Source of the DNA: an uncultured virus (IMG/VR IMGVR_UViG_3300000233_000006)
Lineage: Duplodnaviria > Heunggongvirae > Uroviricota > Caudoviricetes
DNA length: 64,000 nt
Direction: 5' to 3' (one strand)
IMG/VR virus record: IMGVR_UViG_3300000233_000006
Coordinates: 62,001-126,000 of that record
This document shows positions 1 through 64,000 of the stretch, one piece after another. The notes beneath the pieces are model-generated. The model did no database searches. It was given only the letters and a program-made list of their open reading frames with translations, and had not been told where the DNA came from. The position numbers and the translations under genes were made by a program. Numbering within the stretch: the first letter of the stretch is position 1; every line of letters begins with the position of its first letter.

Positions 1-216
1 TTGTTGCAACAAAAAAGCCTTGCCGCAAACTGCAAGGATGTTAATTTTAAAAGGCATCGATTTGTATTTAAGTATTCTTAGGAGTGCTTCGTTAAGAGAG
101 GGTAGCGTTATGTATTCTGGAAGTTTTATATTTCGATTAAAGACAAACTTTTTTTCAATCCCGTAGATAGTGGAAAGATAATCGTAGTAATCTACGAATT
201 TTGAAATGATTTTCAT
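1..216 (-). CDS. Hypothetical phage protein, 3' end runs off the window (MKIISKFVDYYDYL...)
   Basis: Read manually: ATG at 216, frame open to base 1; not in the ORF track. Confidence 0.7.
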   Translation of the reverse strand, partial: MKIISKFVDYYDYLSTIYGIEKKFVFNRNIKLPEYITLPSLNEALLRILKYKSMPFKINILAVCGKAFLLQQ

Positions 217-236
217 TGGGGTGGATCCATTTAAAA

Positions 237-268
237 TATCCTTTAGACGCTAGAGCGTCTAAAGGATA
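237..268. terminator. Inverted-repeat hairpin, probable terminator
   Basis: TATCCTTTAGACGC-taga-GCGTCTAAAGGATA just after the stop of 275..673. Confidence 0.7.
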
Positions 269-274
269 GTGTAA

Positions 275-673
275 TTAACTTAAAGTTAAGACGGGGTTGA
301 TGTAACCTGCCTTCATCAGAAGGCGCCGAATGATGATAAGGTCACTATCGGCTAAATCCGGTATCGTGATCGTCAATAAAGACGTCGTAATAAGTTCGAT
401 GGAATCGAGATTGATCCATTCTAACGCAAGTATAGTGCGTATACTTCCGGAGAGTTCGAACAAAACGTAAGTGTAGTTCTCAGGCCGATCTGGAACGCCG
501 TTGGCTAGAAGGTAAGGATAAACCGTACGGTGTTTAGATTCGACGTTATCGATAATCATTGCCGATCGGTAATCCATTATTGAAGAGACGCGTGCGCGAT
601 CAAGCGTTGCACCAAGAACAATAGGTGCCAACGTATCAAACTTATAGGTTTTTCCAATCTCAAAAGGAATCAT
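275..673 (-). CDS. Conserved jumbo-phage hypothetical protein
   Basis: 132-aa ORF in a tightly packed minus-strand operon. Confidence 0.75.
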   Translation of the reverse strand: MIPFEIGKTYKFDTLAPIVLGATLDRARVSSIMDYRSAMIIDNVESKHRTVYPYLLANGVPDRPENYTYVLFELSGSIRTILALEWINLDSIELITTSLLTITIPDLADSDLIIIRRLLMKAGYINPVLTLS

Positions 674-678
674 TTTTC

Positions 679-1071
679 TTACTCCGTATAAACGACAAAA
701 TGTACGTCTTGCCTTGTCACACGATTGATCGAAAGCATTTCAAAATCTAAATCGAAAATATTCGATTCTTTACAGCGTACCCATAAAAGAATCGCTAAGT
801 TATCTCGGATCCTACATATGAGTTGATATTTTACAGGATCAATAAGGACAGATGCAAAGACAGGAGGGATGGGGTGATTTCTTAAATAGTTAATGAAGTC
901 ATTGAAATTTCGATTCATGGAGTTCATAATAAACTCCATAAGTGCCGTTAAGGCATTCATGGCGTAAATAGAGTCTGACTGACCTTCGAAAAGTTCTATG
1001 GTCTCTTTCCTTAGTTCTATAAGGTCATCACCTAAATCAAAGATGACGTAGTAGTTTCTGTCATAGTCCAT
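679..1071 (-). CDS. Hypothetical protein
   Basis: 130-aa ORF, operon packing with 4-5 nt gaps. Confidence 0.75.
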   Translation of the reverse strand: MDYDRNYYVIFDLGDDLIELRKETIELFEGQSDSIYAMNALTALMEFIMNSMNRNFNDFINYLRNHPIPPVFASVLIDPVKYQLICRIRDNLAILLWVRCKESNIFDLDFEMLSINRVTRQDVHFVVYTE

Positions 1072-1075
1072 AATT

Positions 1076-1417
1076 TTAACCTGTAATTAAAAGACCGTTG
1101 CGATTTTGCCATCTAAAGAATCTAAAGTATTCGACGCTATAGTCGTAAATCATATCGACCTCATACCAAAAATTTTCAGAGACGTTCTGATAAAAAAGGT
1201 TGGCTTCTTCAAAGTTAACTCTTGTTTGCGAACTTAACGATTCAATAACGTCATTAATAATTTCTTCGTTATAAAATCCTGGTATGGCTGAGGACGGTAT
1301 TTCGTAACGTTCTATGAACGTTCGTATGGGAAGTACCTGGATGACAGGTTTGATGTTGTAGGGTATTTTAAACCCTAGTGTTTTTGGTATTTCGATATAA
1401 ATAAGTCTAGATAGCAT
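1076..1417 (-). CDS. Hypothetical protein
   Basis: 113-aa ORF overlapping the upstream stop. Confidence 0.75.
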   Translation of the reverse strand: MLSRLIYIEIPKTLGFKIPYNIKPVIQVLPIRTFIERYEIPSSAIPGFYNEEIINDVIESLSSQTRVNFEEANLFYQNVSENFWYEVDMIYDYSVEYFRFFRWQNRNGLLITG

Positions 1418-1784
1418 CGTCTCGTCCTTCGATAAATAAAACGCAACAAACGTTCTTAAATTCTAGAAGTTTTAGATTAAAGACATTAACTTGAGTGACC
1501 TCAAGTATTTCATCTAGAGCGCTTTCAATCGATTCGACGTACATCAAAAGGTTTACTTTAAACTCAAGATTTCCGTCGAAGTAAAGATCGATCTCTTGTT
1601 CGTAAATATCGAAAACGAACTGGGCTGCCGAACCATAGGTTGATCTAGGGATGGTAAGTAATTCACGGATGACTTCTTCAACAGGAGGAAGTAATTCGCG
1701 GTCATTTTCGAACACTTCAATTATTGAAGATAGGTCGCAGATAAAGATTTTCTTTTTTTCTTCTACGAATTCATTCGCCGTCAT
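1407..1784 (-). CDS. Hypothetical protein
   Basis: 125-aa acidic ORF immediately downstream of the IscB element. Confidence 0.75.
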   Translation of the reverse strand: MTANEFVEEKKKIFICDLSSIIEVFENDRELLPPVEEVIRELLTIPRSTYGSAAQFVFDIYEQEIDLYFDGNLEFKVNLLMYVESIESALDEILEVTQVNVFNLKLLEFKNVCCVLFIEGRDDAI

Positions 1785-1805
1785 AGGAGTGGATCCATGG
1801 ATGGG

Positions 1806-1870
1806 TCACGACCCCGAAGGCATGAGTCATCGCAGACATGTCTGCGGGACTTCCTTCGGAACGATCGTGA
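1806..1870 (-). other. Right-end stem-loop of the IscB element
   Basis: Nested pairs TCACGA/TCGTGA, CCGAAGG/CCTTCGG, AGTC/GACT around palindrome CGCAGACATGTCTGCG (1831-1846). Confidence 0.7.
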
Positions 1871-3202
1871 TCAGTGAGTGTAACGGTAACCGTCTGTTCT
1901 TGAACAGACGGTGATCGGAGAGGATGACGGGATGTCGATCGACATCCCACCGTATGTCACGCGTAGAGACCTTGTCGTATGTACGAGTGAAGTCACGCGT
2001 GACGTGTCCGTGACACCTTGACGACGACCTGACATCAAGGTGTAAGTGACGATGTCACCGGTACGGACACCGCGAAGGGTGGATGAACCCTTCGGACGTG
2101 TTGAGGGGAAGCCGTAACTGTCGGTGCGCACCATGCGTCTCGACACGTGACCGACGGCATGGGCGTTAAGGGGCTTAAGGGTTGGGTCGATAGGGCAAGA
2201 GGGTGGCGTGTCGACACAGGCGGCATCAACCCAGTGCTCCTTAGGAGCACGTAACGACGTTCGGTTCATGTGTGTCACCCAGGAGGGTGTACGCACTATC
2301 GGAACGAACGTCGAGAGCGATTTAAACAACGCGTTGTTGGACGAGTTGACAGCGGCGGCATCGCGTAGCGTGCGACGCTGTGCACGCACCTTGGGTGCAT
2401 ACTGACGGATCGCGGTATGGTGTGCGTTGGAAGTCGTGAGCGACGCGATCCAAGCCTCTATCGATAAATTCGATTTAGACTGGTTGCATGTGTAACATGC
2501 AAGCGTGGCATTATCGAGGCTGTCGGAGCCGTGGCGCGAGCGAGGGACGATATGATCCCAGGTGAGACGTTTATCGCCGCTCGCACCATGACAGTATTGA
2601 CAGGTGTAGTTATGTGCCATGCGTAGGTAACTACGCATCTCCATCCCGAAGGTGTCTGAGGTGCCTGGAGTGACGTGGCGTGTTTCTGGATGTTTAAGTC
2701 TTTGGAGGTCGAACTGAACATGTTCAGTGAAGACCATATTGAGTGGGGTGAAGCGCTGAAGTCGCTTCACCCACGTCACGATGTGATCCACCCTCGACTG
2801 CACCGATGGTGGGAGCCAACCGTCACGACGAGTGCGATTAAGGAAGCGACGAGCGCGATAGCGCGTGTGACGCGCGCGACGGTTGCTACGATAGCTACGT
2901 CGCTGAAGGAGTGCTTTTTGAATCGCGTTACCTCGATGATGGAGATGAAGCGCGTAGATGACTCGCGACCCGTTCTTGCCGTGGATAACCAGGGCAAGTC
3001 CGGTCGTCTTGGAGCCAGGATCGAGTTTAACATCTAGCGGCTGAATACCGCCACCGACTCGATCTTTCAAGACGATCGTGAACGGTGTGCGACGTAAGAC
3101 CGCAGCACGTTGCTTGGTAAGCAACTCACGTGCACGCCCTGGCGTGCACGGCATGAGTGGTTGACGCTTCGCATCAACCACGAAGACGTAGTTCTGAGAC
3201 AT
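1871..3202 (-). CDS. iscB: RNA-guided endonuclease IscB (PLMP, split RuvC, bridge helix, HNH)
   Basis: PLMP motif; RuvC-I LDPGSKTTG; Arg-rich RRSYRSNRRAR helix; RuvC-II TEHVQFD; HNH CQYC..DHIVPRS..N..LACYTCNQSK; RuvC-III HWVDAACV. Confidence 0.95.
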   Translation of the reverse strand: MSQNYVFVVDAKRQPLMPCTPGRARELLTKQRAAVLRRTPFTIVLKDRVGGGIQPLDVKLDPGSKTTGLALVIHGKNGSRVIYALHLHHRGNAIQKALLQRRSYRSNRRARHTRYRARRFLNRTRRDGWLPPSVQSRVDHIVTWVKRLQRFTPLNMVFTEHVQFDLQRLKHPETRHVTPGTSDTFGMEMRSYLRMAHNYTCQYCHGASGDKRLTWDHIVPRSRHGSDSLDNATLACYTCNQSKSNLSIEAWIASLTTSNAHHTAIRQYAPKVRAQRRTLRDAAAVNSSNNALFKSLSTFVPIVRTPSWVTHMNRTSLRAPKEHWVDAACVDTPPSCPIDPTLKPLNAHAVGHVSRRMVRTDSYGFPSTRPKGSSTLRGVRTGDIVTYTLMSGRRQGVTDTSRVTSLVHTTRSLRVTYGGMSIDIPSSSPITVCSRTDGYRYTH

Positions 3203-3209
3203 AAAGAGG

Positions 3210-3511
3210 TTCCTATAAAAACACTGTGAGTTACCTCACACACTTGCGTGTAAAGTGGTCCTCGACAAGGTTCAGCAGGCTTGTCGTGTGTGTCACACCG
3301 AGACGTTGAGCTCATCTCTTTTAATGACACACGACAGAGCGGAAGACTGGATCAGACATCCTCCGGTGTCATGACCTGCTGAACGTAGTGCATTTGCGTG
3401 CACTGAGTCTGGTCATCAAGGATCCGTAAGGATCCATCTATCAGTCAGGGTCAGGGAAGACCCTGACTGATAGATCACTCACTGACGACTGCTTTCCTCT
3501 TAAAAGTATTC
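3210..3511 (-). ncRNA. omegaRNA (HEARO-like) with 5' guide at about 3490-3511
   Basis: Minus strand carries hallmark blocks TGACCAGACTCAG, CTACGTT, GACACC..GGATG..CCAGT..CTCTGTC, CAAGCC..AAC..TTGTCGAGG..CTTTAC; first stem GTCGTCAG (3482-3489) pairs with TTGATGAC (3412-3419); ends approximate. Confidence 0.85.
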
Positions 3512-4134
3512 ATCCAATCGACGATTCGATAATCTTCGCCTTTTTCAATGACGATCGAAAGCCCTGCTTTTTGGGTTTTTACAAAGTAAAGGTTCCAAAC
3601 ATCGTTATCGATAAAATTATCGATCTCGTCAAAAAAGTCTTCAGCAAGTTCAATAATCACTGACGTATCAAACTCTGACGCCAGGGGATGGTTTGGGTTA
3701 AGCGCAACGCTTAACGAGGTCGGTGATTTACGAAGACTTACTTCAGGGAATTTGGACTCGATGTAATTTTTAATCACATTAAAGACGATGTCGATCCAAA
3801 CGACATGGGATTCTGGGAGGTTTTTGATCATACCTTTCTTTAGCTTTTTAAAGGGTGTTAGATCATAAACAAGCTCCATGTATTTATTGTAAATCATTCC
3901 AACTTCAAGAACGTCTTTAAAGTCTTTGGGGTAAAGACGGTAAAATACCCCTTCTTTGGATATTGCGTAAAGCTCGTCACTGTATAAAAAGAGTGGTTTG
4001 TTTTTATACAATATGTAAAATCCCCGGTACGCTTCTATTGCAATTAAACCGTTGAACCTAATATCGAGACGATTAATAAGCGTTTCTAATGACAAGACAC
4101 ACTTAGATAATACTTTACTTGTATAATTGGACAT
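3475..4134 (-). CDS. Hypothetical protein; last four codons (VVSE*) probably supplied by the IscB element
   Basis: 219-aa ORF; inferred element boundary falls exactly on a codon boundary (3489/3490). Confidence 0.8.
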   Translation of the reverse strand: MSNYTSKVLSKCVLSLETLINRLDIRFNGLIAIEAYRGFYILYKNKPLFLYSDELYAISKEGVFYRLYPKDFKDVLEVGMIYNKYMELVYDLTPFKKLKKGMIKNLPESHVVWIDIVFNVIKNYIESKFPEVSLRKSPTSLSVALNPNHPLASEFDTSVIIELAEDFFDEIDNFIDNDVWNLYFVKTQKAGLSIVIEKGEDYRIVDWMNTFKRKAVVSE

Positions 4135-4145
4135 GACATTTGAAC

Positions 4146-4436
4146 TCAGATAAAAGTTGAAAGAACGATGGCCATTGATGGACTTACGGTAGCCTGTAGA
4201 AAGATATGTCGTCCGGTTGTATTAAAGCTCTTGATGTTGTTGTTAGAAAGTGTAGCTTTAAAACGGTTAAATAGACTGGGGTAGTTTCTTTCGATGCTTG
4301 TGTAATAACAAATATCTTCAGGAATAACGTCTCGACCGACGACGGTTGTATCAAACGAGGTAACGTCGGATAAAAACCGGTTAAAAATAATTGTCATAAG
4401 TTCGATGGAACGTGCGGTAATGTCGACGACTTTCAC
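4146..4436 (-). CDS. Hypothetical protein
   Basis: 96-aa ORF in operon; start uncertain. Confidence 0.55.
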   Translation of the reverse strand: MKVVDITARSIELMTIIFNRFLSDVTSFDTTVVGRDVIPEDICYYTSIERNYPSLFNRFKATLSNNNIKSFNTTGRHIFLQATVSPSMAIVLSTFI

Positions 4437-4614
4437 GTATATTTTCCATAGAAAAACTACGAGGATAGGCCGATCCGATATACCAACCTAGATTACCGTG
4501 GTCACGTAGACGACCTTCTTCAGACACATTGATCGCATCGATACATGCGGTATACAAGTCATCGAAAAAAGATACGTCGGATATTACTGTGATCGTATAA
4601 CGATTATAATCCAT
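4381..4614 (-). CDS. Hypothetical protein
   Basis: 77-aa ORF with GAGG RBS; overlaps the next ORF by 56 nt. Confidence 0.55.
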   Translation of the reverse strand: MDYNRYTITVISDVSFFDDLYTACIDAINVSEEGRLRDHGNLGWYIGSAYPRSFSMENIRESRRHYRTFHRTYDNYF

Positions 4615-4667
4615 ACAAGCCTCGTTTTATATGTCTAAAAGATCAGTCTGAGTTTTTAAAAAAATAC

Positions 4668-4701
4668 ATGCTACAGCGAGCTGAGAGGCTCGCTGTAGCA
4701 T
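4668..4701. terminator. Hairpin terminator after phuZ
   Basis: ATGCTACAGCGAG-8 nt-CTCGCTGTAGCAT, with a T-run downstream on the minus strand. Confidence 0.75.
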
Positions 4702-4706
4702 TTTAA

Positions 4707-5693
4707 TTAAAGGATGATACCTAGACTGTCAGATGAACTTACGGCGTCTTTAGACGCCAGTGATTTGGGTGTACGAAGCGAAGACTCTTCACCATACTTC
4801 GCTTCGAGACCTGATAAACGACCTAGGTCGATTTGAAGACGTCCGTCCACCGTGATGGCGTGGATCTGATCGTACGCCGTCATGTTTTCTGCGACAAAGT
4901 TATTCATATAACCGACCGCATGATAGTCAACCATACACCCTAGAGTGCAGTCTTCTTTAGCGATCGAGAGAGCCGAATAAACTTTTTCAGAACCTTCGAG
5001 AACCACGGTTTCTTCATAGACCTCGATCATCACCGCCTTAGGTTGATGCGGTGTAACCACGGTATAGTCCATGAAGTTCAGAAGGTCAGAACTGTCAAGT
5101 TCCTGGTGCACACCAGAAAAGAATAAAGACATCACGCTAATGAACGATATCGCGGAAGCGTCAGTCATTGAGCGTGTTTGGCTTGAACTGTTTTCAAGGT
5201 AATGTATGAGAACAGGCTTCGAATACATTTGGGCCATGACATCGTAGCCGGTAATGACTTTGATGGTGTTATTCACTTCGATACGACTTGACGTCGAACC
5301 GATCAAGAGAACCATGACGGGCAAGCCGCGCTTAATAAGTTCGGAAGCGATTACAGGACCGATTACCGACCCTGAACCACCGGATGCCGAATGCACGACG
5401 ATATTTAAAACCTGGCTAGGTTTAAAGTCCGTCAATACATCACCGTGCTCGCCAACGATCGCTTCGTAGTTCATACTACGCAAGCCACCCGAACCGTCGC
5501 GACCTTTAAAGATATAGATCGACGATAGGTCGATACGATCCAAATGTTTTAGATTGGACATCGACGTGTCTAGAAAGGCGATGTCGTACTCGGACATACC
5601 GTCTGTATGTTTTTCGAATAGACCTAGGTTCTTGCCTAAGATGTTGACGCCTGCGCCGCCACATGCGTAAATGCGAATTTGATTTGTGCTCAT
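4707..5693 (-). CDS. phuZ: Phage tubulin PhuZ
   Basis: IYACGGAGVNI, GSGG and tubulin signature SGGSGSVIG; 328 aa; hydrophobic C-terminal tail (GIIL). Confidence 0.93.
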   Translation of the reverse strand: MSTNQIRIYACGGAGVNILGKNLGLFEKHTDGMSEYDIAFLDTSMSNLKHLDRIDLSSIYIFKGRDGSGGLRSMNYEAIVGEHGDVLTDFKPSQVLNIVVHSASGGSGSVIGPVIASELIKRGLPVMVLLIGSTSSRIEVNNTIKVITGYDVMAQMYSKPVLIHYLENSSSQTRSMTDASAISFISVMSLFFSGVHQELDSSDLLNFMDYTVVTPHQPKAVMIEVYEETVVLEGSEKVYSALSIAKEDCTLGCMVDYHAVGYMNNFVAENMTAYDQIHAITVDGRLQIDLGRLSGLEAKYGEESSLRTPKSLASKDAVSSSDSLGIIL

Positions 5694-5694
5694 T

Positions 5695-6258
5695 TTAAAG
5701 ATCCTTAATTTCGATAAAAGTGACTTTATCCATCACTATGAGGTATGATTCGCCTTTGTTTTGGGGGATAAGCAAAAACTCGTCTCTTAATTTATCATGA
5801 AAATTAAAATTTTCGACGATAAGCTTCAACACATCCTCGTTGACAAAGTGGATGATCATTTCCTTTTCACCGCTTTCTTCAGTGACCGGAACACTTTTTT
5901 TACATTCGTTTTCCGTGCGAAAGGTTTTTTCCCCACGACTTAGGAAATTAAAGATGGTGACGATATGATTTTGCTTTAGTCTAGAGACTTCAAGTAACTT
6001 TTCCTCTAAATCCGTATGGTACATAGGCACTTCACTAATGCTATCGATCATGTCTACGACGTCATCACCCTCTTTAATATCATTAAAGTGATCGGGGATA
6101 AACTGTCTTAGGAATACGTTAAGCATATTTTTTAGCACAGCTTCGACTTCGCATTCTACGTATTTAAAGTAATTGTTAAAATCACTTGAAACGAAGCAAA
6201 CGAAACGTCCTGAAGTAAGACGTACTGAAAAAATAGAACGGTGGTTTTTTTCGATCAT
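5695..6258 (-). CDS. Hypothetical protein co-transcribed with phuZ
   Basis: 187-aa ORF, GAGG RBS, downstream of an early promoter. Confidence 0.75.
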   Translation of the reverse strand: MIEKNHRSIFSVRLTSGRFVCFVSSDFNNYFKYVECEVEAVLKNMLNVFLRQFIPDHFNDIKEGDDVVDMIDSISEVPMYHTDLEEKLLEVSRLKQNHIVTIFNFLSRGEKTFRTENECKKSVPVTEESGEKEMIIHFVNEDVLKLIVENFNFHDKLRDEFLLIPQNKGESYLIVMDKVTFIEIKDL

Positions 6259-6304
6259 GACACGAACCTCTTTTTAAACGTTAACGGAAATGTTAACCAC
6301 ACAA

Positions 6305-6312
6305 GTAATATA
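6305..6312 (-). promoter_or_regulatory. phiKZ-type early promoter TATATTAC
   Basis: Exact motif upstream of the phuZ operon; 16-nt identity (AAGTAATATAGCTTTG) with the copy at 7529-7544. Confidence 0.75.
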
Positions 6313-6327
6313 GCTTTGTAATAATTT

Positions 6328-6375
6328 ACATGTCATAGAGACTGAGGGCGCTAACCCTCAGTCTCTATGACATGT
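6328..6375. terminator. 21-bp perfect stem-loop downstream of the tRNA
   Basis: ACATGTCATAGAGACTGAGGG-cgctaa-CCCTCAGTCTCTATGACATGT. Confidence 0.7.
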
Positions 6376-6383
6376 TATTTGAA

Positions 6384-6459
6384 TGGTGGGTCTGCCGAGA
6401 TTCGAACTCGGAACCCAAGGATTATGAGTCCTCTGCACTAACCGTTGTGCTACAGACCC
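6384..6459 (-). tRNA. tRNA with CAU anticodon, most likely Ile2 (lysidine type) or elongator Met
   Basis: GGGTCTGTAGCACAACGGTTAGTGCAGAGGACTCATAATCCTTGGGTTCCGAGTTCGAATCTCGGCAGACCCACCA; cloverleaf, TTCGA loop, encoded CCA; G1:C72 argues against initiator. Confidence 0.93.
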
Positions 6460-6468
6460 TGTATTTTT

Positions 6469-6768
6469 TTACCAGTTATTACCAAGGTGATTACCGAGGG
6501 TATCCATCAGAAGTTTGGGTACAGCACAAATCAGTGTTTTACCTGAACCTACAAAGGTTACACGACTTCCTTCAGTAAAGTTAGTTTCAAACTCCATTGA
6601 AAAATTTACGTTATCCACAGTAATAACGATGTCCTTATCGTCCTTAATCGTAAGGGAAAACGGACCACCGTTCTCACCCTTTTTCATTTTGAATGAAACG
6701 ATCTTACCTTCACCATCTGCACCAAAACCTGTGTAAATGATTTTACCCAGATAAGAATTACTTGACAT
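6469..6768 (-). CDS. Hypothetical protein
   Basis: 99-aa ORF, AGGTGA RBS. Confidence 0.75.
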   Translation of the reverse strand: MSSNSYLGKIIYTGFGADGEGKIVSFKMKKGENGGPFSLTIKDDKDIVITVDNVNFSMEFETNFTEGSRVTFVGSGKTLICAVPKLLMDTLGNHLGNNW

Positions 6769-6789
6769 GACAGATCACCTAAAAGATTT

Positions 6790-6818
6790 AAAAAAAAAAA
6801 AGCGTACGTTAAGTACGC
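6790..6818 (-). terminator. Intrinsic terminator
   Basis: GCGTAC-ttaac-GTACGC followed by about 12 T on the minus strand. Confidence 0.6.
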
Positions 6819-6820
6819 AA

Positions 6821-6988
6821 ACAGTACACGAGGGACTCGTCGGCTTATAACCTTATTATCGCCAAACCCAAGACACTTCATACGGGTGAGTAAATAGAGG
6901 CAAAAACCCCACCGTATACGAAGAGCCAAACCTAAGTTTACGGCCTGAAAAGTTATTATTTATTACCGACGAGTCTCTCGTGTACTGT
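6821..6988 (-). ncRNA. Candidate structured non-coding RNA of unknown class
   Basis: 23-bp closing inverted repeat with 1 mismatch, inner stem and a 12-nt internal direct repeat; strand inferred from context. Confidence 0.5.
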
Positions 6989-7001
6989 ACTAGCATACGA
7001 T

Positions 7002-7499
7002 TTAAGCGCTATCAACCTTTTCTTTAAAATCCCTAATGAAAAGTTTTACTTTTCTTACTAGGTGCTCAACATCGCTTCTTGCACTTTCTGACTGAGACGC
7101 AATATGCGACTTACGAATACTCGGAACAGAACTACCTTTAAGCCGATTGGCGGCTTCAGCGATGTTGTTCAAGTACGAGATAGCGTTAATGTAATCATCA
7201 ACGATCGAGTGTGCCATACTCACAAGACGGCCGCCTGATGCTTCGGAAAGAACCGAGGAAGGTAAACTTGTTAAAGATTTGAAAATTTCAACCTCACGTT
7301 GAAGTTCAAAAAGATCAAAAGGTTTAGCTTCGGTAGGCGTCGATACCACAGGATATGTTTCAACATAGTTATTTTTTACAACAACTGGAGATTTCTCACG
7401 AGGGACCGAAGAATCGAGAACGATCTCACTAACCCTAATCTCAATTTTTGGAATGATAATAGCCCGTTTTTTCTTTAGGACTATGTTTTCAAAAGCCAT
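7002..7499 (-). CDS. Hypothetical early protein
   Basis: 165-aa ORF, GGAG RBS, directly behind a TATATTAC promoter. Confidence 0.8.
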   Translation of the reverse strand: MAFENIVLKKKRAIIIPKIEIRVSEIVLDSSVPREKSPVVVKNNYVETYPVVSTPTEAKPFDLFELQREVEIFKSLTSLPSSVLSEASGGRLVSMAHSIVDDYINAISYLNNIAEAANRLKGSSVPSIRKSHIASQSESARSDVEHLVRKVKLFIRDFKEKVDSA

Positions 7500-7530
7500 T
7501 TTTGTGCTCCACGAAAGTTAGTTCATGAAA

Positions 7531-7538
7531 GTAATATA
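7531..7538 (-). promoter_or_regulatory. phiKZ-type early promoter TATATTAC
   Basis: Exact motif about 30 nt upstream of the 7499 ATG. Confidence 0.75.
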
Positions 7539-7604
7539 GCTTTGATTTTTCTTAGATTCAGGTCAAACGATAAGGGATGTTTCTTTATTTTTTTAAGTGA
7601 AAAG

Positions 7605-8090
7605 TCTCGCGTGTGTCCGCGCGTATATCAAGGATCGCACGCATGCGTCCGCAGGTGTGTGTGCGTGTGTCCGCAGGTGTGTGCGCGCGCACCGGCCTGC
7701 GCCCCCGCGCTCCCGTGCGCGCCTGTGCGCGCTCACGCGCTCCCGTGCGCGCCCCCGCGCCCGTTTAAAGCTACACATGTACACGTGCGTATATTATATA
7801 AAATATTATATATTTTATATATAAATATACACATGCGTATATGTATATATTAAATAAAAATATATAATATTTTTATAAAACGTGCGCCCGGGAGCCTAGG
7901 CGCCTGTACGCGTGTTACGCGTAAGCTAAGGAGAAGAAAATGAAGATTTATTTTGAAAATAAAGATTTTCAAAAATCAAAACTCCATGAAACTAAAAAAA
8001 ATCAAAGATTTTTTAGAAAAAGTTAAAAAAAAGCAAGTGTTAATTAACGCGCGCGGGCGGGCGGGCGCCTGATACGCGCGGTCTAGTGAA
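7605..8090. repeat. Low-complexity non-coding region of GC repeats flanking an AT-rich core (origin-like)
   Basis: Direct repeats CGCGCTCCCGTGCGCGCC (7706, 7736) and GTCCGCAGGTGTGTG (7647, 7669); nearly pure A/T tract about 7790-7880. Confidence 0.6.
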
Positions 8091-8505
8091 ACTAAAAAAT
8101 ATATCTTTTCAGTGGTTTGTTCTGAACGAGCCTTAACTTTTATCTTGAAATATAGTTTAAACGAACGGAGAAGATTTCTAAGAGGTTTAAAAGTCAAAGT
8201 AATATGAGGACAAGGGGTAGGCTTTTTAAATCGTTCAAAGAGGCTCTCAGAGCCTAGTTCAATAAATTCAAAACCAAAAACGATTTTCTTGGTTTCTCGT
8301 GACCTCGGAAATAACGCGAATTTAAACCGCCGTATTTTTTTAATCCGCAAAAGCTTATTCTGTGAACGCCAATAGCAACTGAAACCAACCTCTTGTTATT
8401 TTTTTAACTTTCCCGTTTCCTAATCCGGCGTGGGGGTCGGAATGGGAATTAGGTTTGTTTTTTTTAAGCCACTGACATTTTATGAAATATTTGAGAGGTT
8501 TGATT

Positions 8506-9114
8506 ATGAGCATTTTTAAAAGGGACGGCGGTTCGGATGTCGAGAATGTTGGACAGGGCGATCCTAAACTTTTAACGCCGTCTTCAACGGAAAAGCAAAT
8601 ACAGTCTTCCGTTACCGATGTTAAGGAAAAGAATCCAGGTCAAGAAGAAAGCGAAAAGAAGGATGTCGTAGTCATGGTTGATGGCCCTTTAAGCGAGATC
8701 TATACGCGGGCACTTAACACTATGTTCAAACAGTCCTTTAAAGAATCTCCTGAAAAAGACTTTGACGATATTCAGGAAGATGCTAAAGTTAAAAAGGCGC
8801 TTGAGTCCTACGTTGGCATGGGTAAAGGTCTTTTTGAACAAACCGTAGAAAATAATCCTGTTCAGGGTGCCTATGTTTACGTTGCCTCAAAAGAGGATAT
8901 GGATAAGCCTCACGAGACGTTAGCGATCGGTAATCGCATCAATAAAAATTCCAAGTCCGCATCAAAAGGCTTTTTACTTATTGACCTTGAAAATAACCGT
9001 ATGGTGACAGAACGTCAAGCGGTTCTTGAAGGTTATGCCGAGTCTCTCGGTTTTAAAGTTTTCCACAGTAAGAAATCTCTGTTAAAAGGTGTGCGCTCAT
9101 GGCTATCTCTTTAA
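8506..9114 (+). CDS. Hypothetical, possibly virion-associated protein
   Basis: ORF 8482..9114; ATG at 8506 preferred because of GAGAGG RBS. Confidence 0.75.
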   Translation: MSIFKRDGGSDVENVGQGDPKLLTPSSTEKQIQSSVTDVKEKNPGQEESEKKDVVVMVDGPLSEIYTRALNTMFKQSFKESPEKDFDDIQEDAKVKKALESYVGMGKGLFEQTVENNPVQGAYVYVASKEDMDKPHETLAIGNRINKNSKSASKGFLLIDLENNRMVTERQAVLEGYAESLGFKVFHSKKSLLKGVRSWLSL

Positions 9115-10343
9115 AGGACCTTTTAGATAGACATTTTAAAGATGTACGTTTTAATAAGGCTTTGATGGATGCCTTCTATCACTTCCAAATTAAATTCGTC
9201 AATAAAAACCAAGAACATCTTGAGTTCTTTGGTAGTAACCTCATGGGCGTCCATCGCGTTCGCTTTACACCTAAGGACGAAAGTATTATCTTTAATGAAA
9301 TACTTAAAATCGATACGACAGCGATTGACGAAGATCTCGATGACGTTAAGGCGATCAACAAATCGTTCAACGTTTCGAGTGATGTCTTTAATATCGTGAT
9401 GTCGTATTGTGTACATCGCTTTCTGACAAGTCAAGCACTTTCAGATAAACAAAAGAAGTTCGGCGCACTGCAAGCAGCGCTGATATGGAACTATCGTTTA
9501 CTTACAGGTCTCATGGCAAGACGTTTTAAATATGCCCTTGATGAAGAAACGGCAAAACTTGCTTATGCAAATATGTCTTCCAAGTTCTTGATTAAAAAAC
9601 TCGGCTCGTGGCAGGCAGTTCTTAATTTTAGAGCTGAGGAACTTTTGTCACCTAAGTCGATTCATTATAAAGCGCTGTTGTCGTATAACGACGACATTGC
9701 AACGGTGTACGTTATGAACGACGTTCAAGGCCGTTTACGTGGCATGATGAATAAGGTCTTTAGGGATATCGTCGAGGCTAAGGACAGTAAGCGCAGAATC
9801 TTTTCAAATTCAAGTACCATGATTGGGAGTGATGGCGAAGAAATCCTTAACGATAAAATAGGTGGACTTGAAAGTTATGTTGAGTACGCTTTATCGGTTA
9901 CGCACGACGAAACAACCTTTTTGAAAAACGAGTTGGTTGGTCTTATTTTACAGATGATGCCGACAACACAAGAACACATCTTATTAAAGGTATTAAAGGC
10001 AATACCAGAATACAGTCATGGCAAGCAACACGAGTTGATCGAAAAGATCGTACGCCTAACGATCGTTCATAGTTACGATTACCTGAAAACACATTCTACC
10101 GTCCTTCGTAAGACGAACGACTTACCCGGACTACTTTCACGTCTACGCGGTGCTTATCTAAGTTCTCGTTCAGGTAATGATGAGCTTATGGAATTAAGGT
10201 CGCTTGGAGAAACGTTTATCAAAGACGTCACGGGGATTAAAAATGAGTCGATCGTGTCTTCAGCACGAACGTCCGTATTCCTATATATCTGTGTAAGGAG
10301 TTATACAAAGAACTACTTTAAATCTTTTCATGTTATGAGATAG
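9099..10343 (+). CDS. Conserved phiKZ-like virion structural protein
   Basis: 414-aa ORF upstream of terminase; call from synteny and general resemblance. Confidence 0.65.
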   Translation: MAISLKDLLDRHFKDVRFNKALMDAFYHFQIKFVNKNQEHLEFFGSNLMGVHRVRFTPKDESIIFNEILKIDTTAIDEDLDDVKAINKSFNVSSDVFNIVMSYCVHRFLTSQALSDKQKKFGALQAALIWNYRLLTGLMARRFKYALDEETAKLAYANMSSKFLIKKLGSWQAVLNFRAEELLSPKSIHYKALLSYNDDIATVYVMNDVQGRLRGMMNKVFRDIVEAKDSKRRIFSNSSTMIGSDGEEILNDKIGGLESYVEYALSVTHDETTFLKNELVGLILQMMPTTQEHILLKVLKAIPEYSHGKQHELIEKIVRLTIVHSYDYLKTHSTVLRKTNDLPGLLSRLRGAYLSSRSGNDELMELRSLGETFIKDVTGIKNESIVSSARTSVFLYICVRSYTKNYFKSFHVMR

Positions 10344-10364
10344 GTTTTTAGTCAGGGAGTTCCT

Positions 10365-10751
10365 ATGTTCTTTAAATACCTACACACTAAGCTCATCCAT
10401 GCATACATGTATTACGTAGGCGTACGCCTATATAGTACTGACCATATCGTTTTAACAAACCTTGTTAATCAACTTACCGTCGAAACAGAAAAAAATGTTG
10501 CAGTCACGTTTTCTTTCTACCTCGAAAAACTCACATGGTTTGTTTATAAAGATGGACGTGTGAAAAAGAAGGAACGTGACATTTTTGTGATTACTGCGAA
10601 AGTGAAAAGCGACGATGAAAATCATGAAGGACACTTCATTAACAAATACGGATTATCCGTAAACAAAAACTTTCTCTTTTCTGAAAAGGGACGAAGCTGG
10701 TATCGCGTTTTTACAAGTCTCTATATCGATTTCATCGAAGCAAAGTTATAG
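10365..10751 (+). CDS. Hypothetical protein
   Basis: 128-aa ORF, GGAG RBS. Confidence 0.75.
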   Translation: MFFKYLHTKLIHAYMYYVGVRLYSTDHIVLTNLVNQLTVETEKNVAVTFSFYLEKLTWFVYKDGRVKKKERDIFVITAKVKSDDENHEGHFINKYGLSVNKNFLFSEKGRSWYRVFTSLYIDFIEAKL

Positions 10752-10792
10752 TAACACATGACAGGCGTTTAAACGCCTGTCATGTGTTACTA
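10749..10792. terminator. 44-bp perfect palindrome
   Basis: TAGTAACACATGACAGGCGTTT|AAACGCCTGTCATGTGTTACTA. Confidence 0.65.
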
Positions 10793-10844
10793 GGTATACC
10801 TAGCTTAATATTTAAATATTATGACATTTTTCAAGGTTATTTTT

Positions 10845-12995
10845 ATGATACTTTTTGCAGATGATTGGGTGACTAAACACCCTGACGCAATTATCAATTA
10901 CAATACATCAAATAAGAGTTTCGTACGTATCTCAGCTCTCTATAAAGAAATGGGTGTAAAAAACCACGCATTCCCTTTACAGCTTTTAAATAAAGATCTA
11001 CTTAATGTTGATCCATGGAATCCCAATATTTCAGATGAAGAAATCGCCATGGTGACGATGGAGTGCTACGATAACTTTTTTTATTTCATTAGAGAAGTTG
11101 CAAGGATCCCAGCACTCGCAGGCTCTCAAGATTCGCCTTTTCGAGCGAATCGTGGAAACATGGCACTCTATTTTCTTTTCTTTACCAACGTCACTCCATT
11201 TTTGGTTCAGATTCGTCAGACGGGTAAAACAACGTCAGTGGTTTTACTTGCAGACTACCTTATGAATATACGTTGCACAGGTGCAACAATAAACCTTTTG
11301 ACTAAGGACGATAAGTTAAGAACGGATACGATCAGTGATTTAAGAGATGCAACCAAAGCACTTCCTTTTTACCTTATTCAACACACTAAAAAAGACATCT
11401 CAAACACCGAGATGTTAGGGTTCTCTTCATTAAATAATGAGTTTAAAGCCTACCTTGCAGCGGCATCAAAAAGTGCCGCACTTAAAGTCGGTCGAGGTTT
11501 GACTGCACAGGTGGCGCTTATTGACGAAGTTCCATTCTTAAGTAATATCGGTCTCACGCTTCCGGCGCTCCTTGCCTCAGGTACAGCAGCACGCGAAATC
11601 GCTAGGAAAAATGAAGAGCCTTATGGGACCGTCTTTACAACAACCGCAGGTAAGAAAGATACGGTGGATGGTCGCTACACGTATAATCTTCTTCAAAAAG
11701 CAGCCATATGGACTGAGGCCTTTTTTGATGCTAAGGATAAGGCGAATCTTCATGCCATCGTGCGCGCACGTTCAATTTCAAACAGTCATGACTTTGGTAT
11801 TGTAGGAAATTCCAAGGGAACGCTTATGGTGAATTGTACATTTGGACACAGACAGTTAGGTTATAGTGACGACTGGTTACGAAATGCACTTGAGGAAAAC
11901 ATGTCGACGGCCGATGACGCGAATCGAGATTTTTTTAATCTATGGACATCCGGTACACAGTTGTCTCCTCTAGATAACGGCGTCACAGAACTCATTCGTA
12001 AATCAGAGAGGGACGTTGTCTATCCAGAACTTCGAGGTGATTTTGTCACGCTCTGGTACATTCAAGAAGATCGCATCGATACGTATATGGAACAAAACGA
12101 CTGTATCGCGGCTTTAGATACCAGTAACGCATCAGGTGGAGACGATATCTCTTTAGTCATTGTAAATATCCGCACAGGTGAATCAGTTGCCTCAGGTTCG
12201 TATAACGAACTGAACCTTATCACGTTCTCCGAATGGATCTCGAAATTCTTTATTCGGTTCCCTAAATTAACATTCATTATTGAAAACCGATCGACTGGTC
12301 AAATGTTACAGGACTACATCATCATCGTTCTTGAGCGTGAAGGAATCGACCCGTTTAAACGACTTTACAATACGATCGTACAGAGACATGACGAGGATAA
12401 GGAACGGTATAAAGAAATTTGTAGTAGTTACCGACTTTCGCAACGACTGAGTACGGTGTATAAGAAGCATTTTGGCTTTGCAACTTCAGGTTCAGGAGAA
12501 ACGTCCAGAACTGAACTTTACTCAACCACCTTAAGACAGGCAGCTTCCTTAAGTAAAAATATCGTACACGATAAAAAGCTTATTGATCAGATCCTTGGTC
12601 TTGAGATACGGAACGGTCGAGTCGATCATGAAGAAGGCGGTCATGACGACATGGTTATTGGCTGGCTTCTTTGTTTTTGGTTTATCTTACGCGGTCGTAA
12701 TGTCCAGCACTACGGTATTAATCCAAGACTTATTCTTTCGGATAATAAAATTTACAATAACCAAATGGTTCCGGACATCGAGGAGTACGGTCAACAGAAG
12801 GCGCTTCGAGATGAAATTGAAGAAGTCTACGGTCTTTTAATTAAAGAACGTAATGACGTGCTTCAGTATAAGTATGAATTTAAGCTAAGAGCCTTAAGTT
12901 CTAAACTTAAACTTCTCGACGGAGAAGTTTTCTCAGTAGATACGTTAATCGACAACGTTCGTCGTGAACGTATTAAAAAACGTAGCATAGGTTAA
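10845..12995 (+). CDS. terL: Terminase large subunit (phiKZ gp25-like)
   Basis: Walker A RQTGKT, Walker B LIDE, TTTAG coupling motif, nuclease LDTS and HDDMVIGW; start at 10845 (MILFADDW) preferred over 10821. Confidence 0.92.
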   Translation: MILFADDWVTKHPDAIINYNTSNKSFVRISALYKEMGVKNHAFPLQLLNKDLLNVDPWNPNISDEEIAMVTMECYDNFFYFIREVARIPALAGSQDSPFRANRGNMALYFLFFTNVTPFLVQIRQTGKTTSVVLLADYLMNIRCTGATINLLTKDDKLRTDTISDLRDATKALPFYLIQHTKKDISNTEMLGFSSLNNEFKAYLAAASKSAALKVGRGLTAQVALIDEVPFLSNIGLTLPALLASGTAAREIARKNEEPYGTVFTTTAGKKDTVDGRYTYNLLQKAAIWTEAFFDAKDKANLHAIVRARSISNSHDFGIVGNSKGTLMVNCTFGHRQLGYSDDWLRNALEENMSTADDANRDFFNLWTSGTQLSPLDNGVTELIRKSERDVVYPELRGDFVTLWYIQEDRIDTYMEQNDCIAALDTSNASGGDDISLVIVNIRTGESVASGSYNELNLITFSEWISKFFIRFPKLTFIIENRSTGQMLQDYIIIVLEREGIDPFKRLYNTIVQRHDEDKERYKEICSSYRLSQRLSTVYKKHFGFATSGSGETSRTELYSTTLRQAASLSKNIVHDKKLIDQILGLEIRNGRVDHEEGGHDDMVIGWLLCFWFILRGRNVQHYGINPRLILSDNKIYNNQMVPDIEEYGQQKALRDEIEEVYGLLIKERNDVLQYKYEFKLRALSSKLKLLDGEVFSVDTLIDNVRRERIKKRSIG

Positions 12996-13029
12996 AAGAG
13001 TGGGAGGCGATATCGCCTCCCACTCTTTT
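12994..13029. terminator. Bidirectional terminator between convergent genes
   Basis: AAAAGAGTGGGAGGCGAT|ATCGCCTCCCACTCTTTT. Confidence 0.85.
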
Positions 13030-13032
13030 TAT

Positions 13033-14676
13033 TTAGCTAAAGACGGTCAGTGCCGCAATAGAGAGTTCGATGTATTCTGGTGAACCAAAACGTTTAAATT
13101 TAACGTAGACCGTTGAACCTGACTGCACCGTTGTCGAGAAGTTAAAAGGTTTATTCCAATCACTTATATCGACACTTACGACCTCGCCGTTGTAAATAAC
13201 TTCAATGCGATTGGGTTGAGGAGGAATGACCTCATACTGACTAAAACGCAACGGATACGTTTTAAAGTAAATGTTTTCTAACCATTCTTCAAGCGTTGTG
13301 TAACCACTTACAATAGACAGTATATTGATCCCGGTGCGAGCTGCAAAGACGTCTTGTCCGTACATCACCTGACCAATACCTCGTTCATTCATGACGCGCC
13401 AGCACGTCGTCCGTTCGGTGAAAGGACGAATGAGTTCGACGTTTATAACCTGGGTATGTAGGTAAGGACGATAAGCTAAGGACACATGTCTTAAGTCAAG
13501 CGTCACGGCAAGCTGCTGCGTATACCCATACGCTTTAGCGTCGTATAACGTGCTAGTCGAAATAACAACGTGTGGAGTTACGTCAACCGAAATATTTCGA
13601 TCGAGATTGTACATAAACCAGCGTAAACGCCAACCAAACCCTTCGCCAGCCCATTCCGGATAAGCGTAGAGCTTAATTGAATAAGCGTTATTAGGATTCA
13701 CCATTTTCAAAATATAGGATTCTGAAATTGTTGCGTTATCATGCGTGACCGTTGAATAGGTAAATTCATTGGCACCTAGAGTGTAGAGTAGACCGATCTC
13801 GTGTTTTTGATTGACGATCGTCGCAACGACGGAATCCATACCGATCATTTTAAACCGAGTACCGTCCACAGGTAGACGGATTTCTTGACCATCGCTATAA
13901 TGAATGACGCCAAACGCATTAAGTGCGTTTAAGGGTACGTTGACCGGATATTCGATAAGATGGTTGTCATCCATCGAATTAAAGGCTGTATCAAGACTGA
14001 TGTGTGTGATGTATTTGGTTTCAGCATTTGTGAAGCGAATGAATGACGTTTCCTCAATAAGAAACTGTCTTTTATACGCTACAAATCCTTCGTCATCATA
14101 ATAGACCGCCGTGACGATCGTATTGTCATTCAGTTCTTTTGTTGTGTAACAGATATCGACGACACGGAAGTCGTTAACAAGCGTTAGGCCAACGCGATCC
14201 GTAACAAAGTTATTCGACGCATCATAGATCTCTGAGATAACCGTTCCGGTATTCCCTAGATCACTACCGACAAAGAGTTTACAATACCTCACGCGATCGC
14301 CAGGTACACGTGCACGTAAATCAACCGATAGGACATAAGGGTAAACGGTTTTGTCATAGTAGATTCGGAATGTGTCCGGCGCTTGTCCTGCACCAACACC
14401 AAAAAGAAGATCGTCTGAACTAAATGTCCAAGGTACGTAACTTGGACGGATTTCCTTAAGTCTCGGAATAAGTGTTTCGGGATGAACGTCGATTACCACG
14501 TATGTGGTAAACGTATCAGTATCCATCACATAGTCCTTAACCTTAGGGACGTACTTTTGTAAAGCAACGTCACCGGTATAGATTTCACTTAGAGACCACC
14601 AGCACCATCGTGCCTCGGGCTGATAGATAGGTACATTACCGTCGGTACCCATGACGTTGGCATTAAAATTGGGCAT
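13033..14676 (-). CDS. Virion structural protein (phiKZ gp26-like)
   Basis: 547 aa; size, strand and position between terminase and sheath match the phiKZ gp25-gp30 block. Confidence 0.7.
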   Translation of the reverse strand: MPNFNANVMGTDGNVPIYQPEARWCWWSLSEIYTGDVALQKYVPKVKDYVMDTDTFTTYVVIDVHPETLIPRLKEIRPSYVPWTFSSDDLLFGVGAGQAPDTFRIYYDKTVYPYVLSVDLRARVPGDRVRYCKLFVGSDLGNTGTVISEIYDASNNFVTDRVGLTLVNDFRVVDICYTTKELNDNTIVTAVYYDDEGFVAYKRQFLIEETSFIRFTNAETKYITHISLDTAFNSMDDNHLIEYPVNVPLNALNAFGVIHYSDGQEIRLPVDGTRFKMIGMDSVVATIVNQKHEIGLLYTLGANEFTYSTVTHDNATISESYILKMVNPNNAYSIKLYAYPEWAGEGFGWRLRWFMYNLDRNISVDVTPHVVISTSTLYDAKAYGYTQQLAVTLDLRHVSLAYRPYLHTQVINVELIRPFTERTTCWRVMNERGIGQVMYGQDVFAARTGINILSIVSGYTTLEEWLENIYFKTYPLRFSQYEVIPPQPNRIEVIYNGEVVSVDISDWNKPFNFSTTVQSGSTVYVKFKRFGSPEYIELSIAALTVFS

Positions 14677-14689
14677 GATAAGACTCCAG

Positions 14690-17299
14690 TTAAGCGATTC
14701 GAATAAAGGGCGAGACAGGTACTCGGTTCTCGGTATAATACTCGACGACCTTGGTTATAAATCTCATCTGAAAGAAATTAACCATAACAACGTAATTGAA
14801 AGGATGGGGTCGGATGTCGATGTACGAACTTTGAGTGTACTGATCCTTTTTTAAAGGATCTAAAAGAAGCCAATGTTCATACGGCGCGCAAAGTTCAAAG
14901 ACACGTTCCCGACCGATCGCGCTTTCTTTAATACGACTATTATCAATTCCACCGTGTGTTAGGGCAACGATGATCGCCGATATAAAGGGACTAAAAAGAG
15001 GGTAGCGTTCAGCGATCGGATTGACTTGAGCATGAGGAGGTTCTTCATAGTACTCGGTCATATACTCGGCTAAACGACGATTACGATCTAAACTTAAAAT
15101 ACGCTCCGGATAAGTATCCCGACCCGTCCATCGTTTCATGGGAACAACAACGTCCTTAATTTCATAAGGAAGACCGTTAAGACGATTGACTGTCGTAATG
15201 CTACCATCCGTTTCACCAAATTTAAAATCGGTTCGACGTAGATATTGTCCGCCTACAACAATCCTTAGAACTCTATCATCTCTTAAGTCAAACGCCTTGT
15301 CATCCGAAAGAACGTTATTGATAACGAAACCGACGTCCTTTGCATGTGTACGACTTAAGTCAGGATTACAAAATCCACGCATTCTTATAACGACATTTTC
15401 AATATCGTTCAATTGACCTTTAAGGTGTTTGACTGATGTCAAGGTCACGGTATTATCTCGAATAACGTAATCAATATTTTCGATAAGTGAAAGTTTATTT
15501 ACAAAAACATCCACTTCCCCATAGGGAATTACAAGTTTCTCATCATAAGTACGTCCGTTGAGATTGATGGCGTTAATCAACGGGATCTGAATATTACCGC
15601 GATCGTAAGTAACACCGACTTCGTAAATATAAAAAGACTCGAGATACCTTACCATAAGAACTTGGTTGGGTGTCGATCGGTCGATACATGAAACGACCCC
15701 GTCTTCATACTTAATCACATTCAGGTCTTCAGTCACGTCGCGCCACGACTCAAGAACAAGTTCGTTGTTAAAACGGTATCCGTGATAAACTCGGTATTCA
15801 AGTCCAGGACGCAACAGGACTTCAAAGTCACCATAAACGTCATCCGAAACATTGGTGGCCTGACCATACAGTAGTTCGACGTGCGTTGTAGCACTGTTAT
15901 TGGGTTTATAGTAATCGTAACCCTGAAATTTTTTTATGCCGACAAGTTGGCCAAGTTGATCGTATTCAAAAGCAGTAGCGTTGTCCATCAACCCTCGTGG
16001 TAAATCGGCACGCATCTCACCTTGATACAGATAGACGTCCGAAGGCGTCTGTCCTAGTTTAGAACTTAAAGCGTCATAACCGTACGCATCCACCGAAAGG
16101 TCTAAGGTAACGTCCTTCCTTACGTTTTGCATAAGCGTAGTGTACGGACTCTTTTCAAGATTCTCAGCAACCCAAAAATCTAAATTTGAATGAACGCCCT
16201 TTAACGCGGCATGAACGCGTTCGTCGTTAAGTTTATACAACTCATGAAGTTTTTCATTATTAAAGACAAGATGTCGATCCATCCCAGCATGACGAATATA
16301 AAGTTCGATATAAAAATCGTGATCAGTATTCGTTAAATTAGGAAAGATGGTTCGAATGTAATCGGTATAGGTGTCAACAACGTGAACAGAAAGTGAGTAA
16401 TCGCGATGAGTGACCATGCGAAATGTTCGTCGATCGTTTCGGGCTAAGAACAAACCGACNTCGCGCTGATTCAAATCCTTAAANCCGACATAAATATCGA
16501 CTTCATCAATAAAGTGTGTTGTATGCACATCGAAACTTGGATAGTGAANAAGGTATTTCCTTAATTGGTCTAGCGTACTATTGAACGAATAAAGGTCGCG
16601 CTCAAATAGTTTAACCTTCTTATATACGGCATCTTCATAAATGAACGATGCTTCATCACCCACGCTAAAATTAGGCATGGTTTCTTTTTTATACATAAGT
16701 CCGTTTTTAAAGATAAAAAGCGTACCTTCTCGACCTGCGTATTGGTTAAGATGTCCAAAAAAAGAAGAGGTATCTTGAGCCGTTTTAATACTTAAACCAA
16801 ATGAAAAAATCGTTTTATTCTGACCGATTGCTTCGACGGTTTCGTAATACGCACCGTCGTAGATTCTCATATAGACGTCCGTTTTATTAAGACGAAGTCC
16901 GGTATGCTTCATATCTCTCACAGCAATAATTAATTCGCTCGATTTTGTAAAGCGATAAAAACAGGCGTGGTGAGGGACTGTGTATCCCTCGAGTGTATAT
17001 AAGTCAAGACGAAGTTTGTTTTTATTGATAACGTCAACAAAGGGCGTCCAGGTATCCTCATGGTTTCCTAGTTGCTCGAACTCGATACCCGCAAATGTCG
17101 GGTAAATACGTCCTAAGGTAAAAACGTGATACCACACACCCTCTTCTGGAAGCTCGATATACGACCATACGCTTTTAATGGTATTGAGCTTACCGTTGAT
17201 AGGTGATATACGCGTGCATTCAAAAATTGAATTCATGTCTTGCGACGGTTCGTTATACAGCTCGTTTAAAGCTTGGTCAACAATATATTGGTTAGCCAT
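14690..17299 (-). CDS. Virion structural protein (phiKZ gp27-like)
   Basis: 869 aa; synteny; contains three ambiguous N bases. Confidence 0.7.
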   Translation of the reverse strand: MANQYIVDQALNELYNEPSQDMNSIFECTRISPINGKLNTIKSVWSYIELPEEGVWYHVFTLGRIYPTFAGIEFEQLGNHEDTWTPFVDVINKNKLRLDLYTLEGYTVPHHACFYRFTKSSELIIAVRDMKHTGLRLNKTDVYMRIYDGAYYETVEAIGQNKTIFSFGLSIKTAQDTSSFFGHLNQYAGREGTLFIFKNGLMYKKETMPNFSVGDEASFIYEDAVYKKVKLFERDLYSFNSTLDQLRKYLXHYPSFDVHTTHFIDEVDIYVXFKDLNQRXVGLFLARNDRRTFRMVTHRDYSLSVHVVDTYTDYIRTIFPNLTNTDHDFYIELYIRHAGMDRHLVFNNEKLHELYKLNDERVHAALKGVHSNLDFWVAENLEKSPYTTLMQNVRKDVTLDLSVDAYGYDALSSKLGQTPSDVYLYQGEMRADLPRGLMDNATAFEYDQLGQLVGIKKFQGYDYYKPNNSATTHVELLYGQATNVSDDVYGDFEVLLRPGLEYRVYHGYRFNNELVLESWRDVTEDLNVIKYEDGVVSCIDRSTPNQVLMVRYLESFYIYEVGVTYDRGNIQIPLINAINLNGRTYDEKLVIPYGEVDVFVNKLSLIENIDYVIRDNTVTLTSVKHLKGQLNDIENVVIRMRGFCNPDLSRTHAKDVGFVINNVLSDDKAFDLRDDRVLRIVVGGQYLRRTDFKFGETDGSITTVNRLNGLPYEIKDVVVPMKRWTGRDTYPERILSLDRNRRLAEYMTEYYEEPPHAQVNPIAERYPLFSPFISAIIVALTHGGIDNSRIKESAIGRERVFELCAPYEHWLLLDPLKKDQYTQSSYIDIRPHPFNYVVMVNFFQMRFITKVVEYYTENRVPVSPFIRIA

Positions 17300-17301
17300 A
17301 A

Positions 17302-18267
17302 TTAAGTACCTTCTTTATAGGCGTAAGTCCTTAAAACAGAATTGAATGTTTTAACATATTCTTCACCACGACGATTTTTTCCGTAACGCTCGGCAATACG
17401 TGCGATGTGCGAATTTTTAAACGTACGTTCATTAATCGCATCGTAAACGATCGAAAGCCAAAAGGGAGGATACTCGAGTGCAATCGACAGGCTTTCTTTC
17501 GCATACGTCCCAAACCAACTGGTCTGAATAAGATTGACTAATAAAGGCGTTGAAAATGTTTCGAGACGAATATTCGAAAGCACTTTTTTAATCACTTCAC
17601 AGAGGTCGTCGACGTTTTTAAATCCGGGAATATGACTAAAAACATCACTTACAAATTCACCTGGAGCATTGATATTTTTTATGGTATGAATGGACATGGT
17701 TAATTTGATGTCATCGTCAAATGAAGTTTCTTCGATAAATAGGCTTTGGTAATAGGCGTGTAAAACAACCGTAAGCATAAGTTGGTCTTTAGGATCCAAC
17801 GCGAAGCGTTTTGAAACAACATCCGAAATCCAATAGGCAAAAACTGTACCCGCAAATTCAAGAGGCGATTTGAGGTCTTTCCTTAAATCACTTAACCATA
17901 AAGTTGAAAAAATGAGGCGATTAAGTTGACTCTTGTAATCGATCTGATTTCTTAATTTAACCCCACCATCCGATCCAAGCGTCTCGTACTGGCGAAGATC
18001 GGACACCATAAATTTTCTAGTGTCATTAACCTCAACATAAAGAGGATGGTGAAAAGGCGGTATCTGATCTTCTGATGATATACGCACACCTATGACTTCA
18101 GGTTTCACGCCTTCGATAGGCCTTAAAGCTAAAGGAACGTCATGTAAATACACGGCACTCCATAGTGAAGGCGATCGGATCATGGACTCTTTAACGGCTT
18201 TTTCTTTATCAGACGTTGGTAAGAACGATCCCATGGTTGTCACGTAAGCATTTTTAAATACGGGCAT
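17302..18267 (-). CDS. Conserved virion/assembly protein (phiKZ gp28-like)
   Basis: 321 aa, divergent from the sheath gene as in phiKZ-like phages. Confidence 0.65.
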   Translation of the reverse strand: MPVFKNAYVTTMGSFLPTSDKEKAVKESMIRSPSLWSAVYLHDVPLALRPIEGVKPEVIGVRISSEDQIPPFHHPLYVEVNDTRKFMVSDLRQYETLGSDGGVKLRNQIDYKSQLNRLIFSTLWLSDLRKDLKSPLEFAGTVFAYWISDVVSKRFALDPKDQLMLTVVLHAYYQSLFIEETSFDDDIKLTMSIHTIKNINAPGEFVSDVFSHIPGFKNVDDLCEVIKKVLSNIRLETFSTPLLVNLIQTSWFGTYAKESLSIALEYPPFWLSIVYDAINERTFKNSHIARIAERYGKNRRGEEYVKTFNSVLRTYAYKEGT

Positions 18268-18298
18268 TTCTTTTTCTCCACTCTTTCGAGGTTTAAAT

Positions 18299-20389
18299 AT
18301 GATTCAGGAAATTGTTAATGGCGCACCTATGATCATCAATTACGGTATTGATGACAAAAGTAAACGCTCCATCCCATACCAAAGTCCATCCATCTCACAG
18401 CACCTGCCTAAATATTTCATTTACGCGCAAAAAGGTCCTGAAGAATCGACTTTAGTATCTCCAAATGATCTCATACGTTTGTATGGCGAAGACACGTTTG
18501 ACCCGAACAAAAAGTTCTTTAATCACTCGACAATTTTTCTTCGCGACACATGCGGCGCGCCAGGACTTGCGTCGAGTGCAATCGTTAAGCGCATCATTCC
18601 TTCGGATGCGGGTCCCAACGCTTCTATTATTCTCTATATCGACATTCTCGAAACAGACGTCGACCTTTACGAGCGTACCGCTGAAGGTCTGATTAAGTAC
18701 GATAGCTTGGGATCACCGCACGTTATCGGAACAACTCCAGGCTCTAAAATTAAGTGGACGTCAGACTATCACAGAAGTCTTAGTTCCGTGAATACACCAG
18801 GCGAACTGACTTCCGGACTTGGAACTCAAACCGATTCGACTGGACGCACCTCAGTACGTTATCCGATCTTCGAATTCAAGGTACGTGACCGTGGTGCAGA
18901 CGGTAATAATGGCGGTGTTCGTCTTTGGTCACCCACGTATTTGACTGAAGTCAATATGCATGACGAATTGCTGAATACCACGCGCGCTTATCCGTACTAC
19001 GTTTCCTTGGTGAACCGTAAAGACGAAAAGTCGCCAGTAAAAGAAGTTCGTACGCGTCGTTACGATACGCGCGCACTCTTTACGTTTGCCCCAGGCGCAA
19101 TCAATCCTCGTACGCAATCAAACACGTACATGAAAGACGTTCTTAATGACGAATACAACGATCCTCAATACGGTCTTACATCAAATTTTGATGACGTCTT
19201 TATTTACCAAGAATACCTCGAAACAGTTCTTGCAAAAATGCATGTGACTGAAAAGGCCTTCATCGACATCTATAGTGACATTTCTGTTGATGAAAGCGAT
19301 TTGTTCTTGATGAATATTATCGGATTGACCACCTCACGAGGAACGCCTTATCACAGTGTTCAGTTCTCCGACGATTTTGACGCAGTCATCATGTCGCGTT
19401 ACGGCAATATCTTTGCCAATGGTGGTGTTGACGGAACGATGAACGACAGTCTTTTTGCTCAGTCTGTCGAACATTTGATGGAAGAATACGCAGATCCCGA
19501 CGCAGAGATTCAAGACTTCGTTCTTTATCCCGAAACCGTCATTTACGACACCGGCTTTCCTTTGTCAACAAAACGCGCACTGGCTAAATTTATCGCCGTT
19601 CGTAAAAATACAGCGGTTGCGTTATCAACATATGTTGCTAAACAACCTAAAACGCTTGCCTCGGATGACTTCTCAATCGGCAGTGCGCTCAAAACATACG
19701 TGGACTTCTATCCAGAAAGCGACTACTTTGGCACACCTACGGTGCGTGGTATTATCGTACCTGGAAGTTCTTTGCTTCTCAATAGTAAATACCGTGAACG
19801 CGTCCCTACGCTTTACGAAGTCGCTATGAAAAGCGCAAGATACATGGGTGCTGCAACGGGATCATGGCGTACTGAAGAAGCATTTGACGAAGCTCCAGGT
19901 AACGTACTCGCGTTTACTTACGACCATTCTCAAACATGGCTACCTGCATCCGCACGTAACAACTACTGGGCGCAAGGCATTAACTGGATCCAGGCTTACG
20001 ACTACCGTCGTTTCCAATTCCCAGCGCTTAAGACCGTATACGGTGCAACATCAACGGACGATACCTCGGTACTCAATAGCTGGTTTACCGTTATCGCAGC
20101 CTCAGCTCTAACAACCATCGGTGCTGCGGCTTATCGCGAAATCGTAGGTACAAGCAGTAAGAGCCCCGCTAAAATCTCTGACAAGATGACTGCATTTATT
20201 AACGGCAAGACGCGCGGTGCGTTTGATAACCGTTTTGTCATCATCCCAGAAGTTACGTTTGATGAACTCGATTTACTTCGAGGTTATAGCTGGCATTTGG
20301 TTTTCAAAATGTATGCGGAAAATATGCGCACCGTTATGACAACGTGGGTCGAGACGTACCGTATCTCCGACCTTGAAGAACTTAACTAA
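18299..20389 (+). CDS. Tail sheath protein (phiKZ gp29-like)
   Basis: 696 aa; NGAP..I.D.S start, QHLP..F...KGP, YG..TFD, IYDTGF motifs; followed by the tube gene. Confidence 0.88.
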   Translation: MIQEIVNGAPMIINYGIDDKSKRSIPYQSPSISQHLPKYFIYAQKGPEESTLVSPNDLIRLYGEDTFDPNKKFFNHSTIFLRDTCGAPGLASSAIVKRIIPSDAGPNASIILYIDILETDVDLYERTAEGLIKYDSLGSPHVIGTTPGSKIKWTSDYHRSLSSVNTPGELTSGLGTQTDSTGRTSVRYPIFEFKVRDRGADGNNGGVRLWSPTYLTEVNMHDELLNTTRAYPYYVSLVNRKDEKSPVKEVRTRRYDTRALFTFAPGAINPRTQSNTYMKDVLNDEYNDPQYGLTSNFDDVFIYQEYLETVLAKMHVTEKAFIDIYSDISVDESDLFLMNIIGLTTSRGTPYHSVQFSDDFDAVIMSRYGNIFANGGVDGTMNDSLFAQSVEHLMEEYADPDAEIQDFVLYPETVIYDTGFPLSTKRALAKFIAVRKNTAVALSTYVAKQPKTLASDDFSIGSALKTYVDFYPESDYFGTPTVRGIIVPGSSLLLNSKYRERVPTLYEVAMKSARYMGAATGSWRTEEAFDEAPGNVLAFTYDHSQTWLPASARNNYWAQGINWIQAYDYRRFQFPALKTVYGATSTDDTSVLNSWFTVIAASALTTIGAAAYREIVGTSSKSPAKISDKMTAFINGKTRGAFDNRFVIIPEVTFDELDLLRGYSWHLVFKMYAENMRTVMTTWVETYRISDLEELN

Positions 20390-20405
20390 TCCGAGGTATT
20401 GACTA

Positions 20406-21413
20406 ATGGCACGTTTAACCGAAGCGCTGATGAAAAAAGAAAGTGGCGATCAGAAGGGTTTGCAAAAATTCTCTAACGCCCCTTTGCTTAACCTTACTTA
20501 CGGCGGTATGCATGGTTGGACACCCAACTACGCCGAATACGTCAACAACCAAGCTTACGTTCGACGTAACTCGGTCTGTATCTTGTTAGAAGCCCCTCGC
20601 TTCTTTTCCTATATGGAAAACGCAGAAGAATACGTTCAGATCCTGAAAATGTTGCTTGAAGAGCATGCGATTAGCTTTGAAGGCTTCAATGCAGAACTGA
20701 CTGTTGAAGTTGACGAACACGCTGTAGGTGGTGGCGGTCAAAAGCAACACGAATACGTTAACGTCACTATGGCGCAAAGCGAGCCTGTTTACAACTTCGT
20801 TGAAAAATACGGCCGTCCTATCCAGATGTATATCGAAACATGGATCCGTTACGGCATCATGGATCCCGATACTAAGTTTGCACTCATTAACACGATTGCA
20901 AACAAAGGAACAAATGGCACGGACTATGTCACCGACATGTTATCCGACATGTATAGTTGCACCGTCCTCGTTATGGAAATGGATCCTACTCATACAACGG
21001 TTGTAAAATCGTTTATCTGCACGAACATGTTTCCAAAGACAACGGGTGAAATTGTTGCTAAGCGTGACCTGACACAGAATAACGAAATCCTGAATCTGAG
21101 TATCCCGTTTACAGGACTGACGCAGTCCAACGCGGGTACTAATGAATTTGCTCAGAAAATCCTGAACAACATTCAGCAAAAGGGTGCCTCACCCTACATG
21201 CGTAAAGCATTTACTGAACTTCAGCGTAACAAAGACCTTTATAACCAAGAAGGCTTCTCTGCGGTTGAAGGTGCTAAGAAAGGATATGAATCCGATCTTG
21301 AAGCTGTGACGACTGAGCGCGTCGAAGGCTTTACGGGCTTTAAACCTAATCCGTCAGGTAATTTCCTGGATGGCATTGGTAATACTGGATCGATTACAAC
21401 GAACAATATTTAA
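20406..21413 (+). CDS. Tail tube / major virion protein (phiKZ gp30-like)
   Basis: 335 aa directly after sheath; NQAYVRRN..LLEAP, EKYGRPI, MDPDTK motifs. Confidence 0.82.
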   Translation: MARLTEALMKKESGDQKGLQKFSNAPLLNLTYGGMHGWTPNYAEYVNNQAYVRRNSVCILLEAPRFFSYMENAEEYVQILKMLLEEHAISFEGFNAELTVEVDEHAVGGGGQKQHEYVNVTMAQSEPVYNFVEKYGRPIQMYIETWIRYGIMDPDTKFALINTIANKGTNGTDYVTDMLSDMYSCTVLVMEMDPTHTTVVKSFICTNMFPKTTGEIVAKRDLTQNNEILNLSIPFTGLTQSNAGTNEFAQKILNNIQQKGASPYMRKAFTELQRNKDLYNQEGFSAVEGAKKGYESDLEAVTTERVEGFTGFKPNPSGNFLDGIGNTGSITTNNI

Positions 21414-21420
21414 ATAAAAA

Positions 21421-21460
21421 AAATAACATCGGGTGACATTAGTGTCACTCGATGCTATTT
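21421..21460. terminator. Bidirectional terminator
   Basis: Imperfect hairpin AAATAACATCGGGTGACA-ttag-TGTCACTCGATGCTATTT between convergent genes. Confidence 0.7.
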
Positions 21461-21487
21461 AACGTAAGTTCGATTTCAGACATTCGT

Positions 21488-21943
21488 TTAATTGAAACGA
21501 CCGTTAGCCTTTATAAACCTGGCATAGTTAACTAACTCTTCCCTCACCTTTTGGTAATTTTTATTATCCTCTGGCGCGACGGCTCTAAATCGACAGTCGA
21601 CGTACCTCTCATGAATTTTACCTTCGACAATATCCCCGTCAATAACAAAGTCAGTTAAAGAAAATTCAGCATTCATTACATGAACTTCCTTTTCAGTCCC
21701 TATGTTAATATTGAAGGAATGTTTATCGTTCTCATCATGAAGAAACGCCCTTTCATAGATAACATGTTTACCTAAAGAAAGGTAAATCGCCGCAATAAAA
21801 TCACTTTCGTACCTGCGAATTTTTTCTACCATTTCTGAAGTGATGCCTTCGGGCAAGCACTTTTCAAAAAAATGTCCTTCGTCATTTTCCGTTAACGACG
21901 TAAATTTTAAAGAGAGACTTAGAATTTCTGGACTTAAAGTCAT
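21488..21943 (-). CDS. Hypothetical protein, paralogue of 21993..22454
   Basis: 151 aa; LPEGITSEMVEKIRRYESDFIAA. Confidence 0.75.
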   Translation of the reverse strand: MTLSPEILSLSLKFTSLTENDEGHFFEKCLPEGITSEMVEKIRRYESDFIAAIYLSLGKHVIYERAFLHDENDKHSFNINIGTEKEVHVMNAEFSLTDFVIDGDIVEGKIHERYVDCRFRAVAPEDNKNYQKVREELVNYARFIKANGRFN

Positions 21944-21959
21944 GGGAGTACTCCATAAA

Positions 21960-21987
21960 AACTAGACTGTGCGAACACAGTCTAGTT
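21960..21987 (-). terminator. Intrinsic terminator
   Basis: AACTAGACTGTG-cgaa-CACAGTCTAGTT (UUCG loop on minus strand) plus T-run. Confidence 0.8.
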
Positions 21988-21992
21988 AAGGG

Positions 21993-22454
21993 TTATTTAA
22001 AAGAAGCTACTGCTAGTGCTTCCAGGTCCGCACGTACGGCTTTAAGCTGACCCGCTGCCTTGCCTGATTTGGCATGGATTGTCGTATGCAGAGACGTTTT
22101 GCGAGGCTCGGTTTCAGTAGCGTTACCGAAACCACCTTGGCCTGGTACAGCATGTGACATAGTGTGTGTCGCAGACAAATACTTCTTGTCTTCTCCACTC
22201 ATTTCAAATGTACCTGTGATCGGGTCCTTAAACCCGTCTGCCATGGCCTTAACTGCGATCGCACCAACGGCATGCGCCGAAGCCGCAATGAAATTTACAT
22301 CGTGCTTACGCACCTCTGTCACGATGACAGGAGTCAAATTTTCAGGAAGTGTTTTGTTATACACCCCATCAGTATTTGTGATCGTATCGCCTTCAAGCGA
22401 TACGATTTCCTGAATCAACTTAGACATGTTCAAAACTTCTTCACGAATAGCCAT
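21993..22454 (-). CDS. Conserved jumbo-phage early protein
   Basis: 153 aa; AGGAG RBS; LPENLTPVIVTEVRKHDVNFIAA; behind an early promoter. Confidence 0.8.
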   Translation of the reverse strand: MAIREEVLNMSKLIQEIVSLEGDTITNTDGVYNKTLPENLTPVIVTEVRKHDVNFIAASAHAVGAIAVKAMADGFKDPITGTFEMSGEDKKYLSATHTMSHAVPGQGGFGNATETEPRKTSLHTTIHAKSGKAAGQLKAVRADLEALAVASFK

Positions 22455-22507
22455 CTTTTGTCTCCTAGGACTGTTGTAGAAAAGACTTGATGCATCAAGT
22501 CACATAA

Positions 22508-22515
22508 GTAATATA
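22508..22515 (-). promoter_or_regulatory. Early promoter TATATTAC
   Basis: Exact motif between a terminator and 22454. Confidence 0.75.
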
Positions 22516-22530
22516 TCTCCGTAAAAATTT

Positions 22531-22565
22531 ACCTTGTATCCCGGAATAAACCCGGGATACAAGGT
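22531..22565. terminator. Hairpin terminator
   Basis: ACCTTGTATCCCGG-7 nt-CCGGGATACAAGGT. Confidence 0.75.
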
Positions 22566-22567
22566 CT

Positions 22568-23323
22568 CTACCACAAAAGGTGACGAGGTGTTTCGCATGT
22601 TACTATTTGACGAGGTTGTAAAGCTGATAAGCTTTCATTCATGAGTAACGTCGAACTTTCGTGAGCAAGTCCGAGTTTCTGACGACGCTCTAAAGCGTGT
22701 TCAAGTTCTTTAGCCTGAAAAGGTTCTTCAATTAACGTTTCAAGAGAAGGTGAATTGAGTTTTTCAGCAATCGAAATCCCGCCTTCATTGACGAGATCAA
22801 AGGTTACGACAGTCTTCAATACACGAACTGTCTCTCCTCGCTCGTAGAAGTCTTCTGTGATGCCGCGAATACTAAAGGCTGTATTCTCATTAGGGTTCTT
22901 TAAAACATCCTCTAAAGCCGCCTTCTTCGCTCCTGAGGGTATGACGTTAGCCATGATCGCAACAACCTTTCGCCCATTGACTTTAATATAGTCGTCATCA
23001 AGCCAAATGTCTTTAAAATGCGCGCAGAAATTAGGCTCGTAAAGATCATGAACGCGATCTAACCATTCATCACGCGACATTCCTGACTGAAACCGTGGAT
23101 GACCAAGTTCACCGCGCAAGGCGCCATTTCGTACACGACGCATTAAGGGAGACGATTCCTTAAATAGATCCTCGGCACCTTTAAGCGCATAAAAATGACC
23201 TGAACTATTATGCATGTTTAAACCACCAACAACCATGGTGTAATAGCCGTCACTATTAGGTTTAACGATACCTCGTTTAGTGGTATCGCGAAGACGCATG
23301 CTCGAAAACATAACTGTAGACAT
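22568..23323 (-). CDS. Prohead protease (phiKZ gp175-like)
   Basis: GELGHP, FSIRG and TFDLVNEG motifs of T4 gp21/phiKZ gp175-type proteases. Confidence 0.88.
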   Translation of the reverse strand: MSTVMFSSMRLRDTTKRGIVKPNSDGYYTMVVGGLNMHNSSGHFYALKGAEDLFKESSPLMRRVRNGALRGELGHPRFQSGMSRDEWLDRVHDLYEPNFCAHFKDIWLDDDYIKVNGRKVVAIMANVIPSGAKKAALEDVLKNPNENTAFSIRGITEDFYERGETVRVLKTVVTFDLVNEGGISIAEKLNSPSLETLIEEPFQAKELEHALERRQKLGLAHESSTLLMNESLSALQPRQIVTCETPRHLLW

Positions 23324-23367
23324 ATCAGGCTCCGATTTTTATTATCATATAATTATTTTGAAACAGT

Positions 23368-23399
23368 TAGGGTATCTGGACGATCGTCCAGATACCCTA
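23368..23399. terminator. 32-bp perfect palindrome
   Basis: TAGGGTATCTGGACGA|TCGTCCAGATACCCTA. Confidence 0.65.
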
Positions 23400-23460
23400 G
23401 GCCTCTAAGGCATGGTTTTAAAGATTTCACATTCAATAAACCAGTTTAGAACCGTAATTA

Positions 23461-24072
23461 TTAAACACTCTTAACAAATACTTCGCTTCGAACCATCCAG
23501 TTATAGGCAAAAGGTGCTACCGTACTGATATTGAAATCTGGAGTCGCTTTATTTGTGATAGTTAGAATGACGATTTCATTTTCATTTGCTGGGAGAGGTA
23601 TAGATGTTTTACCTTGCTCATAAAAGATGGCGCCGCCATGAGCGTCCCTAATGGTCAACGGCTGATTCGTACTGTAGTACGTAAGTTCAAGGGTAAAAGT
23701 CTTAGCCTGTATACCAGACTCAGCAAGAGTCTGGGATCCTTCTATTTTAGTTTGATGTCCTTCAAGTATTAGTGTTGGGTTAGTTGAATTTAAGCCTTCA
23801 ACGTGATAATAATACTGAGGGTTGGTAATAACGGTCTGATTTATTGCGCTCGCACTATTAAGTGTTTTCCGAGACATTTCCTCATATACCTTAGCAGCAA
23901 AAAATTCACTGCTCCAGTCATCGAAACCAAACCTTCCACTTGAACCGTCGTTATTTGATACGAACATTCTCAGCATATGCTGCTGATCCATATTTTCGAC
24001 CAGATAGACAGTATCCGGCTTATATGGATAAAGGTTGTCAAAGTCGCTATCCAAAATTTTTAAAAGATTCAT
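23461..24072 (-). CDS. Putative virion accessory (fibre/decoration) protein
   Basis: 203 aa; shares N-terminal motif with the two neighbours. Confidence 0.65.
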   Translation of the reverse strand: MNLLKILDSDFDNLYPYKPDTVYLVENMDQQHMLRMFVSNNDGSSGRFGFDDWSSEFFAAKVYEEMSRKTLNSASAINQTVITNPQYYYHVEGLNSTNPTLILEGHQTKIEGSQTLAESGIQAKTFTLELTYYSTNQPLTIRDAHGGAIFYEQGKTSIPLPANENEIVILTITNKATPDFNISTVAPFAYNWMVRSEVFVKSV

Positions 24073-24099
24073 TTTACATATCCTGGTTGGTTAAAAGGA

Positions 24100-24135
24100 A
24101 AAAAAGAGGTTGTGTCTCTACACAACCTCTTTTTT
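24100..24135. terminator. Intrinsic terminator
   Basis: AAAAAAGAGGTTGTG-6 nt-CACAACCTCTTTTTT. Confidence 0.8.
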
Positions 24136-24147
24136 AGAGCGAAAATA

Positions 24148-24663
24148 TTACCAAGCCGCAGGCGCGGTATTGACAACAACAACAGCGGGGTTAACGCCGT
24201 CGTTAAAGGTCAGGTCGCCAGTAACGGCATCAAAAGCCAAGCCGCTAACGGCAAGCGGGATACCTTGAAGTGCGGACCAGCTCTGAACCAGGTCAAGTGA
24301 TTCGGCTTCGTAGGTTTTGATCCAGGAAGACGTAGTGACGTTATAGATGTAACCAGCGCCGCCGGAAAGGACGGTCGCGTCGCCAGTCGCGTCGATGACG
24401 ACAACTTCTTGTGCGGAAGTTGGAACTGGCAGCGCATCACGCGCGGCGATATTGGCAACAACAACCGCAGATTTTACCATGGCGACAGCATTACTGATCG
24501 CCGTGTTAATGTCTGAAGTGGTATCAATACGTAGGGTAGAGGTACCGAGATTATCAGAAACGTGAATTTCAAGCTTACCAACAGCAGTGGTGCCTGATTT
24601 CAACAGGTAGACGGTGCTAGGCGAAAGGATGGCTGGCAGTCCAGTAACAAAACGAATGTTCAT
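24148..24663 (-). CDS. Putative virion accessory (fibre/decoration) protein
   Basis: 171 aa, Ala/Val/Thr-rich; VANIAARDAL..V.DATGD motif typical of fibre proteins; AGGAG RBS. Confidence 0.7.
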   Translation of the reverse strand: MNIRFVTGLPAILSPSTVYLLKSGTTAVGKLEIHVSDNLGTSTLRIDTTSDINTAISNAVAMVKSAVVVANIAARDALPVPTSAQEVVVIDATGDATVLSGGAGYIYNVTTSSWIKTYEAESLDLVQSWSALQGIPLAVSGLAFDAVTGDLTFNDGVNPAVVVVNTAPAAW

Positions 24664-24735
24664 AAAAAAACTCCTGAATGAAGGATAAGCGCATGACTAT
24701 TTCTAGTCATATAATGGCCAATGACTTAAATAGGG

Positions 24736-25314
24736 TTAATATTGCCCGAAAATATCGCCTTCAATAACCCAGTTGCGTACGGTATCGCCATCAACGCGAG
24801 TAAGCGTTTTTGCCTTTAATTTCAATATCTCTAGTGAAGTGGAAGGTAAAGTAATCGGGCTTGCGTCCCTGTAACGAATGACTGAGCCGTTGGCTGAAGA
24901 GATGCTGAAAGTGTTCACAGTCCAGTCGGTATTAAAGATCTCGATTTCATAATCGGCGATACAATTTTCAGTGGGTGAACCGGCAGTGAGGTCGGGTCCG
25001 ATAAGATTGATGACACCGCCAGGCGCGGTAATTTCAATTTTAATGTATGTTTTAACAGAAGTAACGTCAAGGGTTACCGCACCATTAAATACGTGTACAG
25101 TAGGAACCGTACATGCACCGGCACCTCCGATAGAAGTGTCGATCATACCTTGAACATCAGCATGGTCGATGATACGACGAACTCCAGTACCGAGGTTATT
25201 CGCAACATACATTCTTGTGATTTCAGCACGTACTCCGTCAGTCTCCATATAAATAGCGTTTGGGACGAATGAGCTCAAACCGCTCATGTTGGTGGTTTTA
25301 ATAATAGTGGACAT
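24736..25314 (-). CDS. Putative virion accessory (fibre/decoration) protein
   Basis: 192 aa, beta-rich; shared N-terminal motif. Confidence 0.65.
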   Translation of the reverse strand: MSTIIKTTNMSGLSSFVPNAIYMETDGVRAEITRMYVANNLGTGVRRIIDHADVQGMIDTSIGGAGACTVPTVHVFNGAVTLDVTSVKTYIKIEITAPGGVINLIGPDLTAGSPTENCIADYEIEIFNTDWTVNTFSISSANGSVIRYRDASPITLPSTSLEILKLKAKTLTRVDGDTVRNWVIEGDIFGQY

Positions 25315-25326
25315 AGAAAAGACTCT

Positions 25327-26052
25327 CTAAGTTCTTAAAAAAGTTTCGATAGCACTGGACTCTTTTGTGGTCGTTGTAAGTGCCGATACAACGCCTTCGC
25401 TCATGTATGCTCCAGCGAGTTTATCAAACGTCGATGTCGCATTATAGGTCACGTTCTTAAGCGGAACGTAAGTCGGTAAGATACGGTCGACATCTTCAAA
25501 TGACTTTAAAAAATGTCGATAATACACCATGGTATTCTTAGGACTTCTACTAATGAAGGAAACGATTAAGTCAGTGACTTCGTTTCGATTACCGATGTTC
25601 GCTCCAGCATATTCTTTACTATTTTCAATAAAGGCAGGAAGATCGTCGTAGGTCATGTACCAAGGTATATTACCTTTTTGCACAAGCTCGTCAAAGATGT
25701 AATAAACGAGTGTACTTTCTTTAACGACATTTAAGTTTTTGATAACGGTCGAACCTTTATCAAATTCAAACGAAAGATATTCGACGCCTTGAATCATTTT
25801 GTTTGAAACGCCTAAGGGTTCGATTTGAACCATTGAAGGGATGTTAATTAAAGCATATTCACCCGTCTCTAAAATGATTGGGAAAATACCTAAAATATAA
25901 ACCTCCTTTCCGATACTCGCGAGCTTTCGATCTGACCATCGTGAAGGAATTTGAATCGTGCACGCTACTTTAGTGACAAGTGTCGTTTCTTTTATTTCTA
26001 CAAGGGATGACAATACCTTTTTCTTATCTCGCTTAAGTCCGGTGATATCCAT
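25327..26052 (-). CDS. Conserved head/vRNAP-associated protein (phiKZ gp176-like)
   Basis: 241 aa; GNIPWYMTYDD motif; position between protease and vRNAP genes. Confidence 0.65.
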   Translation of the reverse strand: MDITGLKRDKKKVLSSLVEIKETTLVTKVACTIQIPSRWSDRKLASIGKEVYILGIFPIILETGEYALINIPSMVQIEPLGVSNKMIQGVEYLSFEFDKGSTVIKNLNVVKESTLVYYIFDELVQKGNIPWYMTYDDLPAFIENSKEYAGANIGNRNEVTDLIVSFISRSPKNTMVYYRHFLKSFEDVDRILPTYVPLKNVTYNATSTFDKLAGAYMSEGVVSALTTTTKESSAIETFLRT

Positions 26053-26057
26053 TCTGT

Positions 26058-26270
26058 TTACCAGGATTCTTGAGAAAGTAACAAGGTTTTATCATCAACA
26101 ACCTCGCCATTGAAAATTAACTTTCCGTTAGTAACATCGATACGGTTAAGTGTGGCTAGATTAGAATGAGTATGGTCTAAAACTATTCCTGTGTTAGGGT
26201 TTAAATTAGCTGTCACGTGAGGACTTCTCATTTCCCTCGTTAAACTACTCGACGTTAAAAAAATCCTCAT
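26058..26270 (-). CDS. Small fibre-related protein
   Basis: 70 aa; HTHSNLATLNRI..GKLIFNG..W; ATGA overlap with the upstream gene. Confidence 0.65.
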   Translation of the reverse strand: MRIFLTSSSLTREMRSPHVTANLNPNTGIVLDHTHSNLATLNRIDVTNGKLIFNGEVVDDKTLLLSQESW

Positions 26271-26638
26271 TTTAACATCACCTCTTCACCGATAACCCGA
26301 ACGACAAAGTCGCTCGAAACAGTTTCTATTACGATTTTTTCAAGCTGACTTAACGATTCGTTTGAACGAACGAAAAGGGCTGAAGGATCGACTGAAATAT
26401 TCTTTTCGATAAGATCAATACGTCCTGGCGTTTTACTCGTGGTAATGTAGAGATTAAACATCGAAACTGTATTCCCTGTATTAAGAATACAGATAGTTAA
26501 AGACGGAACCCAGGCGTTCTTATCGACTTCATAAATGAAATCTAAGCCCGAACCTGAAGTAACGATTTTTGCGAGTAGGCCTTTATTAATTAAAGGTAAG
26601 GCGCTCGTATTAATACTTGGTTTTAAAACGGTATTCAT
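26267..26638 (-). CDS. Small beta-rich putative structural protein
   Basis: ORF 26267..26671; ATG at 26638 preferred (GAGGT RBS). Confidence 0.65.
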   Translation of the reverse strand: MNTVLKPSINTSALPLINKGLLAKIVTSGSGLDFIYEVDKNAWVPSLTICILNTGNTVSMFNLYITTSKTPGRIDLIEKNISVDPSALFVRSNESLSQLEKIVIETVSSDFVVRVIGEEVMLK

Positions 26639-26657
26639 AAGGACCTCTGAACGTAGG

Positions 26658-28076
26658 TTAGTTACGTTCAATCCGTACTTGTGACATTAGGAAGTTAACG
26701 ATGTACTTTGAATAAGCAATCATTGATACTTCACGAATGTCAAGTTTAGGTTGTTCTTTAGCGATTTCATTCATCCATCTGAGGATAAGTGAGGCGTCTG
26801 TATAGTAGAAGCGAACTTCAGTCATGATGCGAGAACAGACGTCGTAGACGTTCATAAGGTCTTCACGCTTCAAATTAAGAAGAGCTTCTTTAAACAGTTT
26901 ACTAACGACATCGTCATAACTCGTATCTTTAGACCGGACGTCGTGTTCGGCATCGCTTTTGCTAAGAAGAAGGCGAATAAATTCGATTTCCATCGAAGTT
27001 TTAAAGGCACTAAACTTTTCGTTTTTTTCGTGCGCTTCTGTAACACTCGAGAAGGTACGCCATGAGGACTCCAGATCGTTACGATGCGTAACAAATTCTT
27101 TCTGAGAGAAATAGTTCTTATTCGTTACAACGCTCGCCATCACGTGAGTCGGTGAACCACCAGTCTTCAAAAAGTCACGATAGACAGGACCGATGACATA
27201 AACGACGGTTTTTACATAAGCTTTATCAGCAAACGTTCGGTTACTGATAAGAACATTTGAATGACAGGACGCGTCAAAGTTTTTCTTGAGTCGAACAAGT
27301 GTCGACCCGGCATAGTCGCGCATTTGACGAAGGAATGACTTAACTTTGGCCGCACTAACGCTGCCTTTAGCATAACCAACGAGCGCTTCTGGATTTCGTG
27401 ATAAGAAGAAAATGATCGAAAGGATGTTTGAGCGTTCGATGTAGGTTGTTTTGAGAGGATCTAATTGATTTGTCAGATTATCATTTCGATTCATACTTCC
27501 GATAAAGAAATTCTTGAAAACTTTAGAAACAAGTAAACCTTGGTCGGTTTCAGTATCCGCAATTTCAAAAAGTTCACGATCCATCTCATTAAAAAGTCCT
27601 GAAGCCAGGATCTTTTTAAGGTCTTCAGGACTCACGTCGTCAAAAGAAACATCCAAGAATTGTGATTCAGGAAGTGAAGGCAGGTGACCGTCGTATGATT
27701 CGAGGATGTCCGTGAATTCAAGACTGTTGATAAATTCAGGCATGTCTTCTTCGATAATCGTAATCATCGCGTTTTCATTTCTTACTGGTGTCTTTTGCAT
27801 GGTGACCATAACGGCCTCAGCATACTCTTTAACCAAAGGAATGATTTCTGACCGAGTCATAGTCATGTGGCGCTTAATGTGTTTCGACAGGTCCTGAACA
27901 AAAGGTTCAAGCAACGCATCGTACTCAGGTGTCAACTTATCGTATTCAAAACACGTTAAGGCACTTGGAACGAGATGCCCTACAATCGTTTCAGGCAAAG
28001 CTTCGAAATTAATTTTACCTGAACCACCCATCCGATCGTAAATCGCACGTGTCGTTTTTTCAATTACGTTAATCAT
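26658..28076 (-). CDS. Conserved virion protein (phiKZ gp177-like)
   Basis: 472 aa; synteny just downstream of vRNAP beta. Confidence 0.65.
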   Translation of the reverse strand: MINVIEKTTRAIYDRMGGSGKINFEALPETIVGHLVPSALTCFEYDKLTPEYDALLEPFVQDLSKHIKRHMTMTRSEIIPLVKEYAEAVMVTMQKTPVRNENAMITIIEEDMPEFINSLEFTDILESYDGHLPSLPESQFLDVSFDDVSPEDLKKILASGLFNEMDRELFEIADTETDQGLLVSKVFKNFFIGSMNRNDNLTNQLDPLKTTYIERSNILSIIFFLSRNPEALVGYAKGSVSAAKVKSFLRQMRDYAGSTLVRLKKNFDASCHSNVLISNRTFADKAYVKTVVYVIGPVYRDFLKTGGSPTHVMASVVTNKNYFSQKEFVTHRNDLESSWRTFSSVTEAHEKNEKFSAFKTSMEIEFIRLLLSKSDAEHDVRSKDTSYDDVVSKLFKEALLNLKREDLMNVYDVCSRIMTEVRFYYTDASLILRWMNEIAKEQPKLDIREVSMIAYSKYIVNFLMSQVRIERN

Positions 28077-28077
28077 C

Positions 28078-28257
28078 TTAGATACCTACATGTTCGTTGA
28101 TTTGTGAACTTAAAAGAAGGCTCAGACCTTCCTTGGTAAGCGTCTCGCCATTAAGGCTGTTTGCGATATCGTTTCCTGACACATTCTTCAAAATAGAGAG
28201 TGCCAAATCCTGAACAACAAAAAGCGTTGCGATCGAAACAGTACTCTTCTCTGACAT
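28078..28257 (-). CDS. Small hypothetical protein, 59 aa (MSEKSTVSIATLF...HVGI), missed by the ORF track
   Basis: Read manually; GAGGTG RBS; stop 1 nt before the next ATG. Confidence 0.7.
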   Translation of the reverse strand: MSEKSTVSIATLFVVQDLALSILKNVSGNDIANSLNGETLTKEGLSLLLSSQINEHVGI

Positions 28258-28328
28258 ACATCACCTCACGTATTAAATAAATAGGATAGAGCTAAACCAT
28301 CATCTGATTTAGCTCCACTTTCATAAAC

Positions 28329-31300
28329 TCATCGTTTTTTGTAAATGTCAACCGCCTTTTTACCGATAAGTAAAAGAAGCGTATTAGTGGTCCCAAGAAT
28401 ATCGGCAGAATTGGTAATACGCGCAAGTTTTGAGCGCTCACCAAAAACAAGATCGACTTCTTCACCCTTTTCAGTGGTCATAGTTGATTCAAGTTGTTCA
28501 CCAATGACCGATTTAAGTTGATGTCCGACGACGATCTTATCGCCAACACCCGTTCCGTTAATTTGCGTAATGAAAATTCTAATCTCGGCTTGTCCAAAAA
28601 CCAAACGATTCCCTCCTACGCTATACGAGTCATCAACCTCACCTACAAAAGGTTTATTTAAAGTTGACTTAGCTTCAAGCGTAAACTGACGATCGCTTTG
28701 GTCGACGATCTTACGAAGACTTGGACTCATGTCTTCCTTATCACCGTTATAGAAAACTTCAATACGGTCGATCGAACCGTTGATTTTTGCACGCGGAGCT
28801 TTATTCGAAAGCTTCTTAAGAAGTTCGATCGAAGCTTCATTAAATAACCCACGTTCATTACTTATCTCATCTTCGATGAACATTAGAAAATCATTGGGCT
28901 TAACGCGCTGACCTGGTGTCACGATGTTCAGTACGCCGTCTTTAAAGTCAATAACGATAGAGCGCCGTTCTGTAACAGGTGCCGAAAGTCTGGATGCTAA
29001 TTTAGAACTGATTGCTGAAGAATCTTCGAGCGTCTGTTGTGATTCGTAAAAAACGGTTTTGGCAAGTAAAGACGATTTAAAAATAATCTTTCTAGGATCA
29101 AAGAAATCAGGCTCAAAAAAGCCTGAGTTATACGCCAGCGTATCCCCTCGCTTAAACGTATCTTTGATATTTAAAGCTGTTCTGATGTCGTGTGGATAGG
29201 CATGACCTTCGGCATATCCATAACGACGACCAAGGTAAATACCAAGTCGTTTACCGTCGCTATATTCGACGATCATACCACGCGCATCCAGCGAAATCAC
29301 CTGACCATCTTGTTCTGCCGTAGACGCAAACTTAGACGTTACACGTTTTGAAATAACCTCTTCAACACCCGTTCGCACAAGCGGTTGCGTATAACTTACT
29401 GTCGCGATGGTGTGCGATTGCTGAATCGATATAAATCCAACGCGTTTTACGTCATCTTGCTGAGCACCTGCTGAAAGCATCATCGATGTCGAAGCAAGTT
29501 GTGCAGGACGTATATCGGTCAGTTCAGCCTTCTTAATAGTCCCTCGAAGTGAGTTAAAATTAGGATCGGTTGTGAGGTAAGTCGTAACGCCAACGTCCGC
29601 GCTGTCTGAGCTCGATTCTGAGATGACACCGACGTCATGCGGATGAAATATCCGTGTATCAGGACTCATCGCTTCTTTACTACGACCACCTTCACCTGAA
29701 TACGTCACACGTTCTTTTTGTTTTAAATCATCTAAAGGATTGATTTCTTGTTTAAGCATAATGGACGGATCCGTCGTTACAGCTTGCCATACTGAAAACG
29801 GACTCATCGTAACGGATGACTTACCACGAATACCCGACATTCGGTATTCACGTAAAGCCTGAACTAAAACCTTGTACGTGATGCCAGAGAACCGTTCGTA
29901 ACCTTTAATGCGCATGTAACGCATATCCGTGAGATCGGGATGCATGTCATCAGTGAGAAGTTCGGCAGAACGCACAAGTAACCCTTTGTACGTTGTTGGT
30001 TCCTTGATCTCGGTGAGAAGAACCTCGGTAATCGGATCAACAAAAAGCTGATCAAGAAGTTCGATTTCTTTTAGGTAAATCGAATTAAGTTTTAAACTTT
30101 CAGTAATGACGAAGTAAGCATCCTTACGGTTAAAGTCAGAATACGAAAGGCCGCTTATAATTTTCTTGTACGGTAAGAAACCCGCTAAAATAAGTGAGGC
30201 CTGTTCATGCTCACGTGAGACTACCATGACGACATCCGCAAAACTAATAGCGAATTCATCTGGCTGCAAATCAAAACGTGAACGTCGTTTGTAAAACTTA
30301 GGTTTGTATTTAAGGATCTTTAAAACATGGTCGATTCCGTTGATGTATCCAAGTGGAAGAATCAAGGGGATGTCTTTACTAAACACAGATACCGTCACAT
30401 AATCGACAGGAAGCCTTTGTTTATCGAGACCAGTTACATTGAAAAAGTCGTCAACGATTACAAACGTTGATTTTCCTTGTTCGATAAGGATGTTTGAGCG
30501 TTCGTCTAAATAGATCTTCACTTTACGGACTTTATCGTGTCCCACAAACGTTAGGTCGTTACCTGCCTTTATTTGAGGCTGTGTAAAGTCAAAGATATAG
30601 TCTTTAGTCTCAAATCCAGACATCGCCATGGCCATGCCACTATAAAGCCTCGGAACTTTAACATTATTATCAAAGACACATCCCGGGACGATATTTTCAA
30701 TCGTCTTATCTTCATTGTCGAGGCCTTTTGCAAGAACCTGACGCGATAGCCAGCCGATCGCATCACTCACGCGCTTTTCGCTACGACGAACAAACAGTTT
30801 TCCGTAGTATGTCGTCAATGCAACGGTAGACTCGTCGACTTTTCGAATGGGTACGTCAGCACGCTGTTTACCCATTTGATAGGTATTACCCGAGATCATA
30901 AAAGATCCGTCGGATTGTACTTTAGGTAATCTAAAACGGATCATTGACGGTGCACCGTCAATAGGCTTGACTCGTAACGTATGGACGTCAAACTCGCCGA
31001 GTATCGAAGCTTCTTCCTCGACCTCATAATCTTGAATGATCACACCTGCGCGCTGTAATGCTAAAGGCATGGAGATAATATCGTCTCGCATGACGTTTTC
31101 AATGTAGTCCTTATCAAAAACATTTAGAGATGTTCTTGATTGACTTTCATCAAGCAAACCACTTGTTACAGGATACGTTGCTTTTTCTTCACTTAAAACA
31201 AGTCGTGTTGGTTCAACACGGTTGAGTGTATGAAGGGGTCGTTTTGAGCCGTAGGGGTCGTCAAGTTTTTTATAGTCCGCGAGGGACTTTAAAAGGTACT

Positions 31301-32567
31301 TATATTCAGAACCCGTCATTAAACCACCGTCAAGCGCTACTTCAAGACTTTTTACAAACTCATCTTCAGGTAAGTTAGACTGTTTAAAAAAGAGATCGTG
31401 TTCTTCTTGACTTAACTGAATATCTGTTCCAACGTCTTCTTCTGGAGACACGTCGTCAGACTCATCTCCTTTAACGTCATTCGTTTCGTCTTTAGGTGAA
31501 AAACTTTCAGTCCCCTCATCGTCATCACTAACCGCGGCGTTAGTTTTAGTCTTAGCTACGGAAGATAACGTACTCGTCATCATCTCGCGTTTCTTTGTAT
31601 AACCTTGATCAAGTTTATTGAGGATGTCAAGATCCTCACTAACCTCTTCAGACCGGACGTCGTCCTTAATTAGAACACCGTCATCATCAAAATTCTCATC
31701 GATAACATCTTCAGTCTCAAAAGACTGGATTGACATTAAGTAACGTAAGAAATATTTCTGAAGCGTTTCTGAATTTAGATGACTTAGTTTAAGCCCGTTA
31801 TCTTGTTCTTCATTAAAAATCGTATCGAGGACATTTAAATTAACAACTGACCACGAGTCCTTAAATTTAAAAACGACGTTCACACGACGTAAGTCTTCTT
31901 TTCTGATTTTTGACATCAGTGACAAATTACGCGTATCTAAATTTAACCACTTCCAAAACTCAAGAATGTATTTGCGTCCATCGGTATCAAAGATACGCAT
32001 CTGACTAAAATTAACTTTGTCAACATAATTCCTAAGATTTGGAATACCGACAAGCGTTTCAGGAACATCGATAAAAACAAAATGGTTCTTTTCAATGTCT
32101 TTTGTTTCGAACTGAATTGAATCCCATACTGTTTCATGGACGTTTCGCCATGCGTGATAAGCGTTAATAGGTGTGTCACTATAAATGTAACCTCCCCACA
32201 AAAGACCGTAAGAAATCACGTCAAGCGTATTAGGATTTGTGTTGACACGTACCGGCGTTTTAACCCACTTAAAGTTTTTGTTCTTTGAATGAAAATGACG
32301 AATTAAACCGATCGGCTGTCGAGACGAGCGCCTAGGATGTCCTTCGGTAAATTTCAAGTAATAAATGTGGTCAATATTGTACCTGAGATCATCTTTAATA
32401 AAAGGCAACATTTCTTCAGGAAAAGGTTTCTCAGCACTACCAACATAATGCAATACTGAATTTTTAGGGAAGTCGAATACGTCTTCTGTAAAAACTCTAG
32501 GACGTAATAATTGCTGCGTCTTATAAATACCGTAGCGTTTATAAAACATATCGTAAAGCATTTTCAT
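28329..32567 (-). CDS. Virion RNA polymerase beta subunit, N-terminal/main part (phiKZ gp178-like)
   Basis: 1412 aa; GEGGR, G.ISESSSDS..VG, QQSH, EDSSAIS, GDKIVVGHQLKSVIG beta motifs. Confidence 0.92.
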   Translation of the reverse strand: MKMLYDMFYKRYGIYKTQQLLRPRVFTEDVFDFPKNSVLHYVGSAEKPFPEEMLPFIKDDLRYNIDHIYYLKFTEGHPRRSSRQPIGLIRHFHSKNKNFKWVKTPVRVNTNPNTLDVISYGLLWGGYIYSDTPINAYHAWRNVHETVWDSIQFETKDIEKNHFVFIDVPETLVGIPNLRNYVDKVNFSQMRIFDTDGRKYILEFWKWLNLDTRNLSLMSKIRKEDLRRVNVVFKFKDSWSVVNLNVLDTIFNEEQDNGLKLSHLNSETLQKYFLRYLMSIQSFETEDVIDENFDDDGVLIKDDVRSEEVSEDLDILNKLDQGYTKKREMMTSTLSSVAKTKTNAAVSDDDEGTESFSPKDETNDVKGDESDDVSPEEDVGTDIQLSQEEHDLFFKQSNLPEDEFVKSLEVALDGGLMTGSEYKYLLKSLADYKKLDDPYGSKRPLHTLNRVEPTRLVLSEEKATYPVTSGLLDESQSRTSLNVFDKDYIENVMRDDIISMPLALQRAGVIIQDYEVEEEASILGEFDVHTLRVKPIDGAPSMIRFRLPKVQSDGSFMISGNTYQMGKQRADVPIRKVDESTVALTTYYGKLFVRRSEKRVSDAIGWLSRQVLAKGLDNEDKTIENIVPGCVFDNNVKVPRLYSGMAMAMSGFETKDYIFDFTQPQIKAGNDLTFVGHDKVRKVKIYLDERSNILIEQGKSTFVIVDDFFNVTGLDKQRLPVDYVTVSVFSKDIPLILPLGYINGIDHVLKILKYKPKFYKRRSRFDLQPDEFAISFADVVMVVSREHEQASLILAGFLPYKKIISGLSYSDFNRKDAYFVITESLKLNSIYLKEIELLDQLFVDPITEVLLTEIKEPTTYKGLLVRSAELLTDDMHPDLTDMRYMRIKGYERFSGITYKVLVQALREYRMSGIRGKSSVTMSPFSVWQAVTTDPSIMLKQEINPLDDLKQKERVTYSGEGGRSKEAMSPDTRIFHPHDVGVISESSSDSADVGVTTYLTTDPNFNSLRGTIKKAELTDIRPAQLASTSMMLSAGAQQDDVKRVGFISIQQSHTIATVSYTQPLVRTGVEEVISKRVTSKFASTAEQDGQVISLDARGMIVEYSDGKRLGIYLGRRYGYAEGHAYPHDIRTALNIKDTFKRGDTLAYNSGFFEPDFFDPRKIIFKSSLLAKTVFYESQQTLEDSSAISSKLASRLSAPVTERRSIVIDFKDGVLNIVTPGQRVKPNDFLMFIEDEISNERGLFNEASIELLKKLSNKAPRAKINGSIDRIEVFYNGDKEDMSPSLRKIVDQSDRQFTLEAKSTLNKPFVGEVDDSYSVGGNRLVFGQAEIRIFITQINGTGVGDKIVVGHQLKSVIGEQLESTMTTEKGEEVDLVFGERSKLARITNSADILGTTNTLLLLIGKKAVDIYKKR

Positions 32568-32570
32568 ATA

Positions 32571-34184
32571 TCAGTCTCCAGTGATGTTCCTTAGAACATA
32601 AGAAATTGTATCAGTCTCCGCGCTCGCATTAAACGAACCTTCGAGATTAATATAGTATTTTCTTGATTTAAGTAATTGATCAACTTCGGCGATGGCCTCG
32701 TCACTATAAACAAAATCTAAGGAACAGCGATCGCCGTCAAAGTCGGCTCCAAGACCAGCTAAACGACTTGGATGAGGTCCGATCGTATTAAAGAACCCGA
32801 TGTCCCGAACCGGAAAATGTTGAGCAATGACTTCGGTTGGATTCCAGTCATCATCGAGCATGGTTAGTCGCAACTCTCTGACCGTTGTTCTTAAGAAAAG
32901 TTTAGTAGGAAAGATACTCCCGGTTCCAGCAACAGGGTATCGTGTCAAATACGCTGCATAACGATGAGCATATTTAAAAACCGAAAGATAAAAGAGTTCA
33001 GCCGCCGTGATCGGCTTGCAATCGTCGATCGAACGTCCCTCAGGAAGTGCTTTAGGATCGTAAATGACTTTAAGCTCTTTATTGGGTCCAATATAAACCA
33101 TGGCAAGATAATAGTCTTCGTAATCAAGAATCTCGTGCCGTAGCTCTTCTTCAGAAAAACGATTAATGCGACGTTCCAATCCTTCGATGCTCATCCATTC
33201 ATCATAAAACTCATGATGCACGTAAACTTCTTCAGGCATTAATGTCTTCTTATTAATGAGTTTAGCTAAACCCTGTTCATTAATAAAAATGTTTGAGAGG
33301 ATCTCATTTCGAATTTGGAAAACTGCAACCGGTAAAATACCTTTAATATACTGAAACAAACCCACCATGGTTTGGTTTAGACTGAAGTTACTCTCTTTAT
33401 GAAGTTCAGTCGGCCTATAGATCGATGAAGAAATAACGTTCATCGTTCCGTTAAATAGCGAGCGCGCAGCCCACTTACCAAGGATAAACTTCTTCTTACC
33501 CTCAAGCATCCCCATGATGTAATCATAAACGCTATTCGCCGCAGTCTGAATACTGATCGCCGCACCATTAATAAGTTCAGGCGCGCTTTTAATCACGACG
33601 TCATCAACAGTGAACGAAGACGATAACATTTTTCTATAGAAGGTATTGATTTCATCTTCCGAAGGTTGCCCGTTATCGTCGACCTCATAATCTCGAAATC
33701 CAGCAGGGATAACAAGCCAGTCCGTGAGTAAAGCTTCGTTTCGATACTTCTCAAGAAGTTCAATATTGACCGAACGTCGAATACTTTCGTTTTCTTTAAA
33801 GATAAGGTCTGTAAAATGTTCCATGAAGAAATGAAATCCGGTACGTCCTTCGGTAGGACTGGAACGTACAAAATCTTTTTCCTTTTTATCAAAGACTGCA
33901 TAGGCCTTGCCTAGCATAATGTCTTCATAAAGACCTTTGAGCTTTGAGAGCGTTTTAAAAATGATAGGGTGGAAAAAAGGTATCTTGGCGTTGATATAAG
34001 CAAACTTAATATATCTCGAAGGTTCGCCCATTTTCCCGAAATATTCTGTACTAAACAAACCTTCTGGATGAAGGTTCTTACTTGAACCATTAACAATGTC
34101 AAGAACTTTGATTTGGTTCATGTCTTTTAGTTGGTCAGCATTGAGTTTTAACAACTCAATGTTAAATGGCTTCTGCTCAATCAT
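32571..34184 (-). CDS. Virion RNA polymerase beta-prime subunit, catalytic part (phiKZ gp180-like)
   Basis: 537 aa; GLFSTEYFG, RYP and catalytic ADFDGD. Confidence 0.93.
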   Translation of the reverse strand: MIEQKPFNIELLKLNADQLKDMNQIKVLDIVNGSSKNLHPEGLFSTEYFGKMGEPSRYIKFAYINAKIPFFHPIIFKTLSKLKGLYEDIMLGKAYAVFDKKEKDFVRSSPTEGRTGFHFFMEHFTDLIFKENESIRRSVNIELLEKYRNEALLTDWLVIPAGFRDYEVDDNGQPSEDEINTFYRKMLSSSFTVDDVVIKSAPELINGAAISIQTAANSVYDYIMGMLEGKKKFILGKWAARSLFNGTMNVISSSIYRPTELHKESNFSLNQTMVGLFQYIKGILPVAVFQIRNEILSNIFINEQGLAKLINKKTLMPEEVYVHHEFYDEWMSIEGLERRINRFSEEELRHEILDYEDYYLAMVYIGPNKELKVIYDPKALPEGRSIDDCKPITAAELFYLSVFKYAHRYAAYLTRYPVAGTGSIFPTKLFLRTTVRELRLTMLDDDWNPTEVIAQHFPVRDIGFFNTIGPHPSRLAGLGADFDGDRCSLDFVYSDEAIAEVDQLLKSRKYYINLEGSFNASAETDTISYVLRNITGD

Positions 34185-34234
34185 AACTTTACCCCGGCTA
34201 TTTTATGAAATACATTGTTTTGTAGGTGATACGA

Positions 34235-37200
34235 ATGTTTGGTTCAAAAAAACAAAAGACGATCGACCCGTCGAAGATTAATGACGGACTTGACTTTGAT
34301 CTAGGCGACCTTGACGCAAGCGATGAAGAACTTAATCGGTTATTAGGTAACGGTCGTCAGAATGGACGTAAGCCGACGGTTGCAACAGAATTTATCGGCG
34401 GCGCAAGTCGTGACTTTATTAGTGAAACCGTTAACTTTGGTAACATTAATGACCAGATCATCAAAAAGATTTTGCCTAGCGATTATGGAACAATTCTAGA
34501 TCGTTCTGACGCATATACGACACCACTCACAGAGATGTACACTGAGTCGGTTAAGACGATACGTCCTGCGGCTTATCGCCTTGCCACAACCGTTAACCGA
34601 CTTGTTCCGAATGAACTCAAGACCTTAAAGAAGATTACGTCTTCAGTAACAACTAAACTTTCTGACGATTCGACATATTCGTCATCTGATTCCCCAGAGT
34701 CGATTCGAGAAAATTCGATCAAGGCATCGCTTGCCGAAGTTTTTGATGTTCAGCGTCAAGTCGACCAACGTGAAAGAGCGCACGACCGTGCTGAAGGTCG
34801 GATCAAAGATGAGATCAACTTTAAAAACGAGCGTTTTAATCAATCTGTATTCAGTGCGATCGAGAATAATACGTCTCGCGTTGCTCAGTACACGACAAGC
34901 GTTAATTCAGCGTTCCAGAGAAAGTCACTTGAGATTCAGTACCGTAGTTTCTTTATTCAGTCAGAAATGCTTGAGCATAATAAAAAGTACTACGAACTTT
35001 TTAAATCTCAAAATGAAAGTATTGTACGAAATACCGGGTTGCCCGATTACCTTAAAATTACAACACCTGAGATGGTCGCTGAGGCGGCGGTACGTCGCGC
35101 GGTAGGCAACGTATCCGAATCGCTTTACGGTGAAGGCTCGGTGGTCTCACGCTCAATTAAACGACTAAATAGAAAGGTTAAAAACTTTTCGATGGACGTT
35201 CGTGACTCACTTGAGTCAGGAACAACCGGCATACAGATGATGGAGGATCTAAGAGAGGACGACGAGAGCATCTCTAGGACAGCCGGTCGTGCCGTAGGTA
35301 AGGGTTTAGCCTACTCTCTTTTTGGTAAAATCGGAGACAAACTCAAAGAATTCGACCTACTCGACAAACTTGACCAGCACACAAACGGTGCAGGAAAAAA
35401 AATACGTAATAAAATGTCTACTTTAGCCGACATGCTCAAAAACCCAACGGGTTATGCAGCCAAGGCCTTAGGTAGGGGTGGTTCACTCGAAGAGGATTAT
35501 TCCGACGGTACTGCTCGTGGTATCGGTAAGTCCTTTGGACGCTTTTTCGCAGATTCGTTCAAAGAAAGCGCAAATACAAAAGTCACTGAAGGCCAGTCAA
35601 TTACCGATTTAAATCGACCTGTTCCTTTTGACGTTGCGACACGCAAAAGTATCGTCACAGTTATTCCAAAATACCTTTCACATATTTTAAGAGAAGTAAC
35701 CGCACTTCGTTTAGGTAAAGAACCCGAACTTTTAAAGTTCGATCATAAGTCAAATGATTTAATGCGTTCGAGCCAGATTACAAAAAACTTAACTCGAGAT
35801 TTAGACGTTAATATTAGGACGTCAAGTTTAAGAAGTTCGTATAATGCCTTCTTTAAATACATGGAGCAAAAAGACAATAAAGGAAAGTTTGTTGTCAAAC
35901 AAGAGAATCACTTCACACAACAAGAAAAGAAGTCGATTATAGAGACGTCGTTCATACTTCGTTTACGAGGTCATTTTACAGGGATCGAAAGTTTAGTCCA
36001 GCCAGGTCCTGGGCGTAAGCTGTTCCTTGAACGTTTAACCGCCAACGGCATTAATAATAAAAAGGGATTCACTGACGTCACAAAGAAGATTAACTCTATC
36101 TTTGGTGTTAATCGACAGGGTCGGCGAATCGCAGATAAAAAACAACTTCAACAACGTAAAAACTTTAATGAAGTTGTTAATTCATTACCCGAAACTTTAT
36201 CTAAGAGTTCAAGCGTTGCAGGAACATTGTCTGATCTTGGTCAGGACGATAATCTAATCGATAGCGGATTCTTTAAGAAGAAAAAAGACGGTTCGTTTTA
36301 TCTTGACGAAGATAAACTCGCACGTCAAGTTGGCGATCTTGAAGGCGACGTTCAGCGTAAAAACGATTACGATGCCGACACAGAGCGTCTTAAGAACAAT
36401 CCGTTAGGCATGAGAAATCGCGATAACATCGAACGTAACGACCGAGGGATCCATCCAGGCTACAACGGACTACATGGTTTAAAGTCCAAGTCAGATGGCA
36501 AGGCACGCGGTGTCTTTGAACAAATGCTCGATTCAATTAACGCCATGCGTAAAATCATGGAAACCTGTTGGTGCATGAAGTCTGTTCACGGGAAGCTTGA
36601 TGAGCAACTCTCCGATTTGAACAGCAATAAAATTCGAGACAACCTCGATCGAAATAAGGGACATCAAGAACTCGACAGCGTTCTTTTAAATCAAAAAAAT
36701 AACAGTCGTTCGGAAAGTGATGTCTTAAGACAGGACAAGATTAGACAAGATAAAGAACGTAAAGGTATGGGGCGTCAGCGTAAGCTCACTAAAGACCGTG
36801 ACGAACTCATTAAACTGTACGAAGAAACAAAAACTGTTTATGTAAACATAGACACTTTGTCTAAGAAAGTTGAAGGCGTTTTACTACGTTTCAATCAAGA
36901 AAATGTCAATCTTAAAATAAAGAAACCTTATCAGATTGCTTTATCAAAAGCTAAGTCGGCTCGTAGTTCTGACTTCTTAAAGAGTTTTGATGAGTTAAAG
37001 AAACGTATCGAAAACATCGACGTAAACGCACCTTTCTCAACTGAAATCGATAACTTACGTAAAGCGATTAAATTACGTCATAAAAATTTAACTTCGATAC
37101 ATAGTGAACTGGATGCGCTTGTTAAACGATCCGAAAAAGTTAGGCGGTCAGGACGTCGTACGACAACGTCTCGAGACAATGTTGAGGACACTCCAACGTC

Positions 37201-40200
37201 AATCGTTGACCAGACTGTACCCCCAAGTCCACCGCCACCAATAACCCCGACAACACCTACTCCGTCAATAACCCCGACAACACCTACTCCAGGTTCTGGA
37301 TTTGCTGAGGGCAGTAATTCTGTCACTCCACTTATAAATGGGTTTAACCACGTCAAAAACAAGGTATCGAACCTCTTTACGCGCCCCACACAAAATAACA
37401 TGGTTCAGCAAGACTTAGCTTCAGCACCTAATACTGCCGGTAAAACGCTGTCTGGTACAGCCAATAAAATATTGGCTGGTGTAGCGACTTATGGAGGTTT
37501 GTCTTTATTTGGGGCTGGAGCAGCTAACGCAGGTTCTTTAGGGACTTTAGCTTTTGAGCCAACAACTGGACTTCCATTACTCATAGCCCTAGGCCTGGCA
37601 GGCGCAGGCTATAAAATTTACAAGAATAAGAAAAAACAACGAGACATCGAAAAGGCAGCACTTCAAACACAACCAGGAGTTTCGGACGTACCGGCAAATG
37701 CCGAAGGTACGTTACAGAATATGTCTGGAAATACCGTGACAGGAAGTGTTGTTAACGCCGCAGGAACTGTTATTGACGGCGCATCAAAATTGTCGCAGAA
37801 TGTTGCGAGAGGTATCAAGGATAAATTTAAAACCGTCGTTGGTGCATCTAAAGGTGCTTTAAATGAGGCTAGTAAACGACGCGATGATATCAAGTCTAAA
37901 ATTAGTGAGTTCTCGGATAACAACACACTTCACGGTATCGATTTTGCTGCCGATCGTTTAATAAGTCAGGTTGCAGGAAGCATCAGTGAAAAAGCGCGTT
38001 CACGCGTTAAAGCGGCCCTGGTCAAAACGTATAAAAGCGCACAATCTAAAGGCGGCGATAAACTTGCGTTAGCCGCAATCAGTGCCGTTATATTGAGAAC
38101 GTCTTTTACCACCGCAGGACTTCGTGAAGTTACTGAATGGACGGAGGACGGTCGTCCTATTAAGTCACGCGTTAAAGATACTGTCAAGAATATTGCAGGT
38201 AATGTCAGGACGCGTTATCGGAATAGCGAGACTGTCGAACAGGCGCGTGAAGGTATTAAAAACGTTATTGAAAATAACGATAGAAGTATTATCCAGCGCG
38301 GCTTTCGTTTATTTAACCGAGGTCGCGAAAGCGACTTTATAAAAACACTGACTAATAAAAATGTCAACGTAAGTGAAAAAGCTTCAAGTATTCTTCAGCT
38401 TGTTAAGAATATTGAAATGACGGAACTGTTAAAGAAACTTATCCCTAAAAAGAAAAAGTTTAATGACAGAAATAACGACGGTCATCGAGATAATGCGTGG
38501 GACGCTAGTACGGGTACGGCCGCATCTGTCGGTCTAAAAGGTGTTGCTGCACGAGCAGCTACCGCCATACTTTCTCGCCCACTCATTGCTGCGGCAGCAG
38601 GACTTGCCGTAGCAGGCGTTGTTTCATGGTTATCTAATTTAAAATCTGGTGAATTTAAAGATGTAGTAGGTGAAACTTGGCATGGCGCTAAGAAACTTGC
38701 TAAAGGCGCCGTAAAAGGCGCCGGAAATTTAGCCGTAACAACAGGTGAAGTTTTTGAACAATGGGGTTTAACCCTAGGTCGAGGCATAAGAGATGTTGGC
38801 GGATGGGCGCTTGATAAGTCCTTAGATTCGCTACCTCTAATCGGCCATGTTTACAAGTACCAGAAAAATAAAGCAATGGAAGCTTTTAATGAAGGACGTT
38901 TTCTTCAATACGGTATTCGGATCAATGACCTCTCTAGCGTTCAACGTATCCTCGAACTTGAAGCCTACATTATCGACGAACGTGTCGTCGACACAACTAA
39001 CGGTAAAGTTCAAAAAGATCGAATTGATCAGGAAAAGTTGTTTAAGATATTTGATATCGATAAAGACGACGTCAAAGGTCAAAGACGTTTTATACGCTGG
39101 TTTACCGGACGTTTCATAAAGGTCTTTAGATACCATGCGGTTGCACTCAGAACCATCAAAAAGGAATTTAGTGACTTTACATTACTTAAGTCCTTAAACA
39201 AAAAAGAAAAACTTGAATACTTTAATCGAGTCAAGTCGATAAGTGGTATCCTTAATGTTTTTGAACTTCCATTTAACACCGATGAAAAAAATGATGTTAC
39301 TGAAGAAGAGATCGATGCATGGTACCGTCAGGCGATTGACAAAGTTAAAAGTCAAAAAGACGATCCTGAAAAAAAGAAAAAAGACGGTACGTCAACAAAT
39401 AAACCTGAAGATAAAGTAGGTAAAGAAAAAGACGACTATATCAAAGGTCAAAATCGTAAAAAGGTACTTGATGATCTTGAAGCTAAACGCGCGTCGGTCG
39501 AAGCGACGCGAAGAATAAAGGCGGAAGATCAGAAGGTATCTAAAGAGAACGCGTCACGTCGCCAGGCCGAATTTAACAAGGCGGCTTCTGATATTTCTTC
39601 AGGGAATGTTCCGTCACCTCAAGCACCGTCTAGCGTTGCTTCAATGACAGGTAACACACTCCTTGCCTTACCTAACACCACCGTTCCAGCCTTAGACAAA
39701 AATCCGAACGGTTATGAAAAAGCCCTTGAAGAGTTTGCGATTAAGAACGGTATTCAAAAAGGACCTGAGCTTGCGGCTTTTATGGCCAACGCTTCTGTTG
39801 AAACAGGTCAATTTAAACATCTTACTGAAAAAGGTAAGAACGCAGGTTCACAATACGAAGGTCGCAAGGTCTTAGGTAACACTGAACCTGGCGATGGAGA
39901 GAAGTTTAAAGGTCGCGGGTTCATGCAACTTACCGGACGTTATAATTACGGCGTTATCGGGAATGCGCTCGGTGTAGATTTAGTCAATAATCCAGACCTT
40001 GTATCAGAACCTGAAATGGCTATGAAAACTGCCGTCGCCTATTGGAAACTACATAATGGCGGAAAGATTCCTGAAGCAGCGCGTTCGGGAGACTTCAAGA
40101 AGTCTGTCTATTATGTCAATGGCGGTTACAACGCGTTTAATGAACGCCAGGGCCAGTACGACAAATATCTTCAGATGTATAATTCTGGAAATACTGTCGC

Positions 40201-41374
40201 GGCATCGGCACAGTCGACTCCATCGGCACAGTCGACTCCATCGGCACAGTCAGGTGCACCTACCTTTAGTATAGGTCAGCGACCTTCAAATGACCTTATT
40301 ATGCCCCAAACTAACGGAACACTTGCGATGTCGCAGTCACTTGTTCCAACTTCAGTACCTACCGTTGTAGGTAATCAAACTGTCGCCACAAATACATCAC
40401 TTGTGCAACCGAGCGTTCTTAAACCTGTTGCTCAAAACACAGATACAGCAAAATTACCAGAAGAAGTTCTGAACCTACGTGTTAAGGACACTGACGGCAA
40501 AGTTAAGACACTTAAACAACTAGGTGTCACAACCTATGACGAACTCTCCAAGCGTGGAGGACAAGCGTTTGCAGGCGGTTATAATGACCCTAGCGTAACG
40601 TATGCAACGTCACTTATTCAAAAAGAACTGGGCGATAATTTTGGTCGTGTCACGGCACAAAACGACCATTACCATAAGGTTAACGCACCCAGTTCAGAAC
40701 ATACAAAAGGTTATAAGACGGACTATACCGTCAATGACAAAGACTATAAAAAGGCACATGCTGACACCGTAGCAGCCATGACAAAATACGGGTTGGTTGA
40801 AGGTAAAGACTTTAAAATCATTTCGGCACCTCACGGCACAGGTGGACATATTGATTTTAAGTTAACTGAAAGCGGTCGAACCAAAATGAGAACTCTTATG
40901 GGTAATCAGGAGGCTCAACCTCAACCTCAAACGACTCAAGAAGCAGGTATGACGCCAGCTCAACCAGCGTTACCGATCACCCAGGTTCCTAGCCTAGGTC
41001 AGGCCGTACCGCAGGCGCCAGTATCTAATGCCCAGAATAATGGGGCATCCTTGCCGAATGCAGTCGGTAATGCAACGACACCCGGGATGGGTGGGTTTAG
41101 ACCACCCATGTATGTCCCGCAACCTAATGTAGCGACGCAGTCTCAACAAGTCATGCCTTCTTTTGAGCCCATGCAAAAGGCAGTATCTGAGATGACAGGT
41201 GTTGCACGTGAACAGCTTGGTGTACTCCAGCAAATTCGAGAGGGTATCAATCAGCTCGGAGATAAACTAGGCAGTCAGGACGTGATGTCTCAGGAACCTA
41301 AACAAACCCCTGTAAAACAATCGCGCCCCGCAGAAATGCCTAAACCCGCCATAAGTGTGAGTAATTCAATCTAA
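34235..41374 (+). CDS. Giant tail-associated muralytic protein (phiKZ gp181-like) with GH19 and putative Zn-peptidase domains
   Basis: About 2380 aa, divergent from vRNAP beta-prime; GH19 motifs FMANASVETG, KGRGFMQLTGRYNY, VNGGYN; start at 34235 (AGGTGA RBS). Confidence 0.85.
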   Translation: MFGSKKQKTIDPSKINDGLDFDLGDLDASDEELNRLLGNGRQNGRKPTVATEFIGGASRDFISETVNFGNINDQIIKKILPSDYGTILDRSDAYTTPLTEMYTESVKTIRPAAYRLATTVNRLVPNELKTLKKITSSVTTKLSDDSTYSSSDSPESIRENSIKASLAEVFDVQRQVDQRERAHDRAEGRIKDEINFKNERFNQSVFSAIENNTSRVAQYTTSVNSAFQRKSLEIQYRSFFIQSEMLEHNKKYYELFKSQNESIVRNTGLPDYLKITTPEMVAEAAVRRAVGNVSESLYGEGSVVSRSIKRLNRKVKNFSMDVRDSLESGTTGIQMMEDLREDDESISRTAGRAVGKGLAYSLFGKIGDKLKEFDLLDKLDQHTNGAGKKIRNKMSTLADMLKNPTGYAAKALGRGGSLEEDYSDGTARGIGKSFGRFFADSFKESANTKVTEGQSITDLNRPVPFDVATRKSIVTVIPKYLSHILREVTALRLGKEPELLKFDHKSNDLMRSSQITKNLTRDLDVNIRTSSLRSSYNAFFKYMEQKDNKGKFVVKQENHFTQQEKKSIIETSFILRLRGHFTGIESLVQPGPGRKLFLERLTANGINNKKGFTDVTKKINSIFGVNRQGRRIADKKQLQQRKNFNEVVNSLPETLSKSSSVAGTLSDLGQDDNLIDSGFFKKKKDGSFYLDEDKLARQVGDLEGDVQRKNDYDADTERLKNNPLGMRNRDNIERNDRGIHPGYNGLHGLKSKSDGKARGVFEQMLDSINAMRKIMETCWCMKSVHGKLDEQLSDLNSNKIRDNLDRNKGHQELDSVLLNQKNNSRSESDVLRQDKIRQDKERKGMGRQRKLTKDRDELIKLYEETKTVYVNIDTLSKKVEGVLLRFNQENVNLKIKKPYQIALSKAKSARSSDFLKSFDELKKRIENIDVNAPFSTEIDNLRKAIKLRHKNLTSIHSELDALVKRSEKVRRSGRRTTTSRDNVEDTPTSIVDQTVPPSPPPPITPTTPTPSITPTTPTPGSGFAEGSNSVTPLINGFNHVKNKVSNLFTRPTQNNMVQQDLASAPNTAGKTLSGTANKILAGVATYGGLSLFGAGAANAGSLGTLAFEPTTGLPLLIALGLAGAGYKIYKNKKKQRDIEKAALQTQPGVSDVPANAEGTLQNMSGNTVTGSVVNAAGTVIDGASKLSQNVARGIKDKFKTVVGASKGALNEASKRRDDIKSKISEFSDNNTLHGIDFAADRLISQVAGSISEKARSRVKAALVKTYKSAQSKGGDKLALAAISAVILRTSFTTAGLREVTEWTEDGRPIKSRVKDTVKNIAGNVRTRYRNSETVEQAREGIKNVIENNDRSIIQRGFRLFNRGRESDFIKTLTNKNVNVSEKASSILQLVKNIEMTELLKKLIPKKKKFNDRNNDGHRDNAWDASTGTAASVGLKGVAARAATAILSRPLIAAAAGLAVAGVVSWLSNLKSGEFKDVVGETWHGAKKLAKGAVKGAGNLAVTTGEVFEQWGLTLGRGIRDVGGWALDKSLDSLPLIGHVYKYQKNKAMEAFNEGRFLQYGIRINDLSSVQRILELEAYIIDERVVDTTNGKVQKDRIDQEKLFKIFDIDKDDVKGQRRFIRWFTGRFIKVFRYHAVALRTIKKEFSDFTLLKSLNKKEKLEYFNRVKSISGILNVFELPFNTDEKNDVTEEEIDAWYRQAIDKVKSQKDDPEKKKKDGTSTNKPEDKVGKEKDDYIKGQNRKKVLDDLEAKRASVEATRRIKAEDQKVSKENASRRQAEFNKAASDISSGNVPSPQAPSSVASMTGNTLLALPNTTVPALDKNPNGYEKALEEFAIKNGIQKGPELAAFMANASVETGQFKHLTEKGKNAGSQYEGRKVLGNTEPGDGEKFKGRGFMQLTGRYNYGVIGNALGVDLVNNPDLVSEPEMAMKTAVAYWKLHNGGKIPEAARSGDFKKSVYYVNGGYNAFNERQGQYDKYLQMYNSGNTVAASAQSTPSAQSTPSAQSGAPTFSIGQRPSNDLIMPQTNGTLAMSQSLVPTSVPTVVGNQTVATNTSLVQPSVLKPVAQNTDTAKLPEEVLNLRVKDTDGKVKTLKQLGVTTYDELSKRGGQAFAGGYNDPSVTYATSLIQKELGDNFGRVTAQNDHYHKVNAPSSEHTKGYKTDYTVNDKDYKKAHADTVAAMTKYGLVEGKDFKIISAPHGTGGHIDFKLTESGRTKMRTLMGNQEAQPQPQTTQEAGMTPAQPALPITQVPSLGQAVPQAPVSNAQNNGASLPNAVGNATTPGMGGFRPPMYVPQPNVATQSQQVMPSFEPMQKAVSEMTGVAREQLGVLQQIREGINQLGDKLGSQDVMSQEPKQTPVKQSRPAEMPKPAISVSNSI
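37239..37290 (+). repeat. Tandem 25-nt repeat x2 encoding ITPTTPTP linker
   Basis: CAATAACCCCGACAACACCTACTCC twice. Confidence 0.85.
40203..40251 (+). repeat. Tandem 18-nt repeat x2.7 encoding SAQSTP linker
   Basis: CATCGGCACAGTCGACTC units. Confidence 0.85.
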
Positions 41375-41409
41375 AAACTGGAAGAGGTCGAAAGACCTCT
41401 TCCAGTTTT
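41374..41409. terminator. Intrinsic terminator
   Basis: AAAACTGGAAGAGGTC-gaaa-GACCTCTTCCAGTTTT. Confidence 0.85.
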
Positions 41410-41448
41410 ATTGTGTGAAACAGACGTAACCACTCCGAGGATAAAATT

Positions 41449-43761
41449 ATGGCCGATAGCGATTTAGTCAACTCAGGTAAAAACGCCCCTATGCCCTTTA
41501 AAGGGGCTTATATCAAAGGTATTGATGAAGTCAGGCGTGAAAATATTTCTGAACAAGCGGACGGTTACGTTGACGATAATGGTGACGTATTCTTTTACGA
41601 CTTCGCCGACGAGAGGACGATTTTCGATAATCCGACATCGGATCCGGATTCGTTTACCGTAAAAGATGCCGAGTGGATCAGCCGCGCATTTCTTGTACCG
41701 GATTCAGCCTACGGCGCACGACTGGATTCTCTGAATGCATCAAACGCTGTCCTTAATGGACGTTACTTTTCAACCGCTTCTTTAAAACATACGAATACCT
41801 CGCTTGGAGGTAACTTCGGGATTAACTCACGTCCTCAATTCACGAGATACTCAGACGTCCGTTTAACAGGCCGTCTTGAAACAGATAAGCAAGTAGGGAT
41901 TGATTATGGTGGCGAGACATACGGTCTTGGACGTTACTATAGTGAAGCGATCGACGATAATGCCGAGACTATCGTCTTGTCCTTTGGAGTTCCTAAACAT
42001 AACTCCATGGCGAACTTTTTTATCCACGTCTGGGATCCTGAAGTCGCATCCGTCGCACGTCGAGGCCGGACGTTTAGTAGTACCGTCCATAACTTCTTTC
42101 GAGACACTGCAAATCTTGTCACTAACATTTTCCTTTTAAGGAAAATACCGATCATCGCTTTAAGTATGTTTTCTTTACAATTTGCTTCAAGTTTCGGACG
42201 ATCTGCGGCAACCAAATACTACACCATGAAACCCACCATGCATAATTATTGGTGGACGGCACAAGGCCTTCTCAATGCCATGATGATTAATCTCGGCCTA
42301 TATCCGTCGACCCATTTAGAGCTTGTTGACGATTTAATCGGTGACGGTAAAGCCGATATTAAGGACGAGGCTAAACGAGGTGCGGGTAGTTATGCCGTAC
42401 CTGATCAAGCCGTACTTGACTTTTATAAAAGCGTATTCCCTAATCTTTTTAATAAGTCAGAAATGCTTGATATCTACGCCATCGGAACACGCGCGATGCG
42501 TCAAGAAATGGGGCATATTGAAGAGATGGAAGGGATTGGTGAAAACGAGTTCGAACAATACTTCAGTGCTAAGGTTAATGCAAACGACAGTAAGTTCGAA
42601 ACCCTCATGGCTTTTATGGCACGTTCTTTAAAAGTAGACCAACTCTACGGAAAAGGAACATCGTCAGAACAAAATGTTTTTTCTGACGTTGAAAACAAAG
42701 AAGCGTTTGAAAAATATGCCGACATGGATGTTGAACTCGATCCTAGACTAAATGCTTCGAGCGGCTCATCACTTCCTCGAGGCGAAGAAAATAGTTTCTT
42801 ATCAGAGATATCAACGTATTATTCCGAAAGCCTGAGAAAAGGTTCGGACTATGTCTTTTTTAAAGTGAACGCTGTTAAATCCGTGAACGAGTCTTTTGAT
42901 AATAGCGTGGGAGAATCGGGGATATCGTCATTCCTAAATAGTACTTCGACGTCATCACGCGACTTACGTTTTAACTTAGCGGATGGTAATCTTACCGGTA
43001 TCGACGCGGTAGATGGCTTACTTAAAGGTGCGGTAGGCGCTGTCACAGGCATTGCGTCAGGCGTAATCGATTCTGTAACATTCGGAGCTTCAAATATTCT
43101 TGGAGTTTTAACAGGTGCTGGCTTTGTGGACATTCCTAAAACATGGCAGAATTCATCGGCACGACTTCCTGAAGTGAGTTATTCGATATCACTTGTCAGT
43201 CCGTACGGAAACGTGATGTCCCTTTTACAAAACATTTACGTTCCTATGGCACTGCTTATGGCAGGATCCCTACCCTTATCAACAGGTAAGAACTCGTACA
43301 CAAGTCCTTTCTTATGCCGTATTTTTCATCGGGGTAAGAACATGACACGTCTCGGTATGATTACGAGTCTATCGTTCACACGGGGTACAACGCACTTACC
43401 ATTTACTAACAAAGGTCAGGTTCTAGGCGTAGACGTAAGTTTTACTATCACAGACTTAAGTAGTATCATGCACGTCCCTATTAACCAGACTATCGGGGTA
43501 TTTACTGACGCACCTGAAATCGACGAAGGGAGTACGCTCTACGACTATCTTGCAGCGATCACTGGGCAGTCTTTATATGACCATACCAATCCGATCTCAG
43601 TCATACGTCAGCGCATCGCTAAACGTGCGGCTCAAGTCGGTGTCTTTACTTCACCTGCGTACTGGGGTAGTCTAGGCGCATCGTTTACAAACGACCTTAC
43701 GTTTGGATTAGCTTCCGCCTTTGGTGACACAGCGAAAATATTTAGTTCTCGACCTCAATAA
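41449..43761 (+). CDS. Virion/tail structural protein (phiKZ gp182-like)
   Basis: 770 aa following the gp181-like gene; GRYYSEAIDD, YTSPF motifs. Confidence 0.75.
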   Translation: MADSDLVNSGKNAPMPFKGAYIKGIDEVRRENISEQADGYVDDNGDVFFYDFADERTIFDNPTSDPDSFTVKDAEWISRAFLVPDSAYGARLDSLNASNAVLNGRYFSTASLKHTNTSLGGNFGINSRPQFTRYSDVRLTGRLETDKQVGIDYGGETYGLGRYYSEAIDDNAETIVLSFGVPKHNSMANFFIHVWDPEVASVARRGRTFSSTVHNFFRDTANLVTNIFLLRKIPIIALSMFSLQFASSFGRSAATKYYTMKPTMHNYWWTAQGLLNAMMINLGLYPSTHLELVDDLIGDGKADIKDEAKRGAGSYAVPDQAVLDFYKSVFPNLFNKSEMLDIYAIGTRAMRQEMGHIEEMEGIGENEFEQYFSAKVNANDSKFETLMAFMARSLKVDQLYGKGTSSEQNVFSDVENKEAFEKYADMDVELDPRLNASSGSSLPRGEENSFLSEISTYYSESLRKGSDYVFFKVNAVKSVNESFDNSVGESGISSFLNSTSTSSRDLRFNLADGNLTGIDAVDGLLKGAVGAVTGIASGVIDSVTFGASNILGVLTGAGFVDIPKTWQNSSARLPEVSYSISLVSPYGNVMSLLQNIYVPMALLMAGSLPLSTGKNSYTSPFLCRIFHRGKNMTRLGMITSLSFTRGTTHLPFTNKGQVLGVDVSFTITDLSSIMHVPINQTIGVFTDAPEIDEGSTLYDYLAAITGQSLYDHTNPISVIRQRIAKRAAQVGVFTSPAYWGSLGASFTNDLTFGLASAFGDTAKIFSSRPQ

Positions 43762-43796
43762 GGTATAGTGGGTGCATTAATGCACCCACTATACCT
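43761..43796. terminator. 36-bp perfect palindrome between convergent genes
   Basis: AGGTATAGTGGGTGCATT|AATGCACCCACTATACCT. Confidence 0.75.
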
Positions 43797-44751
43797 ATCT
43801 TACTAAAGCGTATTTGAATTGCCCGTAGTGTTTAAAATACTTATACAATGCCGACGGATCACTGCTTGCTAGGCTACTATTCCAATATTCGTTATTAGGA
43901 TCGCTTGTCCTGTAGCCTTCCTGACATAACTCATGTCGATTTACACTACCAAAGGCATTCACTAAGGACGTTAATTTATTCTTAGCATCTGCGATATTAC
44001 CGCTTTTAAACGACCTGTCAAGGTCTGAGAAAAATATCGGCATATGTCTTGCAATTGGTACGCATCCAGTAGGAAAAGTGTAACAGTCGACCAGGCATGC
44101 CGATATTTTTGACCATGACACATCTTGATTTGGCGAGGGGGATGTATTCGTATCGTCATTTTCATCAGGACATTTGACAATAATGGACGCCGGTTGATCG
44201 TATTCCCCTATTCGCGTATCAATCCCCTCAGGTATTTCGCCATTCCTACCTACGCCAATTCTCAAAATAGTATCGTTAATAACATCGTCATAATTTTGGT
44301 TATCGTCATACGAACCGCCACCAGTTAAAAAGTTACCAATGTTTTGCGGGTCGCACGGATCAAAATTAAGATTGTAGTTATATTTTTTATTATTGTAATT
44401 TAACCAATCACCAAGACTGATACCGCACGAATTAAGGTACGCCTTAATCTTTGCCGCAAAGATAGGGTCTCCACCTGAGAACTGACTAATGATCTCATCA
44501 ATCACCGCATCATCCAAGTCACCGATATCGCCCACGATCCCAAGTGTATCGAGGATAGCTCCAATATCAATACTTCCAAAAACTCCATCAAGGATACCGA
44601 ATATAGATCCGAGATCACCGTCAAGTAAAGAACCTAAGGTTTCAACAAGATCGGTATTCAGGATTTGACGTGAGGTTAAGGTGCGTAAGTCAGAAGTTGC
44701 GACGTTTGTTTCGTCCGAAAGAAAATTAAATCGTTTTGCTGGAATAGCCAT
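43795..44751 (-). CDS. Hypothetical Asp/Gly/Cys-rich protein
   Basis: ATG at 44751 with GGAG RBS; about 318 aa. Confidence 0.75.
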   Translation of the reverse strand: MAIPAKRFNFLSDETNVATSDLRTLTSRQILNTDLVETLGSLLDGDLGSIFGILDGVFGSIDIGAILDTLGIVGDIGDLDDAVIDEIISQFSGGDPIFAAKIKAYLNSCGISLGDWLNYNNKKYNYNLNFDPCDPQNIGNFLTGGGSYDDNQNYDDVINDTILRIGVGRNGEIPEGIDTRIGEYDQPASIIVKCPDENDDTNTSPSPNQDVSWSKISACLVDCYTFPTGCVPIARHMPIFFSDLDRSFKSGNIADAKNKLTSLVNAFGSVNRHELCQEGYRTSDPNNEYWNSSLASSDPSALYKYFKHYGQFKYALVR

Positions 44752-44875
44752 AAAAACTCCAAAAAAATAAAGCACGCCACAAAGAGTAGCGCGCTTTACA
44801 AATTAAAAGTACAGGGATTTAGTTATCACCCACGAAGAGTTTTTTCTTCGAAGGTTTGGCTAAAAGAGATTTTGT

Positions 44876-45670
44876 TCAGTCGTCAGATTCGTGCAAAACT
44901 TCAGAGGAGTCAGCTTCGACGCTATCCAAGACTTGGGGCAATGGTTCGCTAGACCCATCGCCAACACACGTGTCTTTAACAACAACCGTTCCTTCAGCAG
45001 CAGTATCTGACATACTTATTAAAGCTTCAGAAATCATTTCGGCATCGGCAAGACGCTGTTCTTTGTAATAACGACGCGCCGCTTCATCGGCCATCTTGTA
45101 CTGAACATCGTCATTCTGACCATGGAAAGACTTTGGAATATCGTTAAACTGAATGGAGAACGCTACTTCGTTAATGAAAGGAACGTACCAATCTGCATGA
45201 TAAACGGGTTGACGTACAGCACTACCTTTATCACCGTCGCTGTAATACGAAATAAAAGGTAAGGTATTGTCTTTGATCAACTCGACAAGTTCTTTGTTGC
45301 CATTAATACGCATCCATTCCGCAGTCTTAAGAAGGTACTTAATATTTCTTAACTTCAGCCGTGGTAGTTCTTTTGAGAGTTTTCTACACATGCCTCCTGA
45401 AAGCTTACGGAATCGCTCGTCGCGCGTAGGTGAAGTAAGGTAACCCCAGAAACCATTCATCGTCGAAAAATGTCCGAAATACGGATGTTCAAGACGAACA
45501 TTACTCGAGAATGACAGAAGCTGCCCTAAACGCGTGGCGCCTGTTAACGAGATATTAATATGGTCAACGCCGTCTTCACCAAAAGAAGACGGTGGGGCTT
45601 TTACCGTCTGAAGGCGGGTCTGAAGACTCTTAGGAACGTAGTTTTTAATACTTTCGAGTGACGGGTGCAT
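44876..45670 (-). CDS. Conserved jumbo-phage hypothetical protein
   Basis: 264 aa; DGVDHINI..T.LG..L, HPYFGHF..GFW motifs. Confidence 0.75.
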   Translation of the reverse strand: MHPSLESIKNYVPKSLQTRLQTVKAPPSSFGEDGVDHINISLTGATRLGQLLSFSSNVRLEHPYFGHFSTMNGFWGYLTSPTRDERFRKLSGGMCRKLSKELPRLKLRNIKYLLKTAEWMRINGNKELVELIKDNTLPFISYYSDGDKGSAVRQPVYHADWYVPFINEVAFSIQFNDIPKSFHGQNDDVQYKMADEAARRYYKEQRLADAEMISEALISMSDTAAEGTVVVKDTCVGDGSSEPLPQVLDSVEADSSEVLHESDD

Positions 45671-45673
45671 TTT

Positions 45674-46168
45674 TTATTTTTCCTTGGTTTCAGTTTCTAA
45701 ATGACTAGACAAATAGTTTCGTCCGTAAATAGAGAGGAGTGTGAGTACGATATACCACGGATTCGCTTCAAAGACATTTTCTACATCTGATCGTGAGGTC
45801 ACGATTTGAGAGGCCATGTCTTTTGGAACAAGCGTGTCTGGGTTTTCGCTATTGAAGATAAATGTCGAAAAGGCTATGACGAGACTTTTCTCAAGCTTTG
45901 CGTAAGGTTGCGGATAAAGGTTTCTATCCATAACATAGCAAAGACCTGCATTTAAAACAAAGTCAGTCACGTCAGACGTACTGTAAAAAACTTCGTTCAT
46001 AGTCTTTTCGATCATTCGCATCGTTAAGAAAGCGTATGAGTTACTCGAAATAATCGTCTCGATAAAGTCTTTAACATTATCGCTTAGTTCGACGCCTTGA
46101 TCAAGCGTCGTGCTAAGGATGCGCCTAATGATCTCATCCTTTTCTTTGAATAAAACATCGTCATTCAT
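45674..46168 (-). CDS. Hypothetical protein
   Basis: 164-aa ORF in operon. Confidence 0.75.
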   Translation of the reverse strand: MNDDVLFKEKDEIIRRILSTTLDQGVELSDNVKDFIETIISSNSYAFLTMRMIEKTMNEVFYSTSDVTDFVLNAGLCYVMDRNLYPQPYAKLEKSLVIAFSTFIFNSENPDTLVPKDMASQIVTSRSDVENVFEANPWYIVLTLLSIYGRNYLSSHLETETKEK

Positions 46169-46559
46169 CGTCAGACCCCTTGTTCATGCTGTAATCTCTT
46201 AAGTCAAGTGTTCGCTCGTGATGGGTTATTTCGTCGTTAGCGTGATAAACGTCGACGCTTATTTTTATTTTTGGAATTTGTAAGAATTTAATCGACTTAA
46301 TAAAAACCCTAAACGTCATGGTTTTTGCCGTAAGGTCTTTAAGAAGATTCGATCGAATATTTGATCGATCCTTAACGTTATCAGGAACCCTGTTACCTTC
46401 AAAGTTTGAAGGTGTCGACAGATATGTCTCCATCCATGCATTATAGTCGTCAGGCGTAACGCCCTTGACATGAGCGACCTCAAGAAAGAGATTGCTTAGT
46501 ATCGTTCCTAGGTTGGCATCAGCCTTAGGTTCGTTACGTTTAATATGATCCTTTTTCAT
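46161..46559 (-). CDS. Hypothetical protein
   Basis: 132-aa ORF with overlapping start/stop. Confidence 0.75.
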   Translation of the reverse strand: MKKDHIKRNEPKADANLGTILSNLFLEVAHVKGVTPDDYNAWMETYLSTPSNFEGNRVPDNVKDRSNIRSNLLKDLTAKTMTFRVFIKSIKFLQIPKIKISVDVYHANDEITHHERTLDLRDYSMNKGSDDE

Positions 46560-46999
46560 AAAGTTTTTATCCTAAGGATTAAAGCGTCAATATTTTGCTC
46601 GACATTCCTTACACGTCTTAGCGTGTAATTATTTTGATCGCTATCGTTATTTTGACGAAGGCGATCTGTCGTTTCTTTGAAGTCAGAAACGGCGTCGGCA
46701 AATCGTAAATACTCGTCACTCGACACAATGAAACCGTCTCGATCCGTAATGAAGGTATGGAGACTTATTCGTTTAAGTGTCAGGTGAGTCAAAGTAAGGC
46801 TGTCAAACATATCTGACTTCATAGCTCGGTTGAGTTTAAGAAGCTCAGCTAAATACGTATCTATGTTTTCATAAAAAACCTCGAGTTTTATGTGACCATA
46901 TTTGTCGGAAATAAGATCTTGCTGTGTAAATTTTGTCAAAATGTCTTTAGGTTTTTGACTGTACTTTTTTCTAAAATAAGTCAGGATTTTTTTAATCAT
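46556..46999 (-). CDS. Hypothetical protein
   Basis: 147-aa ORF, AGGTGG RBS; CATATTAC promoter variant at 47040-47047. Confidence 0.75.
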   Translation of the reverse strand: MIKKILTYFRKKYSQKPKDILTKFTQQDLISDKYGHIKLEVFYENIDTYLAELLKLNRAMKSDMFDSLTLTHLTLKRISLHTFITDRDGFIVSSDEYLRFADAVSDFKETTDRLRQNNDSDQNNYTLRRVRNVEQNIDALILRIKTL

Positions 47000-47088
47000 A
47001 ACCCACCTTTAAAAAAAGATCAAATGATATGTCACTTAAGTAATATGTCATTGAAATATTTTATGACTTTAAATGTGGAGAAAATAAA

Positions 47089-47484
47089 ATGTCAGAGAGT
47101 ATTAATCCTGAAGAACGGCGAATTATTAATAAGACCGTGTCGATACGCGAAAAAATTATCGATAGTCTTATGCAGGACGATAAAGTTCCGACAGATCGAG
47201 ACGATCTTAAACTCTTACTTTCAACCCTTGACAGTACCGACCGAACTGTGGTCTCGGTAGCAAAAATTCGTAATGACGATGCTAACGAGAAAAGTCGTAT
47301 TAACGCAGCTTCTGATGTCGCCAAGTTAATTGGGACCATGCGTGATCGTAAATTAAAGGCGCTTGAAGAAGTACGTGAAATACCTAGTCTTCCCGATGAC
47401 TTTAATGTTATCAATCCTGTTCTAGGTGAAAAGGATATTGGAGAATCAGGTTTGTGCTATGATGAATTTATGAAAGACGATTAA
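47089..47484 (+). CDS. Hypothetical protein
   Basis: 131 aa, GGAG RBS, TATG motif upstream. Confidence 0.75.
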   Translation: MSESINPEERRIINKTVSIREKIIDSLMQDDKVPTDRDDLKLLLSTLDSTDRTVVSVAKIRNDDANEKSRINAASDVAKLIGTMRDRKLKALEEVREIPSLPDDFNVINPVLGEKDIGESGLCYDEFMKDD

Positions 47485-48178
47485 AGATCGTCGGATCGAC
47501 AGAAAAAGTTTCGGCTGGAATATGTGTGATATCTATAAAGAACTTCAAGAATTCTTCAAGTTCCTGAAAGACATCGACCGAACCACGTTTCTTAATAGTT
47601 TCGATCAGCGCATCCTTATCCTTAATCAAGGCCGATGTATAGATTTTGACTTTAGTGCAGTTCACCCGTTTAAGTTCCTCAGCATGAATATCAAGCCACG
47701 GATGAAAGTCATAATAAAAAACTGATCCGTACGTTTGTCTTAAAATGGTGGGGGTTAATGCTTCAAGCGAAAAATGACAAAGTTCAACACGGTATTCTTC
47801 ACCCAGTAGATAGTTGAATGCCCGACGTATAGCCTCTCTAACAGGTTCTTCAAAAATATAAGGGTAAGTATTAAGTCTTACGATAATGTCGCCTGTAATC
47901 ACCCCGTCGAAGCGTGCAAACGAAGATCTCTTTAAGAGACCTTTAAGATAGATATGTAATAAGGAACGTAGAGACTTTTTTACAGTCTCTACGTTCCTTG
48001 ACGCGTACGCTTTTTCATAGATCTCCTGACGTTCTGTTTCAAAAAACAAGTCGCTTACTCGGTTCTTGAAATAGCGAAACATAAATTCCTCATTCATGAG
48101 GTCTTGACTTGTTTCGCTAAGTACGGTATAACGCGTATCAAGGATCGCGTCAAGTTCGATAAGGATAACGTGGTTCAT
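47468..48178 (-). CDS. Conserved phiKZ-like hypothetical protein
   Basis: 236 aa; ELDAILDTR, LNTYPY motifs; coupled to the vRNAP subunit gene. Confidence 0.75.
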   Translation of the reverse strand: MNHVILIELDAILDTRYTVLSETSQDLMNEEFMFRYFKNRVSDLFFETERQEIYEKAYASRNVETVKKSLRSLLHIYLKGLLKRSSFARFDGVITGDIIVRLNTYPYIFEEPVREAIRRAFNYLLGEEYRVELCHFSLEALTPTILRQTYGSVFYYDFHPWLDIHAEELKRVNCTKVKIYTSALIKDKDALIETIKKRGSVDVFQELEEFLKFFIDITHIPAETFSVDPTIFNRLS

Positions 48179-48846
48179 AGCGTGTTCTTTATATGTGCGC
48201 CATTAAGAAGGACGCGTAGTGTTTTCGTTGACTCGACGCCCTGTGAATAGGGTTCGATCGCCTTTAAGCTTACGTGACCAAAAGTCGATATTGAGGCATT
48301 CATGGCTCTAAAGCCCGACGTATCACCACCACGAAACTTAATCATTTCTTTAACCGATTCTTTAAGATTAAATGCGGATAAAATCTGAAGTTGTGGGAGT
48401 GAAATGCGCGAGGCTTTCGAAGACGACGTGGCTTGACCTGTTGTCCTGTCAACAATCGCATTGTTTTCAGGAACCTTGATTTTACTCGAGATCGTTTGCG
48501 AAGCACGTCGAACGGGCATATCGTAAACAAGATAGGGGATCGGGGTTAGATACTCACTGGTCTCCTCGGTCGCCCCAATCCACAGTCTCGAAAAGAAATT
48601 ATGACCAAGTTTCTTAGCGATTTCGATATTTCTTTCTGTCGAAAGTTTATAACCGTCTTTAAAGTTAGGTGCGTATATTACAAGGTTTCTCGCACCTAAC
48701 TCAATATCGTTCATGAGTTGATCAAAAGCTTTATCCGACATCGTTTTAAAAAGACGCTCATAAAACGCTTTATTCTCAGACCCTGGAAGGATCATGTCGA
48801 TGTGTTTAACTATAAACGCTTCAGCTTCTTTTCTAGACCCAGCCAT
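48175..48846 (-). CDS. Virion RNA polymerase beta subunit, C-terminal part (phiKZ gp149-like)
   Basis: 223 aa; D.TTGQ..SKASRISLPQ..L..KEMIKFRGGD aligns by eye to the beta C-terminal switch region. Confidence 0.8.
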   Translation of the reverse strand: MAGSRKEAEAFIVKHIDMILPGSENKAFYERLFKTMSDKAFDQLMNDIELGARNLVIYAPNFKDGYKLSTERNIEIAKKLGHNFFSRLWIGATEETSEYLTPIPYLVYDMPVRRASQTISSKIKVPENNAIVDRTTGQATSSSKASRISLPQLQILSAFNLKESVKEMIKFRGGDTSGFRAMNASISTFGHVSLKAIEPYSQGVESTKTLRVLLNGAHIKNTL

Positions 48847-48860
48847 ACCCAGCCTCCGAA

Positions 48861-49208
48861 TTAAACGGTCGGTAAACCGTTTCGTTGAATAAACGGTACG
48901 ACGTTAGTTTCGAAAAGACGCAACCAGTTGGCGTGGTCTTCAACCATAACGAGATTGCTTCGCTGTTCGAAACTAGGTTCTTCGCAACACAAAAGCTGGA
49001 ACTGCCAGTAGCGATTCATGACCATGATTTGCTTCAATGGTCTGTAATGGCGCGCTGCGGTGATGAAGGGATGGTATAAGTAAATTTCCAAATCTTGCGG
49101 TGTACGACCCGCCTTGATCAATAAATCATAAACGATCCCGACAATGTCGACATCACCGTCTACGCGCGGCTCGTCTTCCTGATTAATCTGTCCGTTGTGC
49201 AAATACAT
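48861..49208 (-). CDS. Hypothetical protein
   Basis: 115 aa, AAGG RBS. Confidence 0.7.
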   Translation of the reverse strand: MYLHNGQINQEDEPRVDGDVDIVGIVYDLLIKAGRTPQDLEIYLYHPFITAARHYRPLKQIMVMNRYWQFQLLCCEEPSFEQRSNLVMVEDHANWLRLFETNVVPFIQRNGLPTV

Positions 49209-49256
49209 AAAAAAACCTTCAGATAGTGTTAAATGTCATAGCATAGAAAAGTAAAG

Positions 49257-50684
49257 TTATTTCTTCTCAAGCCAATAAGGGTGGTAGCGACCGACGCGCA
49301 TCTCCAATAAATCAAGCGTCGATAAAAAAGGACGTTCCTGGTTTTCATTATTAAACACCCAATATGGACGTGAATTAAGTAAAATATTCCAGTCATAACC
49401 TTTAGCTTTAAGATCTTCATAAAGCTCTTTAGGTGTACAGATAAGTTCTTTGGGAAAGTTTTTCCACAACTTAAAAATCTGACACATTTCGGATGTGTAC
49501 AGAATCGCTGTCCTAAGTTTCTGATCGTCATCAATTTTAGACCTTACCGTGGGACGTGTAAGTTTAACGTCTGGATAAAGTGATAGATAATAATTAACGT
49601 TATTACCTTCAAGACCGAAACGGTCTTCATTTTTGATGTAATTAAATTCAGTCAAGGAAGGTAAGACACCTTCTGTTTGAGAGACGATAATCTCTAAATG
49701 AAACCCTGACGTTCCGGCCTTACCACGTAATTGGCGCATACTGACAGCAAACAAATCAACGTCACCAGAAACCTGATCCGAGGAAAACTTGGGGTATTCA
49801 GGTGCCTTAGTGCCTTGGTTAATTAAAGGTGCTGTATGGAACGTCTGCCAGCAGTTATTAAGCAAGAAAAAGAAACGGTCTGTGACGCCTTTAAGTTTAT
49901 CGCCATTTTTCAAACCTTGTAATTTCTTAGCAGGAGGGGGTGCGTACGGTCCTTTAGCGATCTCCATTTCCTTACCCACGTGACCGGTCATTAAAAAGAA
50001 ATGGCCGGAATTACCTGCGATGGTAGGAATGTCCATTAGGAAGCGCGCCTTACTAAGACCCTGGCGCATAAAGACGATGTTACCGCCAGACTCACCGAGA
50101 TCATTATCGTCCTGCAACTTAGCCACATCTTCAGTTTCAAATTCGCTTAAAGAGTCAATTTCACTGAAGGTTGGTGTGACAACCTTCAGAAGTGTTTTAT
50201 TATCACGATCAAGAAAAGGCGATTCGATCATCCAATCTCTTGTATTATCTTTCTTAGTCTTTAAATAATCCTTAAGGATACGATACCATTCATTTGCATA
50301 ATACTGGGATTTATCGCTAATCGACCAGATGCCGTCATTGAAGATATCGCCCGTCGGTTCGGTCTTTTTAAGCTCAGGAAACCGTGCAAGAAGATCCTTA
50401 AGATGAGATTCGTGTTTATTGATTTCAGTATCAAACGTCGTAACATGTGTCTGGTGCGCAGGAAGAACTTTCGATAAAGCAGACGCTGTCATGTAGTGCA
50501 TGATCGTGGATTTGAAGCTGTTCCCAATCCCCACAACTCCAGTAATCGCGCCAAGTCCACCGGCAAGAAGGTTTTCGCCGTGACGACCTTTAACATAATA
50601 ACCTGTAGGAATATCGAGTAAAGCGCCTAGATTTATCATGGTCTTAACGCTAGGTATTTGTTTAAAGCCAGGACGATCGTTCAT
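49257..50684 (-). CDS. uvsX: UvsX/RecA-like recombinase (phiKZ gp152-like)
   Basis: Walker A GIGNSFKST, FDTE, Walker B EIDSLS; 475 aa; synteny. Confidence 0.85.
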   Translation of the reverse strand: MNDRPGFKQIPSVKTMINLGALLDIPTGYYVKGRHGENLLAGGLGAITGVVGIGNSFKSTIMHYMTASALSKVLPAHQTHVTTFDTEINKHESHLKDLLARFPELKKTEPTGDIFNDGIWSISDKSQYYANEWYRILKDYLKTKKDNTRDWMIESPFLDRDNKTLLKVVTPTFSEIDSLSEFETEDVAKLQDDNDLGESGGNIVFMRQGLSKARFLMDIPTIAGNSGHFFLMTGHVGKEMEIAKGPYAPPPAKKLQGLKNGDKLKGVTDRFFFLLNNCWQTFHTAPLINQGTKAPEYPKFSSDQVSGDVDLFAVSMRQLRGKAGTSGFHLEIIVSQTEGVLPSLTEFNYIKNEDRFGLEGNNVNYYLSLYPDVKLTRPTVRSKIDDDQKLRTAILYTSEMCQIFKLWKNFPKELICTPKELYEDLKAKGYDWNILLNSRPYWVFNNENQERPFLSTLDLLEMRVGRYHPYWLEKK

Positions 50685-50793
50685 TTTTTTAGCTCAGTTA
50701 GGTGACCAAAACATAAGGAAGGTTTGAAAAAAATAACGACGAATAGTGTACACGCATAGAATCGTATGAAAAACAGTATCCGGAGCCACTTTT

Positions 50794-51642
50794 ATGAATT
50801 TCTTAGTCGATCAAGGGTACGTCTCTGAACACGCCGTTTATCTTAGAAAACGTCTTGCATTTGAGTCCACGATGCAAGATAACGTCGCAACCATTTTCAG
50901 GTCAGTCATCCCAGAATTCCAGAAATCCCTCAATGACGCATCGTCATCGATGATTGAGGCCTCAGGTAATTTTATCAGCTCACTTTTTAAAAGCGATGAA
51001 AAACGTTCGCTGGATATTCTTGAAAAGCTTAACTATACGGACATCTCAAGGATGGACGTCAGTGTCCCAGAAGGCTTTACAGGTCTATTAAAGGACTATA
51101 CTAAAACACATCTTGAATGGTGTTATAAGCTTGAGAAAAATGTCACCGAATCATCCGACTTACTTTATGCCCAACTCTCGATCTTTATAACCAATAAAGA
51201 AACGCGTCACGGCTCTCATGTCTCCGAAGACATGGTGAGAGAAGGTCGTAAACTAATCGACGAATACGTTCGTTTCAGATCAAACTTCTTTGATTCCAAA
51301 GATCACTACGCCCAAGCTAAACTCAATAAAGTTGTTCCCCAAAGAAAAGACTTTAAAGATATCTATACCGATATCAATGCGATAAAGACGCATCAAACGA
51401 CAGAGCGTCTCAGAAAAATGCATGAGCGTACGCGTTCGATTTCTAATCTCGTTGACATTCTACTCGATAACTTTAAAGTTAATGAGAACCCTAAAATAAG
51501 CGGTCCGATAGGCGAGTATTTGTCTGATGCCGTTTACATCCAGGCTCAAAAAATTAATATTTACGGCATGCACTTCCACGACAGCATCGTTTTATTTGAA
51601 ACGATCGACCGTCTAAGAACACGCATCTTAGAACTTACTTAA
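50794..51642 (+). CDS. Conserved virion/head protein (phiKZ gp153-like)
   Basis: 282 aa; VPEGF.G motif; between uvsX and RNase H. Confidence 0.65.
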   Translation: MNFLVDQGYVSEHAVYLRKRLAFESTMQDNVATIFRSVIPEFQKSLNDASSSMIEASGNFISSLFKSDEKRSLDILEKLNYTDISRMDVSVPEGFTGLLKDYTKTHLEWCYKLEKNVTESSDLLYAQLSIFITNKETRHGSHVSEDMVREGRKLIDEYVRFRSNFFDSKDHYAQAKLNKVVPQRKDFKDIYTDINAIKTHQTTERLRKMHERTRSISNLVDILLDNFKVNENPKISGPIGEYLSDAVYIQAQKINIYGMHFHDSIVLFETIDRLRTRILELT

Positions 51643-51649
51643 AGCAACA

Positions 51650-51686
51650 AGAGTAGCTTGGGTGGCAAGGCCACCCAAGCTACTCT
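51650..51686. terminator. Bidirectional terminator
   Basis: AGAGTAGCTTGGGTGGC-aag-GCCACCCAAGCTACTCT. Confidence 0.8.
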
Positions 51687-51695
51687 CTTAACCCT

Positions 51696-52064
51696 TTAGG
51701 TAATGTGATGGAGTTGGTCTTTGAGCTCAAAGACCCTCGAAATATCATCGAGCATAAGCTCTTTACTTCCATAAGTCAACCAGGAAGGCATCGTCTTGAC
51801 GATAATATCGGGATGATCCTGAATACGCTTTTCTTTGACCTCGACGTCATTCCAAATCGCTTTCTTAAACAAAAAGGGAAATTTTAAGGAATCGCTATCC
51901 GTATTGAGTTTAAAAAACGTATTGATTTTATCTAAGAGCGCGTTGTCGGGTTCTTTAATACCCTCGATTTCACCGACAAGCGTTGTGATGAAAATGATAC
52001 GTTTTATTTTCCTCGGTACATTTTCAGACAAACTCTTCTCAATAAATCGCTTTAAAAATGACAT
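51696..52064 (-). CDS. Hypothetical protein
   Basis: 122 aa, GAGGA RBS. Confidence 0.75.
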   Translation of the reverse strand: MSFLKRFIEKSLSENVPRKIKRIIFITTLVGEIEGIKEPDNALLDKINTFFKLNTDSDSLKFPFLFKKAIWNDVEVKEKRIQDHPDIIVKTMPSWLTYGSKELMLDDISRVFELKDQLHHIT

Positions 52065-52073
52065 ACAAAATCC

Positions 52074-53546
52074 TCAAGAAATGAAATAGGTACTTGCAAA
52101 ATAATTAGACCAAATACCCGAAGCGTTACGAGTCTTCAAAACGATCGCGTATTGAACCATCGAATCCCCATTAAACCAATGTACGAAGTAGACCGAGGGA
52201 TCATCGTCTTCGATCTTTTTAAGATTGTTTCTAGGCGGCGTATCCGAACCCAGAATAATCCTTACCTCTATAGGTTTACCTTTTTCCTTAGCCTCCAGAC
52301 AGTGAACGACAACATCCGTTGTCGGCGTAATATCCTTCTTTAAAACCTTTGAAGTTTTACTTTTTTCTTGAACCTCATCATAAAATAGACTTGTGATGTC
52401 GGTGAATATTAAGCCATTTCTCATAGTCGTGTTTTCGGATAACGAAGTATGAAAATCGGCAAGTATATGTTCAAGGTTTGTGAAAACGTCAACAACCCTA
52501 AAAATAAGACCTGGAGGCTGAATGTCTTCAACGACAGAAAGCCCGTCAATAAAATCAATTCCGAACTTAGGCTTTTTTTGATTAACGATACTTAAATCAG
52601 GGAATGCTGACGTCAAATGCCTAAAGTCCTTAGTGTAAATTTTATCAAGACGCATCACCATCACTGTTTCAAGGTCTTTGGAATACTCGGCTTGCCGATC
52701 TTTATACATTTCAATAATGTCGTCAGGGACATCCAATGAAAGTACACAGAACTTCGAATTATTCGATCGTTTACCAAACATGTGCTCAACCCCTGTTTTT
52801 CCGGGATAAGCCATGTGATACAAGCCTTTCTTGACTTCTTTAGCCGGATTAAAATAGAGGCGTCTATAATGTATAAGTGGGTTTATAACGATCTTAGGTG
52901 ACCAATAATCTGAAGATTCGTACGTTCTGAAAAGCTCATCGATTTCAGAACCTTCTTTTATTGACAACTGAAGACCAAGTTGGCACATGGTTCGAGCCAT
53001 TTCGTAACCAGGATAACTTATTTGAGAAGGATCAAAAACAAACTCGAATGTTAAACCTTTATCAAGACACGCGCGGTACGCGATATTGAAGTCTCGCCAA
53101 GGTTTAAAACACGGGATATTTCCGTGTTCGGCATTAAAAATACCCTTCTCGTGAAGTTTGGCGATATGCGTATTAATGAATGTTTCGATTCTTTCGCTAG
53201 GCGTAAAAATAAGAACGCCGTCGTCTTTTGAAGAATATTCAAGAAGGTTCTCGAGAATACGAATAATAGGCACGATACCTGAACAAATTTCTTTTTCTAA
53301 AACCTTCACAAAACCAAGTTTTTCATAAAAACTAACGACGGCCGACTGAGGCGTTTTTTCTCGTGTATCGATATAGCCACGCTCGGTGATATCAAACCCC
53401 GTAGGAGAAAGTCCCTTAGCTAAAGCCTTACCTTCTTCTTTAATCGATAAGCCGTGGACACCCCAGCCATGTACGTGCTTATCGTAAGGACTGGGTATAG
53501 CAAGCGTATAAAAAACGTATTTCATAGTAGAATCCGTGAGAGGCAC
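52074..53546 (-). CDS. RNase H-like protein (phiKZ gp155-like), catalytic residues apparently lost
   Basis: 490 aa; GWGVHG, PPGL, G.DTPPRN.L, GIWS motifs and synteny. Confidence 0.7.
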   Translation of the reverse strand: MPLTDSTMKYVFYTLAIPSPYDKHVHGWGVHGLSIKEEGKALAKGLSPTGFDITERGYIDTREKTPQSAVVSFYEKLGFVKVLEKEICSGIVPIIRILENLLEYSSKDDGVLIFTPSERIETFINTHIAKLHEKGIFNAEHGNIPCFKPWRDFNIAYRACLDKGLTFEFVFDPSQISYPGYEMARTMCQLGLQLSIKEGSEIDELFRTYESSDYWSPKIVINPLIHYRRLYFNPAKEVKKGLYHMAYPGKTGVEHMFGKRSNNSKFCVLSLDVPDDIIEMYKDRQAEYSKDLETVMVMRLDKIYTKDFRHLTSAFPDLSIVNQKKPKFGIDFIDGLSVVEDIQPPGLIFRVVDVFTNLEHILADFHTSLSENTTMRNGLIFTDITSLFYDEVQEKSKTSKVLKKDITPTTDVVVHCLEAKEKGKPIEVRIILGSDTPPRNNLKKIEDDDPSVYFVHWFNGDSMVQYAIVLKTRNASGIWSNYFASTYFIS

Positions 53547-53572
53547 ATTAGATAAACCTATTTTTTTCTTTT

Positions 53573-53824
53573 TTAAGGGATGTTGTTTTTAATACACTTT
53601 TCTTCCAATACCCTGAGCGCTTTCTCAATATTCATGTATTTGTGTGCAAGTTCGATCGTTGTGCCTGCAAGCGTAAGTGTCGTGTAAATAAGTGTAACGA
53701 TCATGAGAAAGTTTAGGAACTTAAATAGGTTAAAACGAGAATTTCTAAATTCGAGCTCTTCTTTTCTCGCACGAATAACGCTTCGTATAAAGGGTAAGAT
53801 CGATTCGATGATAAATCCGAACAT
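53573..53824 (-). CDS. Small membrane protein
   Basis: 83 aa with a hydrophobic segment LFKFLNFLMIVTLIYTTLTLAG; GGAG RBS. Confidence 0.7.
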   Translation of the reverse strand: MFGFIIESILPFIRSVIRARKEELEFRNSRFNLFKFLNFLMIVTLIYTTLTLAGTTIELAHKYMNIEKALRVLEEKCIKNNIP

Positions 53825-53880
53825 ATAAGGACTCCATGTTATGAATGCTCAAAGCCTGTGTTAATTTAAGGAGAATCCGA

Positions 53881-55179
53881 ATGAAGCAAGTAAAAGGCTT
53901 TTTGACGATTAACAATCTTGTTTTAAATGACAGCGTCGCCGTAAGTCTTCTTGGAGAAATATCGACGTGGTCACTGACTTATACCGTCGACCGCAGAAGT
54001 TATACTGACGAAAACTTTAGCGGGTTTGCGCTTGAAAGTTTATTCTCGTTAGATGACCAAGGTCAGCAAATCGAATTAAGTTCGGATGTTGCGACGCATA
54101 TTTTTGACTTAAGTCAAAAACTCATCACGTTTTCTGAAACGTATTCTGGTAATGTCAATAAAGACGATATTGCCTTTTATTTGGAGAGCGCGTACACAGG
54201 TTCGGTGACCGACGTTATTCCTGGCAATATTGTCGCGACACCTGGTATTGCCTTACCTGAATTTATTCAGTGGAAACACGTTCCTTCGGATACGTTCGTT
54301 CGTATCTGGTATTCGGACGACGCGTTTAAAAATGATTTCGATGAATACAAAATCGTTGTTGTCCCGCCCTTTGATAACATCGACGACTTCTTTCAAAACC
54401 CAGAAATCGTCAAGCAACGTCTGGAGGCCATGACCCCCGAAACGTATTTTGGACGTGTAGAGCGATACAAATCATACAATCCGGAAACGTATATCAAAAC
54501 AATCGAAGCGACATACGTTCGAAGCCATGTCAATCAGCCAACGTATACGGCCGAATCCTATTGGTCAGTCATCATCTACGGTGAGTACGGAAACAATATT
54601 GATGCGATCAAAGATGCGATCACCGAATACATTCTCGCCAATACAACGCATACCGAAGATGAATGGTTCGCTATTTTACCTGAACTGTTTGAACGCACTG
54701 AATTTGTTTTTGTTCCTTCGTACCATCGCGAAGCGATCCCTAATATGACCATTATGAGTGGCGTCTTTTCGCCACTTACGCCTGTGATTCAAGACAGTCT
54801 TCTTGCAAAACAATACGCAATGTTTTATCCAGAACAACATACGGTTAACGTCATGTCTGTTTTAGCGTTCCCGTACCGATCATTACTACATTACGTTATT
54901 GGAGGATATCGGAATCGCGAATCGAAGTTTTTCCTCAATGACTTCCTACCTGATTTCATTAACGTTAGTACATCCTCACTTGACTTTAACCGAATGTCTT
55001 TGGTGACGAAGGAATGGGTTCTTAAAATGGAACGCGCGATTCAGCTTGCTGAAGACGTAACAACAATCGACGTTGTAAGAAAACCTTATCGTAAAGCTTA
55101 TCGACTAGGACGCATTTACATTGCGTTTGTTCACGATAATGTCCAATATCTGGTGCTTACACAGTCTTCACGAGACTAA
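53881..55179 (+). CDS. Virion structural protein (phiKZ gp157-like)
   Basis: ATG at 53881 with AAGGAG RBS; GEIS.WS.TY, IYG..GNN.D, DFNRMS motifs. Confidence 0.7.
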   Translation: MKQVKGFLTINNLVLNDSVAVSLLGEISTWSLTYTVDRRSYTDENFSGFALESLFSLDDQGQQIELSSDVATHIFDLSQKLITFSETYSGNVNKDDIAFYLESAYTGSVTDVIPGNIVATPGIALPEFIQWKHVPSDTFVRIWYSDDAFKNDFDEYKIVVVPPFDNIDDFFQNPEIVKQRLEAMTPETYFGRVERYKSYNPETYIKTIEATYVRSHVNQPTYTAESYWSVIIYGEYGNNIDAIKDAITEYILANTTHTEDEWFAILPELFERTEFVFVPSYHREAIPNMTIMSGVFSPLTPVIQDSLLAKQYAMFYPEQHTVNVMSVLAFPYRSLLHYVIGGYRNRESKFFLNDFLPDFINVSTSSLDFNRMSLVTKEWVLKMERAIQLAEDVTTIDVVRKPYRKAYRLGRIYIAFVHDNVQYLVLTQSSRD

Positions 55180-55183
55180 GTCC

Positions 55184-56185
55184 ATGAGTACGTTAGATTA
55201 CCTACCCTTTACACCGACCATCGGTGTTAAAGGATCGTTTATTGTCGACCCTATTTTTAGCAATCGCGTTATCGCTAATAAAGAATATACCATCGTCGAA
55301 TTACGTCAACTTGTTGAATTGGTGAAGAGTCGTGAAAACGTTCTTAACACCGTATATATTTCACAAGGCTTAACTCACGATGATTACGTTGACGGGATCG
55401 CCAACGGCGCACTCATTATTTCTTTAAGATCGATTGATGACGTCATTGTAAAAATTCCGTCAAACTATCTTCTTGGCGTACCTGCTAAACAAGGTATAAA
55501 ATATCAAAACATCGGCATGTCGGTCGACATCGGATCCATGCCCTTTGACTTTAACTTCGAGTGGGTTCGTTACGAAGTTGAAGAATTGTTTAAAAAACTT
55601 ATCGGTGCGCAAGTCAGTACTGTTAAACTAGAAAACTCACCTATCTTTTATTTAGATCGTGAGGAGGACATTGTCTTAAGACATGATCTAAAACAAACCA
55701 TTACGAACTATCCAAATCCGGAAGATCGTATCCTCGAACTTGAAACAATCAATGCAGCGCTCACTAATAAGCTCATCGCACTTGAAAATTTCATATCGCT
55801 TAGCGGAACCGCACTTGATCTTTGTAACCTTTGTCCAGAGTGCCCAGACTGTCCGGAGATACCGGACTGCCCGGACTGTCCGGACTGCCCGGAGATACCA
55901 GACTGCCCGGACTGCCCAGGCCCTGACCCCATCATAGACCCGATCCCTGACCCAACGCCAGATCCTGATATCGATATCATTGTTGATCCAGGATGTACCG
56001 ATACAAAACGTATCGCTTACTTTAAACTTAACATGTCGATTGAACGAATGATTGAGGATAGTGCACGCGCATGTTGTGACGATATTAATGTTGACGCTGA
56101 CGTTGATATCGCTTATAAAGTTGTGCCTGACTGCGAAACAGTCTTTGTCGTTAGAGACATCAATACTGACGACTGTTGTTGTTAA
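55184..56185 (+). CDS. Putative virion protein with Cys/Pro/Asp-repeat C-terminal extension
   Basis: ATG at 55184, 4 nt after the upstream stop; CPDCP repeats. Confidence 0.75.
   Translation: MSTLDYLPFTPTIGVKGSFIVDPIFSNRVIANKEYTIVELRQLVELVKSRENVLNTVYISQGLTHDDYVDGIANGALIISLRSIDDVIVKIPSNYLLGVPAKQGIKYQNIGMSVDIGSMPFDFNFEWVRYEVEELFKKLIGAQVSTVKLENSPIFYLDREEDIVLRHDLKQTITNYPNPEDRILELETINAALTNKLIALENFISLSGTALDLCNLCPECPDCPEIPDCPDCPDCPEIPDCPDCPGPDPIIDPIPDPTPDPDIDIIVDPGCTDTKRIAYFKLNMSIERMIEDSARACCDDINVDADVDIAYKVVPDCETVFVVRDINTDDCCC
55832..55920 (+). repeat. Degenerate 9-nt tandem repeats encoding CPE/CPD/IPD units
   Basis: TGYCCRGAS-type units; CCGGAGATACC occurs twice. Confidence 0.8.
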
Positions 56186-56191
56186 AAAAAA

Positions 56192-56237
56192 AGAGATAGT
56201 GGTGCCCTGGGTAGCTACCCAGGACACCACTATCTCT
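56192..56237. terminator. 46-bp near-perfect palindrome between convergent genes
   Basis: AGAGATAGTGGTGCCCTGGGTAG|CTACCCAGGACACCACTATCTCT, one mismatch. Confidence 0.75.
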
Positions 56238-56853
56238 AAACGTACATCGTCAACACATTTTTAATGTAAGTGAATAATCCGTAGCCTGTAATTTGTGGTT
56301 TTTCTGTATAGGAAAAAGTTATTGGCTCACCCTTTAACTTAAATTCTACCAACTTTACATCAGACAGATCAAGCCACAAACTCAGACCGTTCGTATTGAA
56401 ATATACTCCTTCACGATGAACTATCGACACGTTAAGACCTGAACTAACTATATTACACATACCGTAATGCTCGCTGTATTTCGCTAGACCTATTTCGTTA
56501 AGATGGTAAAACACATTTACATCGAGATCTTTCTGCTGCAACATTGTTGCCAGTTCGTTTAGCAACGCCATTTTTTCGCTTGAAGACTTATCGAGATTCG
56601 AACCTAAAAAAACCCACTTCAAATCAGTTTCCATAGGAACCCTGTCGGAGATCCTTACTCTCGAAATGTCCTTATAGTCAATCGAAAAGACTGTGTCTAT
56701 ATCTGATTTAAGAGAAATACTCGTTTCACTTAAATCCGATATCTGTTTCCAGTCATTCAATAACTTCATAGCGTTACTAGACTTCATGAAAAAAACGTAG
56801 TCATTTTTTTCAGTTATGATCTCAACGCTAAATAAATCTCGCAAACTATCCAT
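56236..56853 (-). CDS. Hypothetical protein
   Basis: 205 aa, GGGGTG RBS. Confidence 0.75.
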   Translation of the reverse strand: MDSLRDLFSVEIITEKNDYVFFMKSSNAMKLLNDWKQISDLSETSISLKSDIDTVFSIDYKDISRVRISDRVPMETDLKWVFLGSNLDKSSSEKMALLNELATMLQQKDLDVNVFYHLNEIGLAKYSEHYGMCNIVSSGLNVSIVHREGVYFNTNGLSLWLDLSDVKLVEFKLKGEPITFSYTEKPQITGYGLFTYIKNVLTMYV

Positions 56854-56888
56854 AAATCACCCCATTATTTAAAGACTATGAATAACAA

Positions 56889-57440
56889 CTATTGATTTGT
56901 TAACGCACAATAAAATTCAGTTGATTCGTCAGGGTGTTTCTTATTGCGCATCGACGTATACCGTATAATGTTTGACTCATTTGTTTTTTCACGTTTCACA
57001 AAACCAAGCATTGCTGCGACTGACAAAAAAGAACTCCTGTATTCTTCGGGAACGTGAATTACTTCCTTTTCTTTCACACCATCTTCAACGTTGACGAGTT
57101 GTTTCAAAATAGCTACGCTAGAATCCCCTTCACTATTTTTTTTCACAATGTCATACATCGAATTATAACTCAGAATAAGTTCTTGTTCTGGGTTATACCA
57201 CGCCGTTAATACGTAACTGACTCCAGGAGGCATCATTGATTTATCAGGATTATTAGGTTCTTCAAGACCTAAGTAGGCAACAAGATCTTTATGCCCGTTA
57301 CGTAATTGCTGGAGATTTACAATCCGAGCATATTTAAGAGCTTCAGGTAAAAACTGTACAACGTGTACGGTATCTGCGCCATTGACAGATAATGTTAATT
57401 CGATCGTATCACCTACGATTTTAGCGTGCGAGAGTTTCAT
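56889..57440 (-). CDS. Hypothetical early protein
   Basis: ORF 56889..57482; ATG at 57440 preferred (AGGAG RBS; upstream ATG abuts the promoter). Confidence 0.7.
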   Translation of the reverse strand: MKLSHAKIVGDTIELTLSVNGADTVHVVQFLPEALKYARIVNLQQLRNGHKDLVAYLGLEEPNNPDKSMMPPGVSYVLTAWYNPEQELILSYNSMYDIVKKNSEGDSSVAILKQLVNVEDGVKEKEVIHVPEEYRSSFLSVAAMLGFVKREKTNESNIIRYTSMRNKKHPDESTEFYCALTNQ

Positions 57441-57486
57441 GGGAGTAGCTCCTAAAAAAATAATACGACCAAGGTTAGTCATGAAT

Positions 57487-57494
57487 GTAATATA
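57487..57494 (-). promoter_or_regulatory. Early promoter TATATTAC
   Basis: Exact motif in the intergenic gap after sbcC. Confidence 0.7.
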
Positions 57495-57512
57495 TACCTG
57501 ACTTTATTTACC

Positions 57513-60008
57513 TCACGTTATTTTAACGTGTTGATTAAAAGTTGTTCCGCTTGGAAGGACGATGTTCTTACTATCAAGGATAAGAATGTCAGCGTTAGAT
57601 AGCGCACCATAACACTCTTCAAAATGACTGATGACAAACAACTGAGGGATCGCACTATGAACAAGTAAGTTAGCAATCAAACCAAATGAACTTTGTCGAT
57701 TTGTAGGATCGAAACTTTTACCAAATTCGTCGAGATAAAGCGGCGTGTCGATAAGTTTTAGATAGTTCATTGACACGATCTTGAAAGCAAGATCGATCAC
57801 CTCACGTGCCGCCGAACTTCCGTGACTAATATCGTCCACCGGTGACTCACCATTTAAGACGAAAGGGAACTTATAATCAAGTTCGAACTCCTCACCTTCT
57901 TCAGTTTGACACGAAAGGATTTCGATATTAGGGTATGACCACAGTTGTGATATAAATGCGTTCATTTGTTTGATAAACGTTTTTATAAATCCGTGCAAGT
58001 TTTCTGCGATAAGACCGTCTGTGGGCGATAGTTCCTTAATCAATTTGCCGATGACCTTTTCTTCGATGCTAAGTTTCTCAGCATCTTTAGTTAAACGATC
58101 GACGGTTTCAATATGTCGGTCGATTTCACTTAAACGACTTTCACGCGCATTGATCTCGTTTCTAATAAAAACGATTGCATCACTGACATATTTTTGACGT
58201 ATCGCCTCAACGTACTCAGACTGCTTTTGCTGCGTTATCTTGACGTAGTCTTCCAGACCTTTAAAGCTTTGTCCAAACTGCTTCATAACCTTAATACCGT
58301 CGTCTAAACGAACGATCTCGGACTGAATAGACCGTATATCAAACTGTAGGGCGCCAAGATCAATCTCTTCTTGATTTCGTTGCGACGTTAGCGTTTGAAT
58401 GTCAGACTCAAACGTCTGACCTGCACGACGACGAGCTTCGTCCATCGCCCCAATCTTCATGAGAATATCATTAAATTCAATCTGTACAGTCAAATGACTC
58501 TGCACCGATTCTAGTTGACGTAACGCGTCACGCCCTCCTTGATTTCTCATATTGTCGAATACGTTTTCAATAACGTTTTCGATATAAGGACTTTTCTGCT
58601 TAAACGTTGATAAATACTTAACGTGTCTAAAAAAGTCTTGAGCTATATGAACCCATGATGCGAGTTCCTCATGCTCTTTTTCTAAAAGAACTTTTTCTTC
58701 ATTAAGCGATACTGTTTCTAGCTTAACGTCTTTGATTTTAATAGCGTCGAAATAAGGTGTGAAATGCGTATTGCATTCTGGGCACGTCACCTTATCTTCA
58801 ATGTTACGTTTTTCTTCTGAACGAACGTATTCTTCACGTTGTGCGATCTGACTTAAAAGCTGTCTTAATTTACTTGAGATCGCTTCGATCCGTTCAGTCA
58901 CATAGATGTAATTCGAACGGTTAAATGCACGTTCGGGAAGGTCTTTAAAGTCAAGACAAAAAGCGGCAATGTCTGCCGAAATCATTTTCAGAATTTCAAA
59001 GTCTTGAATAGGTTGTTCAGAACGCATTTGCGAATCTACGTAGGATTCAATGTCATCTCGACGTGCCGATGTATCGAGATAGTCCTGATCAAACGTCTGA
59101 CTATGGACATGAAGATGATCTTCAGAATTCTTGAGTAGCGTATCGACTCGCTTAATTGTCTCGATCTTTTTAACACTGTCTTCTTGAAGTTGGCTAAATG
59201 TCTGACGTTTCTGTGCAATCGTTGCAAGGACGGTATTTAAAGTAAAATCATGACTTACGACGTCGCTATAATGTGTTTTCGTATCGGAAGTTAACTTCCG
59301 ATACGTTACCTGTATCAAACGTACGTACTTATCAAAGTCCGTTTTAAGGTCGTCGAGTGTCCTCGGTATTTCGATGCGCGATATCCAAAGATTATTGAGA
59401 AGTTCCTTAAGTAATCCCAATTCGTTTTTAAGTTCGGTCTGACGCTCTGTATCTAGAAGTTTCGAACTTTCAGTGACAAGCCTGGCTTGTGTAAATTTAA
59501 TGACCGCCTGAGTTTCACGTTGCTTTTCAGTCAGGCGTTTATAGACATCAAGTGCGTACGTATAACTGACGTCGGATAATTTGGTAAACCACTGTCGCCG
59601 TTGTGATGGTGCGAAAGTCGTGAAGTGAATGGATGACGTCAGAAGTTCGTGTGTTTCTTGTGTTAGACCAAAGTGTTGTAAAACAAGTTCCTTTTGGATC
59701 GCTGCCGTACCGCTTGGATTGAGTTCGACATCATCGCAGATAAAAGAATGGCGTAGAGTGGTCAGGTACCTCGAACTCGTTAAATACGTTTTACCCCTGT
59801 GAATGATTTCAACTTCTTTAAACCCACCCTTTTCAAACACACCTGATTTTGAAGGTAGAGGCGTCAGTTCGCCAATTAAAGAACTTTTACCTGAACTATT
59901 GGTTCCAAGAATAAGCTGTGTTTTATTCTCGAAATTAATTTCAAGCGTTTTGATTTGACCAAACCCTATTCGTTTAAAAAGATAAAATTTTGCTTTTACA
60001 TAACGCAT
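57513..60008 (-). CDS. sbcC: SbcC/Rad50-like ATPase (phiKZ gp165-like)
   Basis: Walker A GTNSSGKSS, coiled coil with CPEC zinc hook, Walker B LYLDEFG, ISH. Confidence 0.92.
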   Translation of the reverse strand: MRYVKAKFYLFKRIGFGQIKTLEINFENKTQLILGTNSSGKSSLIGELTPLPSKSGVFEKGGFKEVEIIHRGKTYLTSSRYLTTLRHSFICDDVELNPSGTAAIQKELVLQHFGLTQETHELLTSSIHFTTFAPSQRRQWFTKLSDVSYTYALDVYKRLTEKQRETQAVIKFTQARLVTESSKLLDTERQTELKNELGLLKELLNNLWISRIEIPRTLDDLKTDFDKYVRLIQVTYRKLTSDTKTHYSDVVSHDFTLNTVLATIAQKRQTFSQLQEDSVKKIETIKRVDTLLKNSEDHLHVHSQTFDQDYLDTSARRDDIESYVDSQMRSEQPIQDFEILKMISADIAAFCLDFKDLPERAFNRSNYIYVTERIEAISSKLRQLLSQIAQREEYVRSEEKRNIEDKVTCPECNTHFTPYFDAIKIKDVKLETVSLNEEKVLLEKEHEELASWVHIAQDFFRHVKYLSTFKQKSPYIENVIENVFDNMRNQGGRDALRQLESVQSHLTVQIEFNDILMKIGAMDEARRRAGQTFESDIQTLTSQRNQEEIDLGALQFDIRSIQSEIVRLDDGIKVMKQFGQSFKGLEDYVKITQQKQSEYVEAIRQKYVSDAIVFIRNEINARESRLSEIDRHIETVDRLTKDAEKLSIEEKVIGKLIKELSPTDGLIAENLHGFIKTFIKQMNAFISQLWSYPNIEILSCQTEEGEEFELDYKFPFVLNGESPVDDISHGSSAAREVIDLAFKIVSMNYLKLIDTPLYLDEFGKSFDPTNRQSSFGLIANLLVHSAIPQLFVISHFEECYGALSNADILILDSKNIVLPSGTTFNQHVKIT

Positions 60009-60043
60009 GATTAATCCTTTGATTTTTTATAGGAAACATTCAT

Positions 60044-60934
60044 ATGAGAGACGAACCTAGTGAATTAAAACTCTATTCGATCGGCGTGGTTGTCGAAGAT
60101 AAAAAGTTAGGCGAAGACATTATTTACGTCACGCCCATCGAGAAGCTCTCATACAGCCATGGTAAAATTGCTGATATTAAAGAGACAATGACGAATACGT
60201 TACCCGATCTTTCGGGTAAAGTTAATAATGACGAAGTCGAAAAAACGATGGTTCTAAAAGCAGCATGGATACCTTTTGGGCATAGCAATCGTATCACATC
60301 GCCCGACGTCATCAAAAACGAAACTGTTATTCTTTTTAAGTTCTCAGACACAGATGAATTTTACTGGACGACGATCTTTAGAGAGCCTAAAATTAGGCGA
60401 CTTGAAAAAGTAACGTATATGTACGGTAATCTTAAAGAACCTTTAAAGGAATGGGATAAGTCTTCGTCCTACTGGCAAGAGATGTCAACCATTGAAGGTG
60501 ATAAACACATATGGTTTAAGACCACGCGTTCCGATGGCGAAGCGTTTGAATACGATATCAACATTAACCCAACGGCCTCAACACTCGAGATTTTCGATAA
60601 TGATAAGAACGGGTTCTACATCGACTCTAAAACAGGTAAGGTGACCGTCAAAGCAAAGACCGAAATCATCCTTGATGCGCCTTTGATTACCTTTACAGGT
60701 AATGTTAGAGGTTTGAAAAAAGGAAACTTTCTTGGATCCTTTGATGTGGGAGGTTTGTTAAGTGCCCTGAGCGAATTTACGTCGCCTATTGCTCTAATCA
60801 CAGAGGTACTGGATTCACCTATCATTAATGCGTTAGAAGTCTTATCGGCACCTATCGTCGACACCATAGCTTCACAAGTGACAGACGTCATTAATGATAT
60901 CGCATCAGTGAACGATCGTATCGACAATCTTTGA
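60044..60934 (+). CDS. Baseplate spike / tail-tip protein (phiKZ gp164-like)
   Basis: 296 aa; YSIGVV..K, A.W.P..SNRITSPDV..E.V; beta-repeat C-terminus; divergent from sbcC. Confidence 0.7.
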   Translation: MRDEPSELKLYSIGVVVEDKKLGEDIIYVTPIEKLSYSHGKIADIKETMTNTLPDLSGKVNNDEVEKTMVLKAAWIPFGHSNRITSPDVIKNETVILFKFSDTDEFYWTTIFREPKIRRLEKVTYMYGNLKEPLKEWDKSSSYWQEMSTIEGDKHIWFKTTRSDGEAFEYDININPTASTLEIFDNDKNGFYIDSKTGKVTVKAKTEIILDAPLITFTGNVRGLKKGNFLGSFDVGGLLSALSEFTSPIALITEVLDSPIINALEVLSAPIVDTIASQVTDVINDIASVNDRIDNL

Positions 60935-60943
60935 GGTTAAAAA

Positions 60944-61177
60944 ATGACGGAATGTTATAGTGCCGAACTGATGTTCCCTGAAACCATGACGCGTTTTAAT
61001 GTCGCGTATTCCAATGACGACTGGAATAAGATGCAACGTATAGTCACAGACTTTGCTAAAAAATGGAGCGTTTTTTATAACGGTCCTGGTGAAGGTATGT
61101 CAAACAGTGACAAGGTTATTTTTTGGTATTCGTTAGGAACACGCATATTTAAAAAAACATATTTTTACTTTAAGTAA
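60944..61177 (+). CDS. Small hypothetical protein
   Basis: 77 aa, GAGGT RBS. Confidence 0.7.
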   Translation: MTECYSAELMFPETMTRFNVAYSNDDWNKMQRIVTDFAKKWSVFYNGPGEGMSNSDKVIFWYSLGTRIFKKTYFYFK

Positions 61178-61183
61178 AAAAAT

Positions 61184-61219
61184 ATATAGCGCCGAGGCTT
61201 CCAAGCCTCGGCGCTATAT
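61184..61219. terminator. Bidirectional terminator
   Basis: ATATAGCGCCGAGGCTT-cc-AAGCCTCGGCGCTATAT. Confidence 0.8.
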
Positions 61220-62470
61220 TTATACGTATGTTGCGATCTTTAAAAAGACGCCGTAGCTTTTGTAATACGGGATCGTCGGATTTCTAGCATCCGTAAAGAC
61301 GTTGAGTTGTTGGTGAGGCTGTTCAGTAAAAACGAAGTTCTTTAAGAACGAATCCGTGACTGTCACAGACCACTGACCCTCGTCAGGACGTTTCCAATAT
61401 TCTGCAACCTTTCCGTAATTGACACGAAGCGGATAGACAGGTTCCTGGTACGTTATAAACGAACCTGGATAACTTGACTTTTTAATCGCGATCGTCGAAA
61501 CATCGAGTGAGGCACAGTTCACTTCAACCATGAACGTTTGACTTAGATCCATGTACTTACGTAACACATCGTCAGATAAAAGTTCGTTGATATTGATGCG
61601 ATCGGGATACTGTTCGCTTAAATCAAGACCGAGTTCGGAAAGATTTAAATAATTGTACGACTCAAAGAACTTCTCAGCAAGCTGAAGGTTGCTTGGTATA
61701 AGCGTAAAGGTCCTAGGACCGCTCTGGTAGAACGCATTCGCCTGAGGAAAGACCATATATCCGCCAAGGATTAAAATGGCTGAGGATCCGTTTACGTCAC
61801 GATCAAAAGTAATGCGCATCTTATCCTTAAGAGGTTGCGGATCGCCATTCGGAAACGTATCGCCGCTAATGTTTTCAGGTTTGATATCGAGGTATTTAAC
61901 CCCGCCTAGATCACCGAAGTTCAAAAATCCAAGCTGATTATCTTTCGTGACAAGGTACGTTTTTCCACCGTCAATCGCATATAAGAAAATGCCATCCCTA
62001 TCTGTACGATGAACATATCCATTAACCGTAACGAGAGCATTCTCATATAGGCTAAACATCGACGTATTTGATTCAGGGCGATGAATGAAGAGATCGTCTT
62101 TAGCATAGCTAGGGTATGGCGTATTTAGATTCACACCGATTTTAAACGGTGTGATACTGTACCCTGTGCGATGTGCGTCGTGATAACGAACTGTCTTAAT
62201 GGACTTAAAAGGTTTTTGAATCGATACGATACTATCTGGATCAAGACGTTCAATAAAATAGTTGACAGTGAACGAACTTGTTTCGTAAAAGTCACGATAG
62301 TTCTCCATGTCGATAAAATAAGACACGCCACCCACGTCCTTTTTAACTTCAAAATAAAATCGCATCGTTCGAGTGTAAAGGTCTTTGATCAGTACGTTAG
62401 GTTCAACGCTTGACTGTATCGATTCGTCAGCGTTCTTAGCAAGGAAAAAGGTTTTGATATAAATAAGCAT
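61220..62470 (-). CDS. Conserved phiKZ-like virion structural protein
   Basis: 416 aa; LVTVNGY.H, LGGY, SQTF motifs. Confidence 0.65.
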   Translation of the reverse strand: MLIYIKTFFLAKNADESIQSSVEPNVLIKDLYTRTMRFYFEVKKDVGGVSYFIDMENYRDFYETSSFTVNYFIERLDPDSIVSIQKPFKSIKTVRYHDAHRTGYSITPFKIGVNLNTPYPSYAKDDLFIHRPESNTSMFSLYENALVTVNGYVHRTDRDGIFLYAIDGGKTYLVTKDNQLGFLNFGDLGGVKYLDIKPENISGDTFPNGDPQPLKDKMRITFDRDVNGSSAILILGGYMVFPQANAFYQSGPRTFTLIPSNLQLAEKFFESYNYLNLSELGLDLSEQYPDRININELLSDDVLRKYMDLSQTFMVEVNCASLDVSTIAIKKSSYPGSFITYQEPVYPLRVNYGKVAEYWKRPDEGQWSVTVTDSFLKNFVFTEQPHQQLNVFTDARNPTIPYYKSYGVFLKIATYV

Positions 62471-62537
62471 GAAGGAAGTCCTCTGAATGTCATACGATCA
62501 AAAAAAGAAAAGGAAGCGCCCTAAGGCGCCTAAGTAT

Positions 62538-62942
62538 TTATGTGAACGTAAAGACGATGTCGTAAAAACATTCACCACCCCAAACATTTAGCTCCTTTTC
62601 TAAAACGGTAATGTGGCCTCGGAGCTCAAAGAATCGAATGATCTTCCATGACGTTGATTCTCTTGCGTTGAGCTCGACTTTACGTTTCTTATAGAACGCT
62701 TTAAAATGTCGAGCAAGATCATAGATCTTGGCCAGTGTTAAAGGGTTAATCGACGCCAGGTCGACGATTTCGTGCTTAGTATAAACACAATAACCTCCAT
62801 CCCAGACGATGGTGTGAGCCTTCCCCTCACAGAAGTCGCACAACTCCTTGTAATTGCGACATTGGTAAAGGGATTGGAATTCTCTCGGATAAACTTCCGT
62901 TTCTATTCGAGAGATATGCTCAAGGACATCTTTTTCTTTCAT
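62538..62942 (-). CDS. Hypothetical protein, possible GNAT-like fold
   Basis: 134 aa; ATGA-coupled to the upstream gene; IVDLAS, NARESTS. Confidence 0.7.
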   Translation of the reverse strand: MKEKDVLEHISRIETEVYPREFQSLYQCRNYKELCDFCEGKAHTIVWDGGYCVYTKHEIVDLASINPLTLAKIYDLARHFKAFYKKRKVELNARESTSWKIIRFFELRGHITVLEKELNVWGGECFYDIVFTFT

Positions 62943-64000
62943 GCGATCCTCATTTTTGAACAGGCGTCACTATAAACATTTTTAGGTAGTTTCACATCCA
63001 GATGATCGTCGTCATCGATGACATAGCAATCTATGTCGCTATGTTTCAATCCCTGATAGACGTGTGTCACGCCAAGCTTACCTATAATGTTCGTCGCAGC
63101 TCTTTCAAAAAGCTCTCGAATATCGTCGTAAAAACTATGATGACCCATAGCCTCGATGTTATCAAGAACGACGACGTTCGCTTCTCGCCATACAAACGAC
63201 TCGGCCAACACACGCCCGTGCCTCTCGCATACCCAGACCACGGCGTTTTCACTTTCGTGAGAATACCACGCCGACGTCGAACCGGCACCTTCAGGATGTT
63301 GGCAGCATCCCGTATGGTTACCGATAAAGACTGCGCGAGGATCTTCCTTGTCTAACTGGATGAGACGTAAACCATCAGGACCATTCAACCCAGCGACCCC
63401 TCCAGGCGCAGGTATGTATTGGGCTCTGAGTTTAGCGATACCCTCGAGCCATCTCGACTCGATTTCTGAGTATCGATATTTGTTTATAGCCCATTGTGCC
63501 GACTCCTTTGCAAACTCGTCATGAGTCGCACCAGCATAAGTCATTGAAGTTATGATGACCTTCGCTGACTCGAACGATCCCTTTGCATGAGGAACCCATC
63601 CCTTTTTAACCAGACCGTCCCAGCTATTGATTACAAGGATGATGTACGTAGCCTCGTTCGAAAGAACGCTGCTATTTTTCGTAGTTTTGAGAATCCAGTC
63701 AACCTTATCCTTAGAACCTTTCTCGCACTTGAGATTGATCCCAGTATCATGTAGGCTGATACCTACCGCCGCCGTTCTTTCGAGCAACGTATTGATCTTT
63801 GGGACGTCACCGCTAAAGAAAACGACTAAAGACATTAAAGCCTCTAGGTCGTGCGAGGTACCTACCTTCCATTTAAAAGAAAGTTTCTTGAGGATTTTTC
63901 CATATCCGTATGCACCAACAATGTTTAGCTTAAGGACGTCAACACAGTCGGGTAGGATGAATCCTGTAGGCTTCCATCCTACCCCAGCCCATGCAAGTCG
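62939..64000 (-). CDS. Hypothetical protein, 5' end beyond the window
   Basis: The frame of ORF 62939..63835 stays open to 64000 (...RLAWAGVGWKPTG...DLEAL-MSLVV); GNHTGCCQ..GAG and VLDNIEA motifs. Confidence 0.8.
   Translation of the reverse strand, partial: RLAWAGVGWKPTGFILPDCVDVLKLNIVGAYGYGKILKKLSFKWKVGTSHDLEALMSLVVFFSGDVPKINTLLERTAAVGISLHDTGINLKCEKGSKDKVDWILKTTKNSSVLSNEATYIILVINSWDGLVKKGWVPHAKGSFESAKVIITSMTYAGATHDEFAKESAQWAINKYRYSEIESRWLEGIAKLRAQYIPAPGGVAGLNGPDGLRLIQLDKEDPRAVFIGNHTGCCQHPEGAGSTSAWYSHESENAVVWVCERHGRVLAESFVWREANVVVLDNIEAMGHHSFYDDIRELFERAATNIIGKLGVTHVYQGLKHSDIDCYVIDDDDHLDVKLPKNVYSDACSKMRIA

Follow-up and report, generated by a model that had tools for sequence, protein, structure and literature searches.

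A transposase-less IscB-omegaRNA element at a presence/absence polymorphic site in a phiKZ-like jumbo phage

Positions 1785..3489 of the window, the 64,000-nt stretch of phage DNA analysed here, are a 1,705-nt transposase-less IS200/IS605-type element made up of an omegaRNA gene, an intact iscB and, at the far end, a short stretch with hairpins (Table 1). The two ends of the element, uninterrupted alleles elsewhere, a second insertion site and conserved catalytic columns were all observed, and we think it likely (probability about 0.7) that this IscB-omegaRNA element spreads by homing in a phiKZ-like phage. The feature is a further IscB element of an already known type, with a polymorphic and probably homing-type lifestyle. 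The phage was recognized as a phiKZ-like jumbo phage by its PhuZ tubulin, split RNA polymerase and UvsX-like recombinase, the last of which is encoded in the window together with an SbcC-like protein.

Table 1. Features of the element and of the host genes on either side, in window coordinates.
Feature	Position	Strand	Remarks
Downstream host gene, 125 aa	1407..1784	minus	ORF
Motif abutting far end	1780..1784	minus	ATGAC on IscB strand (GTCAT on +)
Far end of element (transposon left end by TnpA convention, top strand = window +)	1785..1870	minus	Nested hairpins
iscB gene	1871..3202	minus	443 aa, apparently intact
OmegaRNA scaffold	3215..3489	minus	Rfam HEARO, fold, inverted repeat I1, empty-site boundary
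Terminator-like hairpin	3225-3240	minus	T run follows
HEARO core	to 3250	minus	Rfam
OmegaRNA first-stem 3' arm	3412-3419	minus	TTGATGAC
OmegaRNA GGAUCC hairpin	3420-3435	minus	Fold
OmegaRNA 17-bp hairpin	3436-3475	minus	Fold
OmegaRNA first-stem 5' arm	3482-3489	minus	GTCGTCAG
Interrupted host gene, 219 aa	3475..4134	minus	Residues 1-215 native; VVSE and stop (3489..3475) from omegaRNA scaffold
Guide segment	3490..3505	minus	16 nt of host flank adjoining scaffold, TTTTAAGAGGAAAGCA

The nuclease, the ends of the element and its empty sites

A Pfam search of the 1871..3202 product returned RRXRR (1e-61) and HNH (4e-12), and by sequence the protein matched the solved structures of TbaIscB (2e-26) and, partially and in two stretches, OgeuIscB (4e-19). 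The hallmarks of IscB, namely the N-terminal PLMP/RRXRR region, a split RuvC with inserted HNH, and the catalytic residues, were all present, with D61, E160, H217, H323 and D326 falling in invariant columns of an alignment of 10 sequences (this IscB and nine homologues). Homologues numbered 7,429 at E <= 1e-20, the nearest being 46-48% identical. Among genome contigs, the only matches were cyanobacterial IscB loci (41% identical along the whole protein, or 61% over 51 residues), too distant to help define the element ends, and viral contigs searched with the IscB protein gave a single 30-residue match. GC content was 54.8% inside the element and 37-41% outside, with a sharp step. No match to Y1 TnpA (PF01797) was found in the 127,910-nt phage record, which is rated 48% complete, in a search whose control matched 6 of 14 well-known genomes.

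In three of the four metagenome runs covering the region, contigs join 1784 to 3490, skipping the 1,705 nt and carrying 7 nt (AATGAAG on the minus strand) where the occupied allele has its insert; in run X9, no contig bridged the site. Up to 3490 these empty-site contigs run collinear with the window, and they break exactly at 3489|3490, the omegaRNA-side end that the initial annotation had proposed from the letters alone. Its far end, in contrast, is displaced to 1785 from the predicted 1799. The predicted junction from 3490 to 1798 does read KRKA-MDPLL-TGA arithmetically, and a differing junction in empty-site relatives, the outcome that had been named beforehand as evidence against it, is what the contigs from the three runs contain. 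Likewise, the ATGG(A) suggested as TAM at 1798..1794 is element sequence and hence not an adjacent motif.

Two diverged empty lineages (X4/X6 and X7) carry the identical 7 nt, which contain TTCAT (ATGAA on the other strand), the same motif as that reported for GstIscB. No target duplication accompanies the element, but the occupied allele lacks these 7 nt, and the insertion is not scarless. Loss of the 7 nt through TnpA cutting at two tandem CAT motifs was rejected: the several routes tried would take out 6 nt rather than 7. The boundary at 1785 rests on the three empty-site contigs and on a second insertion context. The DNA fold of the far end has z = -2.97, an 18-nt direct repeat (D4, 78%) links 1791-1808 to 3430-3447, and GGGTC/GACCC hairpin tops occur at both ends.

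The second context is provided by a 223-nt contig from run X4 whose far end is the same, with 97% identity across 186 nt. After CAT, this far end joins sequence matching G000:C1:1236-1268, a stretch within a co-oriented 130-aa gene that lies approximately 62 kb distant in this phage; the variant copy belongs to a related phage. The motif abutting the far end here is ATGTT on the IscB strand, and the two known contexts (GTCAT and AACAT on the plus strand) have only CAT in common. A truncated form of the 130-aa protein, which would mark the right-end junction at this site, was not found in its one cluster, where all three members have 130 aa.

Two homologous proteins independently establish how the interrupted gene natively ends. 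P0001 and P0003 (221 aa) are 99% identical to the 219-aa protein over residues 1-215 and then read NEDDGE; the ending KRKANEDDGE, found in the two other members of the 90% cluster of the 219-aa protein, is exactly the translation of the empty junction. The native C-terminus is thus KRKA-NEDDGE*, in place of the KRKA-MDPLL* first reconstructed. Nor does the restored gene pair show the ATGA coupling that had been expected: in the empty allele the two genes overlap by 14 nt, with the upstream stop at 1773..1771. An in-frame ATG within the 7 nt, 6 nt past GAGGA, would add Met-Lys to the 125-aa protein, an extended start that was judged by eye from the junction letters.

Compared with the window, the flanks of the empty alleles have 4-8 differences in 834-1,384 nt on the far side and 15-21 in 1,087-1,511 nt on the guide side. 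For run X7, none of the 15 listed differences falls in 3490-3561; because one of the 21 guide-side differences of X4/X6 is unlisted, only for X7 can a synonymous difference within the guide match be excluded. The k-mer depth, which is not a copy number, of the empty-site contigs was 137.5 (X4) and 110.3 (X6), and that of small partial-element contigs in the same runs was approximately 2.5-4.7. No RNA run was present among the 15 runs containing the region. Phage records gave no match to window 1-6000 (megablast) or to the 219-aa protein (tblastn). In viral contigs, none of four exact patterns taken from the element ends and their flanking DNA occurred and the host protein gave one weak 22-residue match, and in metagenome contigs neither the host protein nor the right-end pattern was matched, in collections from which records very close to the window may be absent.

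OmegaRNA scaffold and guide

Upstream of the iscB start at 3202 and on the same strand, Rfam RF02033 (HEARO) scored 109.2 bits (gathering score 83) at 3461..3250. The first stem that had been read from the sequence, GTCGTCAG (3489..3482) pairing with TTGATGAC (3419..3412), is borne out as 8 bp including two G-U pairs. Of the 63,800 minus-strand positions, 1,541 (2.4%) have a stem of like quality 30-120 nt downstream, as do 48 of the 1,574 inside the element (3.0%), and so the stem taken alone is only mildly unusual. The minimum free energy fold of 3489..3203 has exactly this stem, closing the 17-bp and GGAUCC hairpins (z = -6.9, with none of 200 shuffles as good), and its layout of stem and hairpins is that of Rfam HEARO. 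The Rfam alignment, which begins at 3461 and has non-canonical pairs marked, puts the first stem's 5' arm into the large hairpin's loop. A scaffold start at 3461 was rejected; the break at 3489|3490 in the empty-site contigs falls at the first base of the first stem.

Since the scaffold begins at the element boundary, the guide is the flanking DNA, as the initial annotation had it; the 22 nt that it gave (to 3511) include the 16-17 nt used by IscB, a length borrowed from OgeuIscB as described in PMC9640706. The uninterrupted allele that it had taken as the target exists, and it carries the match to the guide in the contigs of three of four runs. Within the 127,910-nt genome, the guide matches only its own flank with two or fewer mismatches, and the next best match has three.

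Homing and its alternatives

The element is inserted in the same orientation into the last codons of the 221-aa gene, and under the homing reading read-through from that gene would yield an omegaRNA with 16-17 nt of host flank at its 5' end. IscB and its omegaRNA would then recognize the uninterrupted allele, which presents a perfect guide match followed by AATGAAG, and cut it when occupied and empty phage genomes meet in one cell. Recombination, presumably by the UvsX-like recombinase of the phage, would copy the element in, so that spread would be by homing rather than by transposase-driven hopping. Because the insert replaces the 7 nt containing TTCAT/ATGAA, the occupied allele lacks the probable recognition motif and is also split. 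The site shows presence/absence polymorphism at a homologous position, with empty alleles in three runs, as is characteristic of a homing element. The window lineage has 12 private differences in the 1,087 nt of the guide side vs. one in the 834 nt of the far side; those among the empty lineages are even (eight and six, respectively). This skew (binomial p = 0.007; 0.047 with a cluster of five in 52 nt counted once; Fisher 0.077) is compatible with co-conversion of flanking markers.

The register of the motif is ambiguous. In the empty allele, the guide match is followed by AATGAA, that is, by ATGAA shifted by one base. AATGAA fits the MRNRAA of IscB.m16, not the NWRRNA of OgeuIscB, and under a strict requirement for ATG at positions 1-3 the empty alleles seen today would escape cutting with the guide as it now stands.

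The missing 7 nt could alternatively be explained by canonical scarless TnpA insertion after GTCAT into an allele that never had them (GCA|ATGACGG, with ATGAC as an in-register TAM), the empty alleles having gained a resistance-giving 7-nt insertion at the boundary of target and TAM. Such a history accords with the scarless insertion and excision of IS200/IS605 elements (Meers et al., bioRxiv 10.1101/2023.03.14.532601), with the CAT adjoining the far end in both known contexts, and with the far deeper empty alleles in the X4 and X6 contigs, as resistant alleles might be. We nevertheless consider it unlikely, as a join without the 7 nt predicts a fused gene product of approximately 340 aa. About 30 distant relatives (30-31, from 1.84 billion representatives) are 183-270 aa long with none near 340 aa, and a word-indexed protein search spanning 120-384 aa found no such fused form. 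NEDDGE moreover resembles the D/E-rich tails of all 14 aligned distant homologues, and the same 7 nt occur in both diverged empty lineages.

Other readings dispense with current mobility or with the element as a natural unit. The copy might be immobile or domesticated, its IscB kept for cutting competitors or host DNA, or decaying, and the guide match a by-product of position; the lack of TnpA in the record, the scarcity of near IscB relatives (at most 48% identity) and a 7-nt loss that may have put the guide out of register with the motif would all suit this. Against it, and making it quite unlikely, the ORF, catalytic columns and omegaRNA fold are all intact, the 97%-identical copy at the second site and the presence/absence polymorphism indicate recent movement, and the guide has no other target under three mismatches in the phage genome examined. 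Misjoining of GC-rich bacterial DNA into the phage contig, suggested by the sharp GC step, is extremely improbable given that the 219-aa junction protein was found on two contigs from two sources, that three runs contain 98-99% of the words sampled across window 1-8000, and that the breakpoints match the first stem of the omegaRNA to the base and have a second, independent context.

Comparison with known systems and significance

Homing against co-infecting phages is given as a type in a review (PMC13565253). According to Meers et al. (bioRxiv 10.1101/2023.03.14.532601), the omegaRNA is delimited by the transposon's right end and the TAM, TTCAT for GstIscB, abuts the left end. Like ISGst of Geobacillus stearothermophilus, which encodes GstIscB, the phage element takes its guide from the flank, lacks tnpA, is non-autonomous and is co-oriented with the upstream gene; its nuclease would likewise be aimed at the element-free site, and TTCAT lies literally within the 7 nt of the empty site. 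Unlike ISGst, whose excision and insertion are described as scarless, the occupied allele here lacks 7 nt of target, and TTCAT is one base off from where the guide match ends. A phage rather than a bacterial chromosome serves as host, the first omegaRNA hairpin is much longer (17 bp), and no recorded protein exceeds 48% identity to this IscB.

With OgeuIscB (7XHT, 7UTN, 8CSZ; PMC9640706), the protein shares its domain order and the conserved catalytic Asp/Glu/His columns, and the RNA shares a guide of approximately 16-17 nt located 5' of a large scaffold that opens with a stem directly after the guide. Sequence similarity is partial, the protein is shorter (443 vs. 496 aa), and the OgeuIscB TAM does not fit AATGAA. 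The intron-encoded homing endonuclease of the nucleus-forming phage PhiPA3 (PMC11620839) is also a phage-borne nuclease of a PhuZ-type jumbo phage, and ours, like it, would act on a co-infecting relative. As described there, the PhiPA3 enzyme recognizes its site through protein-DNA contacts and is located in an intron; here the nuclease would be RNA-guided and the element cuts its host gene short rather than being spliced out. In the parts of the literature covered, our search for IscB in jumbo phages found nothing on that subject.

Environmental data sufficed to read an IscB-omegaRNA element together with the exact empty target and a second site of insertion, providing a ready triple of guide, target and motif for bench testing and assigning to a phiKZ-like jumbo phage a Cas9-ancestor nuclease that is apparently intact. 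The missing 7 target bases, TTCAT included, break with the family's rule of scarless insertion; should the second site show the same loss, this would point to another mode of entering DNA. More tentatively, and in our view doubtfully, this may be an RNA-guided homing element that has become independent of any transposase in nucleus-forming jumbo phages, chooses R-ATGAM-G sites with ATG next to them on the 3' side, replaces the 7-nt motif instead of inserting beside it and acts in the phage nucleus. If so, IscB and its omegaRNA must work inside the phage nucleus, a compartment accessible to few nucleases, to cut co-infecting empty genomes; this would be the first RNA-guided nuclease known to act there, and a natural gene drive in mid-spread.

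Uninterrupted alleles and the element ends

Contigs from four metagenome runs (X4, X6, X7 and X9), in which 24-67% of the region's sampled words occur, were aligned to window positions 401-5000. In three of the four runs one contig joined 1784 to 3490, skipping 1,705 nt and carrying seven other letters instead, CTTCATT on the plus strand (AATGAAG on the minus strand); no contig in X9 bridged the insertion site. The empty site reads ...AAAGCA / AATGAAG / ATGACGGCGAATGA on the minus strand, and its translation, A-N-E-D-D-G-E-stop, is the exact C-terminus of P0001 and P0003, two relatives of the interrupted host gene product. Because the junction translates to this C-terminus, it confirms both the left end (3489) and the adjoining guide position proposed in the initial annotation, and the far end falls at 1785, not 1799. 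The other parts of that proposal did not survive: the empty allele and both relatives end in NEDDGE and not MDPLL, ATGG(A), suggested as the TAM, is element sequence, and the supposed ATGA coupling gives way to a 14-nt overlap in the empty allele (stop at 1773..1771), or 20 nt should translation begin at an in-frame ATG that lies within the 7 nt, 6 nt downstream of GAGGA. On the guide side, the X7 contig differed from the window at 15 positions, none in 3490-3561, and those of X4 and X6 at 21 (positions listed for 20 of them).

A second context came from a 223-nt X4 contig (depth 2.8), which follows window 1782-1967 with five differences and then continues in unlike sequence matching G000:C1:1236-1265, in the phage's genome record, with one mismatch. 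There G000 reads ...TTTTTAACAT/CGTCATCGATT and the contig ...TTTTTAACAT/AGGAGTGG. Since the contig shows the same element end elsewhere, it independently confirms 1785 as the far end, and the element has occupied two places in this phage lineage. The second site falls within a gene of 130 aa that has the orientation of iscB; truncated forms of its protein were sought as a way to the right-end junction there, but none was found and the junction was not recovered.

The 90% cluster of the first host gene (4134..3475, minus strand, 219 aa) has only P0001 and P0003 as other members. Both are 221 aa and 99% identical over residues 1-215, then end in NEDDGE versus VVSE in the window. A phmmer search with P0001 as query over 1.84 billion representatives returned 30 further relatives, all of 183-270 aa. 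Fourteen of these were aligned (P0140, P0143, P0145 and P0148 in addition to the ten best). Their conserved core runs as far as the D-W of ...RIVDW, beyond which comes a short tail; counted from the alignment, every such tail has at least two D/E among its last eight residues (four in P0001, one in the VVSE tail). Because of these lengths and D/E-rich tails, the NEDDGE form is native-like and the 7 nt were most probably lost from the occupied allele. The same 7 nt are present in both X4/X6 and X7, which are diverged empty lineages, and joining 1784 to 3490 without them would give an in-frame fusion of both genes, about 340 aa.

Upstream of the ATG at 1784, the occupied allele carries ACTCCT on the minus strand (plus-strand AGGAGT, 1785-1790); the insertion thereby exchanges the GAGGA-type context for ribosome binding to the downstream gene (125 aa) for an anti-Shine-Dalgarno-like CTCCT, and may lower translation of that gene. 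The empty allele also holds a 9-nt near-repeat (minus strand, ~3492-3490 / 1784-1769), GCAAATGAA at the end of the upstream gene and GCGAATGAA in codons 3-5 of the downstream gene, 16 nt apart and encoding A-N-E in both proteins.

The omegaRNA and IscB

Directly upstream of iscB, 3461..3250 matched the Rfam HEARO family of IscB omegaRNAs (109.2 bits versus a gathering score of 83), and a terminator-like hairpin with a T run lies at 3240..3225, ahead of the iscB start. The first stem of the initial annotation, GTCGTCAG (3489..3482) with TTGATGAC (3419..3412), was located as described, with 8 bp paired, two of them G-U. Such a stem alone is not decisive, because stems of this quality are found at 2.4% of positions overall and at 3.0% of those in the element. 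In the minimum-free-energy fold of 3489..3203 (z = -6.9; 0 of 200 shuffles equally good), exactly this stem encloses two hairpins, and one stem around two hairpins in the predicted fold is the HEARO layout. The Rfam alignment places the 5' arm at 3461, within the long hairpin's loop, and flags mismatches; that hairpin evidently exceeds the size allowed by the model.

The encoded protein matched solved IscB structures in sequence comparison (TbaIscB, 2e-26; OgeuIscB, 4e-19) and 7,429 homologues at E <= 1e-20, the nearest just 46-48% identical. The nuclease looks intact because D61, E160, H217, H323 and D326 occupy invariant columns in an alignment with nine homologues. GC content is 54.8% in 1785..3489 versus 37-41% in the flanks. 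All three genome-contig relatives of this IscB that were returned are cyanobacterial (a Dactylococcopsis MAG contig, 41% identical over full length; Calothrix PCC 7103; a Symploca MAG), a weak hint to phage host range or element source.

Features of the element and its surroundings
Feature	Position	Strand	Evidence or detail
Empty-site bridging contigs	1784 to 3490		X4 5,229 nt; X6 4,429 nt; X7 1,930 nt
iscB ORF, 443 aa	3202..1871	minus	Pfam RRXRR (1e-61) and HNH (4e-12)
GGAUCC hairpin	3435-3420	minus	minimum-free-energy fold
Perfect 17-bp hairpin	3475-3436	minus	minimum-free-energy fold
PhuZ tubulin	4707-5693	minus	PHROG 4733, 5.6e-69
tRNA-Met (anticodon CAT)	6384-6459	minus	
Two RNA-polymerase beta-subunit genes (split)	28329-34184	minus	
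UvsX-like recombinase	49257-50684	minus	

The insertion-point motif

At both sites CAT adjoins the far end (ATG on the IscB strand), and in the empty sequence C[T/G]TCAT comes right after the insertion point. Read on the IscB strand, the sites are AATGAAG/ATGAC and GATGACG/ATGTT. A hexamer as similar to ATGAAG precedes 51 of the genome's 4,302 ATG sites (1.2%), and tandem ATGA[AC]GATG is present 11 times versus 2.4 expected from base composition; two sites make this no more than suggestive.

According to Meers et al., the TAM abuts the left end, one TAM is read by both TnpA and IscB (TTCAT in GstIscB), neither excision nor insertion leaves a scar, and IscB elements tend to share the orientation of the gene upstream. 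Orientation, boundary and co-orientation of the window element fit that account. Unlike it, the occupied allele lacks 7 nt of target and the motif beside the left end is weakly conserved (GTCAT versus AACAT); TTCAT itself lies within the lost 7 nt, its register shifted by one base relative to the guide-match end. TnpA cutting at two tandem CAT motifs was rejected as the source of the loss, as it gives 6 nt. AATGAA of the empty site agrees with the TAM of IscB.m16 (MRNRAA) and disagrees with that of OgeuIscB (NWRRNA). An 18-nt repeat links the ends (1791-1808 and 3430-3447, 78%), with GGGTC/GACCC hairpin tops alike.

A jumbo-phage host and a probable homing-type spread of the element

The window corresponds to positions 62001-126000 of an IMG/VR virus record that is 127,910 nt long, with a completeness rating of 48%. 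With PhuZ, a split RNA polymerase, tail sheath, terminase, and UvsX-like and SbcC-like proteins encoded, gene content identifies the element's host as a phiKZ-like jumbo phage that carries recombination genes of its own and is probably nucleus-forming. No Y1 transposase was found in the record, from which half of the genome is missing, by a search whose control matched 6 of 14 well-known control genomes.

Elsewhere in the region, a 456-nt X9 contig (depth 3.9) covers 2033-2250 inside iscB without differences and is then identical to 6209-6238. Joining 2250 to 6209 would mean either a chimeric assembly or a deletion of 3,958 nt that takes out the omegaRNA, the PhuZ gene and four small genes; contigs from within the supposedly deleted stretch (4143-4620) occur in X9 too. 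Adjoining the tRNA-Met gene is a long perfect palindrome (6330-6375, catgtcatagagactgaggg...ccctcagtctctatgacatg), probably a bidirectional terminator. A GC-rich low-complexity island in otherwise AT-rich DNA (7542-7853) has CACGC/GCGTG runs that give Arg/Ala/Pro-rich ORFs on both strands.

The k-mer depth of contigs, which is not a copy number, was 137.5 (X4) and 110.3 (X6) for empty-site contigs versus ~2.5-4.7 for small element contigs in the same runs. On the guide side 12 differences in 1,087 nt were private to the window lineage, versus one in 834 nt on the other (p = 0.007; 0.047 with one cluster collapsed; Fisher 0.077); differences among the empty lineages were even (8 and 6). Taken together, the recombination genes, the failure to find a Y1 transposase, the contig depths and the flank asymmetry fit a homing-type spread, for which we infer cleavage, expression and homing alike: the guide RNA would mark the uninterrupted allele, IscB would cut it, and recombination would copy the element in along with some flank.

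Such a spread is already listed as 'non-restorative homing' against co-infecting phages (PMC13565253), and this kind of element is known. In the literature searched, papers naming both IscB and jumbo phages concern other matters (PMC8987985 has another topic; PMC13288109 appears to be on Cas13). What is new is the direct evidence, from different samples, that the population contains both occupied and empty alleles, together with a second insertion site, the loss of target bases and the phiKZ-like jumbo-phage host.

Follow-up and report, generated by a model that had tools for sequence, protein, structure and literature searches.

Nucleus-forming phages enclose their DNA in a protein shell and are known to protect their genomes from DNA-cutting defences such as Cas9. 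IscB is the ancestor of Cas9, and an iscB gene in the genome of a phage type known for excluding Cas9 raises the question of whether such a nuclease is intact there, whether it moves and whether it could act on phage DNA inside the shell. The locus analysed here lies in a stretch of 64,000 nucleotides (the window) of an uncultured virus record from IMG/VR, the whole record having 127,910 bp (48% complete). The positions of the features discussed below are collected in Table 1.

Table 1. Features of the IscB locus and its neighbourhood, in window coordinates
Feature	Position	Strand	Evidence
Whole IscB-omegaRNA element, 1705 bp	1785..3489	-	Empty-allele contigs and GC
iscB ORF, 443 aa	1871..3202	-	ORF call, Pfam, alignment, structure model
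Left-end (LE) region past the iscB stop, nested hairpins	1785..1870	-	Hairpins at ~1806-1871
omegaRNA scaffold (predicted)	3215..3489	-	P1, two hairpins inside P1, HEARO core, terminator-like hairpin and U run
Perfect 17-bp hairpin, read as an enlarged omegaRNA P2	3436..3475	-	Inverted repeat I1, 100% complementary, paired in the MFE fold
Phage flank read as a ~16-nt guide, 5'-UUUUAAGAGGAAAGCA-3'	3490..3505	-	Directly 5' of P1; also forms the 3' terminus of the phage ORF upstream
CAT directly 5' of LE, common to both insertion sites	1782..1784	+	Site 1 GTCAT/AGGAG; site 2 AACAT/AGGAG (slash, joint)
Phage ORF upstream of the element and in the same orientation, 219 aa, without family match	3475..4134	-	ORF call, PHROG search
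Phage ORF downstream of the element, 125 aa, without family match	1407..1784	-	ORF call, PHROG search
PhuZ tubulin, 1.2 kb from the insert	4707..5693	-	phrog_4733 at 5.6e-69

The IscB protein, its predicted omegaRNA and the ends of the element

The original prediction described an intact IscB of 443 aa with a PLMP motif, three RuvC motifs, an Arg-rich helix and an HNH domain, and all of these were found. In particular, QPLMPC occupied residues 14-19, followed by KLDPGS with D61, an Arg-rich stretch corresponding to the bridge helix (residues 100-127), FTEH with E160 and HWVDAA with H323 and D326, and the HNH core comprised C201, C204, H217, N231, C236, C239, N240 and K243. We take E160 to be the RuvC-II Glu and H323 and D326 to be the RuvC-III His and Asp, as in IscB structures. 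The 12 named catalytic or zinc residues were all kept and were invariant in 28 out of 28 aligned IscBs. Moreover, the profile search that had been proposed as a check matched RRXRR (PF14239) at 1e-61 over residues 6-175 and HNH (PF01844) at 4.3e-12 over residues 201-245 in Pfam. The AlphaFold model (pLDDT 83.5, pTM 0.76) was compared with the PDB using Foldseek, and its 10 best matches were IscB/IsrB-omegaRNA-DNA complexes, with E-values from 1.8e-24 (8csz_D, the top match) to 2.4e-16 and TMq values of 0.45-0.56, while the identity to the 120 best homologues ranged from 41 to 51%. On its motifs and modelled fold, the protein was confirmed as an intact IscB, a predicted RNA-guided nuclease of the OMEGA type.

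Directly upstream of iscB and on the same strand, where an omegaRNA region had been anticipated, the covariance-model search suggested along with it gave a match to the full Rfam HEARO model (RF02033) at 3461-3250 (minus strand), with 109.2 bits against a gathering score of 83 (E 1.7e-22). The scaffold would open with an 8-bp P1 helix, in which GUCGUCAG (3489-3482) pairs with UUGAUGAC, and its terminator-like site was located at 3240-3225. The minimum free energy (MFE) fold had a z-score of -7.3, with P1 beginning at 3489. The 5' end set by cmscan lay 28 nt away from this position, owing to an enlarged P2 that forms a perfect 17-bp hairpin. Two other boundaries, the cmscan start (3461) and the foot of the 17-bp hairpin (3474/3475), were dropped in favour of 3489, on which the joint of the empty site described below, the MFE P1 and the GUC start shared by six other loci agree. 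Furthermore, another record (G002) held two IscB copies that were similar exactly from HEARO position 1, the sequence upstream of it being unrelated. IscB guides are about 16 nt long, and the ~16 nt of phage flank directly 5' of P1 probably serve as the guide of the omegaRNA, judging from their position; with up to two mismatches allowed, this sequence occurred once in the 127.9-kb record.

The locus had been placed at 1799..3511, which holds as to the place and not as to the exact extent, corrected here to 1785-3489 with the guide flank at 3490-3505. On the minus strand, the order was right end, omegaRNA scaffold, iscB and left end. The hairpin expected after iscB was found as a set of hairpins past the stop codon (~1806-1871). 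Hairpins appeared at both ends of the element, unlike one another, and no clearly matching IS200/IS605 hairpins were found among them. A direct repeat of 18 nt (D4) lies near both ends, with 14 out of 18 letters identical between 1791-1808 and 3430-3447. A 10-nt inverted repeat (1871-1880 and 3476-3485) was set aside as likely due to chance, as about 1.5 such pairs are expected per 1.8 kb by a rough estimate. The CAT that precedes the left end reads ATG on the minus strand, which is where the TAM is expected to start and also serves as start codon for the phage ORF downstream, and at the other end the element supplies the last four codons and the stop (3475-3489) of the upstream phage ORF. The lack of tnpA, previously claimed for the window, extended to the entire 127,910-bp record (48% complete), in which the Y1 TnpA profile (PF01797) had no match. 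This is expected for a non-autonomous element, since tnpA is located close to about 1.5% of iscB genes according to Meers et al. (10.1101/2023.03.14.532601), and we infer that the element is a non-autonomous IscB insert of the IS200/IS605 type.

The host phage and its filled, empty and second-site alleles

The host had been proposed to be a phiKZ-like, nucleus-forming phage, and its gene content agreed with this. The contig encodes a chimallin (phrog_4795 at 1.4e-77, C1:39963-41798) with 29-31% identity to annotated nuclear shell proteins, the PhuZ tubulin and at least seven pieces of beta/beta'-type RNA polymerases (split, multisubunit), and it was therefore assigned to the chimalliviruses, with formation of a nucleus predicted from these genes. 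In addition, the phage carries recombination genes, namely those of a UvsX-like recombinase and of SbcC/SbcD-like proteins. Deposited phages gave no match to the window DNA (megablast of positions 1-8000 and blastn of the insert), and single-protein pattern scans of IMG/VR with the flank ORF, IscB and PhuZ found no close relative of the phage. Likewise, neither the omegaRNA hairpin nor the right flank had an exact-pattern match in metagenome_contigs or viral_contigs, two sets that perhaps do not include the record itself.

The filled allele was recovered from sequencing runs. All 31-letter words sampled from 1200-4100, which covers both junctions, were present in the Logan contigs of runs X1, X2 and X3, from two samples, and one X3 contig of 6931 nt, at a depth of 511.6x, held the window from 1 to 6000; X1-X3 may include the source sample and hence are not fully independent. 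Contigs of the same phage (~99% identical) from runs X4, X6 and X7 skipped exactly 1785-3489, joining 1784 to 3490, so that the empty joint appeared in three out of the four runs compared for alleles. At this first site, the element was present in two samples and absent in three others. The joint coincides exactly with the base that opens the omegaRNA P1 helix, both ends of the element (1785 and 3489) are sharply defined and no target-site duplication is present.

However, the natural empty allele is not scarless, because seven extra bases (CTTCATT) lie between 1784 and 3490 in place of the element. Its minus strand has the intact 16-nt target followed by AATGAAG, compared to the ATGACG expected from the two insertion sites. 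Either the insertion was not a clean TnpA event or the TAM is out of register and the allele would escape cutting. This argues against simple homing, as the guide/TAM logic predicts a scarless joint, which at site 1 would read GTCAT/TGCTTTCC. Moreover, the empty allele reached depths of 137.5x in X4 and 110.3x in X6, where fragments of the insert had 0.2-4.7x, and such a dominant empty allele is not what an efficient drive against it would give.

A second site was found in a 223-nt contig of X4 (depth 2.77), in which 1782-1967 was joined to 37 other letters. The 30 of them that were shown matched G000:C1:1236-1265 with one mismatch, followed in the reference by CAT, which places this site 62.5 kb from the first one in the same phage genome, both ending in CAT. 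The second site rests on the left-end joint of this one low-depth contig (2.77x), with the right-end junction in no contig compared; that junction would read the element end ...GACGAC followed by CGTCATCG. The copies at the two sites differed in 5 out of 186 letters, and at both sites the element was co-oriented with the transcription unit that it interrupts. Overall, the population data show that the element was gained, lost or moved on phage DNA that is presumed to lie out of reach of nucleases of this kind.

Possible homing inside the phage nucleus and other explanations

As a whole, the locus is best explained as a mobile, non-autonomous IscB element that homes in the phage nucleus and uses TnpA in trans, to which we give a probability of roughly 0.6; homing inside the nucleus, as such, is a plausible part of it. 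Read-through from the upstream phage gene would transcribe the element, as there is no promoter-like site between the right end and the scaffold, and the ~16 nt of phage flank (UUUUAAGAGGAAAGCA) would thereby become the guide portion of the omegaRNA. IscB, made in the cytoplasm, would either enter the phage nucleus as a protein and join the omegaRNA there or associate with it first and be imported as an RNP. This complex would then cut phage genomes where the target abuts an ATG-type TAM, i.e. a post-excision site or a scarless empty allele, with HNH cutting one strand and RuvC the other. The break would be repaired from the filled copy by the recombination genes of the phage (UvsX-like and SbcCD-like), and the element would be retained or spread. 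Insertion at new CAT sites would need a Y1 TnpA in trans, encoded either by the host or by the half of the phage genome missing from the record.

Alternatively, the element could be an inert passenger, inserted accidentally when a host TnpA acted on phage DNA that was being replicated or had been injected; its gene would be intact because the insertion is recent, and its IscB would be excluded from the nucleus and without effect. The element is unameliorated, with a G+C content of 54.8% compared to 41.4% in the rest of the contig (standard deviation of 2.6% for 1705-bp windows there) and a GC3 of 0.59 compared to 0.37-0.51 in the neighbouring genes, which fits a recent arrival that may not have decayed yet. 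Furthermore, it is missing from the dominant population in three of the four runs compared, the sequenced part of the phage (127,910 bp, 48% complete) has no transposase, and the common empty allele shows no sign of conversion. Against this stand the 5 differences out of 186 between the two copies, which indicate that the element persisted for some time in the phage species, and its recurrence in other phages.

IscB was common in viral contigs (165 out of 189 candidate stretches), and 5 of the 18 IscB-bearing IMG/VR contigs with a length of 100 kb or more tested here also encoded chimallin or PhuZ. An intact IscB with an above-threshold omegaRNA was found in at least four other phage lineages with chimallin or PhuZ in IMG/VR, one of them represented by a complete genome of 245 kb. 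The six distinct IscB copies of chimallin/PhuZ contigs had HEARO matches of 100-139 bits, apart from L033, whose upstream DNA ends at the contig start. In the five other IscB-bearing chimallin/PhuZ records, the complete one included, Y1 TnpA (PF01797) had no match. The G+C content of iscB and its flanks in these lineages was 0.43 and 0.43, 0.49 and 0.49, and 0.52 and 0.49-0.53, respectively, which points to a long residence without decay, and two of the records had two RRXRR copies each. With these data, the inert-passenger explanation is considered possible, if somewhat unlikely. The six chimallin/PhuZ-phage rows fell within one starred set of 58 rows, with four changes needed, in a FastTree phylogeny of 196 IscBs; this tree lacks an outgroup, contains one very long branch (L064) and gives only local support values, and does not imply a single origin. 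Four out of 80 locus ORFs (<350 aa) had been left out before building it. An alignment of four chimallins gave 19-30% identity, a divergence considered too large for it to seed a scan.

The homing reading may also be taken further, to an IscB-omegaRNA lineage adapted to nucleus-forming phages, in which IscB would be selectively imported by the phage, would meet its omegaRNA in the nucleus, where this RNA would be transcribed, and would home among co-infecting genomes without a transposase of its own, while the seven-base allele dominant in three samples would be naturally drive-resistant, as its TAM is pushed out of register with an otherwise intact target. This extension is tentative, and we attach rather low odds to it.

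Two further explanations were weighed. A domesticated or weaponised nuclease, with an RNP aimed at host DNA or unrelated competitors instead of its own empty site, or acting as a regulator, would have a precedent in gp210 of phage PhiPA3, as described in PMC11620839, and would suit the position of the element within a co-oriented operon. However, the putative guide is no more than the neighbouring flank, as is usual for IS elements, and matches nothing but that flank in the 127.9-kb record, and the absence of the element from most of the population indicates that it is not a fixed phage function, all of which makes this explanation quite improbable. Finally, a bacterial IS misjoined into the phage contig, the artefact against which the original prediction had warned, would account for the strong G+C contrast with the flanks and is extremely improbable given the junction-spanning words in X1-X3, the single deep contig of X3 and the empty alleles that break exactly at the structural ends of the element.

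Should the RNP be active within the shell, the preferred homing reading would provide a natural example of an RNA-guided gene drive acting among viruses. It would also help to probe what is let through by the import system and could point to a way of editing jumbo phages, in which engineering by DNA-targeting CRISPR is difficult. If the RNP is inactive there, the intact copies in at least five chimallin/PhuZ lineages need another explanation. Should the lineage prove to be adapted to the nucleus, natural RNA-programmable nucleases would reach a compartment closed to Cas9 and restriction enzymes. The filled, empty and second-site alleles are sequence-defined substrates that make the question testable.

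Comparison with known systems

Among deposited phages, IscB/IsrB relatives (PHROG 2214) are carried by Nodularia phage kac68v162, Ralstonia phages Heva and Adzire, the uncultured 484-kb genome LR756508 and Bacillus phage AgentSmith. These proteins are full-length, have 37-40% identity and are annotated as 'HNH endonuclease', and their records come without population evidence of presence and absence or of a second site. LR756508 has a HEARO match of 144 bits. In AgentSmith, a chimallin (7.3e-68) and a tubulin are encoded along with an RRXRR protein, for which the HEARO match is weak (41.6 bits); as this protein has no HNH, it is IsrB-like. Moreover, AgentSmith was the only overlap between 116 chimallin-positive isolate records and 46 records matching IscB. 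In the literature searched, no paper paired IscB with chimalli*, the phage nucleus or jumbo phages in the sense meant here. A 2026 review (PMC13565253) had already raised OMEGA homing into co-infecting phages as a theoretical possibility; together with gp210, the commonness of IscB in viral contigs and the other IscB-bearing chimallin/PhuZ phages, this makes the idea less new than originally stated.

The element resembles the IscB elements of the IS200/IS605 type (Geobacillus stearothermophilus; OgeuIscB, 7xht and 8csz) in its domain order, catalytic residues and IscB-like fold. The likeness extends to a HEARO-type omegaRNA directly upstream, bounded by the right end and with a putative guide derived from the flank, to the lack of tnpA and to the co-orientation with the upstream gene; in Meers et al. 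(10.1101/2023.03.14.532601), the right end likewise bounds the omegaRNA, IscB elements are co-oriented with the upstream gene and the TAM of GstIscB is TTCAT, located 5' of the left end. The insertions described here lie next to NNCAT (GTCAT and AACAT, two sites, one of them from a single 2.77x contig), similar to that TAM. On the other hand, the element differs from known IscB elements in residing in a lytic-type, shell-forming jumbo phage and not in a bacterial chromosome, in the enlargement of P2 to a perfect 17-bp hairpin and in a natural empty site that is seven bases off the scarless joint.

Another close parallel is PhiPA3 gp210, a protein-only, intron-encoded HNH homing endonuclease that, according to PMC11620839, is imported into the nucleus of its own phage and harms a co-infecting relative. 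Both are selfish nuclease genes in a chimallivirus with their target DNA inside the phage nucleus, and the IscB element could likewise penalise co-infecting relatives free of the insert. In contrast to gp210, for which alone import and activity have been demonstrated in that text, the specificity of the IscB element is predicted to be RNA-guided and its vehicle is a transposon.

Anatomy and limits of the IscB-omegaRNA element

The intact IscB protein claimed in the original prediction was upheld by profile matches to RRXRR (1e-61) and HNH (4.3e-12) in Pfam, by the presence of all the family-invariant catalytic or zinc-binding residues in an alignment with 27 homologues (D61, E160, C201, C204, H217, N231, C236, C239, N240, K243, H323 and D326), and by an IscB/IsrB-like predicted fold. 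The AlphaFold model built on that alignment had a pLDDT of 83.5, and its best ten PDB matches were IscB or IsrB complexed with omegaRNA and target DNA, while TbaIscB (2e-26) and OgeuIscB (4e-19) were the solved IscB chains matched by sequence. The omegaRNA expected beside it passed the covariance-model check, as HEARO, the Rfam model of omegaRNA, was matched over its full length and above its gathering score. Furthermore, a profile search found no Y1 TnpA in the 127.9-kb source record (48% complete), extending to the whole record the absence of tnpA first noted in the window.

Features of the element and of its host record (window coordinates, except those with the prefix G000:C1, which are those of the whole record)
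Feature	Coordinates	Strand	Basis
Whole IscB-omegaRNA element, 1705 bp	1785-3489	-	Empty-allele contigs
iscB ORF, 443 aa	1871-3202	-	ORF call and Pfam
HEARO match, full model, upstream of iscB on the same strand	3461-3250	-	Rfam, 109.2 bits (gathering score 83)
Terminator-like hairpin and U run, closing the omegaRNA	3240-3225	-	Terminator-like site prediction
tRNA gene	6387-6459	-	Rfam tRNA, 71.6 bits
Group I intron, outside the window	G000:C1 ~23,936-24,261		Rfam Intron_gpI, 94.4 bits (gathering 50)
Group I intron, outside the window	G000:C1 ~26,881-27,266		Rfam Intron_gpI, 89.7 bits (gathering 50)
Group I intron, outside the window	G000:C1 ~38,222-38,528		Rfam Intron_gpI, 109.1 bits (gathering 50)

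The limits of the element follow from the contigs of empty alleles (those without the insert), in which 1784 is joined to 3490. Three independent lines agree on the right end at 3489, namely this joint, the start there of a P1-like helix in the MFE fold, and the comparison of two diverged IscB copies in another IMG/VR record (G002), which turn similar exactly at HEARO position 1, with unrelated DNA upstream. Six other loci each begin with GTCA at HEARO position 1. In the minus-strand MFE fold (z -7.3), GUCGUCAG at 3489-3482 is paired with UUGAUGAC in a helix around two hairpins, exactly the arrangement of P1 in HEARO. The start given by cmscan (3461) was set aside as 28 nt too far inside, a misplacement due to an enlarged P2 that forms a perfect 17-bp hairpin. 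The insert is a compositional island, with a G+C content of 54.8% vs. 41.4% elsewhere in the contig (some 5 sd over the mean of 1705-bp windows) and a GC3 of 0.59 in iscB vs. 0.37-0.51 in the neighbouring genes.

By sequence, the anatomy of the element appears to match that of published non-autonomous IS200/IS605 IscB elements. From this match, the terminator-like end and the absence of any promoter-like site found between the right end and the scaffold, the guide should be the 3′-terminal ~16 nt of the ORF of the phage upstream (3505-3490), IscB guides being ~16 nt long. This 16-nt sequence occurs once in the 127.9-kb record at up to 2 mismatches, and the TAM, the motif beside the target, should begin with ATG on the minus strand. 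By every testable feature, the protein is an IscB family member, and the insert is probably an IscB-only IS200/IS605 element.

Filled and empty alleles and a second insertion site

According to the run index, 15 public runs contain all or part of window positions 1200-4100, and the contigs of four of them (X3, X4, X6 and X7) were compared with positions 1-6000. X3, which may be the source sample, had the filled allele in a single contig at 511.6x. In X4, X6 and X7, which represent three different samples, a contig of a ~99%-identical phage joined 1784 to 3490 via CTTCATT at depths of 137.5x, 110.3x and 4.6x, respectively, while fragments of the insert reached just 0.2-4.7x. A hypothetical scarless joint, GTCAT|TGCTTTCC, would fuse both flanking ORFs in frame (read by eye). 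In the CTTCATT allele, these ORFs are separate and overlapping, and an ATG of the downstream gene is preceded by a Shine-Dalgarno-like GAGGA at a distance of seven bases. On the right side of the insert, X4 and X6 differ from the window at 24 and 23 positions, none of them within 3490-3604, so the 16-nt target is intact in their empty alleles; it is followed there by AATGAAG vs. the expected ATGACG. Three readings of the seven bases stand unranked: the insertion removed them, the insertion occurred in a variant already lacking them, or the seven-base allele owes its survival to a TAM out of register. That this allele dominates in samples poor in the insert is consistent with either a resistant allele or an inactive nuclease.

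Moreover, X4 has a 223-nt contig (depth 2.77) in which 1782-1967 is preceded by 37 other letters. The 30 of these that were compared match G000:C1:1236-1265 with one mismatch, the reference then continuing with CAT at 1266-1268. Thus, the left end of the element adjoins a site 62.5 kb away in the X4 sample, as seen at the left junction in one low-depth contig. The junction falls on the identical element base at both sites, after CAT (GTCAT| at the window locus and AACAT| at the second), and at both the element runs in the direction of the minus-strand gene that it interrupts. A chimera formed at random would be unlikely to fall exactly on the element end. The two copies differ at 5 of 186 positions and are therefore not fresh duplicates. 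The second site lies inside the first of two adjacent paralogous ORFs of 130 and 137 aa (G000:C1:1135-1527 and 1524-1937, minus strand), both starting with MKQITL and without a family match.

The host phage and IscB in other phages

The source record is linear, 127,910 bp long and 48% complete (CheckV), and the window corresponds to its positions 62,001-126,000. A simple greedy script called 133 ORFs in the record, of which PHROG scans covered 130 (72 outside or straddling the window start and 58 inside the window), leaving out a 61-aa ORF in a GC-rich tract and the last two, off or beyond the window end. A nuclear shell protein, or chimallin (phrog_4795, 1.4e-77), the PhuZ tubulin (phrog_4733, 5.6e-69), 1.2 kb from the insert, and many split RNA polymerase beta-type subunits were found, together with a tail sheath, a terminase, a protease, a UvsX-like recombinase and SbcC/SbcD-like nucleases. 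The chimallin shares only 29-31% identity with its counterparts in Burkholderia and Ralstonia jumbo phages. The shell protein, PhuZ, the split polymerases and this low identity mark the host, at the level of its genes, as a divergent, uncultured chimallivirus.

Other features of the record include the tRNA gene, which has CAU at the anticodon position in the alignment and would be of Met or Ile type, and three group I introns (4936-5261, 7881-8266 and 19222-19528 in stretch L003) of ~300-400 nt, too short for a homing endonuclease gene. Two of them split RNA polymerase beta-type genes, with PHROG matches resuming across the gaps, and the third is found a short way upstream of a further RNA polymerase piece. 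An intergenic, GC-rich low-complexity tract of ~190 bp (GTGTGCGCGC-type, 7593-7784) is directly followed by an ~85-bp run of almost pure A+T (7785-7870), and both gave only spurious microRNA-model matches.

IscB is not rare in phage data. The window IscB matches PHROG 2214 (4.9e-98), 15 deposited phage records have a relative spanning at least 80% of its length, and 165 of 189 candidate IMG/VR stretches encode a relative; the closest protein, from short metagenomic contigs, is 51% identical. Among deposited phages, 46 records match this IscB and 116 match the chimallin of the host record, overlapping only in Bacillus phage AgentSmith, whose protein has RRXRR without HNH and a weak HEARO match (41.6 bits). 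Among the IMG/VR contigs with IscB at the loci of two scans, 18 were 100 kb or longer. Four of these had chimallin (G002, G003, G006 and G017), and PhuZ was found in G002, G006, G007 and G017 among nine records tested. G017, 244,725 bp long and with terminal repeats, has a completeness rating of 100%. No Y1 TnpA was found in G002, G006, G007, G008 or G017, and G002 and G006 have two RRXRR genes each. In the chimallin/PhuZ records, every copy with enough upstream DNA had a HEARO match of 100-139 bits, and the iscB G+C content equalled that of the flanks. A FastTree of 196 IscBs placed the six rows of these phages inside one well-supported set of 58 rows, with four label changes needed, which suggests related proteins that do not form one clade.

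The chimallin/PhuZ phage fragment G002 has a pair of IscB-omegaRNA copies (C1:89,684-95,700; loci L017 and L097), separated by 3.3 kb and located ~7 kb from its chimallin gene. Over the first 900 bp, counted from HEARO position 1, the pair share ~80% identity, and their guide regions are unrelated. Two IscBs in the tree neighbourhood of the copies from chimallin/PhuZ phages (P0061 and P0125) come from chimallivirus-sized contigs of 222,358 and 244,243 bp. In a 484-kb uncultured phage (LR756508.1), a weak group I intron match (L010, 1933-2504; 40.6 bits, below the gathering 50) lies among tRNA genes, directly upstream of its IscB-omegaRNA.

Comparison with known systems

The finding is genuine and sharply delimited: the element is of an ordinary kind, in a place that is both unusual and informative, and its activity, nuclear import and any role in competition are candidate properties. 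The element type itself is already known, and what is new is its occurrence in a presumed nucleus-forming phage, the evidence from populations that it was gained, lost and moved, and the recurrence in several chimallin/PhuZ phage lineages. No paper combining IscB with chimalli* or 'phage nucleus' was found among open-access main texts, and the two papers with both IscB and 'jumbo phage' do not treat the subject, judging by their titles, abstract openings and term counts. As described by Meers et al. (bioRxiv 10.1101/2023.03.14.532601), few iscB genes (~1.5%) are close to tnpA, IscB elements share the orientation of the gene upstream of them, and GstIscB has the TAM TTCAT, on the 5′ side of the left end. 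According to a 2026 review (PMC13565253), homing could 'theoretically' copy OMEGA elements into phages. PhiPA3 gp210, a protein-only homing endonuclease of a nucleus-forming phage, is described as imported into its own phage nucleus and as harming a co-infecting relative (PMC11620839); the window element would work likewise, but guided by RNA.
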